This document shows positions 1 through 64,000 of a stretch of DNA of 64,000 bases, piece by piece. The DNA is from Ruminococcus sp. CAG:579 (GTDB lineage: Archaea > Thermoplasmatota > Thermoplasmata > Methanomassiliicoccales > Methanomethylophilaceae): the NCBI GenBank assembly GCA_963650175.1, contig CAVJLK010000003.1:8465-72464 (forward strand). The letters run 5' to 3'. The position numbers and the translations under genes were made by a program. Each line of letters starts with the position of its first letter. Positions within the stretch are counted from its first letter, which is position 1. The notes below the pieces were generated by a model. That model worked only from the letters and a program-made list of their open reading frames with translations. It searched no databases and was not told the DNA's origin.

Positions 1-157
1 CGTCGTCGTTCTTCCACTCGGACTCGGCGAGGGAATCGCGCACCAGGTCCCTTATGGCCTCCGATCTGCTCACATAGCCTTTCTTCGAGATCGATTCGTC
101 GAAGAGTTTCAGGAGTTCGGGTTCCAAAGAGACGCCTATGCGCGTTACGCCTTCCAT
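1..157 (-). CDS. nikR: NikR-type nickel-responsive regulator, N-terminal ribbon-helix-helix part. The gene runs off the window start.
   Basis: Hand translation of the minus strand from the ATG at 157 gives MEGVTRIGVSLEPELLKLFDESISKKGYVSRSEAIRDLVRDSLAESEWKNDD. This fits the NikR/CopG RHH pattern (RIGVSL..LL..FD....GY.SRSEAIRDL). It is too short and truncated to appear in the ORF track. Confidence 0.7.
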   Translation of the reverse strand, partial: MEGVTRIGVSLEPELLKLFDESISKKGYVSRSEAIRDLVRDSLAESEWKNDD

Positions 158-269
158 GCATGGAGGGATGGTTAATCCAGGTTTAACATCTTCGCACGGC
201 TCAGACCATACGGTCGGCACACACACCGAGGGATTCGTGTAACGTGGCACCGGTCGGGGCGACAAGGCC

Positions 270-1028
270 GTGGAGAAGGCGAGGAAGGACTTCGATACCG
301 CCCTGGGGAAGTTCCATACCGAGTACGGCTGCCAGAAGGATGCGGAGGCGGCGTTCGAGAGATTCAGGAAGAAGACGTCCAAGGGCATCTTCGACGTCTC
401 CGCCGGGTATACGCACGAAGTGGTGGAATCCAGACCGAGGGGCCGTCCGAGGAAGGACGGCACCGACATCAGGCGCGCCGACGTCTGGACCGTGAACGTC
501 GAGGCAGTGGCGAATCCGGAGAAGGAGAGGGCGCTCCGCCTCGCCGAGGAGCACATAGTGCTCCTGAGCAACGTCCCCACCAAGGAGGATGATCCCGAGA
601 ACGGGATGGACGCCTCCGAACTGGTGCTTCTGGACGCGGGCGAATGGAAGGTCGAGTGGCATTTCAAGACCAAGAAGACGCCCATGATGGTCCAGAGGCT
701 GTTCATCAAGGAGCCGGGGAGAGCGGACGCTCTGGTAAACGTGATCAACATGGCCGCGCTGGTCAAGGCGGTGATCCAGCTGCTCATCAGGAGAGGGCTG
801 GAGTCGATTCCCGACGGGGAGCTCCCGATGTGCGGGTACGGACTGGGGCCGCTGCAGAGGAAGGTCACGACCGATTTCTTCGCGGACAGCTGCATGAACT
901 GCTACATCCGCTACGACCGGGCCACGAACAGCTACGCGGTCATGGGGGACGAGGACGACTGCCGCGCCAGCACGTACCTGTCCCTGATCGGGATACCCGA
1001 GGACAGGCTGTTCGCACCTTCGTTGTGA
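270..1028 (+). pseudogene. IS1634/IS4-family transposase remnant (C-terminal ~250 aa only)
   Basis: The GRPRK motif, then HIVLLSNV, then a degenerate Y..Q..VE..F..LK box (DAGEWKVEWHFKTKK), then RADALVNVINMAALVKAVIQLLIRR resemble the C-terminal third of IS1634-type DDE transposases. The N-terminal half with the first catalytic Asp residues is missing, since nikR lies only ~110 nt upstream. Confidence 0.55.
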
Positions 1029-1211
1029 TTCTGCTTCAGGATTGCGGGAAAAATACCGGCTCGAAAACCCAAGGGTGCGGGATGTGCGTGCTCATGATAT
1101 GAACTGTTGAATTTTTTTCAACAGTTGCATCGATATCTATTCAACAACATCACACTGCCAAGAATCCCGTACCTCCTCCCCCTTTTTACCTGTAACGCCG
1201 TTACATAGACC

Positions 1212-1580
1212 ATGGACTGCGACATGACGGTATATGAATCGGAAGCTACCAGATCAAAGGACGTCTCCGATGCGGAGAGATTCGATGCGAGCTTCGAAGC
1301 CCTCGTGAACACCGGGATCGGGATCAGAAGGGTCGTCTGCACCTCGCCCGGAGACCTGGAGGAGGGCGAAGCCCGCTCCGTCGTGGACGAGCAGGGCATG
1401 GACTCCCTCCCGATCTGCGAGTACCAGGGCGTGGCCATCACCGTCGGCCAGTACCCTTCCGACCAGGACCTGGCGGATTTCCTGGACGTCCCCGACGGCG
1501 TGCTCAGCGTGGACAGGACCAAGCCCCTCTCGATGGGGAACGACCTGCCCCCGTCCTGCTGCTGCGGACGCCCCAGGTGA
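1212..1580 (+). CDS. Hypothetical acidic protein with a C-terminal CCCG motif
   Basis: 122-aa ORF with GC3-rich codon usage like its neighbours, lying just upstream of hypF. I recognise no family. Confidence 0.4.
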   Translation: MDCDMTVYESEATRSKDVSDAERFDASFEALVNTGIGIRRVVCTSPGDLEEGEARSVVDEQGMDSLPICEYQGVAITVGQYPSDQDLADFLDVPDGVLSVDRTKPLSMGNDLPPSCCCGRPR

Positions 1581-1610
1581 CTGATATATCGAGGTGCCCA
1601 TTACGGACGC

Positions 1611-3770
1611 ATGAGGATCACGATCGGCGGCACTGTCCAGGGAGTCGGGTTCAGACCCGCCGTGTACAGGGCCGCCGAGAGGACCGGGGCCTCGGGCACA
1701 GTCCGCAACGACGGCTCCTCCGTCGTGATCGAGACCGACAAGGGCGAGGAGCTCCTCGCCGAACTCCTCTCCGACCTCCCTCCACTGGCCCGCGTGACCA
1801 GGATCGAGAAGGCCGATTCGGCCTATTCCGGGCCGGGAGGATTCTCCATTGTGCACTCCGAAGGCGCCGGCAGAGGCGCCTCCATCCCCGCCGACAGCGC
1901 GGTGTGCGACCAATGCGTCGCGGAGATCTTCTCGGACGGAAGGCGTTCGGGATACCCGTTCACCACCTGCACCGCATGCGGACCCAGATTCACCCTGCTC
2001 AGAGGGATGCCCTACGACAGGCCCCTGACATCCATGGACCGGTTCCCTCCCTGCCCCGAATGCGGGAGGGAGTTCTCCTCGCCGTCGGACCGCAGGTTCC
2101 ACCACCAGACCATCGCATGCCCGGCATGCGGCCCCTCGTACCGCCTGGTGACGAGGGATGGGACGACGACCGAGGACCCGATCGGGAAGCTCGCGGAGCT
2201 CCTCGACGAAGGGGAGAGGGCGGTCGTCCAGGGCTGGGGCGGGATGCACATCTGCTGCACCCTGGACAGGATCGACGACCTGAGGGAATGGTACGGCAGG
2301 TGGCAGAAGCCCTTCGCCGTCATGGCGAGGGACCTGGATTCCCTCAGGAGATACGCCGATCCCACTCCGGAAGAGGTATCGCGGCTCGAATCCCCCGGAA
2401 GGCCCATCGTCCTCTGCAGGAAGATCCCCTCAGACGAGACTGAATCCGCCTCCCCCGGACTGGACACCATCGGGATGTTCCTCCCGTACACCGGGATGCA
2501 TCACATGCTGTTCTCCGAATTGGAACACGACGCCCTCGTCATGACCTCCGCGAACCCTCCCGGCGAGCCCATGGCCGTCACCGAGGAAGAGGCGATGAGG
2601 ATCGCTGCGGACGCGTGGCTCCTCCACGACCAGGAGATAATCAACAGGGCCGACGACACCGTCCTCAGGATGCTCGGCGACCGGACGCAGTACATCCGCA
2701 GATCCAGAGGCTCCGTCCCCTACGGCATCCCCTGCCCGCAGGGCGACGTCGTCGCCCTCGGGGCGCAGGAGAACCTGACGGGATCCGTAGCATCCGATGG
2801 GACGATATGGCCCACGCAGCACATCGGGAACGGGGAGAAGATCGGCGTTCCGGAATATCTGGAGGAGGCCGTGAGGACCCAGATGAGGTTCGTGGGATGC
2901 GAGCCCTCCGCCGTCGCCATCGATCTCCATCCTGGATATTCGAACAGGAAGCTGGCGAGACGCCTTTCCGAAGAGTACGGTGCGGAGATGTTGGAGATCC
3001 AGCACCACTGGGCCCACGCCGCGTCGCTCATGGCCGAGAATTCGGTCGACAGATGCGTCGCACTGACCTTGGACGGGACGGGCCACGGCGACGACGGCAC
3101 CGCCTGGGGAGGCGAGGTCCTGGACGCCACATTCGAAGGATACGAGAGGATCGGACACCTCCAGGGCATCCCGCTGCTGGGATCCGAGAAGGCATTGTAC
3201 GATCTGAGGAGGCTCAGGTTCGCCATCGACGCCATGTACGGCGTCGAGAATCGCGATTTCACCGACCCGGAATCCTCCGTGCTCATGAAGCTCATGCCGA
3301 AGAGCGTGGCGTCGTCGTCCATGGGGAGGTACCTGGACGCGATCTCGTACTCCCTCGGGGTATGCAGACAGAGGGACTACGACGGGGAACCGGCCATGAA
3401 GGTCGAACCCCTGTTGAACAAGGGTCGTCTCATCGACGGCTACGAGGTCCGGACGGAGGACGGCGTCGTCATGACGGCCGAGCAGTTCGCGCGCATCGAC
3501 CCGGACCACAGGAGGGAGGACGTCGCCTACTCCATGGTCCGCAACGTCATGCAATCCCTCGTGGACATCGCCGCCGAACGGGCCGACTCGGAGGGCGTCG
3601 AACACATCGGATTGACTGGAGGAGTCTCGTACAACGGGACCATAGCCAGGATGTTCGAGGACATGGTTAAATCCTCCCGCCACGTTCCTCTGATGCACAG
3701 GGAGGTCCCCAACGGGGACGGGGGCATATCGATAGGACAGGCCGCCATCGCCCTGAGGAAGATACAATGA
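1611..3770 (+). CDS. hypF: [NiFe]-hydrogenase maturation carbamoyltransferase HypF
   Basis: 719 aa. It has an N-terminal acylphosphatase domain (ITIGGTVQGVGFRPAVYR), two CxxC-x18-CxxC zinc fingers (CDQCVAE...CTACGPRF, CPECGRE...CPACGPSY), a YrdC-like part and a Kae1-like C-terminus (GLTGGVSYN). Confidence 0.95.
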   Translation: MRITIGGTVQGVGFRPAVYRAAERTGASGTVRNDGSSVVIETDKGEELLAELLSDLPPLARVTRIEKADSAYSGPGGFSIVHSEGAGRGASIPADSAVCDQCVAEIFSDGRRSGYPFTTCTACGPRFTLLRGMPYDRPLTSMDRFPPCPECGREFSSPSDRRFHHQTIACPACGPSYRLVTRDGTTTEDPIGKLAELLDEGERAVVQGWGGMHICCTLDRIDDLREWYGRWQKPFAVMARDLDSLRRYADPTPEEVSRLESPGRPIVLCRKIPSDETESASPGLDTIGMFLPYTGMHHMLFSELEHDALVMTSANPPGEPMAVTEEEAMRIAADAWLLHDQEIINRADDTVLRMLGDRTQYIRRSRGSVPYGIPCPQGDVVALGAQENLTGSVASDGTIWPTQHIGNGEKIGVPEYLEEAVRTQMRFVGCEPSAVAIDLHPGYSNRKLARRLSEEYGAEMLEIQHHWAHAASLMAENSVDRCVALTLDGTGHGDDGTAWGGEVLDATFEGYERIGHLQGIPLLGSEKALYDLRRLRFAIDAMYGVENRDFTDPESSVLMKLMPKSVASSSMGRYLDAISYSLGVCRQRDYDGEPAMKVEPLLNKGRLIDGYEVRTEDGVVMTAEQFARIDPDHRREDVAYSMVRNVMQSLVDIAAERADSEGVEHIGLTGGVSYNGTIARMFEDMVKSSRHVPLMHREVPNGDGGISIGQAAIALRKIQ

Positions 3771-4771
3771 GCAATCTCCTATTCGTCCTCCTGGACGGGG
3801 CCGAGGACGACCCCTGCCCCCAGCTCGGCGGGAAGAAACCGATCGACGTCGCGGAGATGCCGTTCCTGGAATCCAGGGTGACGCACCGCTGCTGGACCAC
3901 CGGCCGCGGATACACCCAGCTCTTCCTCAACGAGTTCTTCACCGGCCATCCCCCCGAGATCGAGAGGGCGGCGCTGGAAGCGATGGGACTCGGATTGTCC
4001 ATCAAGGACCCGAAGAGGGTCGCCTACCGCCTCAGCCCCGCCAGGATCGGGGACGGGATGGTGCACTGGTGCTATCACAACTCGGAATTCAAGGACGAAC
4101 TCCAAGAGAGGGTCATGTCGCACATGGACCTCCTCGAGCCGTACGATCCGGAGATCCAATTCTTCGTGGAGGGCCGCGCGGTCCTCACCATGGAATCCGA
4201 CACGGTCCCCGTGACCCCGGCGCCCCCGGTCGACGCCCCCTACGCGGAGGTCGGAGGCCCCCTGGGGCGGATGATCGAGGAAATCGCGTCCGAGATGGGC
4301 GGGATCACGGAATACCCGTGGGGATGCGGACGCTGCGGGAAGCAGTATCCGGGATTCCCCGGGATCGGGAAGCTCACGGCGTTCTCGGACAGCCCCACAT
4401 CGCTGGGGATCTGCGCATCCCTCGGCTACGACATAGAACTGATATACGATCTGGAGGACAGGTTCCCCAGGGCCCGGGAGGATCTGAAGCGCGGGGACGT
4501 GTTCCTGCACATCGACGAGGTGGACGAGTACAGCCACCAGAAGGACCCTTTCAAGAAGAAGGCCGTCCTGGAGCGCACGGACGAGCTGATGTCCGAGTAC
4601 TTCGCGGACGCCGACCGCATAATCTACTTCGCGGACCACGGCACGTCATGCGTGACGGGCGAGCACATCCTCACGGACGTGCCCGTGTGGACCACGTTCG
4701 ACATCGGCGCAGAAGAAGGGGGGACAGTGCCCCTGAAGGACCTGGTCCCGATGATCCTCGAGCATAGGTGA
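3767..4771 (+). CDS. Alkaline-phosphatase-superfamily metalloenzyme, ApgM-like (cofactor-independent phosphoglycerate mutase family), short form
   Basis: LLFVLLDGAEDDP at the N-terminus, plus HIDEVDEYSH and FADHGTSCVTGEH metal-ligand-like motifs. It overlaps both hypF and cobT by 4 nt. Confidence 0.7.
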   Translation: MSNLLFVLLDGAEDDPCPQLGGKKPIDVAEMPFLESRVTHRCWTTGRGYTQLFLNEFFTGHPPEIERAALEAMGLGLSIKDPKRVAYRLSPARIGDGMVHWCYHNSEFKDELQERVMSHMDLLEPYDPEIQFFVEGRAVLTMESDTVPVTPAPPVDAPYAEVGGPLGRMIEEIASEMGGITEYPWGCGRCGKQYPGFPGIGKLTAFSDSPTSLGICASLGYDIELIYDLEDRFPRAREDLKRGDVFLHIDEVDEYSHQKDPFKKKAVLERTDELMSEYFADADRIIYFADHGTSCVTGEHILTDVPVWTTFDIGAEEGGTVPLKDLVPMILEHR

Positions 4772-5895
4772 GACAAATGGGATTCGAACTGCCGCCCTCT
4801 CTGGGCATATACGGGAACGAGAAGATCGCCGAGGACGTCCTCTCCAGGATCTGGGGGAAGCGCGGGGTGTTCACATGCACCGTCGCCAACACCAGGACGT
4901 CGACCATTCCGGGACTCTCCGATGCGGGGGACACCCCGGAGCTCACCATGTTCACCGGCCCCGCGGATGCGGAGCTCCTGGTGAACGGCAGGACCACCTG
5001 CATGAAGGGCATCCCGATCAACCCCGGAGGGATCCCCACGCCCGCCACGCTCACACTGGCGGCCCTGAGGCTCTCCGGGATGCAGTACTTCATCGTCAAC
5101 GGCGGATGCTCCGTCGTACCCTACGTCCCGTTCTTCGACATGGGAGGGGAGTGCGGCGATTACATCACCACCGGGAAGGCGGTGAAGAACGCCCGCACCG
5201 AGTTCGAGAAGGGCGTCATGCTAGGGAAGCTCCTGGCGAGGTCCAACGACTTCGTCATCATCAGCGAGAGCTGCGCCGGAGGGACGACGACGGCACTCGC
5301 CGTCATGAAAGCGATGGGCGTCCTGAAGGAGAACCTGGTGAGCAGCAGCTCCCCCAACAACCCCAAGGAGCTGAAGACCAGGGTGGTCGACGAGGCGCTC
5401 GCGGCCGCCGGGATCGAACCCGGGGACAAGAAAGACGACCCCCTCGGAGCCATCGAGTGCGTCGGGGACCCCATGATGCCGGCCAACATCGGCATTATCT
5501 GCGGAGCTGCGCCCCATGTGCCGGTGATCGCCGGAGGCGGCACCCAGATGGGGGCCGTCATCGCGGGGGCGATCGCGATCCAACCGGAGATGATCGGGAA
5601 CCTGATCCAGGGGACCACCAGGTGGCTGATGGACGACGTCAACTCCAGCATGAGGAAGATAGTGGACGCCATCACCCCGGACGTCCCGTCCGTCTATGCG
5701 AACGTGGACTACTCCTCCAGTCCCTACGAGGGCCTCCAGGCCTACGAGTGGGGATACATCAAGGAGGGCGTCGGATGCGGCGGGTCCTCGGTCGGTGCGA
5801 TAGCGATGTCCGCCGGAAGGATAACCGCCAAGGACCTCTCCGACAAGGTGGAGGAGATCTACAGGGAGATAATGGGCGACGCCCTCGCTCCCTGA
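4768..5895 (+). CDS. cobT: Archaeal-type nicotinate-nucleotide:dimethylbenzimidazole phosphoribosyltransferase (CobT, UPF0284/TIGR00303 type)
   Basis: Motifs TRTSTIPGLSDAGDTPE, ISESCAGGTTTALAVMKAMG and SSSSPNNPKELK are typical of the MJ1598 family. The ATG at 4777 may be the true start. Confidence 0.8.
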   Translation: MRQMGFELPPSLGIYGNEKIAEDVLSRIWGKRGVFTCTVANTRTSTIPGLSDAGDTPELTMFTGPADAELLVNGRTTCMKGIPINPGGIPTPATLTLAALRLSGMQYFIVNGGCSVVPYVPFFDMGGECGDYITTGKAVKNARTEFEKGVMLGKLLARSNDFVIISESCAGGTTTALAVMKAMGVLKENLVSSSSPNNPKELKTRVVDEALAAAGIEPGDKKDDPLGAIECVGDPMMPANIGIICGAAPHVPVIAGGGTQMGAVIAGAIAIQPEMIGNLIQGTTRWLMDDVNSSMRKIVDAITPDVPSVYANVDYSSSPYEGLQAYEWGYIKEGVGCGGSSVGAIAMSAGRITAKDLSDKVEEIYREIMGDALAP

Positions 5896-6490
5896 AGAAA
5901 CTCCTGGCGAGGTCCAGCTCCCTCGGCGTGTTGACGTTCACGGCCAGTTCGGGCCAGTTGGTGTCGAACAGGCACTCGTCGAGGTAATCCCCGTTCAGGG
6001 TGCGCGGGCGGTTCATGATGCAGAGTCCGGACAGGACCCATTTGAATCCCCTGTCCTCCCTGATGTACGAGGGCGTGATGCCGATGCCGCGCACGGTCCT
6101 CTCGTCGACCACGGCGATGGCCGATTCCATGACCCTAGGGTCGAAGTACTCTATGAACCTGTCCACGACCTCCGTCGTCAGGAGGGGGAGGTCGGAGGGG
6201 CATGTGAGGACGTAGTCCCCTTCCATGACCTCGAAAGCGGTGTGGAGGTCGTCCATGAAGCTCTCACCGGAGGTGCGGACGGTCTCCGCCCCGATGCTTC
6301 TCAGATACTTCTCGGTCTCCAGGGTGTGGTCGCTCACCGAGACGAGCACGCGGTCGATGTGCTCCGACGCCGTGAGGGCGTCCAGGACCCTCCTGACCGT
6401 GGGGGCGTCGCCCACCATGAGCATGGGCTTCTCTATGCCGCACTGTCCCATGCGGGTCCCCTTCCCCCCGGCGTTGATCAGAGCCTGCAA
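5759..6490 (-). CDS. cobY: Adenosylcobinamide-phosphate guanylyltransferase (archaeal CobY, NTP-transferase fold)
   Basis: MQALINAGGKGTRMG nucleotidyltransferase motif, within the cob cluster. The last ~45 aa are an Arg/Pro-rich tail that lies antisense to the 3' end of cobT. Confidence 0.75.
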   Translation of the reverse strand: MQALINAGGKGTRMGQCGIEKPMLMVGDAPTVRRVLDALTASEHIDRVLVSVSDHTLETEKYLRSIGAETVRTSGESFMDDLHTAFEVMEGDYVLTCPSDLPLLTTEVVDRFIEYFDPRVMESAIAVVDERTVRGIGITPSYIREDRGFKWVLSGLCIMNRPRTLNGDYLDECLFDTNWPELAVNVNTPRELDLARSFFRERGRRPLSPCRSPPPCRRGPWRLSFRRTSLSHRPRTRRIRRPP

Positions 6491-6491
6491 C

Positions 6492-7319
6492 TCACATCAC
6501 CGCTCCGAAGACGAGGACCATAACCAGCATCGATGCGAACCTGGCGATCTCGTGGGAAGCGCCCAGGATGTCCCCGTTGACCATGCCGAAGACCCTGTTG
6601 GCCCTGCGGGCCATCAGATACGCGGATGCGACGGAAGCTACCATCCCGATAAGGGCGACCAGGACGGAATCGAGGAATCCGATCCACTCGCAACCCAGGA
6701 TCTGGTTGGTCGCGAACGTCCCGGCGATCGCGAAGACGAGGATCAGGACGAGGGAGATCCCACAGGATCTGACCATCGACCTTCCATTGGTCTGTTCGAC
6801 CTGCCTCCCGGCCATGCCGTTGCTGGGGAGGCCGTAGCATGCGGTCACGACCTGGGCGTTCTTGGTCAGCACCTCCGTCACGGGCGCGAGCACGATGATG
6901 AAGGCGAATGCCGCCGAATATAGGGAGAAATTCAGGAGCGTGACGATGAGCGCAACCCCCAATCCCCCCGCTCCGATCAGGGTGTCCTTCAGTGCGCGGA
7001 TGTGGTCGGCCTGCGTCCCGGCGACTATGGAACCGTCGCCGAAATCCGCCAGGCCGTCGAAATGCAGGAACCTGCTCCCGAAGTACACCGTCGCGAGTAT
7101 GGCGGCGGCCGCGAACAGGGACGACGATATGATCCCATGGTAGGACAGCAGCCTGAGCGCCGTCGCCTCCAGGAACACCACCAGCCCGATCAGCGCCCCC
7201 ACCAGCGGGGCCAGATGGAACCTGGAGTCCATGGCGTCCATGTCCTCCTGGGTGATGTCCTGCTGCCAGATGGTGAAGAACGACACCATCGCCTTGAGGG
7301 CGCTGCCCGCCATCGGCAT
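6492..7319 (-). CDS. cobS: Adenosylcobinamide-GDP ribazoletransferase (cobalamin synthase)
   Basis: The C-terminal 275 aa of track ORF 6492..8279, starting MPMAGSALKAMVSFFTIW. It is polytopic and carries the FHFDGLADFGDG motif typical of CobS. Confidence 0.85.
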   Translation of the reverse strand: MPMAGSALKAMVSFFTIWQQDITQEDMDAMDSRFHLAPLVGALIGLVVFLEATALRLLSYHGIISSSLFAAAAILATVYFGSRFLHFDGLADFGDGSIVAGTQADHIRALKDTLIGAGGLGVALIVTLLNFSLYSAAFAFIIVLAPVTEVLTKNAQVVTACYGLPSNGMAGRQVEQTNGRSMVRSCGISLVLILVFAIAGTFATNQILGCEWIGFLDSVLVALIGMVASVASAYLMARRANRVFGMVNGDILGASHEIARFASMLVMVLVFGAVM

Positions 7320-8245
7320 CCCCCCGCTTTCTTCGATATCATGGTGACGATGCGATCCATGAGAGAACCTTCCCCGGGCGCCTCCGCCCCTATGATCCGC
7401 GACGCTTCGGAGACGATCATCTCCGACTCCCCGCCGTTCCCGTCGTCGGCGGTCGAATCCGCCCTGTCGGCGACGAACCATGCCAGGTCCATCAGCGAAC
7501 GGACCCTCTCGTCGGAGAGCAGCGCCCCCAACCTCTCCGCGTACGTCTCCGGATCCATGCCGGACCCGGACATGCGGAGCAGCTTCCCCGCATCGAGACC
7601 CATCCTGCCGAGGATTTTCTCCGGGGTCAGCGGTATCGGGTGCTCGTTCCTGATGTCCAAAGCGTACCCGACGGCCGCCGATACTGCCCTGGCGGACGCG
7701 ATGCCTATCTTGGAGCCGGTCCCGGTCCAGGATATCCCGTCGACGCCCTTGGGCGATATGACGGCCATGGCATCGGACGTGGTCCCGGTCTCCCTGAACC
7801 CGTGCTCGGCCATCGCGACCGCCTTCGCTTCGACCAGGGGGATGAACAGGTTGACCTTCCCCTCCATGGTCAGCGGCACCGAGGAGACGATGCCGACGTT
7901 GATCGTCCCCGCCCTCATCTCCTCGGCCCTGCGCCTGGACACGGCGGAGTTCTCCGGATAGTCGCGGAGCTCCTCCCCCGCGATGACGTGGTTGCTCAAT
8001 CCGGCGGTGGCGAACGCCGCCGAATCCACGCCTTCGTAGGAGCACTCCTTGAGATTGAACACGTAGTCGACCTCGGCCGCGGTCATCATCCCCAGGGTGT
8101 CCTCCGGCAGCCCCAGGGCGTCCCTCACATGGATCGCGTCGTGCACGGGATGGGCGCAGTCGTAGTCCTTGGGGACCTGCATGATGAATGCCGCGCTCGT
8201 CTCCGACGCCCCGCCGTTCAATACGGCGCAGCTCAGGGACTCCAT
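7190..8245 (-). CDS. cbiZ: Adenosylcobinamide amidohydrolase CbiZ
   Basis: The portion of track ORF 7190..9238 starting at MESLSCAVLNGG. SAVLNGG-type and INVGIV motifs fit CbiZ. The last ~42 aa are a Trp/Arg/Pro-rich tail overlapping the cobS start. Confidence 0.75.
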   Translation of the reverse strand: MESLSCAVLNGGASETSAAFIMQVPKDYDCAHPVHDAIHVRDALGLPEDTLGMMTAAEVDYVFNLKECSYEGVDSAAFATAGLSNHVIAGEELRDYPENSAVSRRRAEEMRAGTINVGIVSSVPLTMEGKVNLFIPLVEAKAVAMAEHGFRETGTTSDAMAVISPKGVDGISWTGTGSKIGIASARAVSAAVGYALDIRNEHPIPLTPEKILGRMGLDAGKLLRMSGSGMDPETYAERLGALLSDERVRSLMDLAWFVADRADSTADDGNGGESEMIVSEASRIIGAEAPGEGSLMDRIVTMISKKAGGCRWRAAPSRRWCRSSPSGSRTSPRRTWTPWTPGSIWPRWWGR

Positions 8246-8316
8246 CCTCTCCGTGAAGCGGACGACGCCGACGGGCCATCCGTCGACCTCCTCGATGCTA
8301 ACAGAATCGATGAATC

Positions 8317-9333
8317 TCAGAATACCGACCCCCAGAACCCGAACAGGGCGTCCTCGCAGAACATCTGCACCTGTATGCCGACGGCCCCGTAGAGGATCAG
8401 GCACACGGTGAGCAGGAATATCATCGAGGCGAGCTCGATCAGCCTGCAGCACCTCTTGACATCGGCGGTGGTGGGCATGGGCCCCGTGCCCATGACGTAG
8501 ACCCCGCGCTTCTCCATCCTTATGCCCAGCACCGCCGCCGTGGCCGTCATGGACCATCCGCTGTTGGGGCTGGGGGTCTTGGCGTGCTCGGCCTTGGCCG
8601 CCGGGACGGACGCCCTCCAATCCATGCCGAGCAGGAGCCCGGCCAATGCGATGAAATACGGCGATACGCGCGACGTCAGGAATCCCAGGACGTCGTCGAA
8701 CTTCGCCGGGAAGAACCCGATCCTGGCGTACTTCTCGTTGAGATAGCCCCACATCGCATCCATCAGGTTGGCGCAACGGAACATCACCGCCCCGGGCAGC
8801 CCGAATACGCCGAAGTAGAGCATCGGCGAGTAGGCGCTGTCCACCAGGTTCTCGGATATCGTCTCGCAGCACGACGACGCCACGTGCTCCGCGTCCATCC
8901 CCCTGGTGTCGCGGCTCACGATCATCTGCACGCGGGCGTCGGCCTCCTCGAGGTTCCCGGCGTCCAGATCGTCGCAGATGGGGTCGCAGTGCTTCCTGAA
9001 CGAGAATATCGCGAAGGAGATCTTGAACACGAACACCGTCGCGATTATCCAGCAGGCCTCCCCGATTTCCGGGGACATCTCGGACACCCCTATCCGGAAC
9101 AGGGACGTGATGCACAGCCCGATCCCCGAGAACAGGATGAAGACGAGCAGATACGACAGGAACCCTATGACGGTGGCCTTCCGGGACCCGCGGTCTTGGA
9201 CCCTCCCGTCGATGGCGGACAGGATGTTCCCCATCCACCTCAGCGGATGAACGGAGTTCGGCACCTCGCCGACGAACCTGTCGATGAGCAGTGCGAGCAC
9301 GACTATGAGGATCGCGTCGAACCAGGGCTGCAT
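8317..9333 (-). CDS. cbiB: Adenosylcobinamide-phosphate synthase CbiB (CobD/CbiB family membrane protein)
   Basis: MQPWFDAILIVVLALLIDRFVGEVPNSVHPLRWMG is the classic CbiB N-terminus. 338 aa, polytopic. Confidence 0.9.
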   Translation of the reverse strand: MQPWFDAILIVVLALLIDRFVGEVPNSVHPLRWMGNILSAIDGRVQDRGSRKATVIGFLSYLLVFILFSGIGLCITSLFRIGVSEMSPEIGEACWIIATVFVFKISFAIFSFRKHCDPICDDLDAGNLEEADARVQMIVSRDTRGMDAEHVASSCCETISENLVDSAYSPMLYFGVFGLPGAVMFRCANLMDAMWGYLNEKYARIGFFPAKFDDVLGFLTSRVSPYFIALAGLLLGMDWRASVPAAKAEHAKTPSPNSGWSMTATAAVLGIRMEKRGVYVMGTGPMPTTADVKRCCRLIELASMIFLLTVCLILYGAVGIQVQMFCEDALFGFWGSVF

Positions 9334-9337
9334 CGGC

Positions 9338-10453
9338 TCACCCGTTCAGGACGGAATCCACCGCGGCGACGAAACGGCAGTTGCGCTCCTTGTCCTTGAC
9401 GCTGTACCTGACGTACGAGGAGAACTGCGGACCGAAGGACGAGCAGTCCCTCACGGCGATCCCGCGGGCCATCATCCTGGCCTTGAACTCCGGGGCGTCC
9501 ACGCCTATGGATTCCAGCGAATTGAAGTAGAAGAACGAGTCGGAGACATCCCCCGCTGGGAATCCTATCTCCTTGAGGGCGGAGTTCATCGCCTCCGACT
9601 CCACGGCCATGACCCCGGCCGCACGGTCCACGTGGTCGCGGCAGTCCCTCAGCAGCTTGATGGCCACGGACTGCTCCACCTGACCGACGTTCCAGGTCAT
9701 GCGGACCTTGTTCATGGCGTCGGCGAGGTCCGGACTCGCCATCCCGAACCCGATCCTTATGCCGGGTATGGCGAAGGATTTCGTCAGGGACGATGCCACC
9801 ACGAGATTGTTGAAACGGGACACGGTCCCCGACAGCGTGTTGTCCACGAACCCCGGCACCAGCTCGAGGAGGGTCTCGTCGAGGAACACGAGCACGCCCA
9901 TGTCCTCGCACTCCCTCACGATGCGGACCAGCTTGTCCTTGGGCTCGATGCGCCCGGTCGGGTTGTTGGGATTGCATATGTAGACCGCCTTCGCGCCGGC
10001 GGCCTTGCTGAGCAACTCGTCAGCGTCTATGCGGAAGTCGTCCTCCTCGCGGAGCTCCAGGGGATCGATCTGCGCTCCGACGATCCTGCACTGCTGAGTG
10101 TACTCCGCGAAGCTGGGGCACGGGATCACCACCCTGTCGCCCCTCTCGAAGAAGGCGTTGGGAACGCATCTGATTATGTCCGAGGACCCGGCGCCGACCA
10201 CGATGCTCTCCTCGGCGACGTCGAAGGCCTTGGAGATCACATCCTTCAGCTCCGCGCAGGAATCGTCCGGGTAATGACCCACGCCCTCGAGGGCGGAGAG
10301 GACCGTTTCCGCCAGGCATTCCGGCGGTCCGAAGGGGTTGAGATTGTGACTGTAGTCCTCTATCCCCTCGGTCCTCCAGGCCTGTCCGCCGTGGACCGTC
10401 TTGGGGAGACCCAGGAGCTCCTTCCTGGGGGTGATGCGTCCCTTCATGTGCAT
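9338..10453 (-). CDS. cobD: Class I/II aminotransferase-fold enzyme, most likely L-threonine-O-3-phosphate decarboxylase
   Basis: NPNNPTG and SLTKSFAIPGIRIG (PLP lysine) motifs. It lies 4 nt upstream of cbiB. It cannot be separated from HisC by eye. Confidence 0.75.
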   Translation of the reverse strand: MHMKGRITPRKELLGLPKTVHGGQAWRTEGIEDYSHNLNPFGPPECLAETVLSALEGVGHYPDDSCAELKDVISKAFDVAEESIVVGAGSSDIIRCVPNAFFERGDRVVIPCPSFAEYTQQCRIVGAQIDPLELREEDDFRIDADELLSKAAGAKAVYICNPNNPTGRIEPKDKLVRIVRECEDMGVLVFLDETLLELVPGFVDNTLSGTVSRFNNLVVASSLTKSFAIPGIRIGFGMASPDLADAMNKVRMTWNVGQVEQSVAIKLLRDCRDHVDRAAGVMAVESEAMNSALKEIGFPAGDVSDSFFYFNSLESIGVDAPEFKARMMARGIAVRDCSSFGPQFSSYVRYSVKDKERNCRFVAAVDSVLNG

Positions 10454-10523
10454 GGAAATGTGGTATCCGCCTTAAAGGATATGCAGAGGCCGGACGACAG
10501 TGCCACCGTCGGAAAAATCGAAG

Positions 10524-10597
10524 CGGGCCCGCCGGGATTCGAACCCGGGTCTGAGGCTCCGGAGGCCCCCATGCTATCCAAGCTATACTACGAGCCC
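10524..10597 (-). tRNA. tRNA-Arg (anticodon CCG)
   Basis: Hand-folded cloverleaf: acceptor GGGCUCG/CGGGCCC, anticodon stem GGGGC/GCCUC with loop CUCCGGA, and T arm CCGGG-UUCGAAU-CCCGG. Confidence 0.9.
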
Positions 10598-10708
10598 AAT
10601 GAGCTTTGAGGTTTGAGAGAACTTGGTGCCGGGGAGGGTATCTCCCCGGCGGATCCTGTGCCTCCGATTGAGAGGGTGGAGGCGGAAGAAGATGTTCTCG
10701 TTCCGGGT

Positions 10709-10897
10709 TCACTGCTTGTTGGTGAACTCGGTGTATCCGCAGTGGCCGCAGGCGACGCGGTCGCCGTGGGTGGCCATGAAGACGCCGGGTCCGCACTTGG
10801 GGCAGACGGGCTTGGTCCTGACGAGCTTGTCGCCCTCGACCTTGTACGCGTCCTTCTTCGAAACGACCTTGGGTGCCGCTGCTTTCTTGGCTGCCAT
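10709..10897 (-). CDS. rps27ae: 30S ribosomal protein S27ae (eS31)
   Basis: MAAKKAAAPK...CPKCGPGVFMATHGDRVACGHCGYTEF zinc ribbon. This is the C-terminal 62 aa of track ORF 10709..11137. Confidence 0.9.
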   Translation of the reverse strand: MAAKKAAAPKVVSKKDAYKVEGDKLVRTKPVCPKCGPGVFMATHGDRVACGHCGYTEFTNKQ

Positions 10898-10902
10898 CCG
10901 AA

Positions 10903-11220
10903 TCACTCCTCCGCGGGGGCCTCGGCTTCCGCCTTGGGGGCCTCGATCCCGTTCCTCTTCAGGAGGTACTCCCTCTCCAGCTTGAGCGCCGCGTCCTTGG
11001 ACTCGTAGACCTTGGCGTAGCCCTTGGACTTCCCGGTGCCGTAGACGGACTCGATGGTCGTGACGACGACGCAGTCCCTCTTGGCCTTCATCTGCTTCGC
11101 GACCTCCTCGGCCACGGCGTTCCTTCCGGGGGTGCACTCGCCGACGTGGTCGAGGGTGAAGTAGACCTCGGTCCTCTTGTAGAGAGGGTTCGCTTTCTTC
11201 TCTGTGATTTCCATCTTCAT
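10903..11220 (-). CDS. rps24e: 30S ribosomal protein S24e (eS24)
   Basis: MKMEITEKKANPLYKRTEVYFTLDH...YGTGKSKGYAKVYES. Confidence 0.9.
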   Translation of the reverse strand: MKMEITEKKANPLYKRTEVYFTLDHVGECTPGRNAVAEEVAKQMKAKRDCVVVTTIESVYGTGKSKGYAKVYESKDAALKLEREYLLKRNGIEAPKAEAEAPAEE

Positions 11221-11720
11221 TCCAATTCCTCCATCATGGACAGGAGCTCCTTCGCCCTGCCCCTGGTGAGATCATCGATCTCGATGACCATCATGCATCT
11301 TCCAGGCATCCCGTACACGACGCGGTGGCCGTCGGGCGCGAGGACCATGCACGGCAGAACCGCCAGATCCTCCTCCCCTTCGACCCTCACGAGACCGGTC
11401 TTCCCTTCGATGCCCCTGCGGACCGCCTCCGCCATTTCGGCGGTGATCGTTCCGGCCGGGTTGACGACGTCCTCCTTCGGCTCGTCCTCGACGAGCCTGG
11501 CGAATTCCGTCATCTCGCGGCGCTCGGTGAAGCCGTCGTACACCGACAGCCCCGGCCTGACGCCGTGCTCCCTGAACGAGAGGGACACGACATCCCCCAC
11601 GGTCAGATAAACCGTTTCATCCTCAATGGAGTCGAGCTCCGAATCCGGCATCTCCCTCCCCGGGGGCTCCTTGAAGGCCCCCCTCAGGGATTCGGGCAGA
11701 GTCAGATCCCTCTCGAACAT
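11217..11720 (-). CDS. DUF359/COG1909 protein (GTP-dependent dephospho-CoA kinase family)
   Basis: VGDVV, NPAGTIT and VEGEEDLAVLPC motifs, starting at MFERDL. It sits in the conserved archaeal position between spt4 and rps24e. Confidence 0.75.
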   Translation of the reverse strand: MFERDLTLPESLRGAFKEPPGREMPDSELDSIEDETVYLTVGDVVSLSFREHGVRPGLSVYDGFTERREMTEFARLVEDEPKEDVVNPAGTITAEMAEAVRRGIEGKTGLVRVEGEEDLAVLPCMVLAPDGHRVVYGMPGRCMMVIEIDDLTRGRAKELLSMMEELE

Positions 11721-11725
11721 CCGTC

Positions 11726-11917
11726 TCAGCGTACCTTCAGGGCGTACCTTCCGTTGGAGGTGATGCCCATCTTCTTGGCGATCTCGGACTTCTCGAAGTC
11801 GGTGACGACGAGGAAGCCCTGCCACTCCTTGGACATCTGTCCTCCGCAGCGGGGGCAGGTGTCGGCCTCGTCGACGAAGCTGCACTGCTTGCAGGCTCTG
11901 AGGACGGGTCCAGCCAT
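11726..11917 (-). CDS. spt4: Transcription elongation factor Spt4 (RpoE'')
   Basis: 63 aa with zinc ribbon CKQC...CPRCG, followed by W.G...V. Confidence 0.85.
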   Translation of the reverse strand: MAGPVLRACKQCSFVDEADTCPRCGGQMSKEWQGFLVVTDFEKSEIAKKMGITSNGRYALKVR

Positions 11918-12501
11918 CAGGCCTCACTCTCCGCCTTCGCCTTGTTCTTGATCTTGTTGCGGTCCTCGGCGATCCACTCGAGCTTCCCGAGGCCGGGCTG
12001 GCGCATGGTCAGTCCGATCTTGCTGTCCTGCGGGTTCTTCTCGTTGAGGTCGATGCTGACGACCCTGGCCTTGACGATGTCGCCGACGGCCAGGAACCTG
12101 CCGGTCTCCTTTCCGACGAGCCTCTGGTTCGCCTCGTCGATGTCGACGCGGTCGTCCATCACCTGGCTCACGTGGAGCAGGCCGTCGAGCGGACCGAACC
12201 TGACGAAGGCGCCGAATTTGAGGATCTCGACGACGACACCCTCGACGACCTCGTTGTCCCTCGGCTTGAAGACCACCTGCTCGAATTTCACGGTCTGGTA
12301 GACCGCGCCGTCCCCGTGGACGATGCGTCCCGGGCCCTCGGCCCTGACGTTCTTGATGAGCACGGTGAAGGTCTTGTCGCCCTCGGCGAGACGGCCCTCG
12401 TAGGTCTCCCAGGTGAGGCTGCTGACAACCTTCTCCGGATCGTCGCCCAGCTCGCAGGGAGGGATGCGGATGACCTTCTCTACCTCGTTTATCATGTACA
12501 T
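11917..12501 (-). CDS. rpoE: DNA-directed RNA polymerase subunit E' (Rpo7), with an S1 domain
   Basis: 194 aa. VEGVVVEILKFGAFVRFGPLDGLLHVSQ is the S1 motif. Confidence 0.9.
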   Translation of the reverse strand: MYMINEVEKVIRIPPCELGDDPEKVVSSLTWETYEGRLAEGDKTFTVLIKNVRAEGPGRIVHGDGAVYQTVKFEQVVFKPRDNEVVEGVVVEILKFGAFVRFGPLDGLLHVSQVMDDRVDIDEANQRLVGKETGRFLAVGDIVKARVVSIDLNEKNPQDSKIGLTMRQPGLGKLEWIAEDRNKIKNKAKAESEA

Positions 12502-12539
12502 GGCAGGTCCTCTCGAATGAGGCCGACTAACACGGACTC

Positions 12540-13043
12540 CTATTTAACCCTAAGGCCCCTATTATTACGCGTGCGATGGCCTCGGAAGGGCCCGACGTGC
12601 GATCCGCTCTGTTCGGCGACGTCCTGGATCGGTTCGTCCCTCACCGTGCGCCCGCAGATGACCGACGCGACGTGCGGCGTGCCGTCGGAATCGAGGTACC
12701 CGGCGCCGAACGTGACGACGGGGTTCAGGACCTCGACGCCCGTGACGACGGATGCGTTGCGGGCGCCCATGTCGCAGCACAGTGCCAGCACCAGGTCGCA
12801 GTCCCCTTTGGACTCGGCCATCCTAGAAGCCTTGGACATGAAGCAGCATGCGGACGAGGACACCGTCCCGACGACTTCGACGCCGTCTCCGGACAACCTC
12901 TCAGCCAAGGCGTCGGCCGCATCCTTCCCGCCCAGACCGCCGCATAGCCTGGCACATGTGTTGCAGGTCCATATGAGAACCCTGCGCCCCCTCAGGTCCG
13001 GGAGGAGTTCGTCGTATCCGCGGTCGCGGGCCATTATGATCAT
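12540..13043 (-). CDS. Cysteine-rich hypothetical protein
   Basis: 167-aa ORF with CNTCARLC, ACC and LCCDMG clusters. It is the only ORF I call that ends in TAG. No family recognised. Confidence 0.45.
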   Translation of the reverse strand: MIIMARDRGYDELLPDLRGRRVLIWTCNTCARLCGGLGGKDAADALAERLSGDGVEVVGTVSSSACCFMSKASRMAESKGDCDLVLALCCDMGARNASVVTGVEVLNPVVTFGAGYLDSDGTPHVASVICGRTVRDEPIQDVAEQSGSHVGPFRGHRTRNNRGLRVK

Positions 13044-13129
13044 GACCTCCGGGATGGCGAGGGCCTCTTATAAGTGCGACAGCGGGCGACGGGGACAATT
13101 CATATACGAGGGGCATCTAGACGGGCCAA

Positions 13130-14104
13130 GTGAGCAATATGTCAGAGAAGCTCGAACTTATTCCCGTCGAGGATATCAAAGTCACCAAAGGAATGACCGT
13201 CGACGCCATGCTTCGCGCCATGGGCCGTGCGGGAGGCTTCACCGCCCAGAAGCTGGCCGACGCCACCGACATCGCCGAGGCCATGGTCACCAAGAAGGGC
13301 TGCCTCAGGATCCTGTCGTTCCCGGCCTGCATCATGGCCACCGGGACCCGCGGGGTCATCGTCGACATGGTCAGGAACCACATGGTCGACCTGATCATCA
13401 CCACCTGCGGAACCCTGGACCACGACCTGTCCAGGAACTTCGCGGCGTATTACAAGGGCGACTTCATGATGGACGACGCCATGCTGAGGGACGAGTACGA
13501 GATCAGCAGGCTCGGGAACGTCCTGGTCCCCGACTCGTGCTACGGTATCGTCCTCGAGGACGAGCTCCTCCCCATGTTCGACGAGATCTTCGAGGGCAAG
13601 GACTCCATGACCACCCACGAGATCATCGACCAGGTCGGCGCCCGCCTGGACAACGAGGACTCCCTCCTGTACCAGTGCCACAAGAACAACGTCCCCATCG
13701 TGGTCCCCGGGATCACCGACGGGTCCTTCGGCTGCCAGCTCTGGATGTACTACCAGACCCACAGGAAGCTCAGGATCGACCTCTTCGGCGACGAGCAGAT
13801 GCTCTCCGAGATGACCAACGACGCGGACACCACCGGCGCCATCATCATCGGCGGAGGGATCTCGAAGCACCACGTCATCTGGTGGAACCAGTTCAGGGGC
13901 GGTCTCGACTACTGCATCTACCTGACCACAGCCGAGGAGTACGACGGATCCCTGTCCGGGGCCCGCATCAGGGAGGCCGTCTCCTGGGGCAAGGTCAAGG
14001 AGGACGCCAAGAAGATGACCGTCGAGGGCGACGCCACCATCTCCCTGCCCCTGATCTACGCCGGCCTGGCGGAGAGGCTGCTCCGATCATGCCGAAGCTC
14101 CTGA
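13130..14104 (+). CDS. dys: Deoxyhypusine synthase
   Basis: 324 aa with ITTCGTLDHDL and IIGGGISKHH motifs. The ATG at 13139 may be the true start. Confidence 0.9.
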   Translation: MSNMSEKLELIPVEDIKVTKGMTVDAMLRAMGRAGGFTAQKLADATDIAEAMVTKKGCLRILSFPACIMATGTRGVIVDMVRNHMVDLIITTCGTLDHDLSRNFAAYYKGDFMMDDAMLRDEYEISRLGNVLVPDSCYGIVLEDELLPMFDEIFEGKDSMTTHEIIDQVGARLDNEDSLLYQCHKNNVPIVVPGITDGSFGCQLWMYYQTHRKLRIDLFGDEQMLSEMTNDADTTGAIIIGGGISKHHVIWWNQFRGGLDYCIYLTTAEEYDGSLSGARIREAVSWGKVKEDAKKMTVEGDATISLPLIYAGLAERLLRSCRSS

Positions 14105-15036
14105 TCCTCCCCGGGGACGGTCCCGGATCCGAAGCGGTGGAGGCGACCGGCAGGGCCGTCTCCAACGCGACCGATTCCGTAGAGGTTGTCACCGGAGACA
14201 TCGGGTTCCCCGCCTACGAGAGATACGGGGAGTACCTCCCGTCGGAGACCCTGGACCTCATCAACGAGTGCCAGGCCGTCGTCTGCGGTCCCACCGAACC
14301 GTCGGAGGACATGCCCGACCCGCGCTCCATGCTCATGGGCCGCCTGGACCTGTTCGGCAGGTCCAGGAGGTTCAGGACCCTGGCCGACGGGCTGGGCGTC
14401 CCGGGCGCCGACATCACCGTCTGGGGGAGCCGCGCAGGTCCCTCCGGGGACGTGGCGGAGACCCCCGACGTGGACGGCGTGACCATCTCGAAGTACATCC
14501 GCTCCGCGTTCTACTCCAGGATGATGGGGGCCGCCCTGTCTGACATGGAGGTGTCCGGCATGACACGCGCGGTATGCGTGGCGCAGACCTCGCTGTTCCC
14601 GGATTCCAGCAGATTGTTCTACGATTCCTTCGACGCGCTGTTCGGTTCCGGCGAGGACTCCCACATGGAGATCGGAGATTGGCTCGCCGACGTGTTCGCG
14701 CACCCTCTCGACTACCAGTTCGTCGTTGCCGCCGATCTGTACATATCGTCGGCCGACGGGGCCGCCGCCGGTCTCGCCGGGGGATCCCGCCTCGTGCCCT
14801 CCAGGTACGTGGGGGAGGACATCGAGTTCATAGTCCCGGGATGCCCCGAGGGCTCCCGCACCGCCGACCCCGTGTCCTGCATGATGTGCGCGTCCCAGGC
14901 GCTCTCCGACCTCGGACTGAGGGGCGAGTCGGACCGCATCCTGGAAGCGGTTTCGAGGTCCTTGACGGAGATCGGTTCCCTCCCGGCCCCCGACGGTTCG
15001 GTGGACTTCCTGACCCGCGTCCTGTCGAAAATCTGA
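14089..15036 (+). CDS. Isocitrate/isopropylmalate dehydrogenase-fold protein with degenerate catalytic motifs
   Basis: The last 315 aa of track ORF 12172..15036, starting MPKLLILPGDGPGSEAVE. The overall Iso_dh order is visible (GDG.G.E, LDLF...RRF, AADLYISSADGAAAGLAGG). The RENTEG- and HGSAP-type motifs are replaced by GSRAGPSGD and PGCPEG. Confidence 0.55.
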   Translation: MPKLLILPGDGPGSEAVEATGRAVSNATDSVEVVTGDIGFPAYERYGEYLPSETLDLINECQAVVCGPTEPSEDMPDPRSMLMGRLDLFGRSRRFRTLADGLGVPGADITVWGSRAGPSGDVAETPDVDGVTISKYIRSAFYSRMMGAALSDMEVSGMTRAVCVAQTSLFPDSSRLFYDSFDALFGSGEDSHMEIGDWLADVFAHPLDYQFVVAADLYISSADGAAAGLAGGSRLVPSRYVGEDIEFIVPGCPEGSRTADPVSCMMCASQALSDLGLRGESDRILEAVSRSLTEIGSLPAPDGSVDFLTRVLSKI

Positions 15037-15046
15037 CGGGGACATT

Positions 15047-16126
15047 TTGTACCTGCACCGTCGTGCACATCGCATGAAGGAAGCCGGACACAGGGAGGCC
15101 GTGGAGGCGGCCCTGTCATTCGAACGGTACGAGAGGACGCCGGTCAACAACTTCGCCGTCGTCACCGCCGCCCGCTACGCCGGGAGGACCGTGGACGAGG
15201 CCCGCTGGAACCCCCGCATCTCCGCGGAGGTCGCGGTGGACTACGCCATCAAGACGGAATCGGATTTCGTCAAACCCGTGCTCGATTCCCAGATCCCCCT
15301 CCAGGACATGGGGATGAATGTCAGGTTCCCGGAGGACGACTACGGCAGCGTCCCCGGACACATCGTGGAGACGGCCGAGGACGTGGACAAGCTGCACATC
15401 TTCGACCCGGACAACGCATCCGAATGCCCCGGATTCACGAAGATCCGCGAAGCCCTCTCGGAGACGGCGTCGATCCTGCCTGAGGATCTGCACATCTGCG
15501 GTCTATCCTGGGGTCCGATCACCACCGCCGGATACCTGATGGGGGCGGAGAACATGATGTTCGCCACCATGGTGGATCCGGACCTCGTGAAGGTTCTGGT
15601 GGCCAAATCCGCCGAACTGGTGTCCGCCATGGAGACTTCCATGATCGAGAGCGGGGCCACCGTCATGTGGATGGCCGATCCGACCTCGTCCGAGGACCTG
15701 ATCTCCCCGGACATGTTCGACGACTACTCCAAGGCCGGGATCAAGAAGGTCATAGACGATGTGAGGGCGATGAGCGACGTCCCGACGTTCGTGCACATAT
15801 GCGGGAACACCGTCGACACCATCCCGCACCTGTTCGAGACCGGGGCGGACTGCCTGAGCTTCGACCACGCCGTCGATCCCGCGAAGGCGAGGGGCGCCGC
15901 AGGGAAGAAGCTGGCGCTCATGGGCAACGTCGATCCGGTGAGGGTCATCATGTCGGGGACCCCCGACGAGGTCAGGACCCACTCCTACAGCATCATAGAC
16001 GGGGCCGGCCAGGAAGGCGGGCTGATCCTCGCCCCCGGATGCGAGACGCCCATCTCCAGCCCGTTCGAGAACGTGCTGGCCATGGGGGAGGCTGGCAGAA
16101 CCTACTGGCAAACAAAATCATTATAA
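15047..16126 (+). CDS. URO-D-family methylcobamide:CoM methyltransferase (MtaA/MtbA type)
   Basis: The zinc-site motifs FVHICGNT and APGCE, and a length of ~350 aa, fit MtaA/MtbA. The likely start is the ATG at 15074 (MKEAGH). Confidence 0.8.
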   Translation: MYLHRRAHRMKEAGHREAVEAALSFERYERTPVNNFAVVTAARYAGRTVDEARWNPRISAEVAVDYAIKTESDFVKPVLDSQIPLQDMGMNVRFPEDDYGSVPGHIVETAEDVDKLHIFDPDNASECPGFTKIREALSETASILPEDLHICGLSWGPITTAGYLMGAENMMFATMVDPDLVKVLVAKSAELVSAMETSMIESGATVMWMADPTSSEDLISPDMFDDYSKAGIKKVIDDVRAMSDVPTFVHICGNTVDTIPHLFETGADCLSFDHAVDPAKARGAAGKKLALMGNVDPVRVIMSGTPDEVRTHSYSIIDGAGQEGGLILAPGCETPISSPFENVLAMGEAGRTYWQTKSL

Positions 16127-16129
16127 AGA

Positions 16130-16144
16130 GGGGGACCTTCCCCC
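16130..16144 (+). terminator. GC hairpin directly after the mtaA-like stop
   Basis: GGGGG-ACCTT-CCCCC lies 4 nt after the TAA, followed by GATTT. Confidence 0.3.
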
Positions 16145-16152
16145 GATTTACT

Positions 16153-16236
16153 GCAAGGGTAGTCAAGCATGGCCAACGACGCTAGCTTGAGGGGCTAGTC
16201 CTTAGTGGTCCGTGGGTTCAAATCCCATCCCTTGCA
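16153..16236 (+). tRNA. tRNA-Leu (anticodon GAG), with a long variable arm
   Basis: Acceptor GCAAGGG/CCCUUGC, anticodon stem CUAGC/GCUAG with loop UUGAGGG, a long variable arm, and T arm UGGG-UUCAAAU-CCCA. 84 nt. Confidence 0.9.
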
Positions 16237-16365
16237 CTTTAATTATTATCGCCGGCTCTAACGAGCCGGCATCATATCTCCCGTCGTCATCCTCCGTCGA
16301 ACCGCATATCCCATCCTCTTGATCGGCACCATCGACTTCACAATCAGGGCAACGGCGACGGGGTT

Positions 16366-17091
16366 TCATTCCACATCACCGAGATAGTCGATGCCAGGGG
16401 GCAGTCCTAGCTCGTTCTTCTCATAGAGGTCGTTGCAAACTTCTATCGCCTGGATCTCATCGAGACCATAATCCATCAGATCGATGGGGTCGAATTCATC
16501 TCCGACAGCATGCGAAGCGGCATACTGGGCGATGGCCCTGGCCCATCTGTACGTTGTAACCTGTCCGGCAGTATACCACCCATCATCGGTTTCGACCGAC
16601 AACGGCAGGACATAGGGCCAAGGACAGCGATGGCTCTGCCCGACACGAAGAATCCCGTAGAGATTCCTCCAATGCACAAGCTCGATTATGAGCTCGTCCT
16701 TGGACAGGGCTTCGAGCTTCTCCCACTCGCTGACCATTCTTATCTCACCTCCTCTCATCCTCCATGGAAGACAATCCGATCGGGATGCCTTCCCATCCTC
16801 CGTCCCGTAACAGTAGTCGACTGCGGTGTCGTGATCCACGCCGTAGACTTCGAGATCCGCATTGTCCAATTCCAAGCCTGGCCCGAGCTCGGAACCGGCA
16901 TAAGCGGCGATCTTCTCGAGCCATGCGGATGAGGGCTTTTCCCCCTCGTCGTACATGAAATCGGATGCACCGATCTCGGAGATCTCATCGAGAACTATGC
17001 GCATGTTGCGCATCGCGCGACGAGCCTTGACAAGTTCGATTATGAGCTCGTCCTTGGACAGGGCTTCGAGCTTCTCCCACTCGCTCACCAT
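16366..17091 (-). CDS. Hypothetical protein made of two tandem paralogous halves
   Basis: MVSEWEKLEALSKDELIIELV occurs at aa 1 and again at aa 119. An SD-like GGAGGTGA is retained upstream of the internal Met. Confidence 0.6.
   Translation of the reverse strand: MVSEWEKLEALSKDELIIELVKARRAMRNMRIVLDEISEIGASDFMYDEGEKPSSAWLEKIAAYAGSELGPGLELDNADLEVYGVDHDTAVDYCYGTEDGKASRSDCLPWRMRGGEIRMVSEWEKLEALSKDELIIELVHWRNLYGILRVGQSHRCPWPYVLPLSVETDDGWYTAGQVTTYRWARAIAQYAASHAVGDEFDPIDLMDYGLDEIQAIEVCNDLYEKNELGLPPGIDYLGDVE
16677..16737. repeat. 61-nt direct repeat, copy B. Copy A is at 17031..17091.
   Basis: caag[c/t]tcgattatgagctcgtccttggacagggcttcgagcttctcccactcgct[g/c]accat. There are 2 mismatches between copies, spaced 354 nt apart. 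Confidence 0.85.
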
Positions 17092-17306
17092 CTTTTCTCA
17101 CCTTCCTTCACGTTCCGATCGACGGAATCGCGAAGCGATAATAGGCGATTCTCAAGGATTGTCGGAACGGGCAGTCGAAAACACCGTCTTCGCATTCGAG
17201 ATCTTCGAAATCGGGGGACGGATAGTTCGTCCGATGGCCGTGTCCTGCGCAACATCATGTATCGACGAATGCGCATTAGTGCAAAAAAAGGCATCAATCT
17301 CCGATT

Positions 17307-18473
17307 TCACGGCGTATGCCGGTCGGATTTGAGCTTGTTGACGAAGTCCCTCATCTCTTCTTCGGAGATCCAATCCGATTCCGACTTGACGGAATCCAAT
17401 CCCACTTGGAACTCCGCTTCGAGAAATTCGTACGCATCATCATCCAATACGACTTCAGACCCCTGATTTCGCCAATGTTCGGACAGGTCGTACGTCAAAT
17501 CGCACCTGCCGTCCGAATAATCGAACCTGGCCTTGGCGCCGTTTATGAACAGCATCCTTGGAGCCTTGTGGCCCACATCCGCATCGAACAGCATCGGGAT
17601 CCCCTCGACCTCCGATGCGACGGCCTCGTCGTACGGCGCCCCGTTATAGAACAGAGGCCTCCCGAACACGATGCCCGTGCATCCCTCCAGCCATCCGCGC
17701 TCCTTCATGGCCCTCAGCGTCCAGCGCACGCGCTCGTCGGTCATGTCGAACGTCTCCAGATACCAGACGATCCCGTCGTCCGTATATCTGTCCACGAAGG
17801 GCTTCGCATCGGCGGTGCCCTTCCCGAGGAACCATTCGACCACGTCCATGCACCCGCCGATGAGCCTCCCCCCGAACGACACGTCGCCGAAGTTGGACTT
17901 CCAGACGGTCTCGGCATCCTCCGGGAAGGGCTCCAGTCCGGTCACGCGGTCGGCGAAGCCGTCCGCGTGTCTCTCGAACGATGATTGCGACGTCCTGGAA
18001 CCCTCCAGGATCTCCAGCCCCTCCTCCACGCTCCTGTGCAGCGGTTCCATCCCGAAGTCGTTGAAGTTCCCTCCGTAGACGGTCGCGATGTCGTGCTCCG
18101 CAGTGATCTTGAACAGGAGGACGGTGTTGTCCGAATACCCCTGGATCCACTTCGGATTGCTCTCGATCTTCCCCCAATCCATCAGAGGGAGCATCTCGCA
18201 CTCGTAGTCCCCTCCGGATATCGCGTATACCGCGGCGACGGATTGATCGCACAGCAGGGACTCCAGCTCGGCGACCCTCTGCTCCGCCGGACAGCTCCTG
18301 CCGTCCTCGTCGCACATGAACGTCCCCGGCGTGGCCTCCACGCCGTACCCCCTCGCCTCCATCCTCCCTTTGGCGTGCTGGAACCTGCGTAGGTTGGTCT
18401 CCTCGGTTATGCCCGCGGAGGGCGCGGTGACGCCTATCGTATCGCCTTTCTTCAGGAAGCGGGGGATGATCAT
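17307..18473 (-). CDS. Peptidase S66 family protein (LD-carboxypeptidase / MccF-like) with a ~60-aa C-terminal extension
   Basis: The N-terminus LKKGDTIGVTAPS, GYSDNT (nucleophile Ser region) and DADVGHK fit the S66 Ser-Glu-His signature. Confidence 0.8.
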   Translation of the reverse strand: MIIPRFLKKGDTIGVTAPSAGITEETNLRRFQHAKGRMEARGYGVEATPGTFMCDEDGRSCPAEQRVAELESLLCDQSVAAVYAISGGDYECEMLPLMDWGKIESNPKWIQGYSDNTVLLFKITAEHDIATVYGGNFNDFGMEPLHRSVEEGLEILEGSRTSQSSFERHADGFADRVTGLEPFPEDAETVWKSNFGDVSFGGRLIGGCMDVVEWFLGKGTADAKPFVDRYTDDGIVWYLETFDMTDERVRWTLRAMKERGWLEGCTGIVFGRPLFYNGAPYDEAVASEVEGIPMLFDADVGHKAPRMLFINGAKARFDYSDGRCDLTYDLSEHWRNQGSEVVLDDDAYEFLEAEFQVGLDSVKSESDWISEEEMRDFVNKLKSDRHTP

Positions 18474-18524
18474 GCGGATGGAATCTCCCTCAAAGATAAA
18501 ATCAAACTGGCCGTTCGGTCGCTC

Positions 18525-19016
18525 ATGGGAATCCTATCAGACAGGGACATCGTCGAGAGCCTGATGACCGGCTACCTCGGCATCAGCGACTACAGCGAGA
18601 AGAGCCTGACGCCGAACGGATACGACCTGAGGGTCGCGGAGATCTCCATCCGCGGGGACCCCGATGTCAAGAAGGAGGGCGTGGTGCGCATCCCGCCCAG
18701 GACCATGTTCTACGTCTCCACCGTCGAGAGGGTGAGGATGGCGTCCGACATCTGCGCCCAGCTCTGGATGAGGACCACATGGATCAGGAAGGGCTGCATC
18801 GGGGCGTTCGGGAAGATCGACGCGGGGTTCGAGGGGACCCTGACGCTCGGGGCGTACAACGCGTCCGACGACTATGTGGAGATCCCCATCGGCGAGAGGT
18901 TCTGCCAGATGGTTTTCGAGACCCTCAACTCCGAGACGATCAAGGACTACTCCCAGAGGAGCGGCCACTACCAGGGCCAGACCGGCGTAACGCTGGATCC
19001 TCTGAAGAAGGACTGA
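18525..19016 (+). CDS. dcd: dCTP deaminase / dUTPase-fold protein
   Basis: 163 aa. LTPNGYDLRV, IDAGFEGTLTL and SGHYQGQ motifs. Confidence 0.85.
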   Translation: MGILSDRDIVESLMTGYLGISDYSEKSLTPNGYDLRVAEISIRGDPDVKKEGVVRIPPRTMFYVSTVERVRMASDICAQLWMRTTWIRKGCIGAFGKIDAGFEGTLTLGAYNASDDYVEIPIGERFCQMVFETLNSETIKDYSQRSGHYQGQTGVTLDPLKKD

Positions 19017-19025
19017 ACCCATTTC

Positions 19026-19058
19026 CGCCCCGGAAGGGGCGTCTTCTGTACTTTTGTT
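19026..19058 (+). terminator. Hairpin plus T-rich tract after dcd
   Basis: CGCCCC-GGAA-GGGGCG (6-bp stem, GNRA loop), followed by TCTTCTGTACTTTTGTT. Confidence 0.5.
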
Positions 19059-19248
19059 CCAACCGTGTGCTGTGCTGTCATGGCTCATGCGCCATCGAAC
19101 CGTCATAAGGAATGATGTATGATAATCCTTACGGGTCATCGGATGTTCACAGACAGCAAATGATAAATACGTCATCGTTTTGAACGGACTCCGCGGCCTT
19201 GATGGCCGAGGAGTGTGAGAGAGAACGGTATTCATCAAGTACCAGCAT

Positions 19249-20166
19249 GTGGAAAGCATCGACTCGGACGAGGCCGGAGGGCTCCTTGAGGGGACCTGCC
19301 ACGTCTTCCCGAAACTGGACGGGTCGAACATGTGCGCCTACCTCGAGGACGGGGAGATGCGCACCATGAGCAGGAACCAGGAGATCTCCGAACCCGCGCC
19401 CTTCGCGGTGTACGCGAAGGAGCACGGCGGGATCGAGAGCTTCCTGAAGACGTTCCCGGGACTCCGCCTGTACGGCGAGTGGATGGTGCCCCACACCATC
19501 CGCAGCTACGTCGGGGAAGCGTGGAACAAGTGGTACGTCTTCGACGTGACCGCCGAGGACCCCGAGGCGTCGTACGAGTACGAGGCCGGCGGCGAGACGA
19601 GGAGGCTGGACGTCGCCGGGAGGCAGTACCTGCCGTACGAGGTGTACAAGCCCCTCCTGGACATGTTCGGGATCCTGTCGATCCCCCCGATCGCCGTGGT
19701 GGAGAACCCCACCGTAGAGCAGCTCGGAAGGATGGCGGATGAGGAAGCGACGTTCCTGATGGCCGAAGGCAGCGGGGAGGGCATCGTGGTGAAGAGGTAC
19801 GGCTTCGTCAACAGGTTCGGCAGGACCGAGTGGGCGAAGGTGCGCAACGCCAGGTTCTGCAAGATCCGCATCGCCAGGACCGACAGGGGCGAGGGCTCCG
19901 TGGAGCGGAACATGGCGGACCGCTACGTGACCCCCGACCTGGTCAACAAGGAGTACGAGAAGATCCTGGAGCTGGAGACGGAGAGGGGGAGCATCCCGAA
20001 GAGGCTCCTGAGCACGGTCTACCACTGCGTGGTGACCGAATGCATGTGGGACGCCGTCAAGAGGTTCGGGAGCCCCACGGTGGACTTCAAGGCCCTCCGC
20101 AGGGAGTGCGAGGCGGCCGTGAAGGAGGCCAGGCCGGAGGTCTTCGGCCTCAGGCTGGCTGAATGA
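19249..20166 (+). CDS. ATP-dependent RNA ligase (nucleotidyltransferase superfamily, PF09414-like)
   Basis: Motif I FPKLDGSN (adenylated Lys), motif III YGEW, motif IV EGIVVK and motif V WAKVR. The start is GTG at 19249, because an in-frame TGA lies at 19216. Confidence 0.75.
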   Translation: MESIDSDEAGGLLEGTCHVFPKLDGSNMCAYLEDGEMRTMSRNQEISEPAPFAVYAKEHGGIESFLKTFPGLRLYGEWMVPHTIRSYVGEAWNKWYVFDVTAEDPEASYEYEAGGETRRLDVAGRQYLPYEVYKPLLDMFGILSIPPIAVVENPTVEQLGRMADEEATFLMAEGSGEGIVVKRYGFVNRFGRTEWAKVRNARFCKIRIARTDRGEGSVERNMADRYVTPDLVNKEYEKILELETERGSIPKRLLSTVYHCVVTECMWDAVKRFGSPTVDFKALRRECEAAVKEARPEVFGLRLAE

Positions 20167-21826
20167 GACCCGGAGCGGGCGTTATGGAACGCTGCGCCCG
20201 CCGAGGGGGAAACGTCTTACGGCAGTGGGGAAGGCCTGCCGACACTTGATTATCCCATGCGGTCATCCCGAAGGCATGGTGAAGGTCTGGAGCGACGGGA
20301 GGACCAGGTGCTCCTGGGCGAACCCGTCGAACCCCAGGTACGTCGAGTACCACGATTCGGAGTGGGGCGTCCCGGTGCACGACGACGGGAAGCTGTACGA
20401 GATGCTCCTGCTGGAGTGCTTCCAGGCCGGACTGTCGTGGGAGTGCGTTCTGAACAAGCGGGACGCGTTCCGGGAGGCGTTCGACGGCTTCGATCCCGTC
20501 AGGATCGCGTCGTACGGCGAGGACGACGTCGCCAGACTGATGTCGGACCCCGGGATCGTCAGGAACCGCGCGAAGATCGTCACCACCGTCGAGAACGCGA
20601 AGGCGTTCCTGTCGATACGGGAGGAGTTCGGATCGTTCTCGGACTACCTGTGGAAATGGACGGATGGAACGGTGGTCGAAGAGAACGACGTCACCAGGAG
20701 CCCGTTGTCCGATGCGGTGTCGGACGATCTGAAGGAGCGCGGGATGAGATTCGTCGGATCGGTGACGGTGTACTCGTACCTCCAGGCGGTCGGAGTCATC
20801 CGGTCGCACCAGCCGGGGTGCTTCCTCTGCTCGCAGAAGATGCACGTCGATCGAGTAGACGCTCATGGTCGGCGAGTAGGTCTTGAGCTCGAAGGTGTCC
20901 ATCGAGACGGAATGCCCCGCCTCGGCGGACATGGCGGCCATCTCCTCACAGAGACGGGGGAAATCCTCCCTCTCGATGATCTTGTACATGTGGACGGTCC
21001 CGCCGCGGTTCAGATGATCCAATGCCAGCGGGAGGAACCTGTCGGCGATCTGCGGGAGGTTCATGACGATCCTGTCCGCCTTCGGGAGCGTCGGAACGAC
21101 GTCGTTGGCGTCGCCGGTTATGGGGACCAACGCATCCGCATGGTTGTCCCTGCGGTTCATGACCGCGAAGTGCTCCGCATCCGGATTCAGATCGATGGAA
21201 TAGACGACCGAGGGTTCGGCGAACCTGCACATCTGGATCCCGAAGGGGGCCACGCCGGCGAACATGTCGATGACGACCTCCCCGTCCTTAACCTGCGAAG
21301 CGACGCGGTGCCTCTCGCCGGCGAGCCTGGGATTGAAGTAGACCCTGGCGGGGTCGGTGTGCATCCGGGCGCCGAACTCCCTGTGGACGGTCTCGGAAGG
21401 CCCCTCCCCGGCCATCAATTCGAGGTCCCTGACCCTCAGGTCGCCCTTGACGCCGGAATCGGAGAACACGCAACGCAGGCTCCTGTTGGCGCGCATCATG
21501 GCCTCGCCGATCTCTTTGCGATAGGCGGAGAGCTCGTCGGGGACCTTGATCATCCCCACGTCGCCGACCACATCGAACGATATCGGGAGCAGCTCGGACA
21601 GCCCGTCCGGAAGATCGAGGAGATGCCTGTAGTCGCCCACGGGGCGGTCCTGCGGACGCAGCTCGCCCTCCTCGCACTCGAACCCCTCGACCGGGATCAG
21701 AACAGGCATCAGGAGCGAATCTCCGTCGCTGCCGATCCTGAACGACGCATCCAGGACCCCCTCTTCGAGCAGCCTCGTCCTGACGGATTCGCCGTCGCGC
21801 TTGGGGACCCTGATGCATCTGACCAT
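20150..21826 (-). CDS. trm5: tRNA (guanine37-N1)-methyltransferase Trm5/Taw22-like. The recognisable domain is ~20850..21826, but the ORF stays open to 20150.
   Basis: Starts at MVRCIRVPKRDGESV. The FDVVGDV, VIDMFAGVAPFGI (SAM motif I) and MNLP motifs fit Trm5. The tail lies antisense to tag. Confidence 0.7.
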   Translation of the reverse strand: MVRCIRVPKRDGESVRTRLLEEGVLDASFRIGSDGDSLLMPVLIPVEGFECEEGELRPQDRPVGDYRHLLDLPDGLSELLPISFDVVGDVGMIKVPDELSAYRKEIGEAMMRANRSLRCVFSDSGVKGDLRVRDLELMAGEGPSETVHREFGARMHTDPARVYFNPRLAGERHRVASQVKDGEVVIDMFAGVAPFGIQMCRFAEPSVVYSIDLNPDAEHFAVMNRRDNHADALVPITGDANDVVPTLPKADRIVMNLPQIADRFLPLALDHLNRGGTVHMYKIIEREDFPRLCEEMAAMSAEAGHSVSMDTFELKTYSPTMSVYSIDVHLLRAEEAPRLVRPDDSDRLEVRVHRHRSDESHPALLQIVRHRIGQRAPGDVVLFDHRSIRPFPQVVRERSELLPYRQERLRVLDGGDDLRAVPDDPGVRHQSGDVVLAVRRDPDGIEAVERLPERVPLVQNALPRQSGLEALQQEHLVQLPVVVHRDAPLRIVVLDVPGVRRVRPGAPGPPVAPDLHHAFGMTAWDNQVSAGLPHCRKTFPPRRAQRSITPAPGLIQPA

Positions 21827-21853
21827 GAGCGGATGATGCGCGACCCTGTTTAA
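20276..21853 (+). CDS. tag: DNA-3-methyladenine glycosylase I (Tag). The recognisable domain ends near 20850, but the ORF stays open to 21853.
   Basis: RCSWANPSNPRYVEYHDSEWGVP, FQAGLSWECVL and YSYLQAVGVIRSHQPGCF match Tag end to end. The remaining ~330 aa have shadow-ORF composition and lie antisense to trm5. Confidence 0.7.
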   Translation: MVKVWSDGRTRCSWANPSNPRYVEYHDSEWGVPVHDDGKLYEMLLLECFQAGLSWECVLNKRDAFREAFDGFDPVRIASYGEDDVARLMSDPGIVRNRAKIVTTVENAKAFLSIREEFGSFSDYLWKWTDGTVVEENDVTRSPLSDAVSDDLKERGMRFVGSVTVYSYLQAVGVIRSHQPGCFLCSQKMHVDRVDAHGRRVGLELEGVHRDGMPRLGGHGGHLLTETGEILPLDDLVHVDGPAAVQMIQCQREEPVGDLREVHDDPVRLRERRNDVVGVAGYGDQRIRMVVPAVHDREVLRIRIQIDGIDDRGFGEPAHLDPEGGHAGEHVDDDLPVLNLRSDAVPLAGEPGIEVDPGGVGVHPGAELPVDGLGRPLPGHQFEVPDPQVALDAGIGEHATQAPVGAHHGLADLFAIGGELVGDLDHPHVADHIERYREQLGQPVRKIEEMPVVAHGAVLRTQLALLALEPLDRDQNRHQERISVAADPERRIQDPLFEQPRPDGFAVALGDPDASDHERMMRDPV

Positions 21854-22674
21854 ATGGTGCCGTGCTGCATCCTGTGCCTCTTGGGCAGGACGTACAGCTC
21901 GCCGTCGTCGTCGAATCCGACCGAAGCATCCACATCGTACACGTCGCGGATGAGCTCCGGGGTGATGACCTCCTTCGGCTGGCCGATAGCGACGATCTCG
22001 CCCTTCTTCATGATGATGCACAGGTCGCAGTACCTCGCCATCAGAGAGATGTCGTGCTCCGCCACGAGGATGGTCATGTCCTTCTTGACCATGGCGTTGA
22101 GGTACTCCATCACATCCAGCTTGTACTTCATGTCCAGGTGCGATGTCGGTTCATCGACGAGCATCAATCTCGGTTCCTGCACGTACGCCTTGGCGATCAG
22201 CACCCTCTGCATCTCCCCGGAGGAGAGCATGTTGAGCTGACGGTCCTGGAGATGGAACACGCCGAACTTCTTCAGCGCGTCCTCCACCACCGACTCGTCG
22301 TCCTCGGTCTCCCACCAGACGTTCTTCAGATACGGGTACCTGCCGAGCATGACCGTCTCGAACACGGTCAACCCGAAGCTGTTCCTAAGCTCGGCCGGCA
22401 CGGTGGAGACGATCTTCGCGATCTCGGACGGAGTCTTCTTCAGAACCGACTCCCCGTCCACCAGGATGTCCCCGGAGGATGCGTCGTGCATCCTGTTGAT
22501 GCACTTCATCATGGTCGACTTCCCGCATCCGTTGGGTCCGATCAGACCGACGAGCATGCCGGGAGGGATCGAGTACGACACGCCGCGGACAGCGTGGTAC
22601 CCGTCGTCGTAGTACTTGTTGAGGTCCCTGACCTCCAGCAGAGGGGTCCCCTCGGGGACGTTGATCTCATCCAT
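21850..22674 (-). CDS. ABC transporter ATPase, BtuD/FepC (iron-siderophore/cobalamin) type
   Basis: Walker A GPNGCGKST, signature LSSGEMQR and Walker B LMLVDEPTSHLD. It overlaps the permease stop by 8 nt. Confidence 0.9.
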   Translation of the reverse strand: MDEINVPEGTPLLEVRDLNKYYDDGYHAVRGVSYSIPPGMLVGLIGPNGCGKSTMMKCINRMHDASSGDILVDGESVLKKTPSEIAKIVSTVPAELRNSFGLTVFETVMLGRYPYLKNVWWETEDDESVVEDALKKFGVFHLQDRQLNMLSSGEMQRVLIAKAYVQEPRLMLVDEPTSHLDMKYKLDVMEYLNAMVKKDMTILVAEHDISLMARYCDLCIIMKKGEIVAIGQPKEVITPELIRDVYDVDASVGFDDDGELYVLPKRHRMQHGTI

Positions 22675-25537
22675 CGTACATCCTCCCCTTCCTGATCAGG
22701 AGATAAGCGAACAGCGGAGCGCCTATGATCGTGGTGATGGCGCCCACCGGAAGCTCCAGAGGCACCATGACCATCTTCGCGAACAGATCGGCCGCCATCA
22801 TCAGCACCCCTCCGATCATCATCGAGGCTGGCAGCACCAGCCTGTGGTCGCCTCCGAGTATCATGCGGCACAGGTGCGGCACGACCAATCCGACGAACCC
22901 GATGATCCCGACGAAGGCCACGCACACCGATGCGAGGACGGACGCGAGGATGAGCATCCACCTGTTGAACCTGCGGACATCCAGACCCATCTGGCGGGCC
23001 TGGTCCTCGCCCAGGAGGACGAGGTTGAACTCCTTCGCCCACACCAGGGACACAAGGGACATCGCCACGGCCGGGATGGCCATGAGGATCGTCTGGCTCC
23101 AGGTTATGTTCGCGAAGGATCCGAACAGCCATGCCATGGCGTCGTTGAGCTTGCTCCCCGCCATGCTCAGCATGAGCGTCTGGAACGCGGAGAACACCAG
23201 TCCTACGATGATACCCGCGAGGACGTAGTTGATGGACGACCCTCCGGCCTTCTCGGCCAGGAGCATCGTGAAACCGAAGGCGATGAGACCTCCGACCATG
23301 GCCACCACCGGCGTCGCGTACGTGACGTCGGTGAAGAGGCCGAAAAAAGTGAAATTGAAAGCGATTGTCGCAACGGCGGCCACGCCGGCGCCCGCGGACA
23401 CGCCCATGATGTACGGGTCGACCATCGGATTGCGGATGATGGCCTGGTAGATCCCCCCGGCGACGGACAATCCGATTCCTACCGCAAAAGCGGCCACGGC
23501 GCGGGCGCACCTGGAATCGAAGACGATGGTCTCGTCGTAGGTCAGCGCATCCCCGCCCATCGCCTTGCCTATGGCAGACTTGAGGGTGGATAGCGTCTCC
23601 CCGAGCCCGTAGGTCCCCGACGGACCAACCGCCAGACTCAGGACGAACACCGCGAACGCAAGGATCGCGCCGATGATCAGGACGATGGCGAGACGACGCT
23701 TGTTGCGCTTGACCTTCGATCCCCCCTGGGGTCCGGAGAAGCGCTTGAGACTGGTGTTCACATACGCGAGGAACGGCATCCCCGATGCGCGCCAGCGAGT
23801 CAAGAAGATGGCTATCAGCACGATGAGGACGATGACTACGATCGCACCCAGCACGAGGCCGATGTTGATGTCCGATCCGCCTCCGCCCCCCGATGGGTCG
23901 GGATCCTTCGCGGATATCGCCCCGGAATAGGCGAACACTCCGCCGTCCGTTCCGAGATACAGCATCCCGTCTATCACGACGACGGGCGACATGCAGTACT
24001 GCTGTACCGCCTCGGGCTGGACGAAGGAACCCAAGAGATTCCCGTCCAGATCGAACATGAGGATCCTCCCGCCCCTGTCGTACTCTGCGACGATGAGCCT
24101 GTCCCCGTTGATCGTGGATATCGGCCCCTTGAAGGACTCGTATCCCGACGACAGGGTCTCCGACGCTCCCCCGACGGACATCCGCTTCAGCGAATCGGAA
24201 TTCATGTAGTACACGCCGGAGAACCCGTCGGTGACGATCGGGTTGACGTAGTTGCCGGTCAGCCCCGTCTCCTGCTTGAAGACCTCCTCGAACTTCCCGT
24301 CCGCAAGCCTGTATCCGGCAATCCCTCCGCGCATGGAATTCATGCCCTGGCCGTCGGAGAACGACAGCATCAGCACATCCCCCACGATCGAGGGCACGTT
24401 GGCGGAGCCGTAGAACTTCTCCTCGCCCGATACGGTCTTCGATATCTGGAAAACCGTGACGGCATCGACCATGTCCCCGGTGCCCCTGTCCATGGCGTAG
24501 AGGACGCCGTCGAGGGCGCCCATCAGAACGTATCCCCCGTAGACGGTCGGGGCGTTGTAGTACACCGAACCGCCGATCTGAGTCTTCCAGATCACATTGA
24601 GATCGGTGTCGATGCACCAGACGTACCCGGTGTTGCCGCCGAAGTAGATGACGCCGGAATCGTAGATCATGGTGGACGGTCCGGTCGAATAGAACATCCC
24701 CGTCAGGGTATGGTCCCTGGTCGTCGGGACGTCGAGGACCTTCACCTCGGAATCGTTCTCGCCGGGACCCGACAGCGGGATCCTGTAGACATGCCCGTTC
24801 GTGGCCGGGAGGAAGTAGTACCCTCCCGCGATAACGCCCGTGGCCGTCTCGTATCCTGCGCCCTTGGGATAATCGAAATGCCATATCTCCTCCCCCGTGA
24901 TGCGGTCGTAGCAGTAGAGCGCGGGGTCCGGCATGGATCCGGTGTACCCGCCTCCGGCGACCACGTACACGCGGTTCCCTTCCACGAGGGTGACCGCGTT
25001 GACGTAGTTGGGGTTCCCGTAGCTGTGGGTCCAGGCCGTGGATCCCTTCTCCGTCGACAGGACCGCGTCCTGCATCCCGGAATTGGAGGAGTCCCCGCGG
25101 ACCATGATCCACGAGGAGCTGTGATCGGGGGTCTCGACCGGGAGGATCCCCTCGGGATAGAACCCCAATGCGAGGGACCCGCCGGAATATGCGGACGAAG
25201 TGTCGAGCGTGCCCGTGACGTCGGTCCAAGCCCCATCGGTCCATGAATAGAGGCGCCAGGAGGAGGCGACCGTTCCCGTCGTCCTCTCCGAGAGACCGTC
25301 GACGGTGATTTCCGACCCCATGGCGAGTTCGGATCCTGCGCCCTTCACGGCCGACGTCAGAACATCGGCGACGGTCGTTCCCGAAGGGGAGGACCACGAG
25401 GTGTGGCCGTCCCCGCGATCTATGAGCACGCCGTCCCCTTCGGGATCGGCGCCGGATGAGTCGAACGCCGCGATGGACGATACGACCAGCAGCGACAATA
25501 CTATCAGAACAGTCCAGTTGACGCGGTTCGTCAGAAT
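22667..25537 (-). CDS. Fusion protein: signal anchor + DUF4430-like domain + PQQ-like beta-propeller + FecCD/BtuC-type ABC permease
   Basis: This is the C-terminal ~955 aa of track ORF 22667..26683. The N-terminus is RRILTNRVNWTVLIVLSLLVVSS. Propeller-type repeats follow (YCYDRITGEEIWHF, VWCIDTDLNVIWKTQ, LYAMDRGTGDMV). After a GGGGG linker there is a full 10-TM FecCD permease (RNPMVDPYIMGVSAGAG...TTIIGAPLFAYLL). The start codon is uncertain: there is no ATG or GTG, and the only in-frame TTG (25498) lies inside the anchor. Confidence 0.75.
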   Translation of the reverse strand: MLTNRVNWTVLIVLSLLVVSSIAAFDSSGADPEGDGVLIDRGDGHTSWSSPSGTTVADVLTSAVKGAGSELAMGSEITVDGLSERTTGTVASSWRLYSWTDGAWTDVTGTLDTSSAYSGGSLALGFYPEGILPVETPDHSSSWIMVRGDSSNSGMQDAVLSTEKGSTAWTHSYGNPNYVNAVTLVEGNRVYVVAGGGYTGSMPDPALYCYDRITGEEIWHFDYPKGAGYETATGVIAGGYYFLPATNGHVYRIPLSGPGENDSEVKVLDVPTTRDHTLTGMFYSTGPSTMIYDSGVIYFGGNTGYVWCIDTDLNVIWKTQIGGSVYYNAPTVYGGYVLMGALDGVLYAMDRGTGDMVDAVTVFQISKTVSGEEKFYGSANVPSIVGDVLMLSFSDGQGMNSMRGGIAGYRLADGKFEEVFKQETGLTGNYVNPIVTDGFSGVYYMNSDSLKRMSVGGASETLSSGYESFKGPISTINGDRLIVAEYDRGGRILMFDLDGNLLGSFVQPEAVQQYCMSPVVVIDGMLYLGTDGGVFAYSGAISAKDPDPSGGGGGSDINIGLVLGAIVVIVLIVLIAIFLTRWRASGMPFLAYVNTSLKRFSGPQGGSKVKRNKRRLAIVLIIGAILAFAVFVLSLAVGPSGTYGLGETLSTLKSAIGKAMGGDALTYDETIVFDSRCARAVAAFAVGIGLSVAGGIYQAIIRNPMVDPYIMGVSAGAGVAAVATIAFNFTFFGLFTDVTYATPVVAMVGGLIAFGFTMLLAEKAGGSSINYVLAGIIVGLVFSAFQTLMLSMAGSKLNDAMAWLFGSFANITWSQTILMAIPAVAMSLVSLVWAKEFNLVLLGEDQARQMGLDVRRFNRWMLILASVLASVCVAFVGIIGFVGLVVPHLCRMILGGDHRLVLPASMMIGGVLMMAADLFAKMVMVPLELPVGAITTIIGAPLFAYLLIRKGRMYDG

Positions 25538-26877
25538 CCTCCTCCCGTGATGGTGAGATAGTCCTTGTAGTCGTCCCCGACGTACTTCGGCAGGACGACG
25601 CCGTCGGTGAAGGCGTCCTTGTGGACCGCCCTCCCCATGAGCTCCATCATCTGAGCGACCCTCGGACCCGCGCGCGAGGCGCAGTCCGCCGCATCCCCGG
25701 CGAAGAGGTAGATGTCCCCGCCCTTGAACGCGGTGGTGCCCTTCCATTCCGAAGACATGGACGAGAGCATGGAATCGTACTCGGACTGGGTCGCGTTGTA
25801 GTCCGACGATACGATGATGATGACCTCGGGGTCGTACTTGGCGATGGTCTCGGCATTGACCTGGATCCATCCGTCCTCGCCCGAGTATATGTTGATCATG
25901 AACAGATTGTCCATGGCATCGGACACGTACGTGTTGGAACCGGATGCCCATGGGGATTTCACCGCGGAGAGCGCGACCATGACGCGCTTCTCCCACTTGA
26001 AATCGTATGATTCTATGGTGTCGTGCACCGTCTTGATCCCTTTCTCGAGATCGTCGATGCACTGCCCGGCCTCTTCCGTGCTCCCCAGCACGAGGCCGGC
26101 CTGATAGATGTTGTCGAGGACGGCCGTGACGGATTCCCCTCCGTCCAGGACCAGGACGTCGATCCCGGCGGTCCTGAGCTTCTCGGCCATCTTGATGTGG
26201 GCGCTCTGGGTGCTGATGCAGACCACCATGTCGGGGGACTGCTTGAGGATCGCCTCGAAACTCGGGTTGGTGAATCCCCCGGTCTCGGCTATCCTCCCGG
26301 ACTCCCTGCGCTCCTTGACCTCCTCGGGATAGTTGCTGTACCTGTCCGTTCCAACCAGGAGGTCCATCCCGCCCACGGCGCAGATGGTCTCCGTGCAGGA
26401 CGGGGCGAGAGAGACGACCCTCTCGGGCTTCTCGTATCCGTAGATCGAGTGCCCCGTGCCGTCCACGGCGGGCGTCGGCGTCTCCCCGGAGGCCACCAGG
26501 CCGTAGCAGACGGCGCTGAAATCGGATATGACTGCATCGGGATCGTCGGCGAGAACGGACCATTCCGTGTATCCCTTCTCCACCACGAAGAGCGTCCATG
26601 ATTGTCCGGACGCGGCAGCCTTCCCGTTGATCGAAACAATGGTCCCGCCGTCGGACACCAGCTCGTACCCGTGCCTCTCGCACAGGACCGAGAGCGCCTC
26701 GGAGGGGGAGAGGCGACCGTCGGTCGCCTGATAAGTGATTTCGCGGTCCCCGAAATCGACGAGGACGCCTTGAGAAGAATCGGTGGATGATGCGGAGGGC
26801 ACGACCGCGACCGTCACCGCCAGCCCGATGATCAGGATGGCCAGCGAGATGGCGACCTTGAGCCTGCTCCCCTGCAT
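25531..26877 (-). CDS. DUF4430-like domain fused to a BtuF/FhuD-type (Peripla_BP_2) substrate-binding protein
   Basis: 448 aa. There is a signal anchor, then GVLVDFGDREITYQA...SWTLFVVEKGYTEW. The binding-protein core follows (RVVSLAPSCTETICAVGG...DPEVIIIVSSD). Confidence 0.8.
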   Translation of the reverse strand: MQGSRLKVAISLAILIIGLAVTVAVVPSASSTDSSQGVLVDFGDREITYQATDGRLSPSEALSVLCERHGYELVSDGGTIVSINGKAAASGQSWTLFVVEKGYTEWSVLADDPDAVISDFSAVCYGLVASGETPTPAVDGTGHSIYGYEKPERVVSLAPSCTETICAVGGMDLLVGTDRYSNYPEEVKERRESGRIAETGGFTNPSFEAILKQSPDMVVCISTQSAHIKMAEKLRTAGIDVLVLDGGESVTAVLDNIYQAGLVLGSTEEAGQCIDDLEKGIKTVHDTIESYDFKWEKRVMVALSAVKSPWASGSNTYVSDAMDNLFMINIYSGEDGWIQVNAETIAKYDPEVIIIVSSDYNATQSEYDSMLSSMSSEWKGTTAFKGGDIYLFAGDAADCASRAGPRVAQMMELMGRAVHKDAFTDGVVLPKYVGDDYKDYLTITGGGF

Positions 26878-26895
26878 TGTTCCACCTTAAAGGTT

Positions 26896-27723
26896 TCAGT
26901 AGATGGGGGCCTTCTCCGGGTGGTTGTCGCCGTAGAAGTTCCCGTACACAATGAGCATCTGCGCGTAGTCGGCAGTCTTAAGGTTGCTCATTGACAAAGG
27001 AGAATCGATCCACTTGGATTTCTCCTCGACAAACTGGGTCCAATATGTATAGCCACTCTCATCGGAGATCATCTCTATGCCGAAGATGGATGTGATTCCC
27101 TTACCGTATTTCGCTTCGGAAGGCACATAGGGAATGTTGTACTCCTTCGCAGCATTGTCCCAAGCATCGAAGACGGTATCTCCGGTTCCGCTCACGCGGA
27201 AGTACATTCCGGAAAGAGACTCGACGGTGAACAGAGTGTCCCCGAAGGTCCAGTCCCAGATGGCTGCCTTGGAGACGTCGGTCACGGCAGGAGTCGAAGA
27301 ACCATCGCTGTAGACGACGGCGAAGTACTCGTTGTCCTTCGCATTCAATTTCTCCATAGTCTTGTCGGCAACCGTCCAAGCTCCGTTCGCATAGGTGAAC
27401 TGCTGCCACCAGGACCATTTCCCGTCCTTCTCATCCATTTCGATTCCGAAGAGAGATTTGATCCCGTCTCCATAATCGGCATGCGACGCCTCAAAAGGAA
27501 GGTCAAAGGCATCTGTAGCATCCACAAAAGCGTCGAAAACAGTCTTTCCATCCCCGTCAACCCAGAAGTAAACTCCATAGTTGTCCTGGATGAGGAACGT
27601 CACCGTAGCGGTCTCGTCGTTGTCCTTGTCCTTATCCTTACTCAGGCTCTGAGCCGCGAAGACCGCGACGATCAGGACGATGACGACAGCTGCCACGATG
27701 ATAATCTTCTTCTTGCTGTCCAT
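26896..27723 (-). CDS. Membrane-anchored protein with two tandem DUF4430-like domains
   Basis: 275 aa with an N-terminal TM segment. The pattern F.v.G.G.TVFDA......YG.GI.S.FGIEM.......W.QF occurs twice. Confidence 0.7.
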   Translation of the reverse strand: MDSKKKIIIVAAVVIVLIVAVFAAQSLSKDKDKDNDETATVTFLIQDNYGVYFWVDGDGKTVFDAFVDATDAFDLPFEASHADYGDGIKSLFGIEMDEKDGKWSWWQQFTYANGAWTVADKTMEKLNAKDNEYFAVVYSDGSSTPAVTDVSKAAIWDWTFGDTLFTVESLSGMYFRVSGTGDTVFDAWDNAAKEYNIPYVPSEAKYGKGITSIFGIEMISDESGYTYWTQFVEEKSKWIDSPLSMSNLKTADYAQMLIVYGNFYGDNHPEKAPIY

Positions 27724-27914
27724 TCAAACCACCCGGACGCAAATGTCCGTTAAATGAAGTATCCTAGTCCATCGTATTTTAAGAGTTGGATGGATTGACC
27801 TGCATCTAGAACCCCCCACCCGTATATGCTGGCTCGACGGGGGATCATGGATGCTTGGTCAGAAAAGACAGCCTCGAAGATGCATATTCCGATACCCGTG
27901 ATTGGAACGGGTGG

Positions 27915-28712
27915 TCACTCCTCCTCGATGATCTCCTCGGGGGCCCCGGCGAACTTCACCAGCGCGAACGCCTCCATGAAATGGAGCTTCCCGGGCAGGA
28001 CCAGCGTGAACAGCGGCTCGCCCAGGTCCATCTTCAGCAGGTCCTGGGGGTACCCGGCGAACACCTTCTCCTCCGGCGACCCGACCTTCGACGCCACGCA
28101 CAGAAGGGTCCTGTCGTCGATCAGGCCCTCCTTCCACTCCTCCTCGCCGGAGATGAGCCACTGGATCGCCTGATGGGCGGTCATGTAGCGCATCTCGTCG
28201 GCGCGGATGTCCAGCAGGATCATCGTGTGGAGGCCGCGCTTCTTGTTCTCCATGATGTGGTCGTAGGGGGACTTCGGGTGGTAGTTCTCCTCCATGAACG
28301 GCAGCGTGACCGTCCTCCCGAACTTGTAGTGCTGGAGTCCGAGCGACGTGGGGCAGGCGGAGAAGATCGATATCCCGTGGAACACGCGCACCGGGATCCC
28401 GGCCTCGGACGCCTGTATCCTCAGGTCCACGTGGGTGGTGGCCGACATGGTGTCGCCGGCGGTGATGAACCCGACCCTCATGGTCCTGGCATCCTCGATT
28501 ATATCGTCGCACTCCTCGACCTGGGAACGGTACAGGATGTGGATCCTCTTGCCGATCGCCGCCTCCAGGTCCTCCGGCTTCGTGCCTATCAGGACGGAGG
28601 TGTAGAACTCGGCGTAGATCTTGTCGCATTCCCTCAGCGCCTGGAGCGCCTTGACTGTCATTCCGTCCGCGCCGCTGAGACCCAGACCGACGAAAACGAG
28701 TTCGGATGCCAT
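27915..28712 (-). CDS. dph5: Diphthine synthase
   Basis: 265 aa. FVGLGL, ITAGDTMSATTH and HGISIFSA motifs of the tetrapyrrole-methylase fold fit Dph5. Confidence 0.9.
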   Translation of the reverse strand: MASELVFVGLGLSGADGMTVKALQALRECDKIYAEFYTSVLIGTKPEDLEAAIGKRIHILYRSQVEECDDIIEDARTMRVGFITAGDTMSATTHVDLRIQASEAGIPVRVFHGISIFSACPTSLGLQHYKFGRTVTLPFMEENYHPKSPYDHIMENKKRGLHTMILLDIRADEMRYMTAHQAIQWLISGEEEWKEGLIDDRTLLCVASKVGSPEEKVFAGYPQDLLKMDLGEPLFTLVLPGKLHFMEAFALVKFAGAPEEIIEEE

Positions 28713-28782
28713 GGACCGCCCATCGGGCGGTCCGTATAAAAGAATGGGGTTTTCCGAGGGGCCCCTCCCGGGCCCCCCGATT

Positions 28783-30879
28783 TCACTCCTTGACGAGCGT
28801 GCACAGGGCGTCGACGGCCCAGCAGCCCTTGCCCTTGAGCCCGACGATGACCGGGTTGATCTCCAGCTCGTGTATCTCTGGGTTCTCGACGGCGATCAGG
28901 ACCATCCTCTTGATGACGTCCTTCATCGCCTCGATGTCGGCCTCGGGCAGTCCCCTGGCGCCGGACATGAGCTTGTAGGCCTTGGTGCTCTTGATCATGC
29001 CGTCGAGCTGCTGCTCGGTCATGGGCACGTGGGCCTGGGAGATCTCCCTGAGGATCTCCACGTAGATCCCTCCGAGCCCGAAGGACACGACGGGTCCGAA
29101 CTGCGGGTCCCTGATCATGGACAGGATGACCTCCTGTCCGGAGACCATCTGCTGGATGGACACTCCGTCGATCCTCGCGTTCGGCACGGCCTTGGTGCAG
29201 GACGCCATGATCTTGTCGTACGCCGCCCTGGCCGCATCCGCGTCCTTGACGCCGACCACGACGCCTCCGACATCGGTCTTGTGCTGGATGTCCGGGGACA
29301 CGATCTTCATGACCACGGGGTACCCGATCCTGTCGCACGCCTTGACGGCGTCGTCGGCGCTGTTGACCAGAGCCTCCCCGGGGGTGGGGATGCCGTAGGC
29401 GGCGAAGATCTCCTTCCCCTCGGCCTCGGTGAGGGAACCGCGCCCCTCCGCCCTGACCTTGGCGATGATCTTCTGGGACACCTCCCTGCCGGAGACGTCC
29501 GGCACGGAGAGCGGGTCGTGCTGCTCGTCCTTCCTGATGTTGTAGGTCCTGAGCACGGACAGCGCGTGGATGGCCCTGTCGGGGGTGGGATAGGTGGGAA
29601 CCTTCCCCTCCTTGAGGATGGCGTTGGCCAGGTCGCACTTGTGACCGCCGGCGAAGCACACGACCGTGGGCACTGGGATGTCGTCCCTCATCTCGACGAT
29701 GATTCTGGCGACGGCCTCCAGGTCCGCGGTGTCCAGCGGGGACCCCATTATGACGAGACCTCCGACGTTCGGGTCCCTGGTCACGATGTCGATGACCTCC
29801 CTGAAGTACTCGGGCTTCGCATCCCCGCGGACGTCGATCGGGTTGGTGAGGCCGGCGACGGTGGGGACGCGCCTCTTGATCTCGTCCAGGGTCTCCTGGG
29901 AGAACTTGACCGCGTTGATGTTCGGGGCGTCGAAGGCCGCATCGGCGGACATCACTCCGAGACCGCCGGCGTTGGTGATGATCGCTATGCCGTCCTTCTT
30001 CATGGGGCTGCACGTGCTGAACACGGACAGCGCGTCGAACATCTCGTCCAGGTTCAGCGCCCTGAAGATGTTGAGCTTCTTGAAGATCACATCGTTGACC
30101 GCATCCGATCCCGCCAGGGAGCCGGTGTGCGACGATGCGGCGGCGGAACCCGCCTGGGTCCTTCCGGACTTGAAGACCACGATGGGCTTCTTGACGGGCA
30201 TGTCCTCGACGGCCTTGACGAACTTCTCGCCGTTGGAGATGCCCTCGCAGTACATCCCGATGACCTTGGTGTCGGGGTCGTTGGAGATGTCCTCGAGCAG
30301 GTCGGCCTCGTCGATGTCGGCCTTGTTCCCGAAGGTGATGAAGTTCGCGATCCCGGCCTTGTTCTCGACCGCCCAGTCGATGATGGACGATCCGACGGCG
30401 CCGGACTGCGAGAAGATCGTGATGTTCCCGCTCTCCGGGAGCAGGTGGGCGAAGGTGGCGTTGATCCCCTTGCCGGAGTTCATGATCCCGAAGCAGTTGG
30501 GTCCGAGGAAGCGGACGCCGGACTCCTTGGCGACCCTGACGAGCTCCTTCTCGAGCTCCGCGCCCTCGGGGGAGTCCTCCTTGAATCCCGCGGTGAGGAT
30601 GGTGGCGTATCCGATCCCCGCCTGCTTGAGCTTGGCCACCTCGCCGGGGACGAGGGCGGCCTTGACCGCGAACACGGCGAGGTCCACGGGCTCGCCGATG
30701 TCGGTCACGGACGGGTAGGCCTTCAGACCCATGATCTCCCCGCCCTTGGGGTTGATCGGGTACAGCCTTCCCTTGAAGCCGGCGTCGATCATGTTCTTGA
30801 CGAGCATTCCGCCGAGCTTGGTCTCATCGTTCGATGCTCCGATGATGGCGATGGAGCCAGGATTGATGATTGCCTTCAT
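28783..30879 (-). CDS. acd: Acetyl-CoA synthetase (ADP-forming), fused alpha/beta subunits
   Basis: Starts at MKAIINPGSIAIIGASND. It has a CoA-binding and succinyl-CoA-synthetase-like flavodoxin domain (SSHTGSLAG) and a C-terminal ATP-grasp domain (GYPVVMKIVSPDIQHKTDVGGV). Confidence 0.9.
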   Translation of the reverse strand: MKAIINPGSIAIIGASNDETKLGGMLVKNMIDAGFKGRLYPINPKGGEIMGLKAYPSVTDIGEPVDLAVFAVKAALVPGEVAKLKQAGIGYATILTAGFKEDSPEGAELEKELVRVAKESGVRFLGPNCFGIMNSGKGINATFAHLLPESGNITIFSQSGAVGSSIIDWAVENKAGIANFITFGNKADIDEADLLEDISNDPDTKVIGMYCEGISNGEKFVKAVEDMPVKKPIVVFKSGRTQAGSAAASSHTGSLAGSDAVNDVIFKKLNIFRALNLDEMFDALSVFSTCSPMKKDGIAIITNAGGLGVMSADAAFDAPNINAVKFSQETLDEIKRRVPTVAGLTNPIDVRGDAKPEYFREVIDIVTRDPNVGGLVIMGSPLDTADLEAVARIIVEMRDDIPVPTVVCFAGGHKCDLANAILKEGKVPTYPTPDRAIHALSVLRTYNIRKDEQHDPLSVPDVSGREVSQKIIAKVRAEGRGSLTEAEGKEIFAAYGIPTPGEALVNSADDAVKACDRIGYPVVMKIVSPDIQHKTDVGGVVVGVKDADAARAAYDKIMASCTKAVPNARIDGVSIQQMVSGQEVILSMIRDPQFGPVVSFGLGGIYVEILREISQAHVPMTEQQLDGMIKSTKAYKLMSGARGLPEADIEAMKDVIKRMVLIAVENPEIHELEINPVIVGLKGKGCWAVDALCTLVKE

Positions 30880-31366
30880 GAGTCGCGTATCCTGGACTCT
30901 TGATAAAAAGGTTTGTTCGGATTCCGTAGAATAGAAGCAAAATTCGTAAAGTAATCTGCGGAATTCGAAAAAGAGCGTCGAATACGTCACGGATTCAGCA
31001 GGATTACGGCGAACGTACGATTATTCCTCGTACATATCGCGCCCCATCCCCTCCGGGACGTCGAATGCCGTATATCGCGGGGGGTTACCGCCCCCCGCAT
31101 CGGCTAAATACGTTTCACCCCGTGTCCCCGCACGCCGTACCGGCGTAGGGGCGCGACCGCATGAACGCCATGTGCACGGGACGGCGGACAGAGCCCCGTT
31201 CCATTAATTTGGGAACTCGCGGGAGCGTGCGGCGCGTCGCCGCGGCCGTGACCGGGAGACAACGCGGGGCCCGACACACACCCCCTGCGCAAGTCAGCGC
31301 CCCGAGGCCGGCGTCACCGCCGGACGATGAACCGGCGTGTTAGCGCCAGGGGGACACCTTCTCCTC

Positions 31367-32044
31367 TCAGCAGAAGTGCACGTTCAGCCTCCTGAGCTCC
31401 GAGTCCATCTCCGCCCTCCTGGGGTGCTTCGACAGCAGGGCGTCGTACAGCACGCCCCTCCTGCCGATCTCCGGGTTGAACCCCATCGCCACGTGCGCCA
31501 GCTGGGTGTACAGGCAGTAGTCGAAGAGGTCGTCCGTGACCACCTCGTCGTCCAGGATGTCCGACATGACGACCACCTTCAGCACCACGCTGGATTTCCC
31601 GATGCACCTGCTGGTCTTAGCCGGCGCCCATCCGATGACGAGCTCCGGGTCCCTCTCGACCAGGCCCGTGGCGATCAGCCTCTCGTAGCTGGCCGCCAGG
31701 TCCTTGACCTTGCCCCGGGGGTCCTTCCTGAATCCCGGGAACCTCCTGACGAACACGGGCTGCCTCCTCGCCACGAAGTCGGGCGCGGACAGCCACCGGC
31801 AGATGCTCTCGGAGTAGCAGGCCTCGTCCCCGCAGATCTTCGCGAAGATCACCTCGGCGATCCCCGAGACGACCTCGGACGGCGCGTCCGAGATGTAGTC
31901 GGTGATCTCGAAGACCGCCCACTTGTAGTTCCTGGTCCACCTGATCCGGAAGTCCGGGAAGGCGACGAACGCCGCCTTGACGTCTATGAATCCGAATCTC
32001 CTCCCCGCTGCGGCGAACAGCCGCGTCAGTTCCTCGTTGTCCAA
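31367..32044 (-). CDS. Hypothetical protein
   Basis: 225-aa ORF with host-like codon usage. No family recognised. Confidence 0.5.
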   Translation of the reverse strand: MDNEELTRLFAAAGRRFGFIDVKAAFVAFPDFRIRWTRNYKWAVFEITDYISDAPSEVVSGIAEVIFAKICGDEACYSESICRWLSAPDFVARRQPVFVRRFPGFRKDPRGKVKDLAASYERLIATGLVERDPELVIGWAPAKTSRCIGKSSVVLKVVVMSDILDDEVVTDDLFDYCLYTQLAHVAMGFNPEIGRRGVLYDALLSKHPRRAEMDSELRRLNVHFC

Positions 32045-32153
32045 ATCTCTGGTCTCCTGCGGTTCTTCACCGCAGTTCGACGAAAAATCGCGTCGGGGTT
32101 TTAAAGGAAACCAGTGCAGTCAGTATGACACGGCGGTCTTCGTTTTGTAGACC

Positions 32154-32585
32154 GTGGCGGAAACGGCGGGATTTTATGCTCCGGGGGCCGTTTCCGGCTC
32201 CATGGAAGAGGATCCGCGGCAGAGGGCGATCGTGGAGAAGATGCTCGAATCGATACGGCGCGAGTACGGCTTCGTGCCCGTCGTGAACCAGGTCCTGAGC
32301 GGGAGGCCGGACGTGTTCGTGCCCATGGGCAACCTGGGGAAGGCGGTGCTCGAGACCGGGGATTTAGAGAAGAAGCAGAAGTACCTCTGCGCGGTATCGG
32401 CGGCCACCGCCCTCGGAGGGGAGTACTGCATCGACGTGCAGACGAAGCAGGCGATCGCCGCCGGGGCCACCAAAGACGAGGTGTTCGAGGCGATGATGAT
32501 CGGCGCCTACATGTCCATGACCCGCGCCGAATCCTACGCGTTCAGGAAGTTCGCGGCGAACTTCGGAATCGATCTGGACACGTGA
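32154..32585 (+). CDS. Carboxymuconolactone decarboxylase (AhpD-like) family protein
   Basis: P.GNLGKAVLETGDLEKKQKYLCAVSAATALGGEYCIDVQTKQAIAAGATKDEV fits the CMD domain pattern. The ATG at 32202 may be the start. Confidence 0.7.
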   Translation: MAETAGFYAPGAVSGSMEEDPRQRAIVEKMLESIRREYGFVPVVNQVLSGRPDVFVPMGNLGKAVLETGDLEKKQKYLCAVSAATALGGEYCIDVQTKQAIAAGATKDEVFEAMMIGAYMSMTRAESYAFRKFAANFGIDLDT

Positions 32586-32642
32586 GTAAACGCCGTTAAA
32601 AATTGTTTATATAGTAAATCGGCGAATCGGGAGACGATAAAC

Positions 32643-32969
32643 ATGGTTTCCATCACACCTGATGCGGAGAAGTTCATCAACGACCTTCTCGAGAAGAACC
32701 AGAAGGTAGGCTTCGGGATCAAGATCTACCTGGCGGGACAGGCCTGCTCCGGCCCCCAGTTCGGGATGTCCTTCAAGGAGAAGCCCGACGAGGGAGAGAT
32801 CGTGGACAAGACCGCCAACGGGTTCGAGATGTACTACGACGAGACCACCAAGGAGGAGCTCGACAAGTGCGTCATCGAATTCATCGACGACCCCAACTTC
32901 GGGACCGGCCTGACCATCAGGAACCCCGACTTCAACGGCTGCGCCTCCTGCGGCGGCGGATGCCACTAA
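32643..32969 (+). CDS. Iron-sulfur cluster insertion protein (IscA/ErpA/HesB family)
   Basis: 108 aa. ITPDAEKFINDLL, the CSG motif and the C-terminal NPDFNGCASCGGGC are characteristic. Confidence 0.85.
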   Translation: MVSITPDAEKFINDLLEKNQKVGFGIKIYLAGQACSGPQFGMSFKEKPDEGEIVDKTANGFEMYYDETTKEELDKCVIEFIDDPNFGTGLTIRNPDFNGCASCGGGCH

Positions 32970-32980
32970 ACGTTCAACCC

Positions 32981-32996
32981 GGGGGAGGAATCCCCC
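32981..32996. terminator. Hairpin between convergent iscA-like and HPP genes
   Basis: GGGGGA-GGAA-TCCCCC lies 12 nt after the iscA-like stop and 4 nt after the HPP stop. Confidence 0.4.
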
Positions 32997-32999
32997 TCT

Positions 33000-33482
33000 T
33001 CACTCCTTCTTCTCAATGTGCTCGTAAGCGCGCGTGGTCGCGTACGCCACGAGCACCAGGATCACGGCGCCCGCCAAGACGGGCGCGATTATGTACGACG
33101 CCGATGCACCGGATGTCACACCGAACAGCGCTGTCGCTCCGCCCGGAGGATGGACGGTGTCGGTCAGTACCATCAGGACTATCGCAGCGAACACCGCCAG
33201 GGCCGTGGAGTACCAGGTGCAACCCAGCGCCGCGAATACAATGACGGCTACGACCGCCGCGATCAGATGGCCGCCGATGACGTTCCTGGGCCTGGAGGGT
33301 CTGCTGCCGGGCATCCCGAAGAGGACCACGCAGGATGCCCCGAAGGACGCGAGCATCAGGGGCATGTCCGCGTCAAACGATAGGAACGAGACTATCGCGA
33401 TGGCGACGAACGCCCCCGTCGCGTAGAACAGCGTCTTCCGCACATCGACGTCCTCGGCGAGGACCGCCTTCCTCCAATCCAT
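33000..33482 (-). CDS. HPP-family membrane protein
   Basis: 160 aa, 4-5 TM segments, with the VHPPGGATAL motif. Confidence 0.8.
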   Translation of the reverse strand: MDWRKAVLAEDVDVRKTLFYATGAFVAIAIVSFLSFDADMPLMLASFGASCVVLFGMPGSRPSRPRNVIGGHLIAAVVAVIVFAALGCTWYSTALAVFAAIVLMVLTDTVHPPGGATALFGVTSGASASYIIAPVLAGAVILVLVAYATTRAYEHIEKKE

Positions 33483-33636
33483 ATCCCGCCATTCTGCACC
33501 CCATACGTACGCTTTTCCCAGCCTTCCGTAAAAATACTCATATCATATAGGAATAATCAGAAATAAGAAAAGGGTGGGCACGGCATTGTCAAGATGGTGT
33601 TCCGAACAGGAGGGACCACTGCATCAACAGGCACCA

Positions 33637-34404
33637 TTACGACCGGTGTCCACAGACGGGGCAGTCGGGATCCCTCTCGAAACGGATCCGTTGGAACCTC
33701 CAATCATTGAGATCCAATGAAAGGAACAATCCCTCGGTCGCTCCGCGACCGGTCAGGATCTTGAGGACCTCGGCAGCCTCCATCGAACCTACTGTCGACA
33801 CGACCGCTCCGATCGACGCGGGAGTCCTGCCGCTGTCGCGAAGGTCGCCCATCATGCATCTCAAACAGGAGGTCCTGCCGGGGATGCAGGTCGCTACCTC
33901 ACCGATGAATCCGTCGATTCCTCCATGAACTAAGGGCTTGCCGGATGCGACGGCATAGCGGTTGAGGTCCATCCTGCCAGCGACGGAGTCTAGGCAGTCC
34001 ACGAGGATGTCGCATTGAGCGAACAACTCCTCAGCCTCAGCCGAGAAACGGCACACGTGCGCCTCGACCTGGATCTCCGGATCGATGTTGCGGATCCACT
34101 CCGCGAGGATGATGGCCTTCGGCCGGGGATTCCCGTTGCGGACCTCTTGACAATAGACGTACTGGCGATTGAGATTGGACTCCTCAGGGCAGTCCGGGTC
34201 CATAATTACCATGTGATGGACTCCGGCCGATGCCAGGGCTGTGGCGACGTTTGTTCCGAGGCCTCCGCATCCGATGATGCCGATGACGGCGTCTCTGATC
34301 ATCTCCTGGCCATCCTCACCGAAAACGTGCATCTGACGCTCGTATCTCTCCATGTCCCAGCCTTCGGCCCCATATATCATCGCACGGATAATGTGCTCGG
34401 TCAT
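33637..34404 (-). CDS. ThiF/MoeB/HesA-family E1-like adenylyltransferase
   Basis: IIGCGGLGTNVATALASAGV dinucleotide fold, ESNLNRQ, and two C-terminal CxxC pairs (CLRC...CPVC). Confidence 0.85.
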   Translation of the reverse strand: MTEHIIRAMIYGAEGWDMERYERQMHVFGEDGQEMIRDAVIGIIGCGGLGTNVATALASAGVHHMVIMDPDCPEESNLNRQYVYCQEVRNGNPRPKAIILAEWIRNIDPEIQVEAHVCRFSAEAEELFAQCDILVDCLDSVAGRMDLNRYAVASGKPLVHGGIDGFIGEVATCIPGRTSCLRCMMGDLRDSGRTPASIGAVVSTVGSMEAAEVLKILTGRGATEGLFLSLDLNDWRFQRIRFERDPDCPVCGHRS

Positions 34405-34586
34405 GTAGCAGGATAATTCATATTTTTCCCATAGGAATATTCATTAATAATGCCATGTATCCGCCTCCCCATATCGGAACGGATGCTCTCAAAGAGCGAG
34501 GGAATGGACACAGTCCTGGCGATATACTGCGAAACAGGACTGACTGATGCACAAATCCGAGGACTCCTCGAGGAGTTATTAGCAGA

Positions 34587-35366
34587 ATGAGCGACGCATA
34601 CGAGGATCGGATCGGGAGATTGAAGGAACGTCTCCTGGAGCTGGGAAGCTGCGCGGTGTGCTTCTCGGGCGGCCTGGACAGCACCGTCCTGATGGACATC
34701 GCGCACAGAACCCTCGGCGATGATGCCGTAGCCGTCCTGGTCGATGTCCCGATGATGTCTGACAGGCAGCGCGATGCGGCCATCGCGGTCGCCGAGAGCA
34801 TCGGATGCCGGCTGGTCCGGACTACCGCCGGGATCGAAGAACTGGACGGGGTCCTCGCCAACCGTCACGACAGATGCTACATCTGCAAGACGGTCATGTA
34901 TCGCAAAATCAGGGAGGTCGCCGAGAATCTCGGGATCGAGCATGTGGTCAACGGGGAGATCGTGGACGACCTGAGCGAGGACCGCCCCGGCATGGTCGCC
35001 GGAGAAGAAGCGGGGATAATCAGACCTCTGATAGATGCAAGGATGCATCGCAAGGATATCGTCAGGCATCTCGATGGTATGAATCTGCCACTCACCCTGG
35101 TCAAGGACACCTGCATGCTGATGCGGTACCCGGAGGGAACCCCAGTGACGATTAGCGACCTCAGAATGGTGGAGGAGCTGGAGGCGCTCGTGAGAGAGCG
35201 CCTCGGACTCCGTCAGCTCAGGATCAGACGGACCGAAAAGGGATTTTCGATTCAGACCTCGTCCGTGGAGCAAAACGTCCTGCATGATGGATTTGAAAAG
35301 GCTCGCGAAGAACTCGAATCACAAAGCTTCGAATTCTCGCTCAATCCAATACCATACGACCACTGA
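34587..35366 (+). CDS. larE: PP-loop ATP pyrophosphatase of the LarE/TIGR00268 type (sulfur transferase)
   Basis: FSGGLDSTV PP-loop, CYICK, and a DTCMLMRYPEG cysteine motif matching the LarE active-site region. Confidence 0.7.
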   Translation: MSDAYEDRIGRLKERLLELGSCAVCFSGGLDSTVLMDIAHRTLGDDAVAVLVDVPMMSDRQRDAAIAVAESIGCRLVRTTAGIEELDGVLANRHDRCYICKTVMYRKIREVAENLGIEHVVNGEIVDDLSEDRPGMVAGEEAGIIRPLIDARMHRKDIVRHLDGMNLPLTLVKDTCMLMRYPEGTPVTISDLRMVEELEALVRERLGLRQLRIRRTEKGFSIQTSSVEQNVLHDGFEKAREELESQSFEFSLNPIPYDH

Positions 35367-35370
35367 TGTA

Positions 35371-36398
35371 CATCCAATCCACGCACCCACGGGGGGTGCG
35401 ACCGCTCCCCACGATAGTAGTCATGAGCTCCACATTGCTTCAATCCACGCACCCACGGGGGGTGCGACGGACACGTGGCACCAGGCGCAGGAATTTCTGC
35501 GCAGCTTCAATCCACGCACCCACGGGGGGTGCGACGGTCCGCTCGGATTTCATCGACCCGGAACCCTCCGCTTCAATCCACGCACCCACGGGGGGTGCGA
35601 CGCACCTATGCGGCAGCCAATCCCGTCGTCAACGGGCTTCAATCCACGCACCCACGGGGGGTGCGACGGTATGAGAACGTCCTCAGGCTCAGGGCCGACC
35701 TTGCTTCAATCCACGCACCCACGGGGGGTGCGACGGCGACCCAGACAGCGCCAGAGGGACGATTGGAGCGCTTCAATCCACGCACCCACGGGGGGTGCGA
35801 CGCGCCTCCAGCTCCTCCCACTCGCGGTCGGAGTAGCTTCAATCCACGCACCCACGGGGGGTGCGACAATTGATGCTTGCAATATATCCCGCCACATACG
35901 CGCTTCAATCCACGCACCCACGGGGGGTGCGACTCGGAGTAGTCCAGGTCCTCACTCCAACCGGGCAGCTTCAATCCACGCACCCACGGGGGGTGCGACT
36001 CCGATGCCCGCCATAGGCCTCATGTCGCTGTCTAGCTTCAATCCACGCACCCACGGGGGGTGCGACGCTGCATCGGAAGGCGGAGGTCTTTGCATCCCCT
36101 GCTTCAATCCACGCACCCACGGGGGGTGCGACGAGCCACATTGGAGCCGTTTACGGGCCGTTACAGCTTCAATCCACGCACCCACGGGGGGTGCGACGGA
36201 TCTTCTCCTGCTGCTCCTCGGTGAGGCTCTTGCTTCAATCCACGCACCCACGGGGGGTGCGACGGAAGCGTTGCGCCGAGGACGTCTCGACCGTCTGGCT
36301 GCTTCAATCCACGCACCCACGGGGGGTGCGACGCGTGGCGACGGGGACCAAGGGGACGCAGACAGGGCTTCAATCCACGCACCCACGGGGGGTGCGAC
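35371..36398 (-). CRISPR. CRISPR array: 16 repeats of 32 nt and 15 spacers of 33-37 nt, with a type I-C repeat
   Basis: The minus-strand repeat is GTCGCACCCCCCGTGGGTGCGTGGATTGAAGC, with stem GCACCC/GGGTGC and a 3' ATTGAAGC handle, as in I-C. 16x32 + 516 nt of spacers = 1028 nt, which matches the span exactly. The repeat farthest from cas2 (35371..35402) has 3 mismatches, as expected for the old end. Confidence 0.97.
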
Positions 36399-36537
36399 TG
36401 TTCCCTTTATCTACAATTGACAATTTGATTCTTTCTCATTCCGAAAATCGTATAAAAAATACTAATATCGTAGAAGGGCAGAATCATGAACCTGAGATGG
36501 AACCCTAACCCATGCCACGATAGCCGTGCACTTGGGG
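36399..36537 (-). promoter_or_regulatory. Putative CRISPR leader (AT-rich)
   Basis: A 139-nt AT-rich spacer between cas2 and the newest repeat (ttatctacaattgacaatttgattctttctcattccgaaaatcgtataaaaaatactaatatcg). Confidence 0.6.
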
Positions 36538-36825
36538 TTAGAATATGAGAACCCCGTCCGGATCCAAAGGCTTCTTCGAACCTATGTGCGTTATTCTGGA
36601 CGGATTGCTACCGAGATCGTATATCCTCAGGCTGTCGTGCTCCTCGTCTATTATCCCCCTCAGATCGTTCTCCAGCATGACCCTCTGTGCAGGTGTGATC
36701 TTGCACTCGAACACGGACATCTGAACCCTCAACCCGTAGTTCATACAAGTCTTCGCCACCTTCCTCAACCTGCGACAACCCTCCGCATCGGTGGTATTGA
36801 CGTCATATGTCACCAAAACGATCAT
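36538..36825 (-). CDS. cas2: CRISPR-associated endoribonuclease Cas2
   Basis: 95 aa. MIVLVTYDV...RLRKVAKTCMNYGLRVQMSVFEC. Confidence 0.95.
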   Translation of the reverse strand: MIVLVTYDVNTTDAEGCRRLRKVAKTCMNYGLRVQMSVFECKITPAQRVMLENDLRGIIDEEHDSLRIYDLGSNPSRITHIGSKKPLDPDGVLIF

Positions 36826-37862
36826 CGCTTCGCCTGCCTGATCACATACGGTGGATAACCGTCGAGATCGCCCCTAACAAAACGGGCCAGGAGCGATGAT
36901 TGGACGAAAGGCACGACCCCCAACTGAACGGACTCCTTGATGAATGGATGGTAAACCTCATTGTTCTTGATCCTCTGCCATTCACCAATCACGGTCGCAC
37001 GGGTGTCGTCATCCATCATGTACGCTCCGCCCCCCTCTTCGATAAATCCGTCAGCAGATACCATTCCGAGATTCACCAATCTGAGAGCCACCCTGTCCGC
37101 GATTGGACGCAACTCCTCCATCAAGTCCAGAGCCAACGATGGCCTGCCTGGACGATCCGTGTGGAGGAACCCCACATACGGATCCAGACCTACAGCCTCG
37201 AGTGATGATCTCACATCATGGGTGAGCATCGAATACAGAAAGGACAGGAGGGCATTGAACCGATCACGAGGAGGACGACGCGTACGTTCGTCCATGAAGA
37301 ACGCATTCTTATTGCGGAGGATCAGTGCATCCAACGCCTCGAAGTACTCCTTCGCGGCATCGCCTTCAACCCCTCTCAGAGCACCGCTCGCATCCACTCC
37401 GTCTATCGCCTTCAGACTATCGGTCAGATGCTCTATGGATTCCTTGACCGCCTTGGAATCTATCTTGTCGGAATGATTGCTCAGGCCTTTCTGGAGAACC
37501 GTACGGCAGTTGATGATCTTGCCCTTGATCATGTTCCGAGACACCTCCAAGGAACCTGCTTCATCGTCAGCACGGCGATACTGTGCGCGCCTCAGCAGGA
37601 CATTGCCCTTGGTCTCCCCGGAGACGGATACCAGGAACTTTCCGTTCGGGGTCAGGAAAGTCAACGTGACGTTGTTCTCGGCACAGAGATGCATCGCACC
37701 GGTGCTGGCACCGGAATAACCGAAGCACATCAGTTGCTGGACGTTGTGGATCGGGATGCGCCCGGCCTCCTTCCCTCCGACCTCCACCACGATGTTGGTA
37801 CCGTCCCTACGCACATACGAATCAGGGCTGGTCACGTACAGGGTGTTGAGGAGTTGCCTCAT
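36822..37862 (-). CDS. cas1: CRISPR-associated integrase Cas1 (I-C type)
   Basis: Starts at MRQLLNTLYVTSPDSYV, with an ATGA overlap on the cas4 stop. Contains GFLHTDRPGRPSLALDLMEELRP. Confidence 0.95.
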   Translation of the reverse strand: MRQLLNTLYVTSPDSYVRRDGTNIVVEVGGKEAGRIPIHNVQQLMCFGYSGASTGAMHLCAENNVTLTFLTPNGKFLVSVSGETKGNVLLRRAQYRRADDEAGSLEVSRNMIKGKIINCRTVLQKGLSNHSDKIDSKAVKESIEHLTDSLKAIDGVDASGALRGVEGDAAKEYFEALDALILRNKNAFFMDERTRRPPRDRFNALLSFLYSMLTHDVRSSLEAVGLDPYVGFLHTDRPGRPSLALDLMEELRPIADRVALRLVNLGMVSADGFIEEGGGAYMMDDDTRATVIGEWQRIKNNEVYHPFIKESVQLGVVPFVQSSLLARFVRGDLDGYPPYVIRQAKR

Positions 37863-38512
37863 GCCTCCTCCATCTTCCTGATGTACGACTCCACGTTCCT
37901 CGAGGATCCCACATCCGGCATGCATGATCCGGAGATGGAGCATTTCCTGCAAGCCGGGGACGGCTCAGCCTTCGGGATGCGTCCGCTCTTCGCCGTCCTA
38001 TGCATCTCTTCAGCCAATCCGATGGTCTTTAGACGGAGAGCATCATCGATCTCAACATTCTCGCGCCTCCTCTCTAGCCCATAGAACAGACATCCCCTGC
38101 GCACCTCGGTATGAAGGGACTCCTCCAACGCGATGGCTTCAGCGCATAGCTGTATACGGTCCCAGTCGCCGAGCTTCCTGTGTCCGACCTTGTACTCCAC
38201 CGGTACAACCTCGAACTTCCCGTCCCTGCCGTCGATGCTCACACCGTCAGGCGCCCGATGCAATTCGACGACATCGCATCTCCCGGATAATCCGAGGGAC
38301 GAGGACGACACTCTGACGGCCCTCATGGTGATGACATCTCCGCGCTTCTCCTTGGAGCGTTCATCCACATTCTCATGGAATACTGCACCTGCGGCCGTTC
38401 TCGCATCGTCGGTCCAGACCTGTTCCATATGGATCAGCGCCCATTGCCTTCTGCAGAAGCTGAAATGCTGTATCCCCGAGAGCATCAGATAGTCGTCCTC
38501 GTCGTATGACAT
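37859..38512 (-). CDS. cas4: CRISPR-associated exonuclease Cas4
   Basis: 217 aa. It has an N-terminal Cys (FSFCRRQW), a RecB-like core (DVVE...EYK) and a C-terminal CRKCSISGSC cluster. Confidence 0.9.
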   Translation of the reverse strand: MSYDEDDYLMLSGIQHFSFCRRQWALIHMEQVWTDDARTAAGAVFHENVDERSKEKRGDVITMRAVRVSSSSLGLSGRCDVVELHRAPDGVSIDGRDGKFEVVPVEYKVGHRKLGDWDRIQLCAEAIALEESLHTEVRRGCLFYGLERRRENVEIDDALRLKTIGLAEEMHRTAKSGRIPKAEPSPACRKCSISGSCMPDVGSSRNVESYIRKMEEA

Positions 38513-38516
38513 GGGA

Positions 38517-39350
38517 TCAGAGGATCTCCGTCTCCAATCCTTCCAAAGGCTCCACGACGATGTCGTAGTCGTCGAGGCACTGGGGATCCTCGCACTTCGA
38601 TACGACCTTTATCGAGTTGTGGACGACCGCGGACGAATATTGTCCGATCGGGCAGTTGTGCTTCCACCAGACCAGCTTGACGACGTCCATGCTCCCGTCG
38701 GGACGGGCAGACGACGAATCGTTCACGAACAGCGTCCTCAGAGCCTCCTTCAGAACCTCCGAATCGGCCTCGGAGAAACCGGTCTTCGCAGCCAACTGGG
38801 GATTAATGCTTCCGCGGATCAGATACAGTCCGCTGTCGACACGGTATTTCATCCCCATCGTATCGGAACTCTTCTTATCCTTCGTCTCGGAATTGACCGA
38901 TTTGGTGATCTGCGTGCTGGTTATGTTGACCGGCTTCACGCTCATGGCCGGGCGGACGGACACGGGCCCGCGTATGCCTATGGAGACCCCGTCCGATCCT
39001 GAGGATTTGAATGCGAAGAGCTGTCCGAATGCCCTGACATCGTACCACTCGGCACATGCCGCCGCTGCGAACTTCTCCGTGTCCTTCCCGTTTGCTTTGA
39101 TCAGAGGCTCTGCACGGTCCCTGAGACTCTTCATCCCGTCGTCGGCGCGGTCCGCGGACTGGACGAAGATCTTCTGTCCCTCGTCCTGCAGGCGGTTGCG
39201 CAGCTTGCGCTTCACGCATACATCGGAGATCTCTCCGAGCCCGTTTATCGTCGTCCTGGGGCGGTTGCCGTTGAGCGGGTCTCCGTTGGGGTTAGCCCCC
39301 TCGACGTACACTGCGACCGCGAAATCCACTTTGTTCCTGATGCTCTCCAT
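38517..39350 (-). CDS. cas7: Cas7 (Csd2), type I-C backbone subunit
   Basis: 277 aa. VEGANPNGDPLNGNRPR and DVRAFGQLFA motifs. Confidence 0.9.
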   Translation of the reverse strand: MESIRNKVDFAVAVYVEGANPNGDPLNGNRPRTTINGLGEISDVCVKRKLRNRLQDEGQKIFVQSADRADDGMKSLRDRAEPLIKANGKDTEKFAAAACAEWYDVRAFGQLFAFKSSGSDGVSIGIRGPVSVRPAMSVKPVNITSTQITKSVNSETKDKKSSDTMGMKYRVDSGLYLIRGSINPQLAAKTGFSEADSEVLKEALRTLFVNDSSSARPDGSMDVVKLVWWKHNCPIGQYSSAVVHNSIKVVSKCEDPQCLDDYDIVVEPLEGLETEIL

Positions 39351-39353
39351 TTC

Positions 39354-39734
39354 TCATTCCTCCTCTGTCTCTACGTTGTCTTCCTTCTTCTTGAACTGAT
39401 CCTCACGCTGGCAATGGTACGCCAGGAGGAACTCTCCGCTGAGCTTCGAATTGTCGCGGAAGTCATCTCCCTCGAACAGGTCCATGACCTCTGCGATCTT
39501 CTTCTCGTAGTACCCGGCCTTAGGACCGAGCCTCGCCGCGTACGGAACCAACGAAAGCTCGATGTCCTTCCATGTCGAGTACGGGAACTCCGAAAACCTC
39601 TGCATCAGCCTTATCGCAGTTGTCTGACGGGACTCGCTGGCACTTCTCAATGCTGCGCCCTCCATCAGGTCGGCTATGGCCAGCAATCTTCCGTAGAGGT
39701 AGTCCCTTGACGTCCTCTCCTTCTCCAATACCAT
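39354..39734 (-). CDS. cas11: Candidate internally initiated Cas11c (small subunit), nested in frame in the cas8c 3' end
   Basis: An in-frame ATG at 39734 (MVLEKERTSRDYLYGRLLAIADL...) is preceded by AGGAGGGAG 7 nt upstream and would give 126 aa. Internal translation of Cas11 from cas8c is described for I-C systems. Confidence 0.45.
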   Translation of the reverse strand: MVLEKERTSRDYLYGRLLAIADLMEGAALRSASESRQTTAIRLMQRFSEFPYSTWKDIELSLVPYAARLGPKAGYYEKKIAEVMDLFEGDDFRDNSKLSGEFLLAYHCQREDQFKKKEDNVETEEE

Positions 39735-41225
39735 CTCGTATCTCCCTCCTGAATATTGTTTGAACACGGAGCAGGCGATGCTCAGTGTCTTCGCCCATTC
39801 CCACGTCTCCATGGAAACGGGATTGCATGCACGTCTGACCACGGATTCCTCGATATCCCTGGGGATCCTCTCTCCGTCCAGTATGCATGGCAGAATGCGT
39901 TTCACAACTGTGGCGATGATCCTGTCATCGGCTCTCGAACCATAAGCGGCGGTGGCGATATCCTTCGGAGCAGGGGCACCAATGAAGACTATCCTCTTCT
40001 CCTCTCCGTCACTGCCTTTCGCTTTCGCGTATCTATGGATCCATGCACATGATTCATGCCACTTTTCCAGCTGTCCGATCAATTCGTCTCCCAACTCCCT
40101 CCTGAAGAAGGTGACTGCGATCCTTCCCTTCCCAGAAGTCGCGGAATCCAAACAAATGATCGTGACTTCTTTGTCGATGATTTCCGCATTGTAACCACGG
40201 ATCTTGTTGTTCAAATGTTGAGCAGCCACAGCATTCGTCCATGAGCTGATGTCTTGATCTTCGAAACCGAGTTCCGCAGCCAGATCATCGCCTGGAGTGC
40301 CGACCTTCTCCCCGGTGACAGTCCAAGCAACCATCGTGAACTCCCCTCTCGAATAGCCCTGCCTCCCGATCAGCCATCTGAGCGCCGCATGCATCTTCTG
40401 ACTAGCCTGGAAGCCGATACCGCACGCTTGTTCAGACTTTTCGAAACGTCCACGGTATGTGAATCCGGACGTGTCGTTCCCGGAGATCAGTTTGGCTCCA
40501 TCCCCCTGATTGCGGATCTTACTGGGATGCTTCTGCGCCAAAGGCACGATCTCCCCCGTGATGTAACACAGACCGGTCTCGCCCTCCTGGGAACCGATGA
40601 ACGAAATCCAACTCTCCACCAGGGATTCATCCGTCCATGTGTCCATGCAGGGATCCCCTGTATCGATCGCCCATCTGACGAATGCTTCTCCCTGATCGGC
40701 GATTTTGGCGACGGAAAACATCTTGGCATCCGGTGCATCCGCCTTATCGGCCAGCATTCCATCCTCTCCGAGAATCAGTATGCCTGACGATACTAGATCA
40801 TCCATCAGCGAATCCGAAGACAGATATGCGTAGAGCGAAGCGAGCTTCCTGTTAACAGGATCGTACTCGGTCCATCTCTTCAGCTGATTCATGTAGAGGG
40901 AATGCGACTCCGCGAAACTCCGGGGGATCTTCTTGTACCTCGACAGATCCCCTACGAGATAGATCAGCTTGTCATCCAGAGGGTGCGGACTCGGACCCGA
41001 TGTGCGAGCTGCCGAATCCTCGGTACACGGGATTATCGTCGTCTGTTCCTCCTTGGGAACCGCTTCTGCAGACACGAACCGTCCGTCTCTGATCGTCACG
41101 GTGATCTGGGCATTGTTGATCGTATGACATATCGGGACCAGGGGGATATCCTCCGTCCTCGTATCCGGATCCTTGATGCACCTATCATAGGTCTCTACGA
41201 GAGAATCCATCCAGCCCGTGCTCAT
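39354..41225 (-). CDS. cas8c: Cas8c (Csd1), type I-C large subunit
   Basis: 623 aa, lying between cas5 and cas7. The MSTGWMDSLVETYDRC N-terminus is typical of Csd1. Confidence 0.9.
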   Translation of the reverse strand: MSTGWMDSLVETYDRCIKDPDTRTEDIPLVPICHTINNAQITVTIRDGRFVSAEAVPKEEQTTIIPCTEDSAARTSGPSPHPLDDKLIYLVGDLSRYKKIPRSFAESHSLYMNQLKRWTEYDPVNRKLASLYAYLSSDSLMDDLVSSGILILGEDGMLADKADAPDAKMFSVAKIADQGEAFVRWAIDTGDPCMDTWTDESLVESWISFIGSQEGETGLCYITGEIVPLAQKHPSKIRNQGDGAKLISGNDTSGFTYRGRFEKSEQACGIGFQASQKMHAALRWLIGRQGYSRGEFTMVAWTVTGEKVGTPGDDLAAELGFEDQDISSWTNAVAAQHLNNKIRGYNAEIIDKEVTIICLDSATSGKGRIAVTFFRRELGDELIGQLEKWHESCAWIHRYAKAKGSDGEEKRIVFIGAPAPKDIATAAYGSRADDRIIATVVKRILPCILDGERIPRDIEESVVRRACNPVSMETWEWAKTLSIACSVFKQYSGGRYEMVLEKERTSRDYLYGRLLAIADLMEGAALRSASESRQTTAIRLMQRFSEFPYSTWKDIELSLVPYAARLGPKAGYYEKKIAEVMDLFEGDDFRDNSKLSGEFLLAYHCQREDQFKKKEDNVETEEE

Positions 41226-41908
41226 ATGCCGTCATCCTCCGACAACCCGACTACCTTGGGCGTGTAGTCCTTCACGTGCTTCCTTATGGAGCATTCCTCG
41301 GGACGTATGAACTCGATGACCCCCTTCTTCATATCAGGATTCCAGAACCGTGCTGCGAGCTCGCCCTTCCCCGTTTCGTCCGCATAATCGAAACCGTGGA
41401 ACATGAGACCGAAGGGATAGTTCGAACAGTAGTCGTAGATTCCCTCCCCCTCGCCGAAACGGCAGGGCTCCACGTAGCCCTGGCACTCGCGAGTCCCGAG
41501 GAAGATGTCCCTGCGACCGCCACGCTCCAACGCTCTGCAAGCCTGGAAGTAGTGCTTGTTCTCGTTGCGATCTCCGGCCAAATCAGGGCGCTGCTCTTGC
41601 CACTCGAAATGCGCCTTCACCTGATACTCGACATCCCTCAGGTATGTGAATATCGACAGGTCGTGGACGCTAGCATCCCCGTACTTTATCAGTTTGACAT
41701 TGACCGACTCGTTTCTGATCGGACGCATGATCCGGACTTTGTCGATATACCATACGATCGTCGGTTTCCAGTATATCGATTCCGTTATCCCTTTCAAAGC
41801 CTGATAGGTCGGAACGGGATAGGTCGATTTCTCACCGCCCACTTTGGTCACGGGATCCGTGAACAATGCACGCGGACCCCACAGTCTGTACTCTATTGCA
41901 TTCTCCAT
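41222..41908 (-). CDS. cas5: Cas5c (Cas5d), the pre-crRNA-processing subunit of I-C
   Basis: 228 aa. YRLWGPRALFTDPVTKVGGEKSTYPVPTYQALKGI is the canonical Cas5 N-terminus. Confidence 0.9.
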   Translation of the reverse strand: MENAIEYRLWGPRALFTDPVTKVGGEKSTYPVPTYQALKGITESIYWKPTIVWYIDKVRIMRPIRNESVNVKLIKYGDASVHDLSIFTYLRDVEYQVKAHFEWQEQRPDLAGDRNENKHYFQACRALERGGRRDIFLGTRECQGYVEPCRFGEGEGIYDYCSNYPFGLMFHGFDYADETGKGELAARFWNPDMKKGVIEFIRPEECSIRKHVKDYTPKVVGLSEDDGI

Positions 41909-41916
41909 TTCCTACC

Positions 41917-44298
41917 TCACAACATCAGAGTCTCGTGTTTCGGCGTCTCCGTTATCCCTAAATCGTCATCGTAGTATCCCTCGACGAGACAGTGGACCGA
42001 TCCACCTGCGAATTGTATCTCCTTCACCATTCCCTTCTTCATCATCCCGTTCAAATCGAAGGTGTTGACGGAATATCTCTGGAGCGTACGCATGGCCTCC
42101 TTGTGGCGATCAAAATACTCGTCGGAACAAAGGATGGCTATCGCCTGACGCGCCACATCGTCGTATGGCACAACAACAGAGTCGTTGGCGTCGATGACCT
42201 TGAACTCCGTATTGGCATCCTTGAACGCCTGCTTCAACTTGCTCATCGCAATCGGTGCAGCTTCTCCGCGATTCCTACTCTTGCAGGTCATCTCTCCGAC
42301 CTTGTTGGAGGACAGCATCGCAAAGAGGGATTGCTCCGGGATCGAGGATTTGTATGCCATATCCGATATCCGTTTGTAGAAATAGTACTGATAATAGTCG
42401 TTCATTGCCTCCGGCGACAAGACATCCTCAATGCCATGACGAAGAACGACCTCGGAACATCTGCAACCTTCCGCGATATCCTCGAGATGAGACAGATTCT
42501 CGTCTGTTCTGATAACATAAACATCGCCCACGTCCCGCCTAGCATTGCGATTGCAACGCCCTGCGGCCTGCGCGATCGAATCCAGACCGGCCATACTGCG
42601 TATGACTACATCGAAGTCGACATCGACACCGGCTTCGATTAGTTGGGTACTGACGCAGACGACCCTCCGCTTCCCCAGAGAAGACACTATCTCCCCCAGC
42701 TTCGAAGCCCTGTGTATCGAACACATGTTGGTGCTGAGATGCGTGAGAAGAACGTCCGACCCGCAACGATTCTTCAACATCCCGTAAACGTCGCGGGCCA
42801 TCCTCTTGGTGTTCACTATGATGAGGACACTTCCTGCCGATTCCATCGAACCGACAGCCAATTCGGCGATATCCTCCGGACCTGCAGGAGGGCCTGTCGG
42901 ATTCACATAGCTGACTCTTGTCCTCTTCAAATCCCTGAACAATCCGCTGACATCCTTCATGATTTCAGTTGCATGCGACAAATCCAAAGGATGGTCTTTG
43001 ACGCTACCTAAACACGGCTGGGTGGCTGTGCACAAAACCACAGACGCTCCGCAGTGACGGCATAGGAAGTTGACCGCCTCGTTGAACATGAAGACGGTCT
43101 TCACCGGCAGGCTCTGGATTTCATCGAACACGATGACCGCATTGGCCAGATTGTGCATTCTGCGGATGCGCTTGGTGCCCGATGAGAACAGAACCTCCAG
43201 GAATTGCACCATGGACGTGAATATCACCGGGCCATCCCAGGAATCCATGGGCGAATTCCATGTAGAAGACTCCTCGAATGAATCCTCCCCTATATCCACA
43301 TTGGAGTGACATTCGGTGACGAGATCGGGTTCCGACCCCTCGTTGATCAGCTTCCTGATGACCGCGACATTCTGCTCCAGTATGGACAGGTAGGGTACGA
43401 CGTAGATGATCCTCTCCATATCGTGCTCGCACAGGTGGTTGACGGCGAACCTGAAGCTGGAAATTGTCTTCCCACCACCGGTCGGCACGGATAACGTGAA
43501 CAATCCTTTATCGCGAACAGATGCGGCCTTGCATTCGTCGGATATCCTGGCACGAATCTTCGATATGTCATCGGTCGAACCGTACGATGAAATCCTCTCT
43601 TCGAACCGGTCTCTGATACGCGCCCAATCGACGGATGGCTCGACATAATCCATACCACTCTGGAATGCGATCGTGTCGATCCTGTCGGCATCGATCAAAG
43701 AACTGAGGATGAATCTGTTCATCAGACCCCATCTGAACATCAAGTTCTGACAACTCGTAGATCCGTTCATCCCTTCCAAGATGCCTGCGAATGAATCCAA
43801 CGTGCCATCAAACAGCTCTTGGATCTCATCCAGGATCTTTCCGTCTATCCTCTCAACTGCCTCATCGAAGTATGTCTTGGACCTGTCTTTAGAGACCCTC
43901 TTGATGAAATCCGCAACTCCTTCGGCGGAGATGTAGTTCATCAACCCGGAGTGATGCGACATTATGGCAGATTCCATCATCTCGAGCGCAACGGCCTCGT
44001 ATACGCTGGAACAGGACTCGCGGCGATCGTATAGGAACTGAGCTCCTGCCGTCGAATGGTCAATGTCCCCGCGTGAGAAACCAGACCCGTCTTCTGAAAT
44101 GTACTCGTTGAAATCGGCGGAGGCTTTTCCGAGATCGTGCAACAACCCCAGCATCCTGCCAACCCCGCACAGGCCTATCCTCCGAGTGAACCTCTCGCAC
44201 ACCTCGGAAGTGCCCTCCAAGTGCTCCTCCAAGGTCTGAATGACACCGGTTGTTTCCCGGATATGGCCTATGTTGGTCACACCTACATTGTTCATCAT
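41917..44298 (-). CDS. cas3: Cas3 HD nuclease / DExD-box helicase
   Basis: 793 aa. HD domain (LLHDLGKAS...DHS), Walker A (VPTGGGKT), and DEIQ and CTATQP helicase motifs. Confidence 0.95.
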   Translation of the reverse strand: MMNNVGVTNIGHIRETTGVIQTLEEHLEGTSEVCERFTRRIGLCGVGRMLGLLHDLGKASADFNEYISEDGSGFSRGDIDHSTAGAQFLYDRRESCSSVYEAVALEMMESAIMSHHSGLMNYISAEGVADFIKRVSKDRSKTYFDEAVERIDGKILDEIQELFDGTLDSFAGILEGMNGSTSCQNLMFRWGLMNRFILSSLIDADRIDTIAFQSGMDYVEPSVDWARIRDRFEERISSYGSTDDISKIRARISDECKAASVRDKGLFTLSVPTGGGKTISSFRFAVNHLCEHDMERIIYVVPYLSILEQNVAVIRKLINEGSEPDLVTECHSNVDIGEDSFEESSTWNSPMDSWDGPVIFTSMVQFLEVLFSSGTKRIRRMHNLANAVIVFDEIQSLPVKTVFMFNEAVNFLCRHCGASVVLCTATQPCLGSVKDHPLDLSHATEIMKDVSGLFRDLKRTRVSYVNPTGPPAGPEDIAELAVGSMESAGSVLIIVNTKRMARDVYGMLKNRCGSDVLLTHLSTNMCSIHRASKLGEIVSSLGKRRVVCVSTQLIEAGVDVDFDVVIRSMAGLDSIAQAAGRCNRNARRDVGDVYVIRTDENLSHLEDIAEGCRCSEVVLRHGIEDVLSPEAMNDYYQYYFYKRISDMAYKSSIPEQSLFAMLSSNKVGEMTCKSRNRGEAAPIAMSKLKQAFKDANTEFKVIDANDSVVVPYDDVARQAIAILCSDEYFDRHKEAMRTLQRYSVNTFDLNGMMKKGMVKEIQFAGGSVHCLVEGYYDDDLGITETPKHETLML

Positions 44299-44502
44299 CT
44301 TACTCCGATTGATAGGAGAACTCGTCGCAACGATAAATAGCTGTTTGATTGTGCATTGGAAAAATCAACACAAAGGTAGTACACTTGGTGTAACAGATAG
44401 GTTTATTGAAATTCATATACGCCATATATTGCGCCTATTATTCAGCCTCATTCCGATAGGCTGCCGGTCGTCATCGGAAACAATGAGAACAAGAAGAGTG
44501 GG

Positions 44503-44523
44503 AAGGGGCCGGAGCCCCTGTTT
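44503..44523 (-). terminator. Hairpin element 2 nt after the glnQ-like stop. An identical 21-mer lies at 53851..53871.
   Basis: The plus strand reads aaGGGGCcggaGCCCCtgttt. On the minus-strand RNA this is AAACAGGGGC-UCCG-GCCCCUU, a UNCG-type loop followed by a pyrimidine-rich tract. Confidence 0.45.
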
Positions 44524-44525
44524 TC

Positions 44526-45341
44526 TCAAAGGACCTTCGAAAGGAAATCCCTGAGACGCGGATTCTGCGGGTTCCCGAAGATGTCCTCGGGCGTGCCCTG
44601 CTCCGCGATGACCCCGCCGTCCAGGAAGATCACCCTGTCGGAGACCTCCCTGGCGAAGCCCATCTCGTGGGTGACGATCAGCATGGTCATCCCCGACTCG
44701 GCCAGGTCCTTGATGATGTTCAGCACCTCGCCCACCATCTCCGGGTCCAGGGCGGACGTGGGCTCGTCGAAGAGCATGACGTCCGGGTTCATCGCCAGGG
44801 CCCTGGCGATGGCCACGCGCTGCTTCTGTCCGCCGGAGAGCCTGGACGGATACTGGTCCGCCTTGTCCGGAAGACCGATCCTGGCCAGCAGCTCGTCCGC
44901 CTCGGCGGACGCCTCCTCCTCGGTCATGATGCCGAGCAGGACGGGGGTCAGCATGATGTTCTCCTTCACGGTCTTGTTCGGGAAGAGTTCGAACGATTGG
45001 AAGACCATCCCGATCTTCCTGCGCAGGAGATCCAGCTCGGTCGACGGCTTGGGCCTCAGCACCGACAGGATCCTCGCGCCGATCCCCTCCGGCCTATCGT
45101 CGATCCCGGCGATCTCCTTCCCCTCGATCACTATGGAACCGCCCGTGGGCTTCTCCAGCAGGTTGATCGAGCGGAGCATCGTCGACTTCCCGCATCCCGA
45201 GGGGCCGATGATCGAGATCACCTCCCCCCTGCGGACCTCCAGGTCGATCCCCCTCAGAACCTCGTTGTCACCGAACGACTTGCGCAGTCCGGAGATCTCT
45301 ATCAGAACTTCGTCAGTAGGCACTGTTAAGCCTCCTCTCAA
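44526..45341 (-). CDS. Polar amino-acid ABC transporter ATPase (GlnQ/HisP type)
   Basis: Walker [10 protein letters not shown], signature [15 protein letters not shown] and Walker [15 protein letters not shown] at 45323 behind GAGGAGG is a likely true start. Confidence 0.9.
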
Positions 45342-47505
45342 GCCTCTTGATCAGGTACGTCAGCACGAGGACGATCGCCAGATAGATGACCGCGACCACC
45401 AGCAGCGGCAGCAGCGCATCGTAGGTCTGTCCCCTGATGATGTCCCCCGCGCGGGTCAGGTCCATGACCCCGATGTAGCCGGCGACGGACGTCTCCTTCA
45501 GCAGGGATATGCCCTCGTTGCCCAGAGCGGGCAGGATGTTCCTGAGCGCCTGGGGCATGATGACCGTCCTCATGGCCTGGCCGTTGTTCATCCCGAGGCT
45601 CCTGCTGGCCTCCATCTGCCCCTTCGGGACCGAGTTGATGCCGGATCTGAACACCTCGGCCACGTACGCTCCGGAGTTCAGACCGAAGGCCGCGCCGGCT
45701 ATCAGTATCTGGCTCAGATTGACCGACGCGAACACCACGTAGTAGATGATCAGCAGCTGGACCATCATAGGGGTCCCACGTATCACGGTGATGTACAGCC
45801 TGCAGATCTTGTCGCAGACGTAGAACCTGCCCGTCTGGTCGTGGGTGCTCCTGATCATGGCCGCGAGCGCTCCGATGACGAGCCCGATCACCAGCGCCAG
45901 GACGGTAATCATTATCGTGTTCTTCAGACCCTTGAAGATGTACGAGTAGCGGTCGTTGTCGATGAAATCCTTCCTGAACCTGTCCCAGAACCCGTTGCCC
46001 CCGTCGTCGGTGTCTCCGCCGGAGCTCTGATTGTAGTATGAAGGGATCTCCGCCTCGCCGACGTGCTCGCCGTAGTAGGCGAAGATGGCGTCGAGGGTGC
46101 CGTCGTCCTTCAGCCTCTGCAGCGCAGAATTGAACGCGTCCCTGAGCTCGGTGTTGCCCTTGGCGAAGATGAACCCGTAGTACTCGACGTCCGCGTCCAG
46201 CACGTCGAGGATCTTCAGGTCGGACTGCGTCTTGACCTGCGCGAGCGCGACCTCGTAGTCGACTATCTCCGCATCGGCCTTCTTGCCCTGGACGTCCATC
46301 ATCGCCTGGATGTAGGACTTCTGGTAGCTGATCCGGTCGATGTCGGTCAGGGTCTCGGCCATCGCCGCGCCGGTGGTGCCGGTCTGCGACGAGATCCTCT
46401 TGCCCTTCAGGTCCTCCAGGGTGCTGATCGACGAATCCTTCAGGACGACCGCGACCTGCTTGTTGACGGCGTACGGATCGGAGAAGTCCACCTGGTCCTT
46501 CCTCTCCTCGCCTATGGTGAATCCCGATGCGCCCATGTCGCACTTGCCCTGCTGGACGGAGAGGATTATCGAGTCGAAATCGTTCTGCCTGAAGACGACG
46601 TTGTACCCGAGGTCCTTGCAGATCGCGCGGACGACGTCCATGTCGATCCCGGTGAACTCGGTCCCGCACATGGTGTCGTAGGGCGCGAAGTACGGACTGG
46701 TCTCGACGACGATGGTCTTCCTGTCGTCGCCGTACAGCGGGGGAGTATCGACGCTGCACCCGTTTTCCACGTAGTAGTCTGTGATCTTCTGGACGGTGCC
46801 GTCGTCGATGAGCTTCTTCAGCGCGTCGTTGAACGTCTCGTACAGAGAGCTGCCCTTGGCGAAGATGAACCCGTAGTACTCGGTCTCCGCATCGGTCAGG
46901 ATGTCGCGGATCTCGAGCTCGGGATGCTCTGAGATCTGGGACTGGGCGACCATGTCGTCCACGATCTCCGCATCTGCCTTGCCGTTGATGAGGTCCATAA
47001 CCACATCGGAGTACATCTTCTGGTAGACGATGTCGCCGCTGATCGTCTCGGCGTAGTCGGCGCCGGTGGTGCCGGCCTGGACTGTGAGCCTCTTCCCCTT
47101 GATGTCCTCCAGGGAGTCTATCGGGGAGCTCTTCAGGACCACGGCCACCTGCTTGACGGTGGCGTAGGACTCCGAGAAGTTCACCTGCAGCTTCCTCTCC
47201 TCGCTGATGGTGAAACCGGAAGCGCCCATGTCGCACTTCTTCTGCTGCACGGACATGAGGATCGAGTCGAAGGAGTTCTGCCTGAACTCGACGTTGTATC
47301 CGATCTCCTTGCAGACGGCACGGATCACGTCCATGTCGATCCCGGCGAACCTTTCGCCGTAGTAGTAGTCGAACGGGGCGAAGTCAGGGCTGCTCTCGAC
47401 GACGATCGTGTCCCCCTTGTTCCCATCGTTCAGACTGACCGCGACCGCCGCCGCGCACGCCACGATGATGATCGCCATCACCGCGGCCAGTATCTTCCTG
47501 TTCAT
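45313..47505 (-). CDS. GlnP-type fusion: two tandem SBP_bac_3 substrate-binding domains plus a HisM/GlnP permease domain
   Basis: 730 aa with a signal anchor. Two ~230-aa repeats occur (FAPFDYY...[20 protein letters not shown]...[10 protein letters not shown] and FAPYDTM...[20 protein letters not shown]...[10 protein letters not shown]). A permease with the EAA-type loop follows ([23 protein letters not shown]). Confidence 0.9.
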
Positions 47506-47653
47506 GCTATCAACTGAAACTTGACACTAGGTGTTGGGTCACATGATAAAGAAATGTGAACATTCTCGGTCGCTTTCCGACCGAATGTCTGGAATCGGAC
47601 ATATATTGAGTCCGAAGAATCTAAAGGATACAGCGGAAGGCCCCATGGGTCCA

Positions 47654-48841
47654 TCATCGTACATGATATGAGGAACGGACGAATCGTCGATATCGTGTCC
47701 AAACCGTCCCGGTTCCGGACCGCGGAAGTGGGGGGTGCTTAAATACAAAAGTGTAATCCAACCCCATTTTGCTTAAATACAGAAATGCAACACTGACACG
47801 CTGGCTCGGAAATCGGAGGTCCCTGAAGGGAACGAGGTCGCAGCATCCGCATTCCATGCACATGGTCCTGCTCGTCAGGGACGTCATCCCGTGCTCCCGC
47901 ATGACCTCCTTCTGCATCCCCGCGACGGCCATCGCCCTCTCCGGGGTCACCGGGACCGGCTCGCCTATCGCTTCGATCAGGCTGCCGCGGTTGTACCTGT
48001 TGACCCTCAGCGCCCTGAACCCCGGGATCACCCCCATGGAGCACAGCGTCTCCGCCACATCGCGGAGATCGCCGTCGGTCTCCCCCAGGCCGTAGATGAT
48101 GTTCGATATGACGCGTCCCCTGCCGAACACCCTCACGGCCTCCTCCAGGAAACCCATGATGCCGTCGTAGTCCAGATCGGGGCACACCTTCGCGAAGATG
48201 TCCCTCCTGGGTGTCTCCAGATTGAGCTTGATCTCGTCCGCCCCCGCATCCTTCAGCCTGCGGATGTGCTCCGGCGATGAGACGTACGGTTCCACCCCTA
48301 TCGGCATGTCCGGGTACGCGGAGCGCACGCGGGACACCACGTCGACCAGCCTGTCCACCGTGCCGCCGATGCTCCCGACGACCCCGCTGGTGAAGGACAC
48401 CGCCTTGACCTCGTGCTCCGACACCGACTCGGCCAGCATGTCCATTATCCTCTCCGTCGAGAGGTGCTTGTCCTCGCTCATGTCCAGCAGCGGGGACGAG
48501 CAGTAGGCGCAGTGGTACATGCACCTGGGATCGAGGTTGAAGAAGGCCTGCTCCGGGCAGTGGCGGACCACCGGCTGGAGCTCGACCTCGTCGAGGAACG
48601 GCTCCCCGCCGTGCGTCAGGGACAGCTTCCCGTCCTCGGACACGTGCAGCTCGAACTCGCCCGAATCGTAGGATACGGACTTCTTGACACGGAAGCGGCC
48701 GAAGGATATGGCCACGGATCCGAACCCGGCACCGGGGCCCGCGGTCGAATGCGATATCCTGCACGGCACCTCGTAGCCCTCGGGCAGACGCACGCCCCCT
48801 CCCAGCGAGAGGAGGGCCTTCTTCTCCAGCATCCCGTCCAT
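47654..48841 (-). CDS. Radical SAM protein with a ~100-aa N-terminal extension
   Basis: CMYHCAYC (CxxxCxxC) at about aa 108 and a TIM-barrel-like remainder. The C-terminal tail beyond CGCCDLVPF may be run-on. Confidence 0.75.
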   Translation of the reverse strand: MDGMLEKKALLSLGGGVRLPEGYEVPCRISHSTAGPGAGFGSVAISFGRFRVKKSVSYDSGEFELHVSEDGKLSLTHGGEPFLDEVELQPVVRHCPEQAFFNLDPRCMYHCAYCSSPLLDMSEDKHLSTERIMDMLAESVSEHEVKAVSFTSGVVGSIGGTVDRLVDVVSRVRSAYPDMPIGVEPYVSSPEHIRRLKDAGADEIKLNLETPRRDIFAKVCPDLDYDGIMGFLEEAVRVFGRGRVISNIIYGLGETDGDLRDVAETLCSMGVIPGFRALRVNRYNRGSLIEAIGEPVPVTPERAMAVAGMQKEVMREHGMTSLTSRTMCMECGCCDLVPFRDLRFPSQRVSVAFLYLSKMGLDYTFVFKHPPLPRSGTGTVWTRYRRFVRSSYHVR

Positions 48842-49478
48842 CGCACCCGCCTCGGCGGACCCTCTCTATCGATGCGACGCAGCGGTCGATCATGTCGTCG
48901 AAATCCATCCTCTGCTGGAACTCCGCGACCTTCTCCGGCTTCGCCTCGGTGACGGGACGTATCGGGACCGCGGCGCAGCCGGACGTCTTGATTATCGAGA
49001 TGTCGAAGGTCCCGATGCGCTGGGCGATGTCGATGATCTCCAGCTTGTCCAGGCCGATCAGCGGGCGGACCACCGGGAACCCCAGGTCCTTCTGCTCCGC
49101 GCGGATGTTCATCAGCGTCTGCGAGGCCACCTGGCCGAGGGAGTCCCCCATGATAATCCCGGACGCCCCTATGCTCTGCGCGAACCTCTTGGCCACGTTG
49201 TGCATCGTCCTCTTGCACAGGACGCACTGGTAGTTCGAATCGGCCCTGTCGGCGATGATCCTCTGGTTGGCGCCGTGGTCGGCCACGTACACGGGGAACT
49301 CCTTCCCGGTGCACTTCTCCAGCTGTTCGGAGATCTTCACGACCTTCTCCAGGTCCTTCGGGTCCCCGTACTCGCCGTTGCTCATGTGGAGCATAACCAC
49401 ATCCGCGCCCGCTTCGGACATCAGATAGGATGCCACCGGGGAGTCTATGCCCCCGGAGATCAGGGATACCAGCTTCAT
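47739..49478 (-). CDS. ThiI-like PP-loop sulfurtransferase domain protein (no THUMP domain). The recognisable part is ~48850..49478, but the ORF stays open to 47739.
   Basis: MKLVSLISGGIDSPVASYLM PP-loop, CVLCKRTM and GDSLGQVASQT match the ThiI C-terminal domain (~205 aa). The remaining ~370 aa are an off-frame shadow of the radical SAM gene. Confidence 0.7.
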   Translation of the reverse strand: MKLVSLISGGIDSPVASYLMSEAGADVVMLHMSNGEYGDPKDLEKVVKISEQLEKCTGKEFPVYVADHGANQRIIADRADSNYQCVLCKRTMHNVAKRFAQSIGASGIIMGDSLGQVASQTLMNIRAEQKDLGFPVVRPLIGLDKLEIIDIAQRIGTFDISIIKTSGCAAVPIRPVTEAKPEKVAEFQQRMDFDDMIDRCVASIERVRRGGCDGRDAGEEGPPLAGRGRASARGLRGAVQDIAFDRGPRCRVRIRGHILRPLPCQEVRILRFGRVRAARVRGREAVPDARRGAVPRRGRAPAGGPPLPGAGLLQPRSQVHVPLRLLLVPAAGHERGQAPLDGEDNGHAGRVGVGARGQGGVLHQRGRREHRRHGGQAGRRGVPRALRVPGHADRGGTVRLIAGAHPQAEGCGGGRDQAQSGDTQEGHLREGVPRSGLRRHHGFPGGGREGVRQGTRHIEHHLRPGGDRRRSPRCGGDAVLHGGDPGVQGAEGQQVQPRQPDRSDRRAGPGDPGEGDGRRGDAEGGHAGARDDVPDEQDHVHGMRMLRPRSLQGPPISEPACQCCISVFKQNGVGLHFCI

Positions 49479-49632
49479 CCGTTCATCTCCTCGATATGCG
49501 TGTTATGGAAATCCCGTCCGATGTCGCTCCGATCGAGGGATCCGCGACGGGGCGCGGATCGTTTCCCTTGTTCCAGTGTTTTCCGTCGAGCATGGGTGTC
49601 CACCGCAATTCCTACTTTTCCTATAAGAAATG

Positions 49633-49646
49633 GTAGTCAAGACTAC
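49633..49646. promoter_or_regulatory. Palindrome in the divergent thiI-like / rrf2 intergenic region, a candidate operator
   Basis: GTAGTCAAGACTAC is a perfect 6+6 inverted repeat. It extends imperfectly to AAATgGTAGTCaaGACTACtATTT (49629..49652). Confidence 0.3.
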
Positions 49647-49793
49647 TATTTAATTCGGACTGCCGGCCATCGCCGAATCGGGATAAAACAGGCACCCCGA
49701 TTCCGCGCCCGTCACGACCGATGCGATTAGCCCCGTACGATTTCCACATTTCCCTCTGGGAAAATATTTAATCGGAACCGCCCATGGACGGGC

Positions 49794-50243
49794 GTGCATA
49801 TCTCCACGAGGACCCGCTTCGCGGTACAGATGATGGTCGACATGGCCGTCTACGAATCGGACGGGAACGTCAAGATCAAGGACATGGCGAGGCGCCAGAA
49901 CATCTCCGTGAAGTACATGGAGCAGATCGTCACCGTCCTCAGCAAGGCCGGATACGTCAAGGGCGAGAGGGGCCCCCAGGGAGGGTACCGCCTCGGCATG
50001 AAGGCCGAGGACATCACCGCCGGCGAGATAGTCCGCCTGATGGAGGGGACGGACGACAGGGACGGCCCCGACGGGGAGGGCGAATGCCCCTGGATCTCCA
50101 GATGCGTGGAGATGGGGCTCTGGAGCAGGGTCGACGCCGCCATCGGCGAGATCCTGGACGGCACCACGATCCTGGACCTGATCGACCTGGCCCGCAGGGA
50201 GGGGCTGCTGGACCGCGTCGACGCACCCGAGTATTACATCTGA
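49794..50243 (+). CDS. Rrf2-family transcriptional regulator (IscR/CymR-like)
   Basis: ISTRTRFAVQMMVDMA...ISVKYMEQIVTVLSKAGYVKGERGPQGGYRL is the Rrf2 wHTH. There is a single C..C-type region (ECPWISRC). GTG start. Confidence 0.85.
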   Translation: MHISTRTRFAVQMMVDMAVYESDGNVKIKDMARRQNISVKYMEQIVTVLSKAGYVKGERGPQGGYRLGMKAEDITAGEIVRLMEGTDDRDGPDGEGECPWISRCVEMGLWSRVDAAIGEILDGTTILDLIDLARREGLLDRVDAPEYYI

Positions 50244-50287
50244 GAACAGTTGGAAATCCTTATATCGTATCCGACGATTCCCCATGT

Positions 50288-50782
50288 ATGATATCATGGA
50301 CCATCGCTGTTGTTGAGGCAGTCGTTTTCATCATCATCACATTGTTGTACAGCTATCTCGGACCCGTGCATGACGGCAAGATGTGCGCCCGCTCCTACCC
50401 TCCCGCCATCCGCGAGAGGTACTATCTGGATCACGAGCGCCCCGCCGAGCCGTCCCAGAGGAGGGACGTCGCCGAGAGGGTCTTCGCCATCGTCCTGGTA
50501 TCGGGCGTAACCGCCGCATGCGCCGTTGTGTCGGGTGCGGAGGGATTCGTCGAGGGCTTCGCTTTCGGCTTCATCGTCTTCCTGGCGCTCATCGTCTACG
50601 CCCTCGCGTTCGGATGCCTCGTCTTCCCCCGCGCGAAATGGGTCCGCCTGCCCGGGACCGAGGACATGGATGCGGAGTACTCGGACATATCGTCCCGTCC
50701 CAGGCGCTTCGCGTACCCCGGACTCGTCAACGCCGCGGCCGTCGGACTCGTCACCGGCGCGATCCTGTTCCTGGTCGGGTGA
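50288..50782 (+). CDS. Hypothetical membrane protein (4 predicted TM segments)
   Basis: The last 164 aa of track ORF 49784..50782, starting at ATG 50288 (MISWTIAVVEAVVFIIITLL). Confidence 0.5.
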   Translation: MISWTIAVVEAVVFIIITLLYSYLGPVHDGKMCARSYPPAIRERYYLDHERPAEPSQRRDVAERVFAIVLVSGVTAACAVVSGAEGFVEGFAFGFIVFLALIVYALAFGCLVFPRAKWVRLPGTEDMDAEYSDISSRPRRFAYPGLVNAAAVGLVTGAILFLVG

Positions 50783-50814
50783 TGTTCTAATCGTATGAGC
50801 GCCATGGACGGGCG

Positions 50815-52428
50815 ATGGCCTTCGTCAATCACCCGAGGATCGCGTTCGAAACGGTCGAGGAGAGGGGATACCAGACCCGCATGGTGGAGCGGTGCGTCAA
50901 AGCGAACACCCTCCTCATCCTCCCGACCGGCCTCGGGAAGACGATAATCGCGGTGAGGATCGCCGCCGAGTTCCTCGACGAGGGCAAGGTGCTCGTCATG
51001 GCGCCCACCAAGCCCCTGGTGGAGCAGCACTTCTCGGAGTTCGAGAGGCTCCTCACGGGGACCAGCGTGTCGATGCTCAACGGCCTGATGAAGGACAGCA
51101 AGCGCGCCGGCATAGTGGAATCCAACGATGTGATCGTCTCCACCCCGCAGACCATCCAGAACGACCTGGAGGCCGGGAGGTACGACCTGTCCGGGTTCTC
51201 GCTGGTGATCTACGACGAGGCGCACCGCGGCCGCGGCGACTACGCGTACGTCGAGGTGGCGAAGCACGTCAGAAAGGGCGCCAGGAGCGTCGGCATGACC
51301 GCCTCCCCCGGGAGCAGCATCGACAGGATCGAGGAGGTCTGCCTGAACCTCAACCTCAGACGCATCGACATGCGCACCGAGAACGACCCCGACGTGTCCC
51401 CGTTCATTCATGATACTTACATCAACAGGATCGAGGTCTCGCTCCCTTCCGACATCCGGGACATATCCGCCCTGCTGAAGGTGATGCTCGACCACTACTA
51501 CTCGGAGCTCTGCAGCCTGGGGCTGGCGTCCAAGAGGGTCATGCCGTCCAAGGGATACCTGCTGAGCATAGGCGACTCCCTGCAGAAGAGGATCTCCGCC
51601 GGCGGAAAGAGCGGGGTGGTCTTCAAGGGACTGAGCGTCAACAAGACCTGCATACAGCTCCTGGAGGCGATCAACAAGGTGGAATCCGAGGGGACCACCG
51701 TGCTGAGGAGGTACCTGGAGAGGCTGGAGGCCGAGGCGGCGCAGGAGAAGGGCGGGAAGGCCGCCCAGGCGATAGTCCGCAGGGACGAGTACGCCGCCGT
51801 GAAGATGATCCTCGACAGGACGGACGTGGAGCATCCCAAGGTCTCCAGGGTGATGTCCCTGGTGAGCCGGACCCTGCAGTCCAGCCCGGAGTCCAAGGTC
51901 CTGGTCTTCGCGCAGTTCAGGGACACCTGCGAGATGCTCGCGGAGAAGCTGTCCGGAATACCGGAGGCCAGGGTGAGCATGCTCATCGGCCAGTCAAAGG
52001 GCGGTCTGAAGCAGAAGGAGCAGGTCTCGCTGCTGGACGGGTTCAGGAGCGGACGGTCCAACGTGCTCGTGTCAACCTCGGTCGGCGAGGAGGGATTGGA
52101 TGTGTCCAATACGGATGCGGTGGTGTTCTACGAGCCCGTGCCTTCGGAGATCAGGACGATCCAGCGCCGTGGGAGGACCGGCAGGAAGAGCGACGGGGAC
52201 GTGTACATGCTGATCGCCAAGGACACCGTCGACGAGGCCTTCGAGAGGTCCAGCATCCGCAAGGAGCAGAGCATGAGGGAGAACCTCGAGAGGCTCAGCG
52301 AGCGCCTCAGCAGGGGGATGACCCTGGGCGACGGCGGGCAGAGGAAGCTCGACGGATACCGATGCGATCCGGGAGGAATCGCCGGAACCCGCGTGGATCG
52401 GGGCGTATTTCGGGGCCTTGGAATTTAA
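50815..52428 (+). CDS. hef: Hef/FANCM-family SF2 helicase (helicase domains only, no XPF nuclease domain)
   Basis: Motif I LPTGLGKT, motif II YDEAHR, motif III MTASPG, and motif VI QRRGRTGR. 537 aa. Confidence 0.85.
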   Translation: MAFVNHPRIAFETVEERGYQTRMVERCVKANTLLILPTGLGKTIIAVRIAAEFLDEGKVLVMAPTKPLVEQHFSEFERLLTGTSVSMLNGLMKDSKRAGIVESNDVIVSTPQTIQNDLEAGRYDLSGFSLVIYDEAHRGRGDYAYVEVAKHVRKGARSVGMTASPGSSIDRIEEVCLNLNLRRIDMRTENDPDVSPFIHDTYINRIEVSLPSDIRDISALLKVMLDHYYSELCSLGLASKRVMPSKGYLLSIGDSLQKRISAGGKSGVVFKGLSVNKTCIQLLEAINKVESEGTTVLRRYLERLEAEAAQEKGGKAAQAIVRRDEYAAVKMILDRTDVEHPKVSRVMSLVSRTLQSSPESKVLVFAQFRDTCEMLAEKLSGIPEARVSMLIGQSKGGLKQKEQVSLLDGFRSGRSNVLVSTSVGEEGLDVSNTDAVVFYEPVPSEIRTIQRRGRTGRKSDGDVYMLIAKDTVDEAFERSSIRKEQSMRENLERLSERLSRGMTLGDGGQRKLDGYRCDPGGIAGTRVDRGVFRGLGI

Positions 52429-52643
52429 GGTCCTAAGTTTTAGTTAGAGCTTTGCACAAATGATACCCGCTCCGATTAGCTTATATTATGATGAAGACAA
52501 ACACCCTCCAGCCACGCATTTCGTGGCCATGGAGCAAGAAATGAAGAGAAGAAGGAAGACAAGGAAGCAAGATGCGGAAAGCGAATCAAGAGCCGCAAGC
52601 GTTATCAACGACTCCGCCTATGCGAACGTGAGAGGTCATCCAA

Positions 52644-53249
52644 ATGGCAACCAAATCGTTCTACGAGGACATGGTCATCGATACGCCCGAGAAAGCGGCT
52701 GCCATCGAGGAGGTGTACACTCACCCGGAGAAGTACACGTACCACTGCACCGGAAAGCTCAACTTCAGGTGGGCCACCAAAGAAGAGCTGGACAGGCTCA
52801 TGGCACCGTACATCGAGAAGGAGGATGACTCTGGAGATGACAACAACAAGACCGAGCATGACGTCTCTGTCCGAGTTGATCCAGGCTTACGGCGAGCCAG
52901 CCGTCAACGGGTTGATCCAGGGCTACATATCCGCTCACGAAAAAGAGAACCCCGAGATCTCAGCCTATCTTCGCGAGAACGCAATCTCGATGGAGAAGAG
53001 GGACCTGTCCAGGACGTACATCAGCCTCACAGCGGATCTGAAAATCATGGGCTTCGTCACGATCGGCATCAAGTGTATGACGATCCCGGACGAGAATCTC
53101 CTGAGCAACAGCGTACTGAAGCGCATGAACGTCGAATTCGAGACGCGTGTCGCTCAGGCGTTCCTACTCGGACAGCTGTCCCGTTCCAATGTATCCGCTC
53201 CCGGTCAGGGCAAGGAGTTCATGGCATTCGCATTGGAGATGCTGGGTGA
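52644..53249 (+). CDS. Small conserved protein, copy 1 (candidate partner/antitoxin of the GNAT gene). The conserved part is aa 1-~65, but the ORF runs on into the GNAT gene.
   Basis: MATKSFYEDMVIDTPEKAAAIEEVYTHPEKYTYHCTGKLNFRWATKEELDRL. A second copy at 53572 differs in the first ~45 codons only at synonymous positions. Confidence 0.55.
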   Translation: MATKSFYEDMVIDTPEKAAAIEEVYTHPEKYTYHCTGKLNFRWATKEELDRLMAPYIEKEDDSGDDNNKTEHDVSVRVDPGLRRASRQRVDPGLHIRSRKREPRDLSLSSRERNLDGEEGPVQDVHQPHSGSENHGLRHDRHQVYDDPGRESPEQQRTEAHERRIRDACRSGVPTRTAVPFQCIRSRSGQGVHGIRIGDAG

Positions 53250-53391
53250 AGTCAAGAAGATCGTCGGGTGCAGAGTGATCCGTCTGGATTGCAAAGACGA
53301 CCTGGTCAAGTACTACGAAAGCGTGGGATTCCACCTTGTCGGAAAGAACAAGGACAAGGATCTGAACCAGATGATCGGATTCATCGAGTGA
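52825..53391 (+). CDS. GNAT-family N-acetyltransferase resembling TacT/AtaT-type toxins
   Basis: QAFLLGQLSRSNVSAPGQGKEFMAFALEMLGEVKKIVGCRVIRLDCKDDLVKYYESVGF is the acetyl-CoA-binding core (Q/R-x-x-G-x-G/A). The size of ~175-188 aa fits. The alternative ATG at 52858 is possible. Confidence 0.7.
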   Translation: MTLEMTTTRPSMTSLSELIQAYGEPAVNGLIQGYISAHEKENPEISAYLRENAISMEKRDLSRTYISLTADLKIMGFVTIGIKCMTIPDENLLSNSVLKRMNVEFETRVAQAFLLGQLSRSNVSAPGQGKEFMAFALEMLGEVKKIVGCRVIRLDCKDDLVKYYESVGFHLVGKNKDKDLNQMIGFIE

Positions 53392-53437
53392 CTGGATCCA
53401 GTCCTCGATCCAAAACCAAGTGCGTCGAAAACGCTCC

Positions 53438-53478
53438 GAGGCATGGCTTCATTCGAGAACCATGCCTCAAACCTTTTC
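53438..53478 (+). terminator. Hairpin after the GNAT gene
   Basis: GAGGCATGG-13 nt-CCATGCCTC (9-bp perfect stem), followed by AAACCTTTTCC. Confidence 0.5.
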
Positions 53479-53571
53479 CACATACGTATTCAAATGGAAA
53501 CGCGTACAAATGATGTATAATCATAAACATTATCAACTACCCGAATGGTTCTAGGACAAGAGGCCGTCATA

Positions 53572-53811
53572 ATGGCAACCAAATCGTTCTACGAGGACAT
53601 GGTCATCGACACACCTGAGAAAGCAGCTGCAATCGAGGAAGTATACACTCATCCGGAGAAGTACACATACCACTGCACTGGAAAACTCAACTTCAGATGG
53701 GCCACCAGGGAGGAGATGGATCGGTTTGTGGCGAAGCACATCAAACAGAGAGATGACTCTGGACAACAACACAATCAAACGCGACCCCATTCCGAACGAC
53801 GGATCCAATGA
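53572..53811 (+). CDS. Small conserved protein, copy 2 (79 aa, orphan)
   Basis: MATKSFYEDMVIDTPEKAAAIEEVYTHPEKYTYHCTGKLNFRWATREEMDRF. It keeps the ATGACTCTGGA that starts the GNAT ORF in copy 1, but only a 33-codon remnant follows. Confidence 0.55.
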   Translation: MATKSFYEDMVIDTPEKAAAIEEVYTHPEKYTYHCTGKLNFRWATREEMDRFVAKHIKQRDDSGQQHNQTRPHSERRIQ

Positions 53812-53850
53812 TGTTGGCGAACGAGGTCGCGATCCCTTTCAATTTGTATA

Positions 53851-53871
53851 AAGGGGCCGGAGCCCCTGTTT
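53851..53871 (-). terminator. Hairpin element 5 nt after the porB stop, identical to 44503..44523
   Basis: aaGGGGCcggaGCCCCtgttt, 21/21 identical to the copy downstream of the glnQ-like gene. Confidence 0.45.
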
Positions 53872-53876
53872 GATAA

Positions 53877-54824
53877 TCAGAGCTGGGACAGCTTGATGAG
53901 CTTGTTCCAGCGCCTGTCGACCTCGGCCTGGTAGGCCTCGACGACGGGCTCCCACCTCTCCTGCATGAGGTGCTTGAACCTCCCCTGGGAGGAGAGCCAG
54001 TCCATGACGGGTTTCTTCTCGGCCTTGCCGTCCGCGATCCTGGCGCTCTCGGCGGTGAGGGTGTACTCGCCGTCGACGACCTCGAACAGAGGCCAGACGC
54101 AGGTCTCGACGGCCAGCTTGGCCATCTCGATGGTCCTGTCGGACGGGAACCTCCATCCCCTCGGGCACGGAGAGATGGCGTTGATGAACGCGGGCCCGTT
54201 CGCCTCGAACCCCTTGGAGGCCTTGGTGACCGTGTCCCTCCAGTTGTGGGGGGAGACCTGGGCGACGTAGGGGATGTTGTGAGCGACCATGACCGCGGTC
54301 ATGTCCTTGGAGTTCTCCTTCTTCCCGGCCTGGACGGTACCCGCCCAGGAGGTGGTCGTGGAGGCTCCGAGGGTGGTCGCGGAGGACCTCTGGATCCCGG
54401 TGTTCATGTACGCCTCGTTGTTGAGGCAGACGTACATCATCCTGTGCCCCCTCTCCATCGCTCCGGACAGGGCCTGGAGTCCGATGTCGTAGGTGGCGCC
54501 GTCGCCGGCGAAGTTCACGAACTTGATCTCCTCCTGGATCTTGCCCTTCTTCTTCAGGGCGTTGTACGCCGTCTCGAGGCCGGCGCAGGTGGCCGCCCCG
54601 TTCCCGAAGGCGGTGTGGATGTACGGGGTGTTCCAGGACGTGTACGGGAACACGGTGGTAGACACCTCGATGCAGCCGGTCGACAGGGACACGGCGACGT
54701 CGTCGGACGTCCCCATGAGGATCTGCTTGGCGATGATCGACTCCGCGCATCCGGCGCAGAGCCTGTGACCGCTGGCCAGCCTGACGGGCAGCTTGTTGAG
54801 CTCCTTGAGAGACATGGAGGTCAT
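53877..54824 (-). CDS. porB: Pyruvate:ferredoxin oxidoreductase beta subunit (TPP-binding)
   Basis: Starts at MTSMSLKELNKLP. CAGCAE, and GDGATYDIGLQALSGAMERG (the TPP GDG motif). Confidence 0.9.
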   Translation of the reverse strand: MTSMSLKELNKLPVRLASGHRLCAGCAESIIAKQILMGTSDDVAVSLSTGCIEVSTTVFPYTSWNTPYIHTAFGNGAATCAGLETAYNALKKKGKIQEEIKFVNFAGDGATYDIGLQALSGAMERGHRMMYVCLNNEAYMNTGIQRSSATTLGASTTTSWAGTVQAGKKENSKDMTAVMVAHNIPYVAQVSPHNWRDTVTKASKGFEANGPAFINAISPCPRGWRFPSDRTIEMAKLAVETCVWPLFEVVDGEYTLTAESARIADGKAEKKPVMDWLSSQGRFKHLMQERWEPVVEAYQAEVDRRWNKLIKLSQL

Positions 54825-55984
54825 ACCTTCACCCCCAGGTAGGTGAGGCGCTGGGCCTCGCCGGAGGCGATCGCCTCCATCATCTTCCTGAAGCCGGACA
54901 CGGTGGCGTCGGCGCCTCCGAGCCCGTAGATCACGTTGTACATCTTCGGCATCTCCTGGTTGAGCGTGGCCGCGGTCACGACCTCGGGGAACATCGGGCC
55001 GTAGGCCCCGATGCTCAGGTGCTTGTCGAACACGGCGACGCCCTTCTTGCCCTTGAGGACCTTCGCGAGCGCCTCCTCGGGCCAGGGCCTGTAGACGTGG
55101 GGCATGCAGCACCCGGCCTTGATGCCCTTCTCCCTCAGCTGGTCGACGGTCTCCTTCATGGTTCCGTAGGAGGAACCCAGGATGACCGCGACGTACTCGG
55201 CGTCTTCGCACCTGTACTCGTCGACCAGGTGGTACTCCCTGCCGGTGAGCTCGGCGAATTCGGCAAACACGTCCTCGGCGACCTTCAGGGCCTCCTTCAT
55301 GGCCAGCTCGGACTGAACCTTGTGCGGGTAGTAGAAGTCCGGGCCGTCCATGTTCCCGTGGGAGACGGGGTGCTTCACGTCGAGCAGGGGGTAGAGGGGC
55401 TCGAACTCCTTGACGAAGGCCTTGACCTCGGCGGTGTCGAGCATCGTCATCCTCTCGATAGCATGCGTGAGGATGAACCCGTCCAGGTTCACGATGCACG
55501 GCAGCTGGACGTCGCGGTGCTCCGCGATGCGGGGCGCGACGATCGAGTTGTCGTACGCCTGCTGGACGTTCTCGGAGAACAGCTGGATCCATCCCGTGTC
55601 GCGGGCGGACATGGCGTCCCCGTGGTCGTTGTTGATGTTGATCGGTCCGCTGACGGCCCTGTTGGCCACGGCCATGATGAGCGGGACGCGCATGGCGGCG
55701 GTGATGGGGAGCATCTCCCACATGTAGGCCAATCCTTGAGAGGCGGTGGCGGTGAAAGTCCTGGCTCCGGCGGAGCAGGACGAGGTGCACAGCGTGAGGG
55801 CGGAGTGCTCGGACTCGACGCACACGAACTCCGTGGACACCTCGCCGTTCGCCACGTACTCGGCGAACTTCTCGACTATGATGGTCTGGGGCGTGATCGG
55901 GTAGGCCGCGCACACGTCCGGGTCGATCTGCTTCCATGCCAGTGCGACCGCGTTGTCTCCGTTGATTGCGATGTCGTGTGCCAT
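54821..55984 (-). CDS. porA: Pyruvate:ferredoxin oxidoreductase alpha subunit
   Basis: Starts at MAHDIAINGDNAVALAWKQIDPDVCAAYPITPQT. 387 aa, with a 4-nt overlap on porB. Confidence 0.9.
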   Translation of the reverse strand: MAHDIAINGDNAVALAWKQIDPDVCAAYPITPQTIIVEKFAEYVANGEVSTEFVCVESEHSALTLCTSSCSAGARTFTATASQGLAYMWEMLPITAAMRVPLIMAVANRAVSGPININNDHGDAMSARDTGWIQLFSENVQQAYDNSIVAPRIAEHRDVQLPCIVNLDGFILTHAIERMTMLDTAEVKAFVKEFEPLYPLLDVKHPVSHGNMDGPDFYYPHKVQSELAMKEALKVAEDVFAEFAELTGREYHLVDEYRCEDAEYVAVILGSSYGTMKETVDQLREKGIKAGCCMPHVYRPWPEEALAKVLKGKKGVAVFDKHLSIGAYGPMFPEVVTAATLNQEMPKMYNVIYGLGGADATVSGFRKMMEAIASGEAQRLTYLGVKV

Positions 55985-55986
55985 GC

Positions 55987-56262
55987 TCACTCCTCCTTCA
56001 TCGTTATGGCGCCCTTCGGGCAGACGCGGGCGCAGATCCCGCATCCCTTGCAGTGGCTCATCTTGATGCCGGACATCTTGTCGTCCCTGAACACTATGCT
56101 GTTGTCCGGGCAGTATATCCAGCAGGTGTAGCAGTCTATGCACTTGTCCTGGTCCACGACCGGGACGTAGCTCCTCCAGTCGCCGGTGGCGAAGTTCTCG
56201 GAGGAACCGGGCTTGATGATCCTGCCGCCCACGACCAGGTCCTTGATGTTTGCCATTGCCAT
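55987..56262 (-). CDS. porD: Pyruvate:ferredoxin oxidoreductase delta subunit (2x[4Fe-4S])
   Basis: CIDCYTCWIYCP and CKGCGICARVCP motifs. 91 aa. Confidence 0.9.
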   Translation of the reverse strand: MAMANIKDLVVGGRIIKPGSSENFATGDWRSYVPVVDQDKCIDCYTCWIYCPDNSIVFRDDKMSGIKMSHCKGCGICARVCPKGAITMKEE

Positions 56263-56263
56263 G

Positions 56264-56830
56264 TCACTGCACCTCGCTGTACCCTCTCTTGAGGGCGGAG
56301 AGATTCTTGACGATCACCTTGTCGGCCAGCTTGCCGGTGAACTTGTTGGTGATCTGGTCCTCGAGCATGTCGTAGGGCACCAGATCGGCCGATTTCACGA
56401 GCGCTCCGAGCATGACCGTGTTGACCATGGGCTTGCCGATCTCGTCTATGGCGATCCTGTTGGCGTCGAGCGTGTGGCACTCGACCTCGGTACCGAGGGC
56501 GGCCTGGAGCTCGGCCGGGGATCCGGAGTAGTTGGCCACCACGACGGAGTCCTTCTTGAGCCCGCGGGTGACGTCGACCTTCCCGACGAGGGTCCCGTCC
56601 ATGATGACGACCACGTCGGGCTCGTACACCTGGCTGTGCACCCTGATGGGCTGGTCGGAGATCCTGGTGAAGCCCCTGATGGGGGCGCCCATCCTCTCCG
56701 GTCCGAATTCGGGGAACGCCTTGACGTACTTGCCTGAGGCAATGGCGGTCTCGGCCAGGATCTCGTTCGCCGTGACGAGGCCCTGCCCTCCCCTGCCGTG
56801 CCAACATAGTTCCATGTGCATTGGTACCAC
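56264..56830 (-). CDS. porG: Pyruvate:ferredoxin oxidoreductase gamma subunit
   Basis: HGRGGQGLVTANEILAETA...FPEFGPERMGAP. The likely start is MELCWHG at 56815. Confidence 0.9.
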   Translation of the reverse strand: MVPMHMELCWHGRGGQGLVTANEILAETAIASGKYVKAFPEFGPERMGAPIRGFTRISDQPIRVHSQVYEPDVVVIMDGTLVGKVDVTRGLKKDSVVVANYSGSPAELQAALGTEVECHTLDANRIAIDEIGKPMVNTVMLGALVKSADLVPYDMLEDQITNKFTGKLADKVIVKNLSALKRGYSEVQ

Positions 56831-57128
56831 TTTGGGGTTCCGTATGGGCGCTTTCTTTTAAAGCCTTCGTCATAAGCGATGGCCAGATTGACGGTTGGAG
56901 GAGGAATCCATCGATTTATCGAGATAATTCGTAGGAATATTACGAATATCGTATGCAATCCTGCGATAAGCACCGCGGGCCCGCCCATCCTCCCCCGCAC
57001 CGCGCATGCTGGCTCTCCCCCGCCGCTCCCGGGCGCGACGGAAATCATTTAGAAGGCAAAGGGATTCGGAGAGACAGTCACGGCATGCATGCCGATCCAA
57101 ACCGCTTGCAGGACACGGGGAGTTCCCA

Positions 57129-59453
57129 ATGGACAGAAAAATTGTGGATGTAAACGAACTGCACGTCGACGATATACCGATAGTCGGAGGGAAGGGCGCC
57201 AACCTCGGCGAGCTCACCAACGCCGGTTTCCCCGTTCCGGAGGCGTTCGTCCTCACTACCGAATCCTACGACTACTTCGTCACCAGCGGGAAGCTCATGC
57301 CCAAGGTGGAGGAGAAGCTCGCCGAGATCGACAGGAGCTCGGACGACAGCCTCGCCAAGGCCTCCGCCGAGATCAGGGAGATCTTCGAGATCTGCCCCAT
57401 ACCCAAGGACCTCATGAAGGACATCTCCTCCAGGTACAGGCTCCTTGTGCCCAAAGGGAAGGTCGGGTTCGTGGCGGTCAGATCCAGCGCCACCGCGGAG
57501 GACCTCCCGGACGCCAGCTTCGCCGGGCAGCAGGAGACCTACCTCAACGTGAAGGACGAGGAGGACCTGTTCGACAAGATCAGGAAATGCTGGTCGTCCC
57601 TCTTCACAGCCAGAGCCATAGCGTACCGCGAGAAGCAGGGCTACTCCCACAGCGACGTCAAGCTCGCCGTGGTCGTCCAGAGGATGGTCAACTCCGAGTT
57701 CTCCGGCATCATGTTCACCGTGGACCCCAACAGCGGGGCCAAGCAGATCGTCATCGAAGGTGGCTACGGTCTCGGAGAGGCCATCGTCGGAGGGGAGGTC
57801 ACCCCGGATACCTACGTGGTCGACAAGCAGAAGATGGAGATCATCAAGAGGAGGATCTCCACCCAGACCTGGAAGTACATCCGCGGCAAGAACGGCGGGG
57901 TCGAGAAGGAGAACATGCCCAAGGCGATGGTCAAAGCGCAGAAGATCGCCGACAGCAAGGTCCAGGAGATCGCCGAGATCGGGAGGCAGATCGAGATCCA
58001 CTACGAGAAGCCCATGGACATGGAGTGGTGCATCGAGGACGACAAGGTCTACATCGTGCAGGCCAGGCCGATCACCGCCACCGGGAACTCCGCGACCAAC
58101 GAGTCCGTGGGGAACGCCGCATCCAGCGAGGACATCCTGACCAGCGGCCTCGGGGCGAGCCCGGGACTGGCGACCGGGAGGGTCGTCATCTACGACATCA
58201 GCATGAGCCTCGACACCATCAAGGAGGGCGACGTCCTGGTCACCAAGATGACCATGCCCGACATGGTCCCCGCCATGAGCAGGGCCGCCGGGATCGTGAC
58301 CGACGAAGGAGGCATGACCTGCCACGCGGCGATCATCTCCAGGGAGCTGGGGACCCCGTGCGTCGTCGGGACCGGCAACGCCACCGAGATCCTGAAGGAC
58401 GGCATGGAGGTCACCGTGGACGGGACCACCGGGACCGTGTACAAGGGAGCGCTCAAGAAGGCGTCCCCCGAACAGGAGGAGTCCTCGGGAGTCTCCTGCG
58501 GCGTCTGCGCCGAGTACGTCCCCATCACGGGCACCAAGGTCATGGTCAACATGTCCATGCCCGCCAAGGCCGAGGAGGTCGCCAAGCTCCAGTGCGACGG
58601 CGTCGGACTGATGCGCAGCGAGTTCCTGTTCACCAACTACATCGGCGAGCACCCCTGCGCGGTCATCGAGGACGGCAGGGCCGACGAGCTCGTCGACAAG
58701 CTCGCCGAGGGCATCTCGAAGGTCTGCAGGGCGTTCTACCCCAGGCCGATCACCCTCCGCACTTCAGACTTCAAGACCAACGAGTACCGCGACATGAAGG
58801 GCGGCGCCGACTACGAGCCGAACGAGGACAACCCCATGATCGGATGGAGGGGCTGCTCCAGGTACGTCTCCGACTCCTATAGGGAGGCGTTCATGTGCGA
58901 GCTCAGGGCCATCAAGAAGGTCAGGGACGAGATGGGCTTCAAGAACCTCAACATGATGCTCCCGTTCGTCCGCACCATCGAGGAGGTCCAGGACATCACC
59001 GAGATGATGAGGTCCATCGGTCTCAGGCGCGGCAGGGACTTCAAGCTCTACTTCATGGCCGAGGTCCCCGTGAACATCTTCATGGCGGACGAGTTCTGCA
59101 AGTACTGCGACTGGTTCTCTATCGGATCCAACGACCTGACGCAGCTCACCATGGGATGCGACAGGGACTCGGACATCCTGGGCCACATGGGATACTTCGA
59201 CGAGAGGCAGGACGGGGTGAAAAGGGCCATCGCGCAGCTCATAAAGGTCGCCCACGCCAACGGGAAGCACGTCAGCATCTGCGGGCAGGCCCCTTCCGTC
59301 TACCCGGAGTTCACCGAGTTCCTAGTGGAGCAGGGCATAGACTGCATCTCCCTGAACCCGGACACGTTCAACAAGACCAAGAGGATCATCGCCTCCGCCG
59401 AGCAGAGGGTCATCCTCAGGGACCTGAGGGAGCTCAGGAACAGGTCGGAGTGA
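57129..59453 (+). CDS. ppsA: Phosphoenolpyruvate synthase (pyruvate, water dikinase)
   Basis: Starts at MDRKIVDV...VGGKGANLGEL. It has the phosphohistidine region GGMTCHAAIISRELGTPCVVG and a C-terminal PEP-utilising TIM barrel (GIGSNDLTQ-type: FSIGSNDLTQL). Confidence 0.95.
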   Translation: MDRKIVDVNELHVDDIPIVGGKGANLGELTNAGFPVPEAFVLTTESYDYFVTSGKLMPKVEEKLAEIDRSSDDSLAKASAEIREIFEICPIPKDLMKDISSRYRLLVPKGKVGFVAVRSSATAEDLPDASFAGQQETYLNVKDEEDLFDKIRKCWSSLFTARAIAYREKQGYSHSDVKLAVVVQRMVNSEFSGIMFTVDPNSGAKQIVIEGGYGLGEAIVGGEVTPDTYVVDKQKMEIIKRRISTQTWKYIRGKNGGVEKENMPKAMVKAQKIADSKVQEIAEIGRQIEIHYEKPMDMEWCIEDDKVYIVQARPITATGNSATNESVGNAASSEDILTSGLGASPGLATGRVVIYDISMSLDTIKEGDVLVTKMTMPDMVPAMSRAAGIVTDEGGMTCHAAIISRELGTPCVVGTGNATEILKDGMEVTVDGTTGTVYKGALKKASPEQEESSGVSCGVCAEYVPITGTKVMVNMSMPAKAEEVAKLQCDGVGLMRSEFLFTNYIGEHPCAVIEDGRADELVDKLAEGISKVCRAFYPRPITLRTSDFKTNEYRDMKGGADYEPNEDNPMIGWRGCSRYVSDSYREAFMCELRAIKKVRDEMGFKNLNMMLPFVRTIEEVQDITEMMRSIGLRRGRDFKLYFMAEVPVNIFMADEFCKYCDWFSIGSNDLTQLTMGCDRDSDILGHMGYFDERQDGVKRAIAQLIKVAHANGKHVSICGQAPSVYPEFTEFLVEQGIDCISLNPDTFNKTKRIIASAEQRVILRDLRELRNRSE

Positions 59454-59575
59454 GTGCTCCGACGGGGCGGGAACGCCCCTTCAACCTCTTCCCCGTCCGG
59501 CGACGGACGGGTTCTCTTCTGTTTTCCGTGCGACTCCTTCGGGAGGGCATCGCATCGATATTCAGGAAACGTCGG

Positions 59576-59621
59576 GTTGATACCGATGAAATCGTCGGGT
59601 TGATACCGATGAAATCGTCGG
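59576..59621. repeat. 23-nt tandem direct repeat x2 (plus a partial third copy upstream) abutting the ATPase gene start
   Basis: gttgataccgatgaaatcgtcgg occurs at 59576..59598 and 59599..59621. It is preceded by a partial aaacgtcgg. Confidence 0.8.
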
Positions 59622-59622
59622 G

Positions 59623-60936
59623 TTGTTCAAATACAAGCATCACGTCCTCCCATCCGTGACGCTCACTCCGGAAGGATACCTCCCCAGACTGGCCGAGAAA
59701 CAGCTGAGGGCACGTCTGAGAACCGCCGGCGCGATCTGCATCGAGGGACCGAAATCTTGCGGGAAGACCTGGTGCGCCAGGAATCTGGCGGAGAGCGAAT
59801 ACGCTCTGGACGACCCGGAAGGCGGTTTCGCGAACCTCAAGATCGCCGAGATCGATCCCATCAGCCCCCTCGATAGAGAGAAGCCCCGTCTGATCGACGA
59901 ATGGCAGAGGATCCCGGGGATATGGGACGCAGTCCGTTCCACCGTCGACCGGGAGAACCGCTCCGGGAGATTCATCCTGTGCAATTCCGTGCTTGCGGAT
60001 CGTCCCGGGAATTCGCATTCGGAGACTGGGGACATCATAACGACGAGACTGCACACCATGTCTCTGTTCGAGTCCGGGGACTCGATCGGTGCGATATCGC
60101 TGAAGGGGCTGTTTGATGGGGAGTTCAAGAACACGTCCGGCGAACCCGCATCCTTGGACGATCTCGCGAGGCTCGTCGTCCGCGGAGGATGGCCCGGTCT
60201 CCTCGGCATGCCCGAGAAGGATGCCTCAACCGCCCTCCGGGAGATGATTTCCGACATATGTGGAGATGCCGAGAAGGTCGACGGGAGGAGAAGGAACGCG
60301 CTGAAGCTCGACAGGACCTTCCGGACCCTCGCCAGGAACGAGAGCACTCTGGTGGCCAAGACGCGGATCGCATCAGATGTCCGCACGTTCTATGGCGTGG
60401 AAGTGGAGGAGGAGACGGTCGCGGAGTATCTGGATGTCCTCCGGAAGCTGTTCCTGACCGAGGACCAGCCCGCGTACCGTCCGGACTACAGGTCCCCGGT
60501 GAAGGTCGTGAGGAAACCCAAGAGGCACCTCGCCGACCCCTCGCTCGCCGTCGCAGCCATAGGATTGGATTCCGGTTCCCTGAAATGGGATCTGGACACC
60601 TTCGAATCCGTGTTCGAGGCCATGTGCGAGAGGGACCTGAGGGTGTATGCCCAGACATTCGGAGGAGATCTCTATCATTACAGGGACCACAGCGGCCGGG
60701 AGATCGATGCCGTGGTGGAAATTCCTGGGAAAGGATGGGGTGCATTCGGGATCGAACTGGGGAGCAACAGGACAGATGATGCCGCGGAGGATCTCAAGAG
60801 CATCGATCGGTTCATCCGGAAGGACGGGAAGGCGAAACCGCCCCAATTCCTCTGCGTCATAAGCGGAACCGAAGGGTACGCGTACCGCAGACCCGACGGG
60901 GTGTACGTCGTCCCGATCTGCATGCTCGGACCGTGA
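59623..60936 (+). CDS. AAA ATPase of the AAA_14 + DUF4143 type (COG1373-like)
   Basis: Walker A GPKSCGKT, Walker B-like RLIDEWQ, and a C-terminal region with a restriction-endonuclease-like E.D...E pattern (GREIDAVVE). GTG at 59656 is a plausible start. Confidence 0.75.
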   Translation: MFKYKHHVLPSVTLTPEGYLPRLAEKQLRARLRTAGAICIEGPKSCGKTWCARNLAESEYALDDPEGGFANLKIAEIDPISPLDREKPRLIDEWQRIPGIWDAVRSTVDRENRSGRFILCNSVLADRPGNSHSETGDIITTRLHTMSLFESGDSIGAISLKGLFDGEFKNTSGEPASLDDLARLVVRGGWPGLLGMPEKDASTALREMISDICGDAEKVDGRRRNALKLDRTFRTLARNESTLVAKTRIASDVRTFYGVEVEEETVAEYLDVLRKLFLTEDQPAYRPDYRSPVKVVRKPKRHLADPSLAVAAIGLDSGSLKWDLDTFESVFEAMCERDLRVYAQTFGGDLYHYRDHSGREIDAVVEIPGKGWGAFGIELGSNRTDDAAEDLKSIDRFIRKDGKAKPPQFLCVISGTEGYAYRRPDGVYVVPICMLGP

Positions 60937-60962
60937 GTCCCGAGACCGAAATAACCGCATAA

Positions 60963-61009
60963 TGTTGATAGAATTCTCAACAAAATAATTAGTTGAAAAA
61001 TTATTCAAC
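60963..61009. promoter_or_regulatory. Two adjacent palindromes, TGTTGA-N8-TCAACA and GTTGA-N8-TCAAC, in the AT-rich region upstream of the DUF234 ATPase gene
   Basis: tgttgaTAGAATTCtcaaca (60963..60982) and gttgaAAAATTATtcaac (60992..61009). The same half-site also forms a palindrome at 1102..1126. Confidence 0.3.
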
Positions 61010-61048
61010 ATTGGTATCATTCAAATACCGCCCCCACCATCACGTACC

Positions 61049-63346
61049 ATGGACGGCATCATAGGACGCGAGAAGGAGCTCTCCCAGCTGGAGTCGATGT
61101 ACGCGCGTGAGGGGTTCAAGGGCCTGGTGGTCTACGGGAGGAGGCGCATAGGCAAGACCACCATCCTCGAGAACTTCATCAAGGACAAACGCGCCCTAAT
61201 GGTCTATTCGTCCCAGGCCTCGTACTACGAGAACTTCATGAGGCTGAAGCGCAGCGCGTCCACGTTCCTGAAACGCGACATCTCCGAGATCGAGTCCTTC
61301 TCCGAGGTCATGGACCTGATAGCCGACGACTGCCTGTCCAACGGCGGGATCGTCGTGTTCGACGAGTTCCCGTATCTAATCGAGGAGGTCCCGTTCATCC
61401 CCTCCGTCATGCAGCTGTTCGTGGACCGCCTCAGGAACAGCGATGCGATGGTGATCCTATGCGGATCCTCCGTGTCCATGCTGCTGAAGGAGGTCCACGA
61501 TTCCGGCAGACCGCTGTACCAGAGATTCGGCCTCGAGATGGAGGTGGGGCCCCTGTCCCTCCGCGAATGCAAGGCGTTCCATCCCGGCATGGACGACCTC
61601 GAAGCCCTCAAGGTCTACATGCTCGTGGGAGGCGTCCCCCAGTACCACCTGGATATGGACCGCCCCACGTTCAGGGAATGCGTCGAGACCTGCTTCCTGA
61701 GCGGTACGGGAGTGCTGAGGAACGAATACGCGAGCATCGTCTCCGAGCTCAGACCGGCCCCTGACTACTCGGAGGTGGTCGCATGCATCGGGAACGGCGT
61801 GACGAAGCAATCCAAGATCGCCTCGAAGCTCCAGTTGGACAAGGGGGAGCTGAGCAGGCGCCTGAAGAAGCTGGAGGGGATCGGGATAGTATCCAGATCG
61901 CATCCGATGCTGAACGCCCCGAAGAAGCCCGTCTACCGCATATCCGACGGGATCGTCTCGTTCCAGTACGAGGTGCTGGAGCGCTTCGACGCATCCAGCA
62001 TGATCTCCTGGAGCGGACGGGAGAAGTACGGACTCATGGAGCAGGCCATCGACAGCTTCCTCGGACACAGGTTCGAGGACGTCTGCGCGGAGTTCCTCAG
62101 GACTGAGTACCGGACGACCGAGGTCGGGAGATGGTGGGGCCGGATCGAGACGGACGACGGGTCCGAGGACGAGGACATCGACATCGTGGCCGAAGCCTCG
62201 GACAGGAACGGGCACGGATGCATGCTCGCCGCCGAATGCAAGTTCCGCAGGAGGGGGGCCAACCACGGCGACCTCTGCAACCTGCAGAGACGCTGGAGGT
62301 CCACCGGCGAGAGGAATCAGCCGAAATACATCGTGTTCTCCGCCATGGGATTCAACGATGAGCTCGTAGAGGATTCGGAGGACGGCCTCGTGACTCTGTT
62401 CGGATTGGAGGACCTCATGGGGAGGACCGAGCTCCCGGACCTCGACGGTCTGAGGCACGCCCGACGGTCAGCTCTTGTCGTCCTTGACGCTGTCGACCAG
62501 CCTCTGGTTGATCCCGTCGGCCTCCTCGCTGGGGAGGAGCATGGTGGTGATCTCCATGAACGGGTGCTTCGAACCCTCGATGATCTTCACATCGTCCAAG
62601 GAATGCAGCCCCCAGCGCTCGGCGGTCTTCTCCAGACCGATCTTGGTCTCGAAGTCGTTGGGGACGAGGACGATGGCCTTGAAATCCTTCAGTCCGAGCT
62701 TCTTGGCGGCCATTATCCTGTGGTGGCCGTCCACCAGGAGGAACCCCTCGCGCCTCTCCACGACGATCAGGGGCTCGTTGAGCCCCCTCTTCAGCTCGTA
62801 CTGGCGGCCGATGAGCTCGTCCATGTAGACCTCCTTCTGGGTCGGGATGATCTGATCGACGGGGATGTCCTTGTTGACCACCTTGAACCTGAGGCCGTTC
62901 TGCTGCTCCAGGAAGTTCTTGACGGACATGACCTTCCCCGGACGGGACTTCTCGATCTGGGAGCGGACGATGTCGATGTTGGATATGATGCCCACCAGCT
63001 TCTTGTCGTCGTCCACCACGGGAAGGTTCCTGAGACCGTACCTGAACAGGATGCGGGTGGCATCGTCCGTGGACATGGACGGGATGGCGCACAGGGTTCC
63101 CCTCTTCATGACCGAGCGGATCTTGGCGTTGGGCTTGTCTATGTGCCTCAGGAGCTCCTTGGCGGTGACGAATCCCAGGAGATATCCTTTCTCGGTTATC
63201 GGGAATCCGTGGAAGTTGGAGTTGATGATCTCCTGCCTCACCTGCTCGACCGTCATGTCCGGGCTGATCGTGTGGACGTTCCGGACCATGTACTCTCCGA
63301 CTGTGGCTTCTGGCATCGGGGTGGGGATTCGAGTGGTACGATATGA
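61049..63346 (+). CDS. Archaeal ATPase (PF01637-like AAA) with a DUF234-type C-terminus. The recognisable part ends near 62450, but the ORF stays open to 63346.
   Basis: IIGREKELSQLESMY...VVYGRRRIGKTTIL (Walker A), VVFDEFPYL (Walker B), and a wHTH-like region (SKIASKLQLDKGELSRRLKKLEGIGIV). The tail lies antisense to the CBS-ParB gene. Confidence 0.7.
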   Translation: MDGIIGREKELSQLESMYAREGFKGLVVYGRRRIGKTTILENFIKDKRALMVYSSQASYYENFMRLKRSASTFLKRDISEIESFSEVMDLIADDCLSNGGIVVFDEFPYLIEEVPFIPSVMQLFVDRLRNSDAMVILCGSSVSMLLKEVHDSGRPLYQRFGLEMEVGPLSLRECKAFHPGMDDLEALKVYMLVGGVPQYHLDMDRPTFRECVETCFLSGTGVLRNEYASIVSELRPAPDYSEVVACIGNGVTKQSKIASKLQLDKGELSRRLKKLEGIGIVSRSHPMLNAPKKPVYRISDGIVSFQYEVLERFDASSMISWSGREKYGLMEQAIDSFLGHRFEDVCAEFLRTEYRTTEVGRWWGRIETDDGSEDEDIDIVAEASDRNGHGCMLAAECKFRRRGANHGDLCNLQRRWRSTGERNQPKYIVFSAMGFNDELVEDSEDGLVTLFGLEDLMGRTELPDLDGLRHARRSALVVLDAVDQPLVDPVGLLAGEEHGGDLHERVLRTLDDLHIVQGMQPPALGGLLQTDLGLEVVGDEDDGLEILQSELLGGHYPVVAVHQEEPLAPLHDDQGLVEPPLQLVLAADELVHVDLLLGRDDLIDGDVLVDHLEPEAVLLLQEVLDGHDLPRTGLLDLGADDVDVGYDAHQLLVVVHHGKVPETVPEQDAGGIVRGHGRDGAQGSPLHDRADLGVGLVYVPQELLGGDESQEISFLGYRESVEVGVDDLLPHLLDRHVRADRVDVPDHVLSDCGFWHRGGDSSGTI
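62468..63316 (-). CDS. CBS-domain pair fused to a ParB-like nuclease (ParBc) domain
   Basis: Two CBS repeats (VHTISPDMTV...GFPITEKGYLLGFVT and AIPSMSTDDA...LPVVDDDKKLVGIIS), followed by the LLVDGHHRIMAAKKLG ParB box. Confidence 0.8.
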   Translation of the reverse strand: MPEATVGEYMVRNVHTISPDMTVEQVRQEIINSNFHGFPITEKGYLLGFVTAKELLRHIDKPNAKIRSVMKRGTLCAIPSMSTDDATRILFRYGLRNLPVVDDDKKLVGIISNIDIVRSQIEKSRPGKVMSVKNFLEQQNGLRFKVVNKDIPVDQIIPTQKEVYMDELIGRQYELKRGLNEPLIVVERREGFLLVDGHHRIMAAKKLGLKDFKAIVLVPNDFETKIGLEKTAERWGLHSLDDVKIIEGSKHPFMEITTMLLPSEEADGINQRLVDSVKDDKS

Positions 63347-63508
63347 ACGCGTCGGAGGTTTCCGGGACAGGATACCGATGGATCCCGGTTCCGGACGGGA
63401 TGTCCGGGTGCATAGGGGGTCCCGCGGAATGGAATGGCCGCGGGACCGGTTTGCATGTATGGAGCAGGGGGCCGTCGCGGGATCGGACGGCGTCCCTGCG
63501 GGTCGCTC

Positions 63509-64000
63509 TCACCTCTTCCTGGAGACGGCCAGAACCGCCAATTCGGCGATGATAGCGACGATGATGGCGATCAGCAGGATGGTTTTTCCATCGACACCCG
63601 ACCCGGATCCATCCTTCTCGTCGACGACGACCTCTATCGCATCGTCCCCATCGTCCGGTATGATCGGGACAAAACCGGATGTCCAGACCGCCTGCAGGGT
63701 CACGTCGGAACTCAGATCTATGGTCCCGCCCGGGAGGACTGCATCGTTCCCGCACCTCCATTCCTTGAACGTGCATCCGTTCTTGGTCGGGACGGTCGAC
63801 GGGACCGTGTACGTCCCTTCTTGCGCCGCAACCGTATCGCCATGTTCCCATGTCCCTCCTTTGAGGTTGAAGGTCACAGTATGGCCCCATACTGCCGTCA
63901 GGGTGATGCTCCCCTCCACGGTGATGCTGTCACCCGGATGGTACATTCCGGTCCCGTCGGACCATCCCACGAACGTGGAGCCCTCCTTCATCGACATGGA
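63509..64000 (-). CDS. Surface protein, C-terminal part (Listeria/Bacteroides-type Flg_new repeats plus a C-terminal TM anchor). The gene continues beyond the window.
   Basis: Repeats FVGWSDGTGMYHPGDSITVEGSITLTAVW and CTFKEWRCGNDAVLPGGTIDLSSDVTLQAVW, then the anchor LLIAIIVAIIAELAVLAVSRKR. Confidence 0.65.
   Translation of the reverse strand, partial: SMSMKEGSTFVGWSDGTGMYHPGDSITVEGSITLTAVWGHTVTFNLKGGTWEHGDTVAAQEGTYTVPSTVPTKNGCTFKEWRCGNDAVLPGGTIDLSSDVTLQAVWTSGFVPIIPDDGDDAIEVVVDEKDGSGSGVDGKTILLIAIIVAIIAELAVLAVSRKR

Follow-up and report, generated by a model that had tools for sequence, protein, structure and literature searches.

Our analysis of a four-gene locus in a Methanomassiliicoccales gut methanogen suggests that it encodes a BtuFCD-type (type II ABC) corrinoid importer with a cell-surface capture apparatus of its own, a reading to which we give a probability of roughly 0.6. 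Corrinoid import with surface capture is the best reading, on the basis of synteny and fold. The three membrane-tethered ectoproteins of the locus together display four SLBB modules, and in the literature we found no published description of a propeller-fused corrinoid importer with surface capture. The locus was studied within the window, the whole 64,000-nt stretch of DNA analyzed here, and was compared with about 43 clusters of full-length homologs of the fusion protein from NCBI, ENA, JGI, and Logan (45-91% identity) and, among fetched loci, 16 fused and about 40 unfused paralogous Methanomassiliicoccales loci. The unfused paralogs were found by a genome pattern scan; word-indexed protein searches caught almost none of them.

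Gene layout and transporter core

The translated open reading frames between 21850 and 27723 comprise four co-oriented, abutting minus-strand genes, just as originally described. Their junctions (an 18-nt gap, an overlap at TGA, and the 8-nt ATG/TGA overlap of the ATPase gene with the permease gene) are compatible with a single operon. Rfam detected neither a riboswitch nor any other RNA in the vicinity of the locus, its sole match being a tRNA at 10524-10597. The features of the locus are as follows.

21850..22674, minus: BtuD/FepC-type ATPase, 274 aa; Walker A GPNGCGKST, signature LSSGE, Walker B LMLVDEPTSHLD
22667..25537, minus: fusion gene, about 954-956 aa; probable signal peptide, SLBB module, propeller, Gly-rich linker, transmembrane (TM) segment, basic linker, FecCD/BtuC permease
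22691..23656, minus: FecCD/BtuC permease domain of the fusion, residues 628-949 (PF01032, E 2.5e-81)
23687..23890, minus: junction; Gly5 at residues 550-554, extra TM segment at ~557-582, basic linker at 583-617
23903..25120, minus: eight-bladed PQQ-like/BamB-like propeller, residues ~140-545 (Pfam, Foldseek, AF2)
25151..25438, minus: SLBB module of the fusion, residues 34-129 (AF2, hhalign)
25531..26877, minus: SLBB-BtuF, 448 aa; TM anchor at residues 8-26, SLBB module, class III substrate-binding domain
25705..26418, minus: PF01497 domain of SLBB-BtuF, residues 154-391 (Pfam, E 3.5e-29)
26428..26778, minus: SLBB module of SLBB-BtuF, residues ~34-150 (hhalign)
26896..27723, minus: P1, 275 aa; TM anchor, stalk, and two tandem transcobalamin-beta-like (SLBB) modules
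26938..27240, minus: SLBB module 1b of P1, residues 162-262 (AF2/DSSP, Foldseek, hhalign)
27304..27612, minus: SLBB module 1a of P1, residues 38-140 (DSSP, hhalign)

The profile searches that the original prediction had proposed for the propeller, binding domain, and permease (PF13360, PF01497, and PF01032) all scored above gathering, and its account of the transporter core was borne out. A complete FecCD/BtuC permease is joined in frame through Gly5 and an extra TM segment, on which the translation and PF01032 agree; the match (273.5 bits against a cutoff of 26.5) spans profile positions 3-311 of 311 and places the domain in the FecCD family. The BtuD/FepC-type ATPase matches PF00005 (ABC_tran; E 4.4e-31, 108.7 bits), and the Walker A, signature, and Walker B (LVDEPTSHLD) motifs read in its translation mark it as the cognate ATPase. 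The predicted fusion of a module to a BtuF/FhuD-type binding protein likewise held, with a class III (Peripla_BP_2) domain at 102.3 bits against a cutoff of 27.5 and the module identified by hhalign; the N-terminal 150 aa of this protein have no Pfam match. The best NCBIfam model for the permease was BtuC (NF007081; 213.6 against a cutoff of 461), the ATPase matched the corrinoid ATPase model NF007082 with E 5e-60 (203.6 against 537), and the binding protein scored 51.4 against 234 with BtuF (NF002894), so that the BtuC, BtuD, and BtuF equivalog cutoffs were all missed.

The core trio of FecCD permease, ABC ATPase, and class III binding protein is shared with BtuCD-F of E. coli and with haloarchaeal BtuFCD (NF007081/NF007082), and the genomic tie to cobinamide salvage is as expected of archaeal corrinoid transporters. 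Besides missing the equivalog cutoffs, the proteins described here differ in that the permease is extended at its N terminus by about 600 residues (SLBB, propeller, and TM), BtuF is membrane anchored with an SLBB module of its own, and there is an additional two-module protein.

Surface modules and propeller

P1 has no Pfam match. An N-terminal TM anchor (residues 7-25) is followed by a charged, KD-rich stalk, and the AF2 model (pLDDT 85.9) contains two beta-grasp modules, in agreement with the original description of a membrane-anchored protein carrying two modules. DSSP gave the order strand-strand-helix-hairpin-strands for module 1a and E-E-H-E-E-E-E-E-E for each modeled module of P1 and the fusion, that is, a beta-grasp core with a two-strand hairpin after the helix; the fusion module, modeled at pLDDT above 90, has the same order of strands and helix as those of P1. 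Foldseek matched the P1 model to the beta domain of transcobalamin (TC) in 5no0/5np4 (apo and CNCbl bound), to intrinsic factor (IF; 2pmv) and haptocorrin (4kki), and also to 2bb5 and the DUF4430 structure 3u7z, with probability 1.0, a TM score normalized to target of 0.65-0.71, and an rmsd of 3.6-3.9 A. Since di-ubiquitin also scores in this search, part of the fold signal is generic to the beta-grasp. In these models the core, the hairpin, and the TC/IF match together point to the transcobalamin-like clade of the SLBB superfamily. The fold was modeled in this way directly for the P1 modules, and the other two modules are linked to them by hhalign, in which 1a matched 1b (100%, E 9e-41), the fusion module matched 1a (95%, E 3e-8), and the N-terminal module of SLBB-BtuF matched the fusion module (97%, E 5e-11). 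By these profile comparisons all four small modules are mutually homologous (95-100% along the chain from 1b through 1a and the fusion to SLBB-BtuF).

The modules had been predicted to be DUF4430-like, and this stood for the fold and fell for the profile. PF14478 gave no match at E<=10 in the three N-terminal regions, where only noise such as Pilin_N and Amidase_2 appeared, and it was absent from the precomputed Pfam annotation of 47+31 homologs. A P1-family profile searched against PDB sequences returned no TC or DUF4430 protein, only spurious hemoglobin and flavodoxin fragments, and a canonical DUF4430 segment (P0149, residues 55-165) aligned to the module profiles by hhalign with a probability below 9%. 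Because these searches failed, we dropped sequence-level membership in DUF4430 and kept the fold-level claim; going by the models, the label holds only at the level of fold.

Propeller repeats in the fusion had also been foreseen, and they form an eight-bladed propeller of the PQQ-like/BamB type. PQQ_2 (PF13360) covers residues 291-416 (E 2.8e-11; 44 bits against a gathering cutoff of 27.6), and the AF2 model (pLDDT 89.2, about 33 strands) matched BamB, YxaL, and the designed eight-blade Cake8 in Foldseek (TM 0.75-0.82 normalized to target, E about 1e-15). PF01011 stayed below its cutoff, leaving the propeller with no PQQ-dehydrogenase signature, and its net charge is -20. Although BamB and YxaL are its best structural matches, partners and location differ, there being no BAM complex or outer-membrane context here.

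Both of these propellers are protein-interaction scaffolds, which brings up the possibility of a corrinoid importer whose propeller and SLBB modules serve as scaffold, envelope anchor, or cell-cell adhesin rather than as ligand carriers, for example by keeping BtuF close to the permease of a cell that lacks a wall or by attaching the archaeon to corrinoid-producing bacteria. P1-type modules are also found in giant adhesin-like proteins containing Big_2, LRR_5, Flg_new, and PKD repeats, which often adjoin unfused btu paralogs, and Burroughs et al. (PMC1796856) proposed surface tethering of SLBB proteins by their partner domains. We nevertheless consider this explanation unlikely, if by no means negligible: pure scaffolding hardly accounts for a corrinoid-carrier fold that is present four times in one operon, the invariant tryptophans of the modules (W48, W94, W99, and W104), together with conserved aromatic positions, suggest a binding surface, and the isolated TC beta domain binds cobalamin (PDB 5np4).

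Prokaryotic TC-like SLBB ectoproteins were predicted to be B12 scavengers in 2007, when an SLBB-propeller fusion in Clostridium, with the same predicted role, was already noted (PMC1796856); the pairing of a TC-like extracellular domain with a propeller is therefore not new in itself. The modules share with the beta domain of TC, IF, and haptocorrin and with SLBB/DUF4430 domains a predicted extracellular location and the same fold, including the hairpin after the helix, and as in the TC-like clade, paralogous SLBB proteins share one operon. They differ in lacking an alpha-barrel partner and in being missed by PF14478 and sequence profiles; moreover, the transporter partner is of the BtuFCD type, not CbiO/CbiQ (ECF), and no fusion to BtuF or to a permease was reported for that clade (PMC1796856).

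Corrinoid genes and the substrate

According to the original prediction, the window also holds cobT, cobY, cobS, cbiZ, cbiB, and cobD and an MtaA-type methyltransferase. All six genes were located by tblastn, and a URO-D/MtaA-type gene is present.

4783..10435, mixed strands: corrinoid salvage/nucleotide-loop cluster (tblastn with the Pfam-annotated genes of locus L001, 37-69% identity)
4783..5880, plus: cobT (tblastn)
5882..6490, minus: cobY (tblastn)
6495..7334, minus: cobS (tblastn)
7574..8320, minus: cbiZ (tblastn)
8338..9333, minus: cbiB (tblastn)
9341..10435, minus: cobD (tblastn)
15047..16126, plus: URO-D/MtaA-type gene

In the window the transporter lies 11.4 kb from the salvage cluster, and the two are non-adjacent in its nearest relatives as well. 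Four fused lineages (L001/L021, L005/L006, L016, and L019), which are deeper branches of the fused clade, have cobD-cbiB-cbiZ-cobS-cobY/cobT directly downstream of the ATPase gene. None of the approximately 40 unfused paralogous loci has cob genes within 8 kb.

This last observation, together with the behavior of the binding protein, is compatible with a different cargo: heme, another tetrapyrrole (e.g., an F430 or sirohydrochlorin precursor), or an iron chelate, the modules and binding protein then recognizing a non-corrinoid macrocycle. NCBI names homologs "iron chelate uptake ABC transporter family permease," and a role in heme uptake has been put forward for a TC-like alpha/beta pair of Lactobacillus sakei (bioRxiv 10.1101/864751). 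Among PDB sequences, the "iron-binding protein" 4m7o (E 4.5e-18) and the heme binder ShuT (2r7a; E 3.7e-8) outrank BtuF (E 5e-6) as matches of the binding domain, and the NCBIfam models BtuF (E 8e-14) and IsdE (E 2e-12) score alike; by neither comparison is the protein separable between B12 and heme binders. A non-corrinoid cargo is nonetheless decidedly unlikely in view of the salvage genes that directly adjoin the transporter in four fused lineages, the rank of BtuC as top NCBIfam permease model, and the resemblance of the module fold to corrinoid carriers. The corrinoid substrate first put forward as plausible is favored by cob synteny; the binding protein does not distinguish B12 from heme.

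The fusion, its relatives, and a possible surface relay

The architecture predicted for the roughly 950-aa fusion was recovered, except that its N-terminal hydrophobic segment, first read as a signal anchor, is more likely a cleavable signal peptide, because the unfused homolog P0047 has type-I topology. The start at 25537 is approximate. The open reading frame offers starts at ACG (25531-25529), CTG (25534), and ATT (25537; 956 codons); the ancestral ATG of relatives corresponds to the ACG, which makes ACG at 25531 the probable start. The NCBI annotation uses a TTG start, giving 943 aa. At the junction, a very hydrophobic TM segment is followed by a cytoplasmic linker of net charge +8, as the positive-inside rule requires, and the linker would bring the chain back to the cytoplasm, where BtuC starts. 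In the unfused arrangement, the counterparts of the junction are the TM anchor at the C terminus of P0047 and the tail at the N terminus of the stand-alone permease.

Gene order is common to fused and unfused loci (SLBB-BtuF, SLBB-propeller-TM, permease, ATPase). The survey of relatives that had been called for recovered the fusion in about 43 protein clusters from independent assemblies and at 16 fetched loci. Separate propeller and permease genes, named at the outset as a sign of error, do occur in most relatives, which are paralogous; the inference of an artifact did not follow, given the 43 clusters and their single clade. That an indel or lost stop codon joined two genes that in about 40 related loci lie only about 15 nt apart is hardly credible, and was rejected, since the fused frame turns up in independent assemblies from different pipelines, in homologs with as little as 45% identity, the fused genes group as one clade in the permease tree, and the junction TM segment and basic linker are conserved in sequence and topology. 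On these comparisons the propeller-permease fusion is genuine and selected. One fused locus, L064, is placed inside the unfused clade and appears to have fused independently. Some loci are labeled bacterial (Lachnospiraceae, Bacteroides ovatus, and Eggerthellaceae "cleanbin" MAGs); these labels are most likely binning errors, because these contigs reach 87% identity to the window and have archaeal synteny.

An extracytoplasmic domain attached covalently to the permease in fixed stoichiometry is shared with GlnPQ and OpuA. Those transporters are type I, and what is fused to their permease is the substrate-binding protein, whereas the transporter described here is type II, with propeller and SLBB module fused and the binding protein separate. 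The window also contains a GlnP-like gene (45313-47505; two SBP_bac_3 domains and BPD_transp_1).

If the locus is a corrinoid importer with surface capture, the substrates would be cobamides and/or cobinamide. In the fused clade the module-propeller protein, which paralogous systems make as a type-I membrane protein of its own, has become attached via the TM anchor at its C terminus to the N terminus of the BtuC permease. BtuC acts as a dimer, which would put two module-propeller units on each transporter, next to the docking site of the binding protein. Scarce corrinoids might be caught on the cell surface by the SLBB modules, and possibly by an acidic face of the propeller, before passing to the tethered BtuF domain for ATP-driven import by BtuC2D2. 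Incomplete or "wrong" corrinoids might then be remodeled by CbiZ, CbiB/CobD, CobY, CobS, and CobT.

The surface relay of Bacteroides thetaiotaomicron (BtuJ/BtuH/BtuG-BtuB), which includes BtuGH, a fusion of a B12-binding domain and a propeller (PMC13616437), is alike in having several tethered binders upstream of BtuFCD, a small domain N-terminal to a beta-propeller, and multiple paralogous systems per genome. The two are without homology, the small domains here being beta-grasp (SLBB) rather than of the BtuH/BtuJ folds, and the relay described here is a proposed one. BtuG had been named as the nearest, unrelated concept, and that assessment stands. BtuG is a seven-bladed lipoprotein capping outer-membrane BtuB, whereas the propeller here is eight-bladed, BamB-like, and carried on a cytoplasmic-membrane permease. 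Homology was rejected on blade number, the lack of BtuB, and a TM/permease tether in place of a lipid anchor, and BtuG structures were absent from the 50 best PDB matches of the propeller in Foldseek. A bolder proposal, which we hold tentatively and at somewhat less than even odds, is that Methanomassiliicoccales evolved a relay independently of the Bacteroidota, with divergent transcobalamin-beta-like modules on P1, on BtuF, and, in paralogous systems, on giant adhesin-like stalks, and with an acidic, cobamide-binding propeller fused to the BtuC dimer at least twice; the propeller could also be purely structural. If true, this would be a new type II ABC importer architecture and the first archaeal extracellular cobamide relay.

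Every methyl transfer in the methyl-reducing methanogens of the gut and rumen depends on corrinoid proteins, and these archaea are in competition with bacteria for cobamides. One study proposed that ruminant methane might be influenced through the way Methanomassiliicoccales handle B12; it noted many BtuC clades but gave no description of the propeller or of the transcobalamin-like modules (PMC10804542). The locus supplies concrete soluble constructs for tests of binding and selectivity, and it suggests an undescribed archaeal way of scavenging B12-like cofactors. If this is true, the locus would be to archaea what the surface relay is to Bacteroides, would add a family of candidate corrinoid-binding domains that Pfam does not see, and would provide a natural "Rosetta-stone" fusion showing that an accessory ectoprotein acts in contact with the permease of a type II ABC importer.

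A conserved four-gene importer with a fused permease

Four minus-strand genes in one orientation occupy 21850-27723; their SLBB modules are small beta-grasp domains like the beta domain of transcobalamin (TC).

26896-27723, minus: gene 1, P1, 275 aa, an ectoprotein of two SLBB modules (P1a, P1b) without Pfam or meaningful NCBIfam match
25531-26877, minus: gene 2, SLBB-BtuF, 448 aa; Peripla_BP_2 at residues 154-391 (E 3.5e-29), ~150 unannotated residues N-terminal to it
22667 to ~25531/25537, minus: gene 3, the SLBB-propeller-TM-BtuC fusion, ~955 aa; PQQ_2 at residues 291-416 above threshold, complete FecCD at 628-949 (E 2.5e-81)
21850-22674, minus: gene 4, ABC ATPase; Walker A, signature and Walker B all intact

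Neighbouring genes are in turn 18 nt apart, overlapping at a TGA and overlapping by 8 nt, a spacing that fits a single operon. By hydropathy, all three ectoproteins have a single hydrophobic segment at the N terminus; in the fusion, hydropathy and charge place SGGGGGS before a strongly hydrophobic helix (~557-582), a linker of net charge +8 and the permease helices. The extra helix is topologically required, because BtuC begins in the cytoplasm. ORFs, Pfam and hydropathy bear out the layout of the original prediction, with Gly5 linker, extra TM segment and complete permease in one ORF.

The fusion gene (25498-25546, minus) has no canonical start codon where one is conserved. In relatives this site reads TGATG, the BtuF stop overlapping the ATG start of the fusion gene; the window and loci L007 and L008 have TGACG, so that the ancestral ATG is ACG at 25531-25529, 6 nt past a Shine-Dalgarno-like run, GGAGGAGGA. 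The NCBI call, a downstream TTG (943 aa), cuts off the signal peptide's charged n-region. The pattern points to initiation at a near-cognate codon or to termination-reinitiation coupling.

The propeller-permease fusion is kept in relatives. A protein search returned 43 full-length clusters (~950 aa, 45-91% identity), every one with PQQ and FecCD, from assemblies in NCBI, ENA, JGI and Logan that represent Methanomethylophilaceae, Methanoplasma and other Thermoplasmata. Scanning GTDB representative genomes by pattern yielded 59 loci in ~47 assemblies, and the order SLBB-BtuF, SLBB-propeller-TM, permease, ATPase was kept wherever there was enough sequence. Among the loci examined from the scan, propeller and permease form one ORF at 16 and separate adjoining genes at ~40, as with P0047, a 620-aa type I membrane protein with signal peptide and C-terminal anchor followed 15 nt on by a 381-aa permease. 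Neighbour-joining of the permease domains groups the window and all fused loci but one in a single clade, sister to the unfused systems. The exception, L064 (Methanomassiliicoccaceae archaeon COG_1), is joined by a longer, acidic linker and falls well inside the unfused group, suggesting a second, independent fusion, provided that its single assembly is correct. In the fusion, the C-terminal anchor of a pre-existing ectoprotein is thus joined to BtuC's cytoplasmic N-terminal tail, an event that needs only stop-codon loss and read-through of a short spacer. Several genomes carry a fused system plus one to three unfused paralogous systems, which fits the several BtuC clades described for the order (PMC10804542). 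The four genes are a genuine, conserved feature; the separate assemblies behind the clusters, the number of fused loci and the fused clade all but rule out an assembly artefact.

Archaeal synteny of the Methanomassiliicoccales type is also seen at many loci from "cleanbin" MAGs whose titles name Lachnospiraceae, Bacteroides, Eggerthellaceae, Faecalibacterium and others (L007, L008, L024, L031, L037, L045, L047, L050-L053, L055, L061, L065), some 87% identical to the window. Errors of binning or labelling in the public assemblies are the most likely source of the bacterial titles.

Folds of the ectodomains

The modules had been described as four DUF4430-like domains, which holds for the fold and fails for the PF14478 (DUF4430) profile. 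In a Pfam search none of the four matched PF14478, even at E<=10, and a precomputed PF14478 match was absent from all homologues found; a P1-family profile recovered no TC or DUF4430 sequence from PDB sequences, and a canonical DUF4430 segment failed to align with the module profiles. An AlphaFold2 model of P1 (alignment of 27 homologues; mean pLDDT 85.9) has two tandem domains ordered strand-strand-helix-hairpin-strands. Foldseek against the PDB matched it with probability 1.0 to the isolated human TC beta domain (5no0, apo; 5np4, cyanocobalamin; TM 0.65-0.66 normalised to target, rmsd 3.9 A), to intrinsic factor, haptocorrin and full transcobalamins, and to 3u7z, a structural-genomics DUF4430 protein (TM 0.71). 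Linear di-ubiquitins also score, with rmsd >12 A, a match that comes from the generic tandem beta-grasp shape. Profile-profile alignment connected all four: P1a aligned with P1b at 100% (E 9e-41) and with the module of the fusion at 95% (E 3e-8), and the latter in turn with the N-terminal module of SLBB-BtuF at 97% (E 5e-11). Residues 37-127 of the fusion ectodomain model repeat the secondary-structure order of the P1 modules. The four modules are therefore members of a single divergent family whose fold is the transcobalamin-like SLBB type described by Burroughs et al. 2007 (PMC1796856); by sequence they lie outside PF14478.

The predicted PQQ-like propeller was recovered by the PQQ_2 match and by a model of fusion residues 1-567 (pLDDT 89.2, pTM 0.87), which Foldseek matched to the eight-bladed BamB, YxaL, designed Cake8 and tetrathionate hydrolase (E ~1e-15, TM 0.75-0.82). 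BtuG, the seven-bladed Bacteroides B12 binder, was absent among its 50 best structure matches. With a net charge of -20, the propeller is acidic.

Some lineages elaborate these proteins (L005/L006 444-2285; P0041, P0043), with a binding protein of up to 613 aa carrying Flg_new repeats and fusion proteins of 1087-1101 aa carrying a second N-terminal SLBB-like module. Third-position GC of the P1 gene is 0.70 vs 0.83-0.92 for BtuF, the ATPase and flanking housekeeping genes, which could reflect the protein's amino-acid composition, how strongly it is expressed or a history of its own. Upstream of P1 (27724-27790, minus) lie a TATA-like element, CTTAAAATA, and, just ahead of the start codon, a short perfect hairpin, CGGAC-ATTTG-CGTCCG, which may be a regulatory site; no Rfam family matches.

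Evidence on the substrate

The strongest evidence on substrate is synteny. In four lineages, the deeper branches of the fused clade in the permease tree (Ca. Methanoplasma, L001/L021; the L005/L006 lineage; OY781044, L016; RumEn M2, L019), cobD (aminotransferase-type), cbiB, cbiZ, cobS and cobY directly follow the ATPase stop after ~50-100 nt, with cobT next on the opposite strand. These six genes make up the archaeal route of cobinamide salvage and nucleotide-loop assembly. The window has the relevant features as follows:

4783-10435: the same six cob genes, 11.4 kb from the ATPase
15047-16126: URO-D/MtaA-type gene
20843-21826 and 27915-28712: dph5-like TP_methylase gene and trm5/tyw2, flanking the transporter

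In Ca. Methanoplasma (L001 1395-3194) the dph5-like gene and trm5/tyw2 lie side by side and the transporter abuts the cob salvage genes instead; because its two flanking genes adjoin there, the transporter cluster was relocated in the window's sublineage. No such cob gene lies within 8 kb of the unfused paralogues, which makes the substrates of those systems less certain.

Similarity at the sequence level does not settle the substrate. Against PDB sequences the binding domain best matched 4m7o, an uncharacterised "iron-binding protein" (E 4.5e-18), and ShuT (E 3.7e-8), then BtuF (E 5e-6); NCBIfam gave it BtuF E 8e-14 vs IsdE E 2e-12. BtuC NF007081, the top permease model, and corrinoid ATPase NF007082, a top ATPase model, scored below their cutoffs, as did BtuF. 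The proposed corrinoid substrate thus gains from the salvage set in the window and the direct cob adjacency in fused lineages and loses from a binding domain whose similarity splits among BtuF, heme and iron binders; a corrinoid-scavenging function is plausible.

Giant adhesin-like proteins (Big_2, LRR_5/BspA, Flg_new and PKD repeats; 700-2200 aa; L004 1-7590, L041 11801-15745, L064 11903-15784, P0136-P0200) contain P1-type modules too and are often encoded beside unfused btu paralogues; the unfused L004 system has, ahead of BtuF, a 337-aa, two-module analogue of P1 that shares its MDSK... N-terminus. The adhesins echo strain LGM-RCC1, with btuFCD beside adhesin-like proteins (PMC10804542), and BtuH2, whose binding domain is carried on Ig-like stalk domains (PMC13616437), yet equally feed the unlikely alternative that the ectodomains are scaffold or adhesion parts on a corrinoid importer. 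That the system imports heme or another macrocycle, as might be suggested by the TC-like pair to which a role in heme uptake was ascribed in L. sakei (10.1101/864751), seems quite improbable.

P0149 (1088 aa), whose host is probably bacterial, carries a canonical DUF4430 (residues 74-145, E 3.6e-10), weak PQQ_2, a P1-type module (763-856) and a dockerin-like C-terminus; a single surface protein thus unites both module types, classical and divergent, with a propeller.

Known systems and a proposed mechanism

A full-text literature search, which covered few subscription-journal papers, gave no description of a type II importer permease with a propeller, of SLBB-BtuF fusions or of this archaeal four-gene system. 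Its core is the same importer type as BtuCD-F. The Bacteroides BtuJ/H/G relay parallels the capture concept, including the binding domain-propeller fusion BtuGH, without homology. SLBB domains, extracellular multi-paralogue operons and a Clostridium SLBB-propeller fusion were predicted in 2007 to be B12 scavengers (PMC1796856); those were linked to CbiO/CbiQ transporters, whereas the archaeal modules go with a BtuCD-F-type importer. Binding domain-permease fusions are already known in type I importers, and the window has one at 45313-47505.

44526-47505, minus: second importer with an ectodomain-permease fusion, a GlnP-like 730-aa protein (two SBP_bac_3 fused to BPD_transp_1) with the ABC ATPase next (44526-45341)
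36822-44298, minus: type I-C-like CRISPR-Cas genes
41917-44298, minus: Cas3
39354-41225, minus: Csd1/Cas8c
36822-37952, minus: Cas1

Third-position GC of the CRISPR-Cas genes (0.66-0.79) lies below that of surrounding genes (~0.9), suggesting a horizontally acquired island.

Both the fusion and its probable recurrence speak for a propeller protein that acts in physical contact with the permease; they do not reveal the propeller's ligand. Taking domain composition, module homology, topology, conserved gene order and repeated fusion as established, we propose that the tethered SLBB modules, perhaps with the acidic propeller face, would capture corrinoids and pass them to the tethered BtuF domain. 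This domain would dock on the BtuC dimer with a covalently attached propeller unit on either side, and ATP hydrolysis would drive corrinoid import, followed by remodelling.
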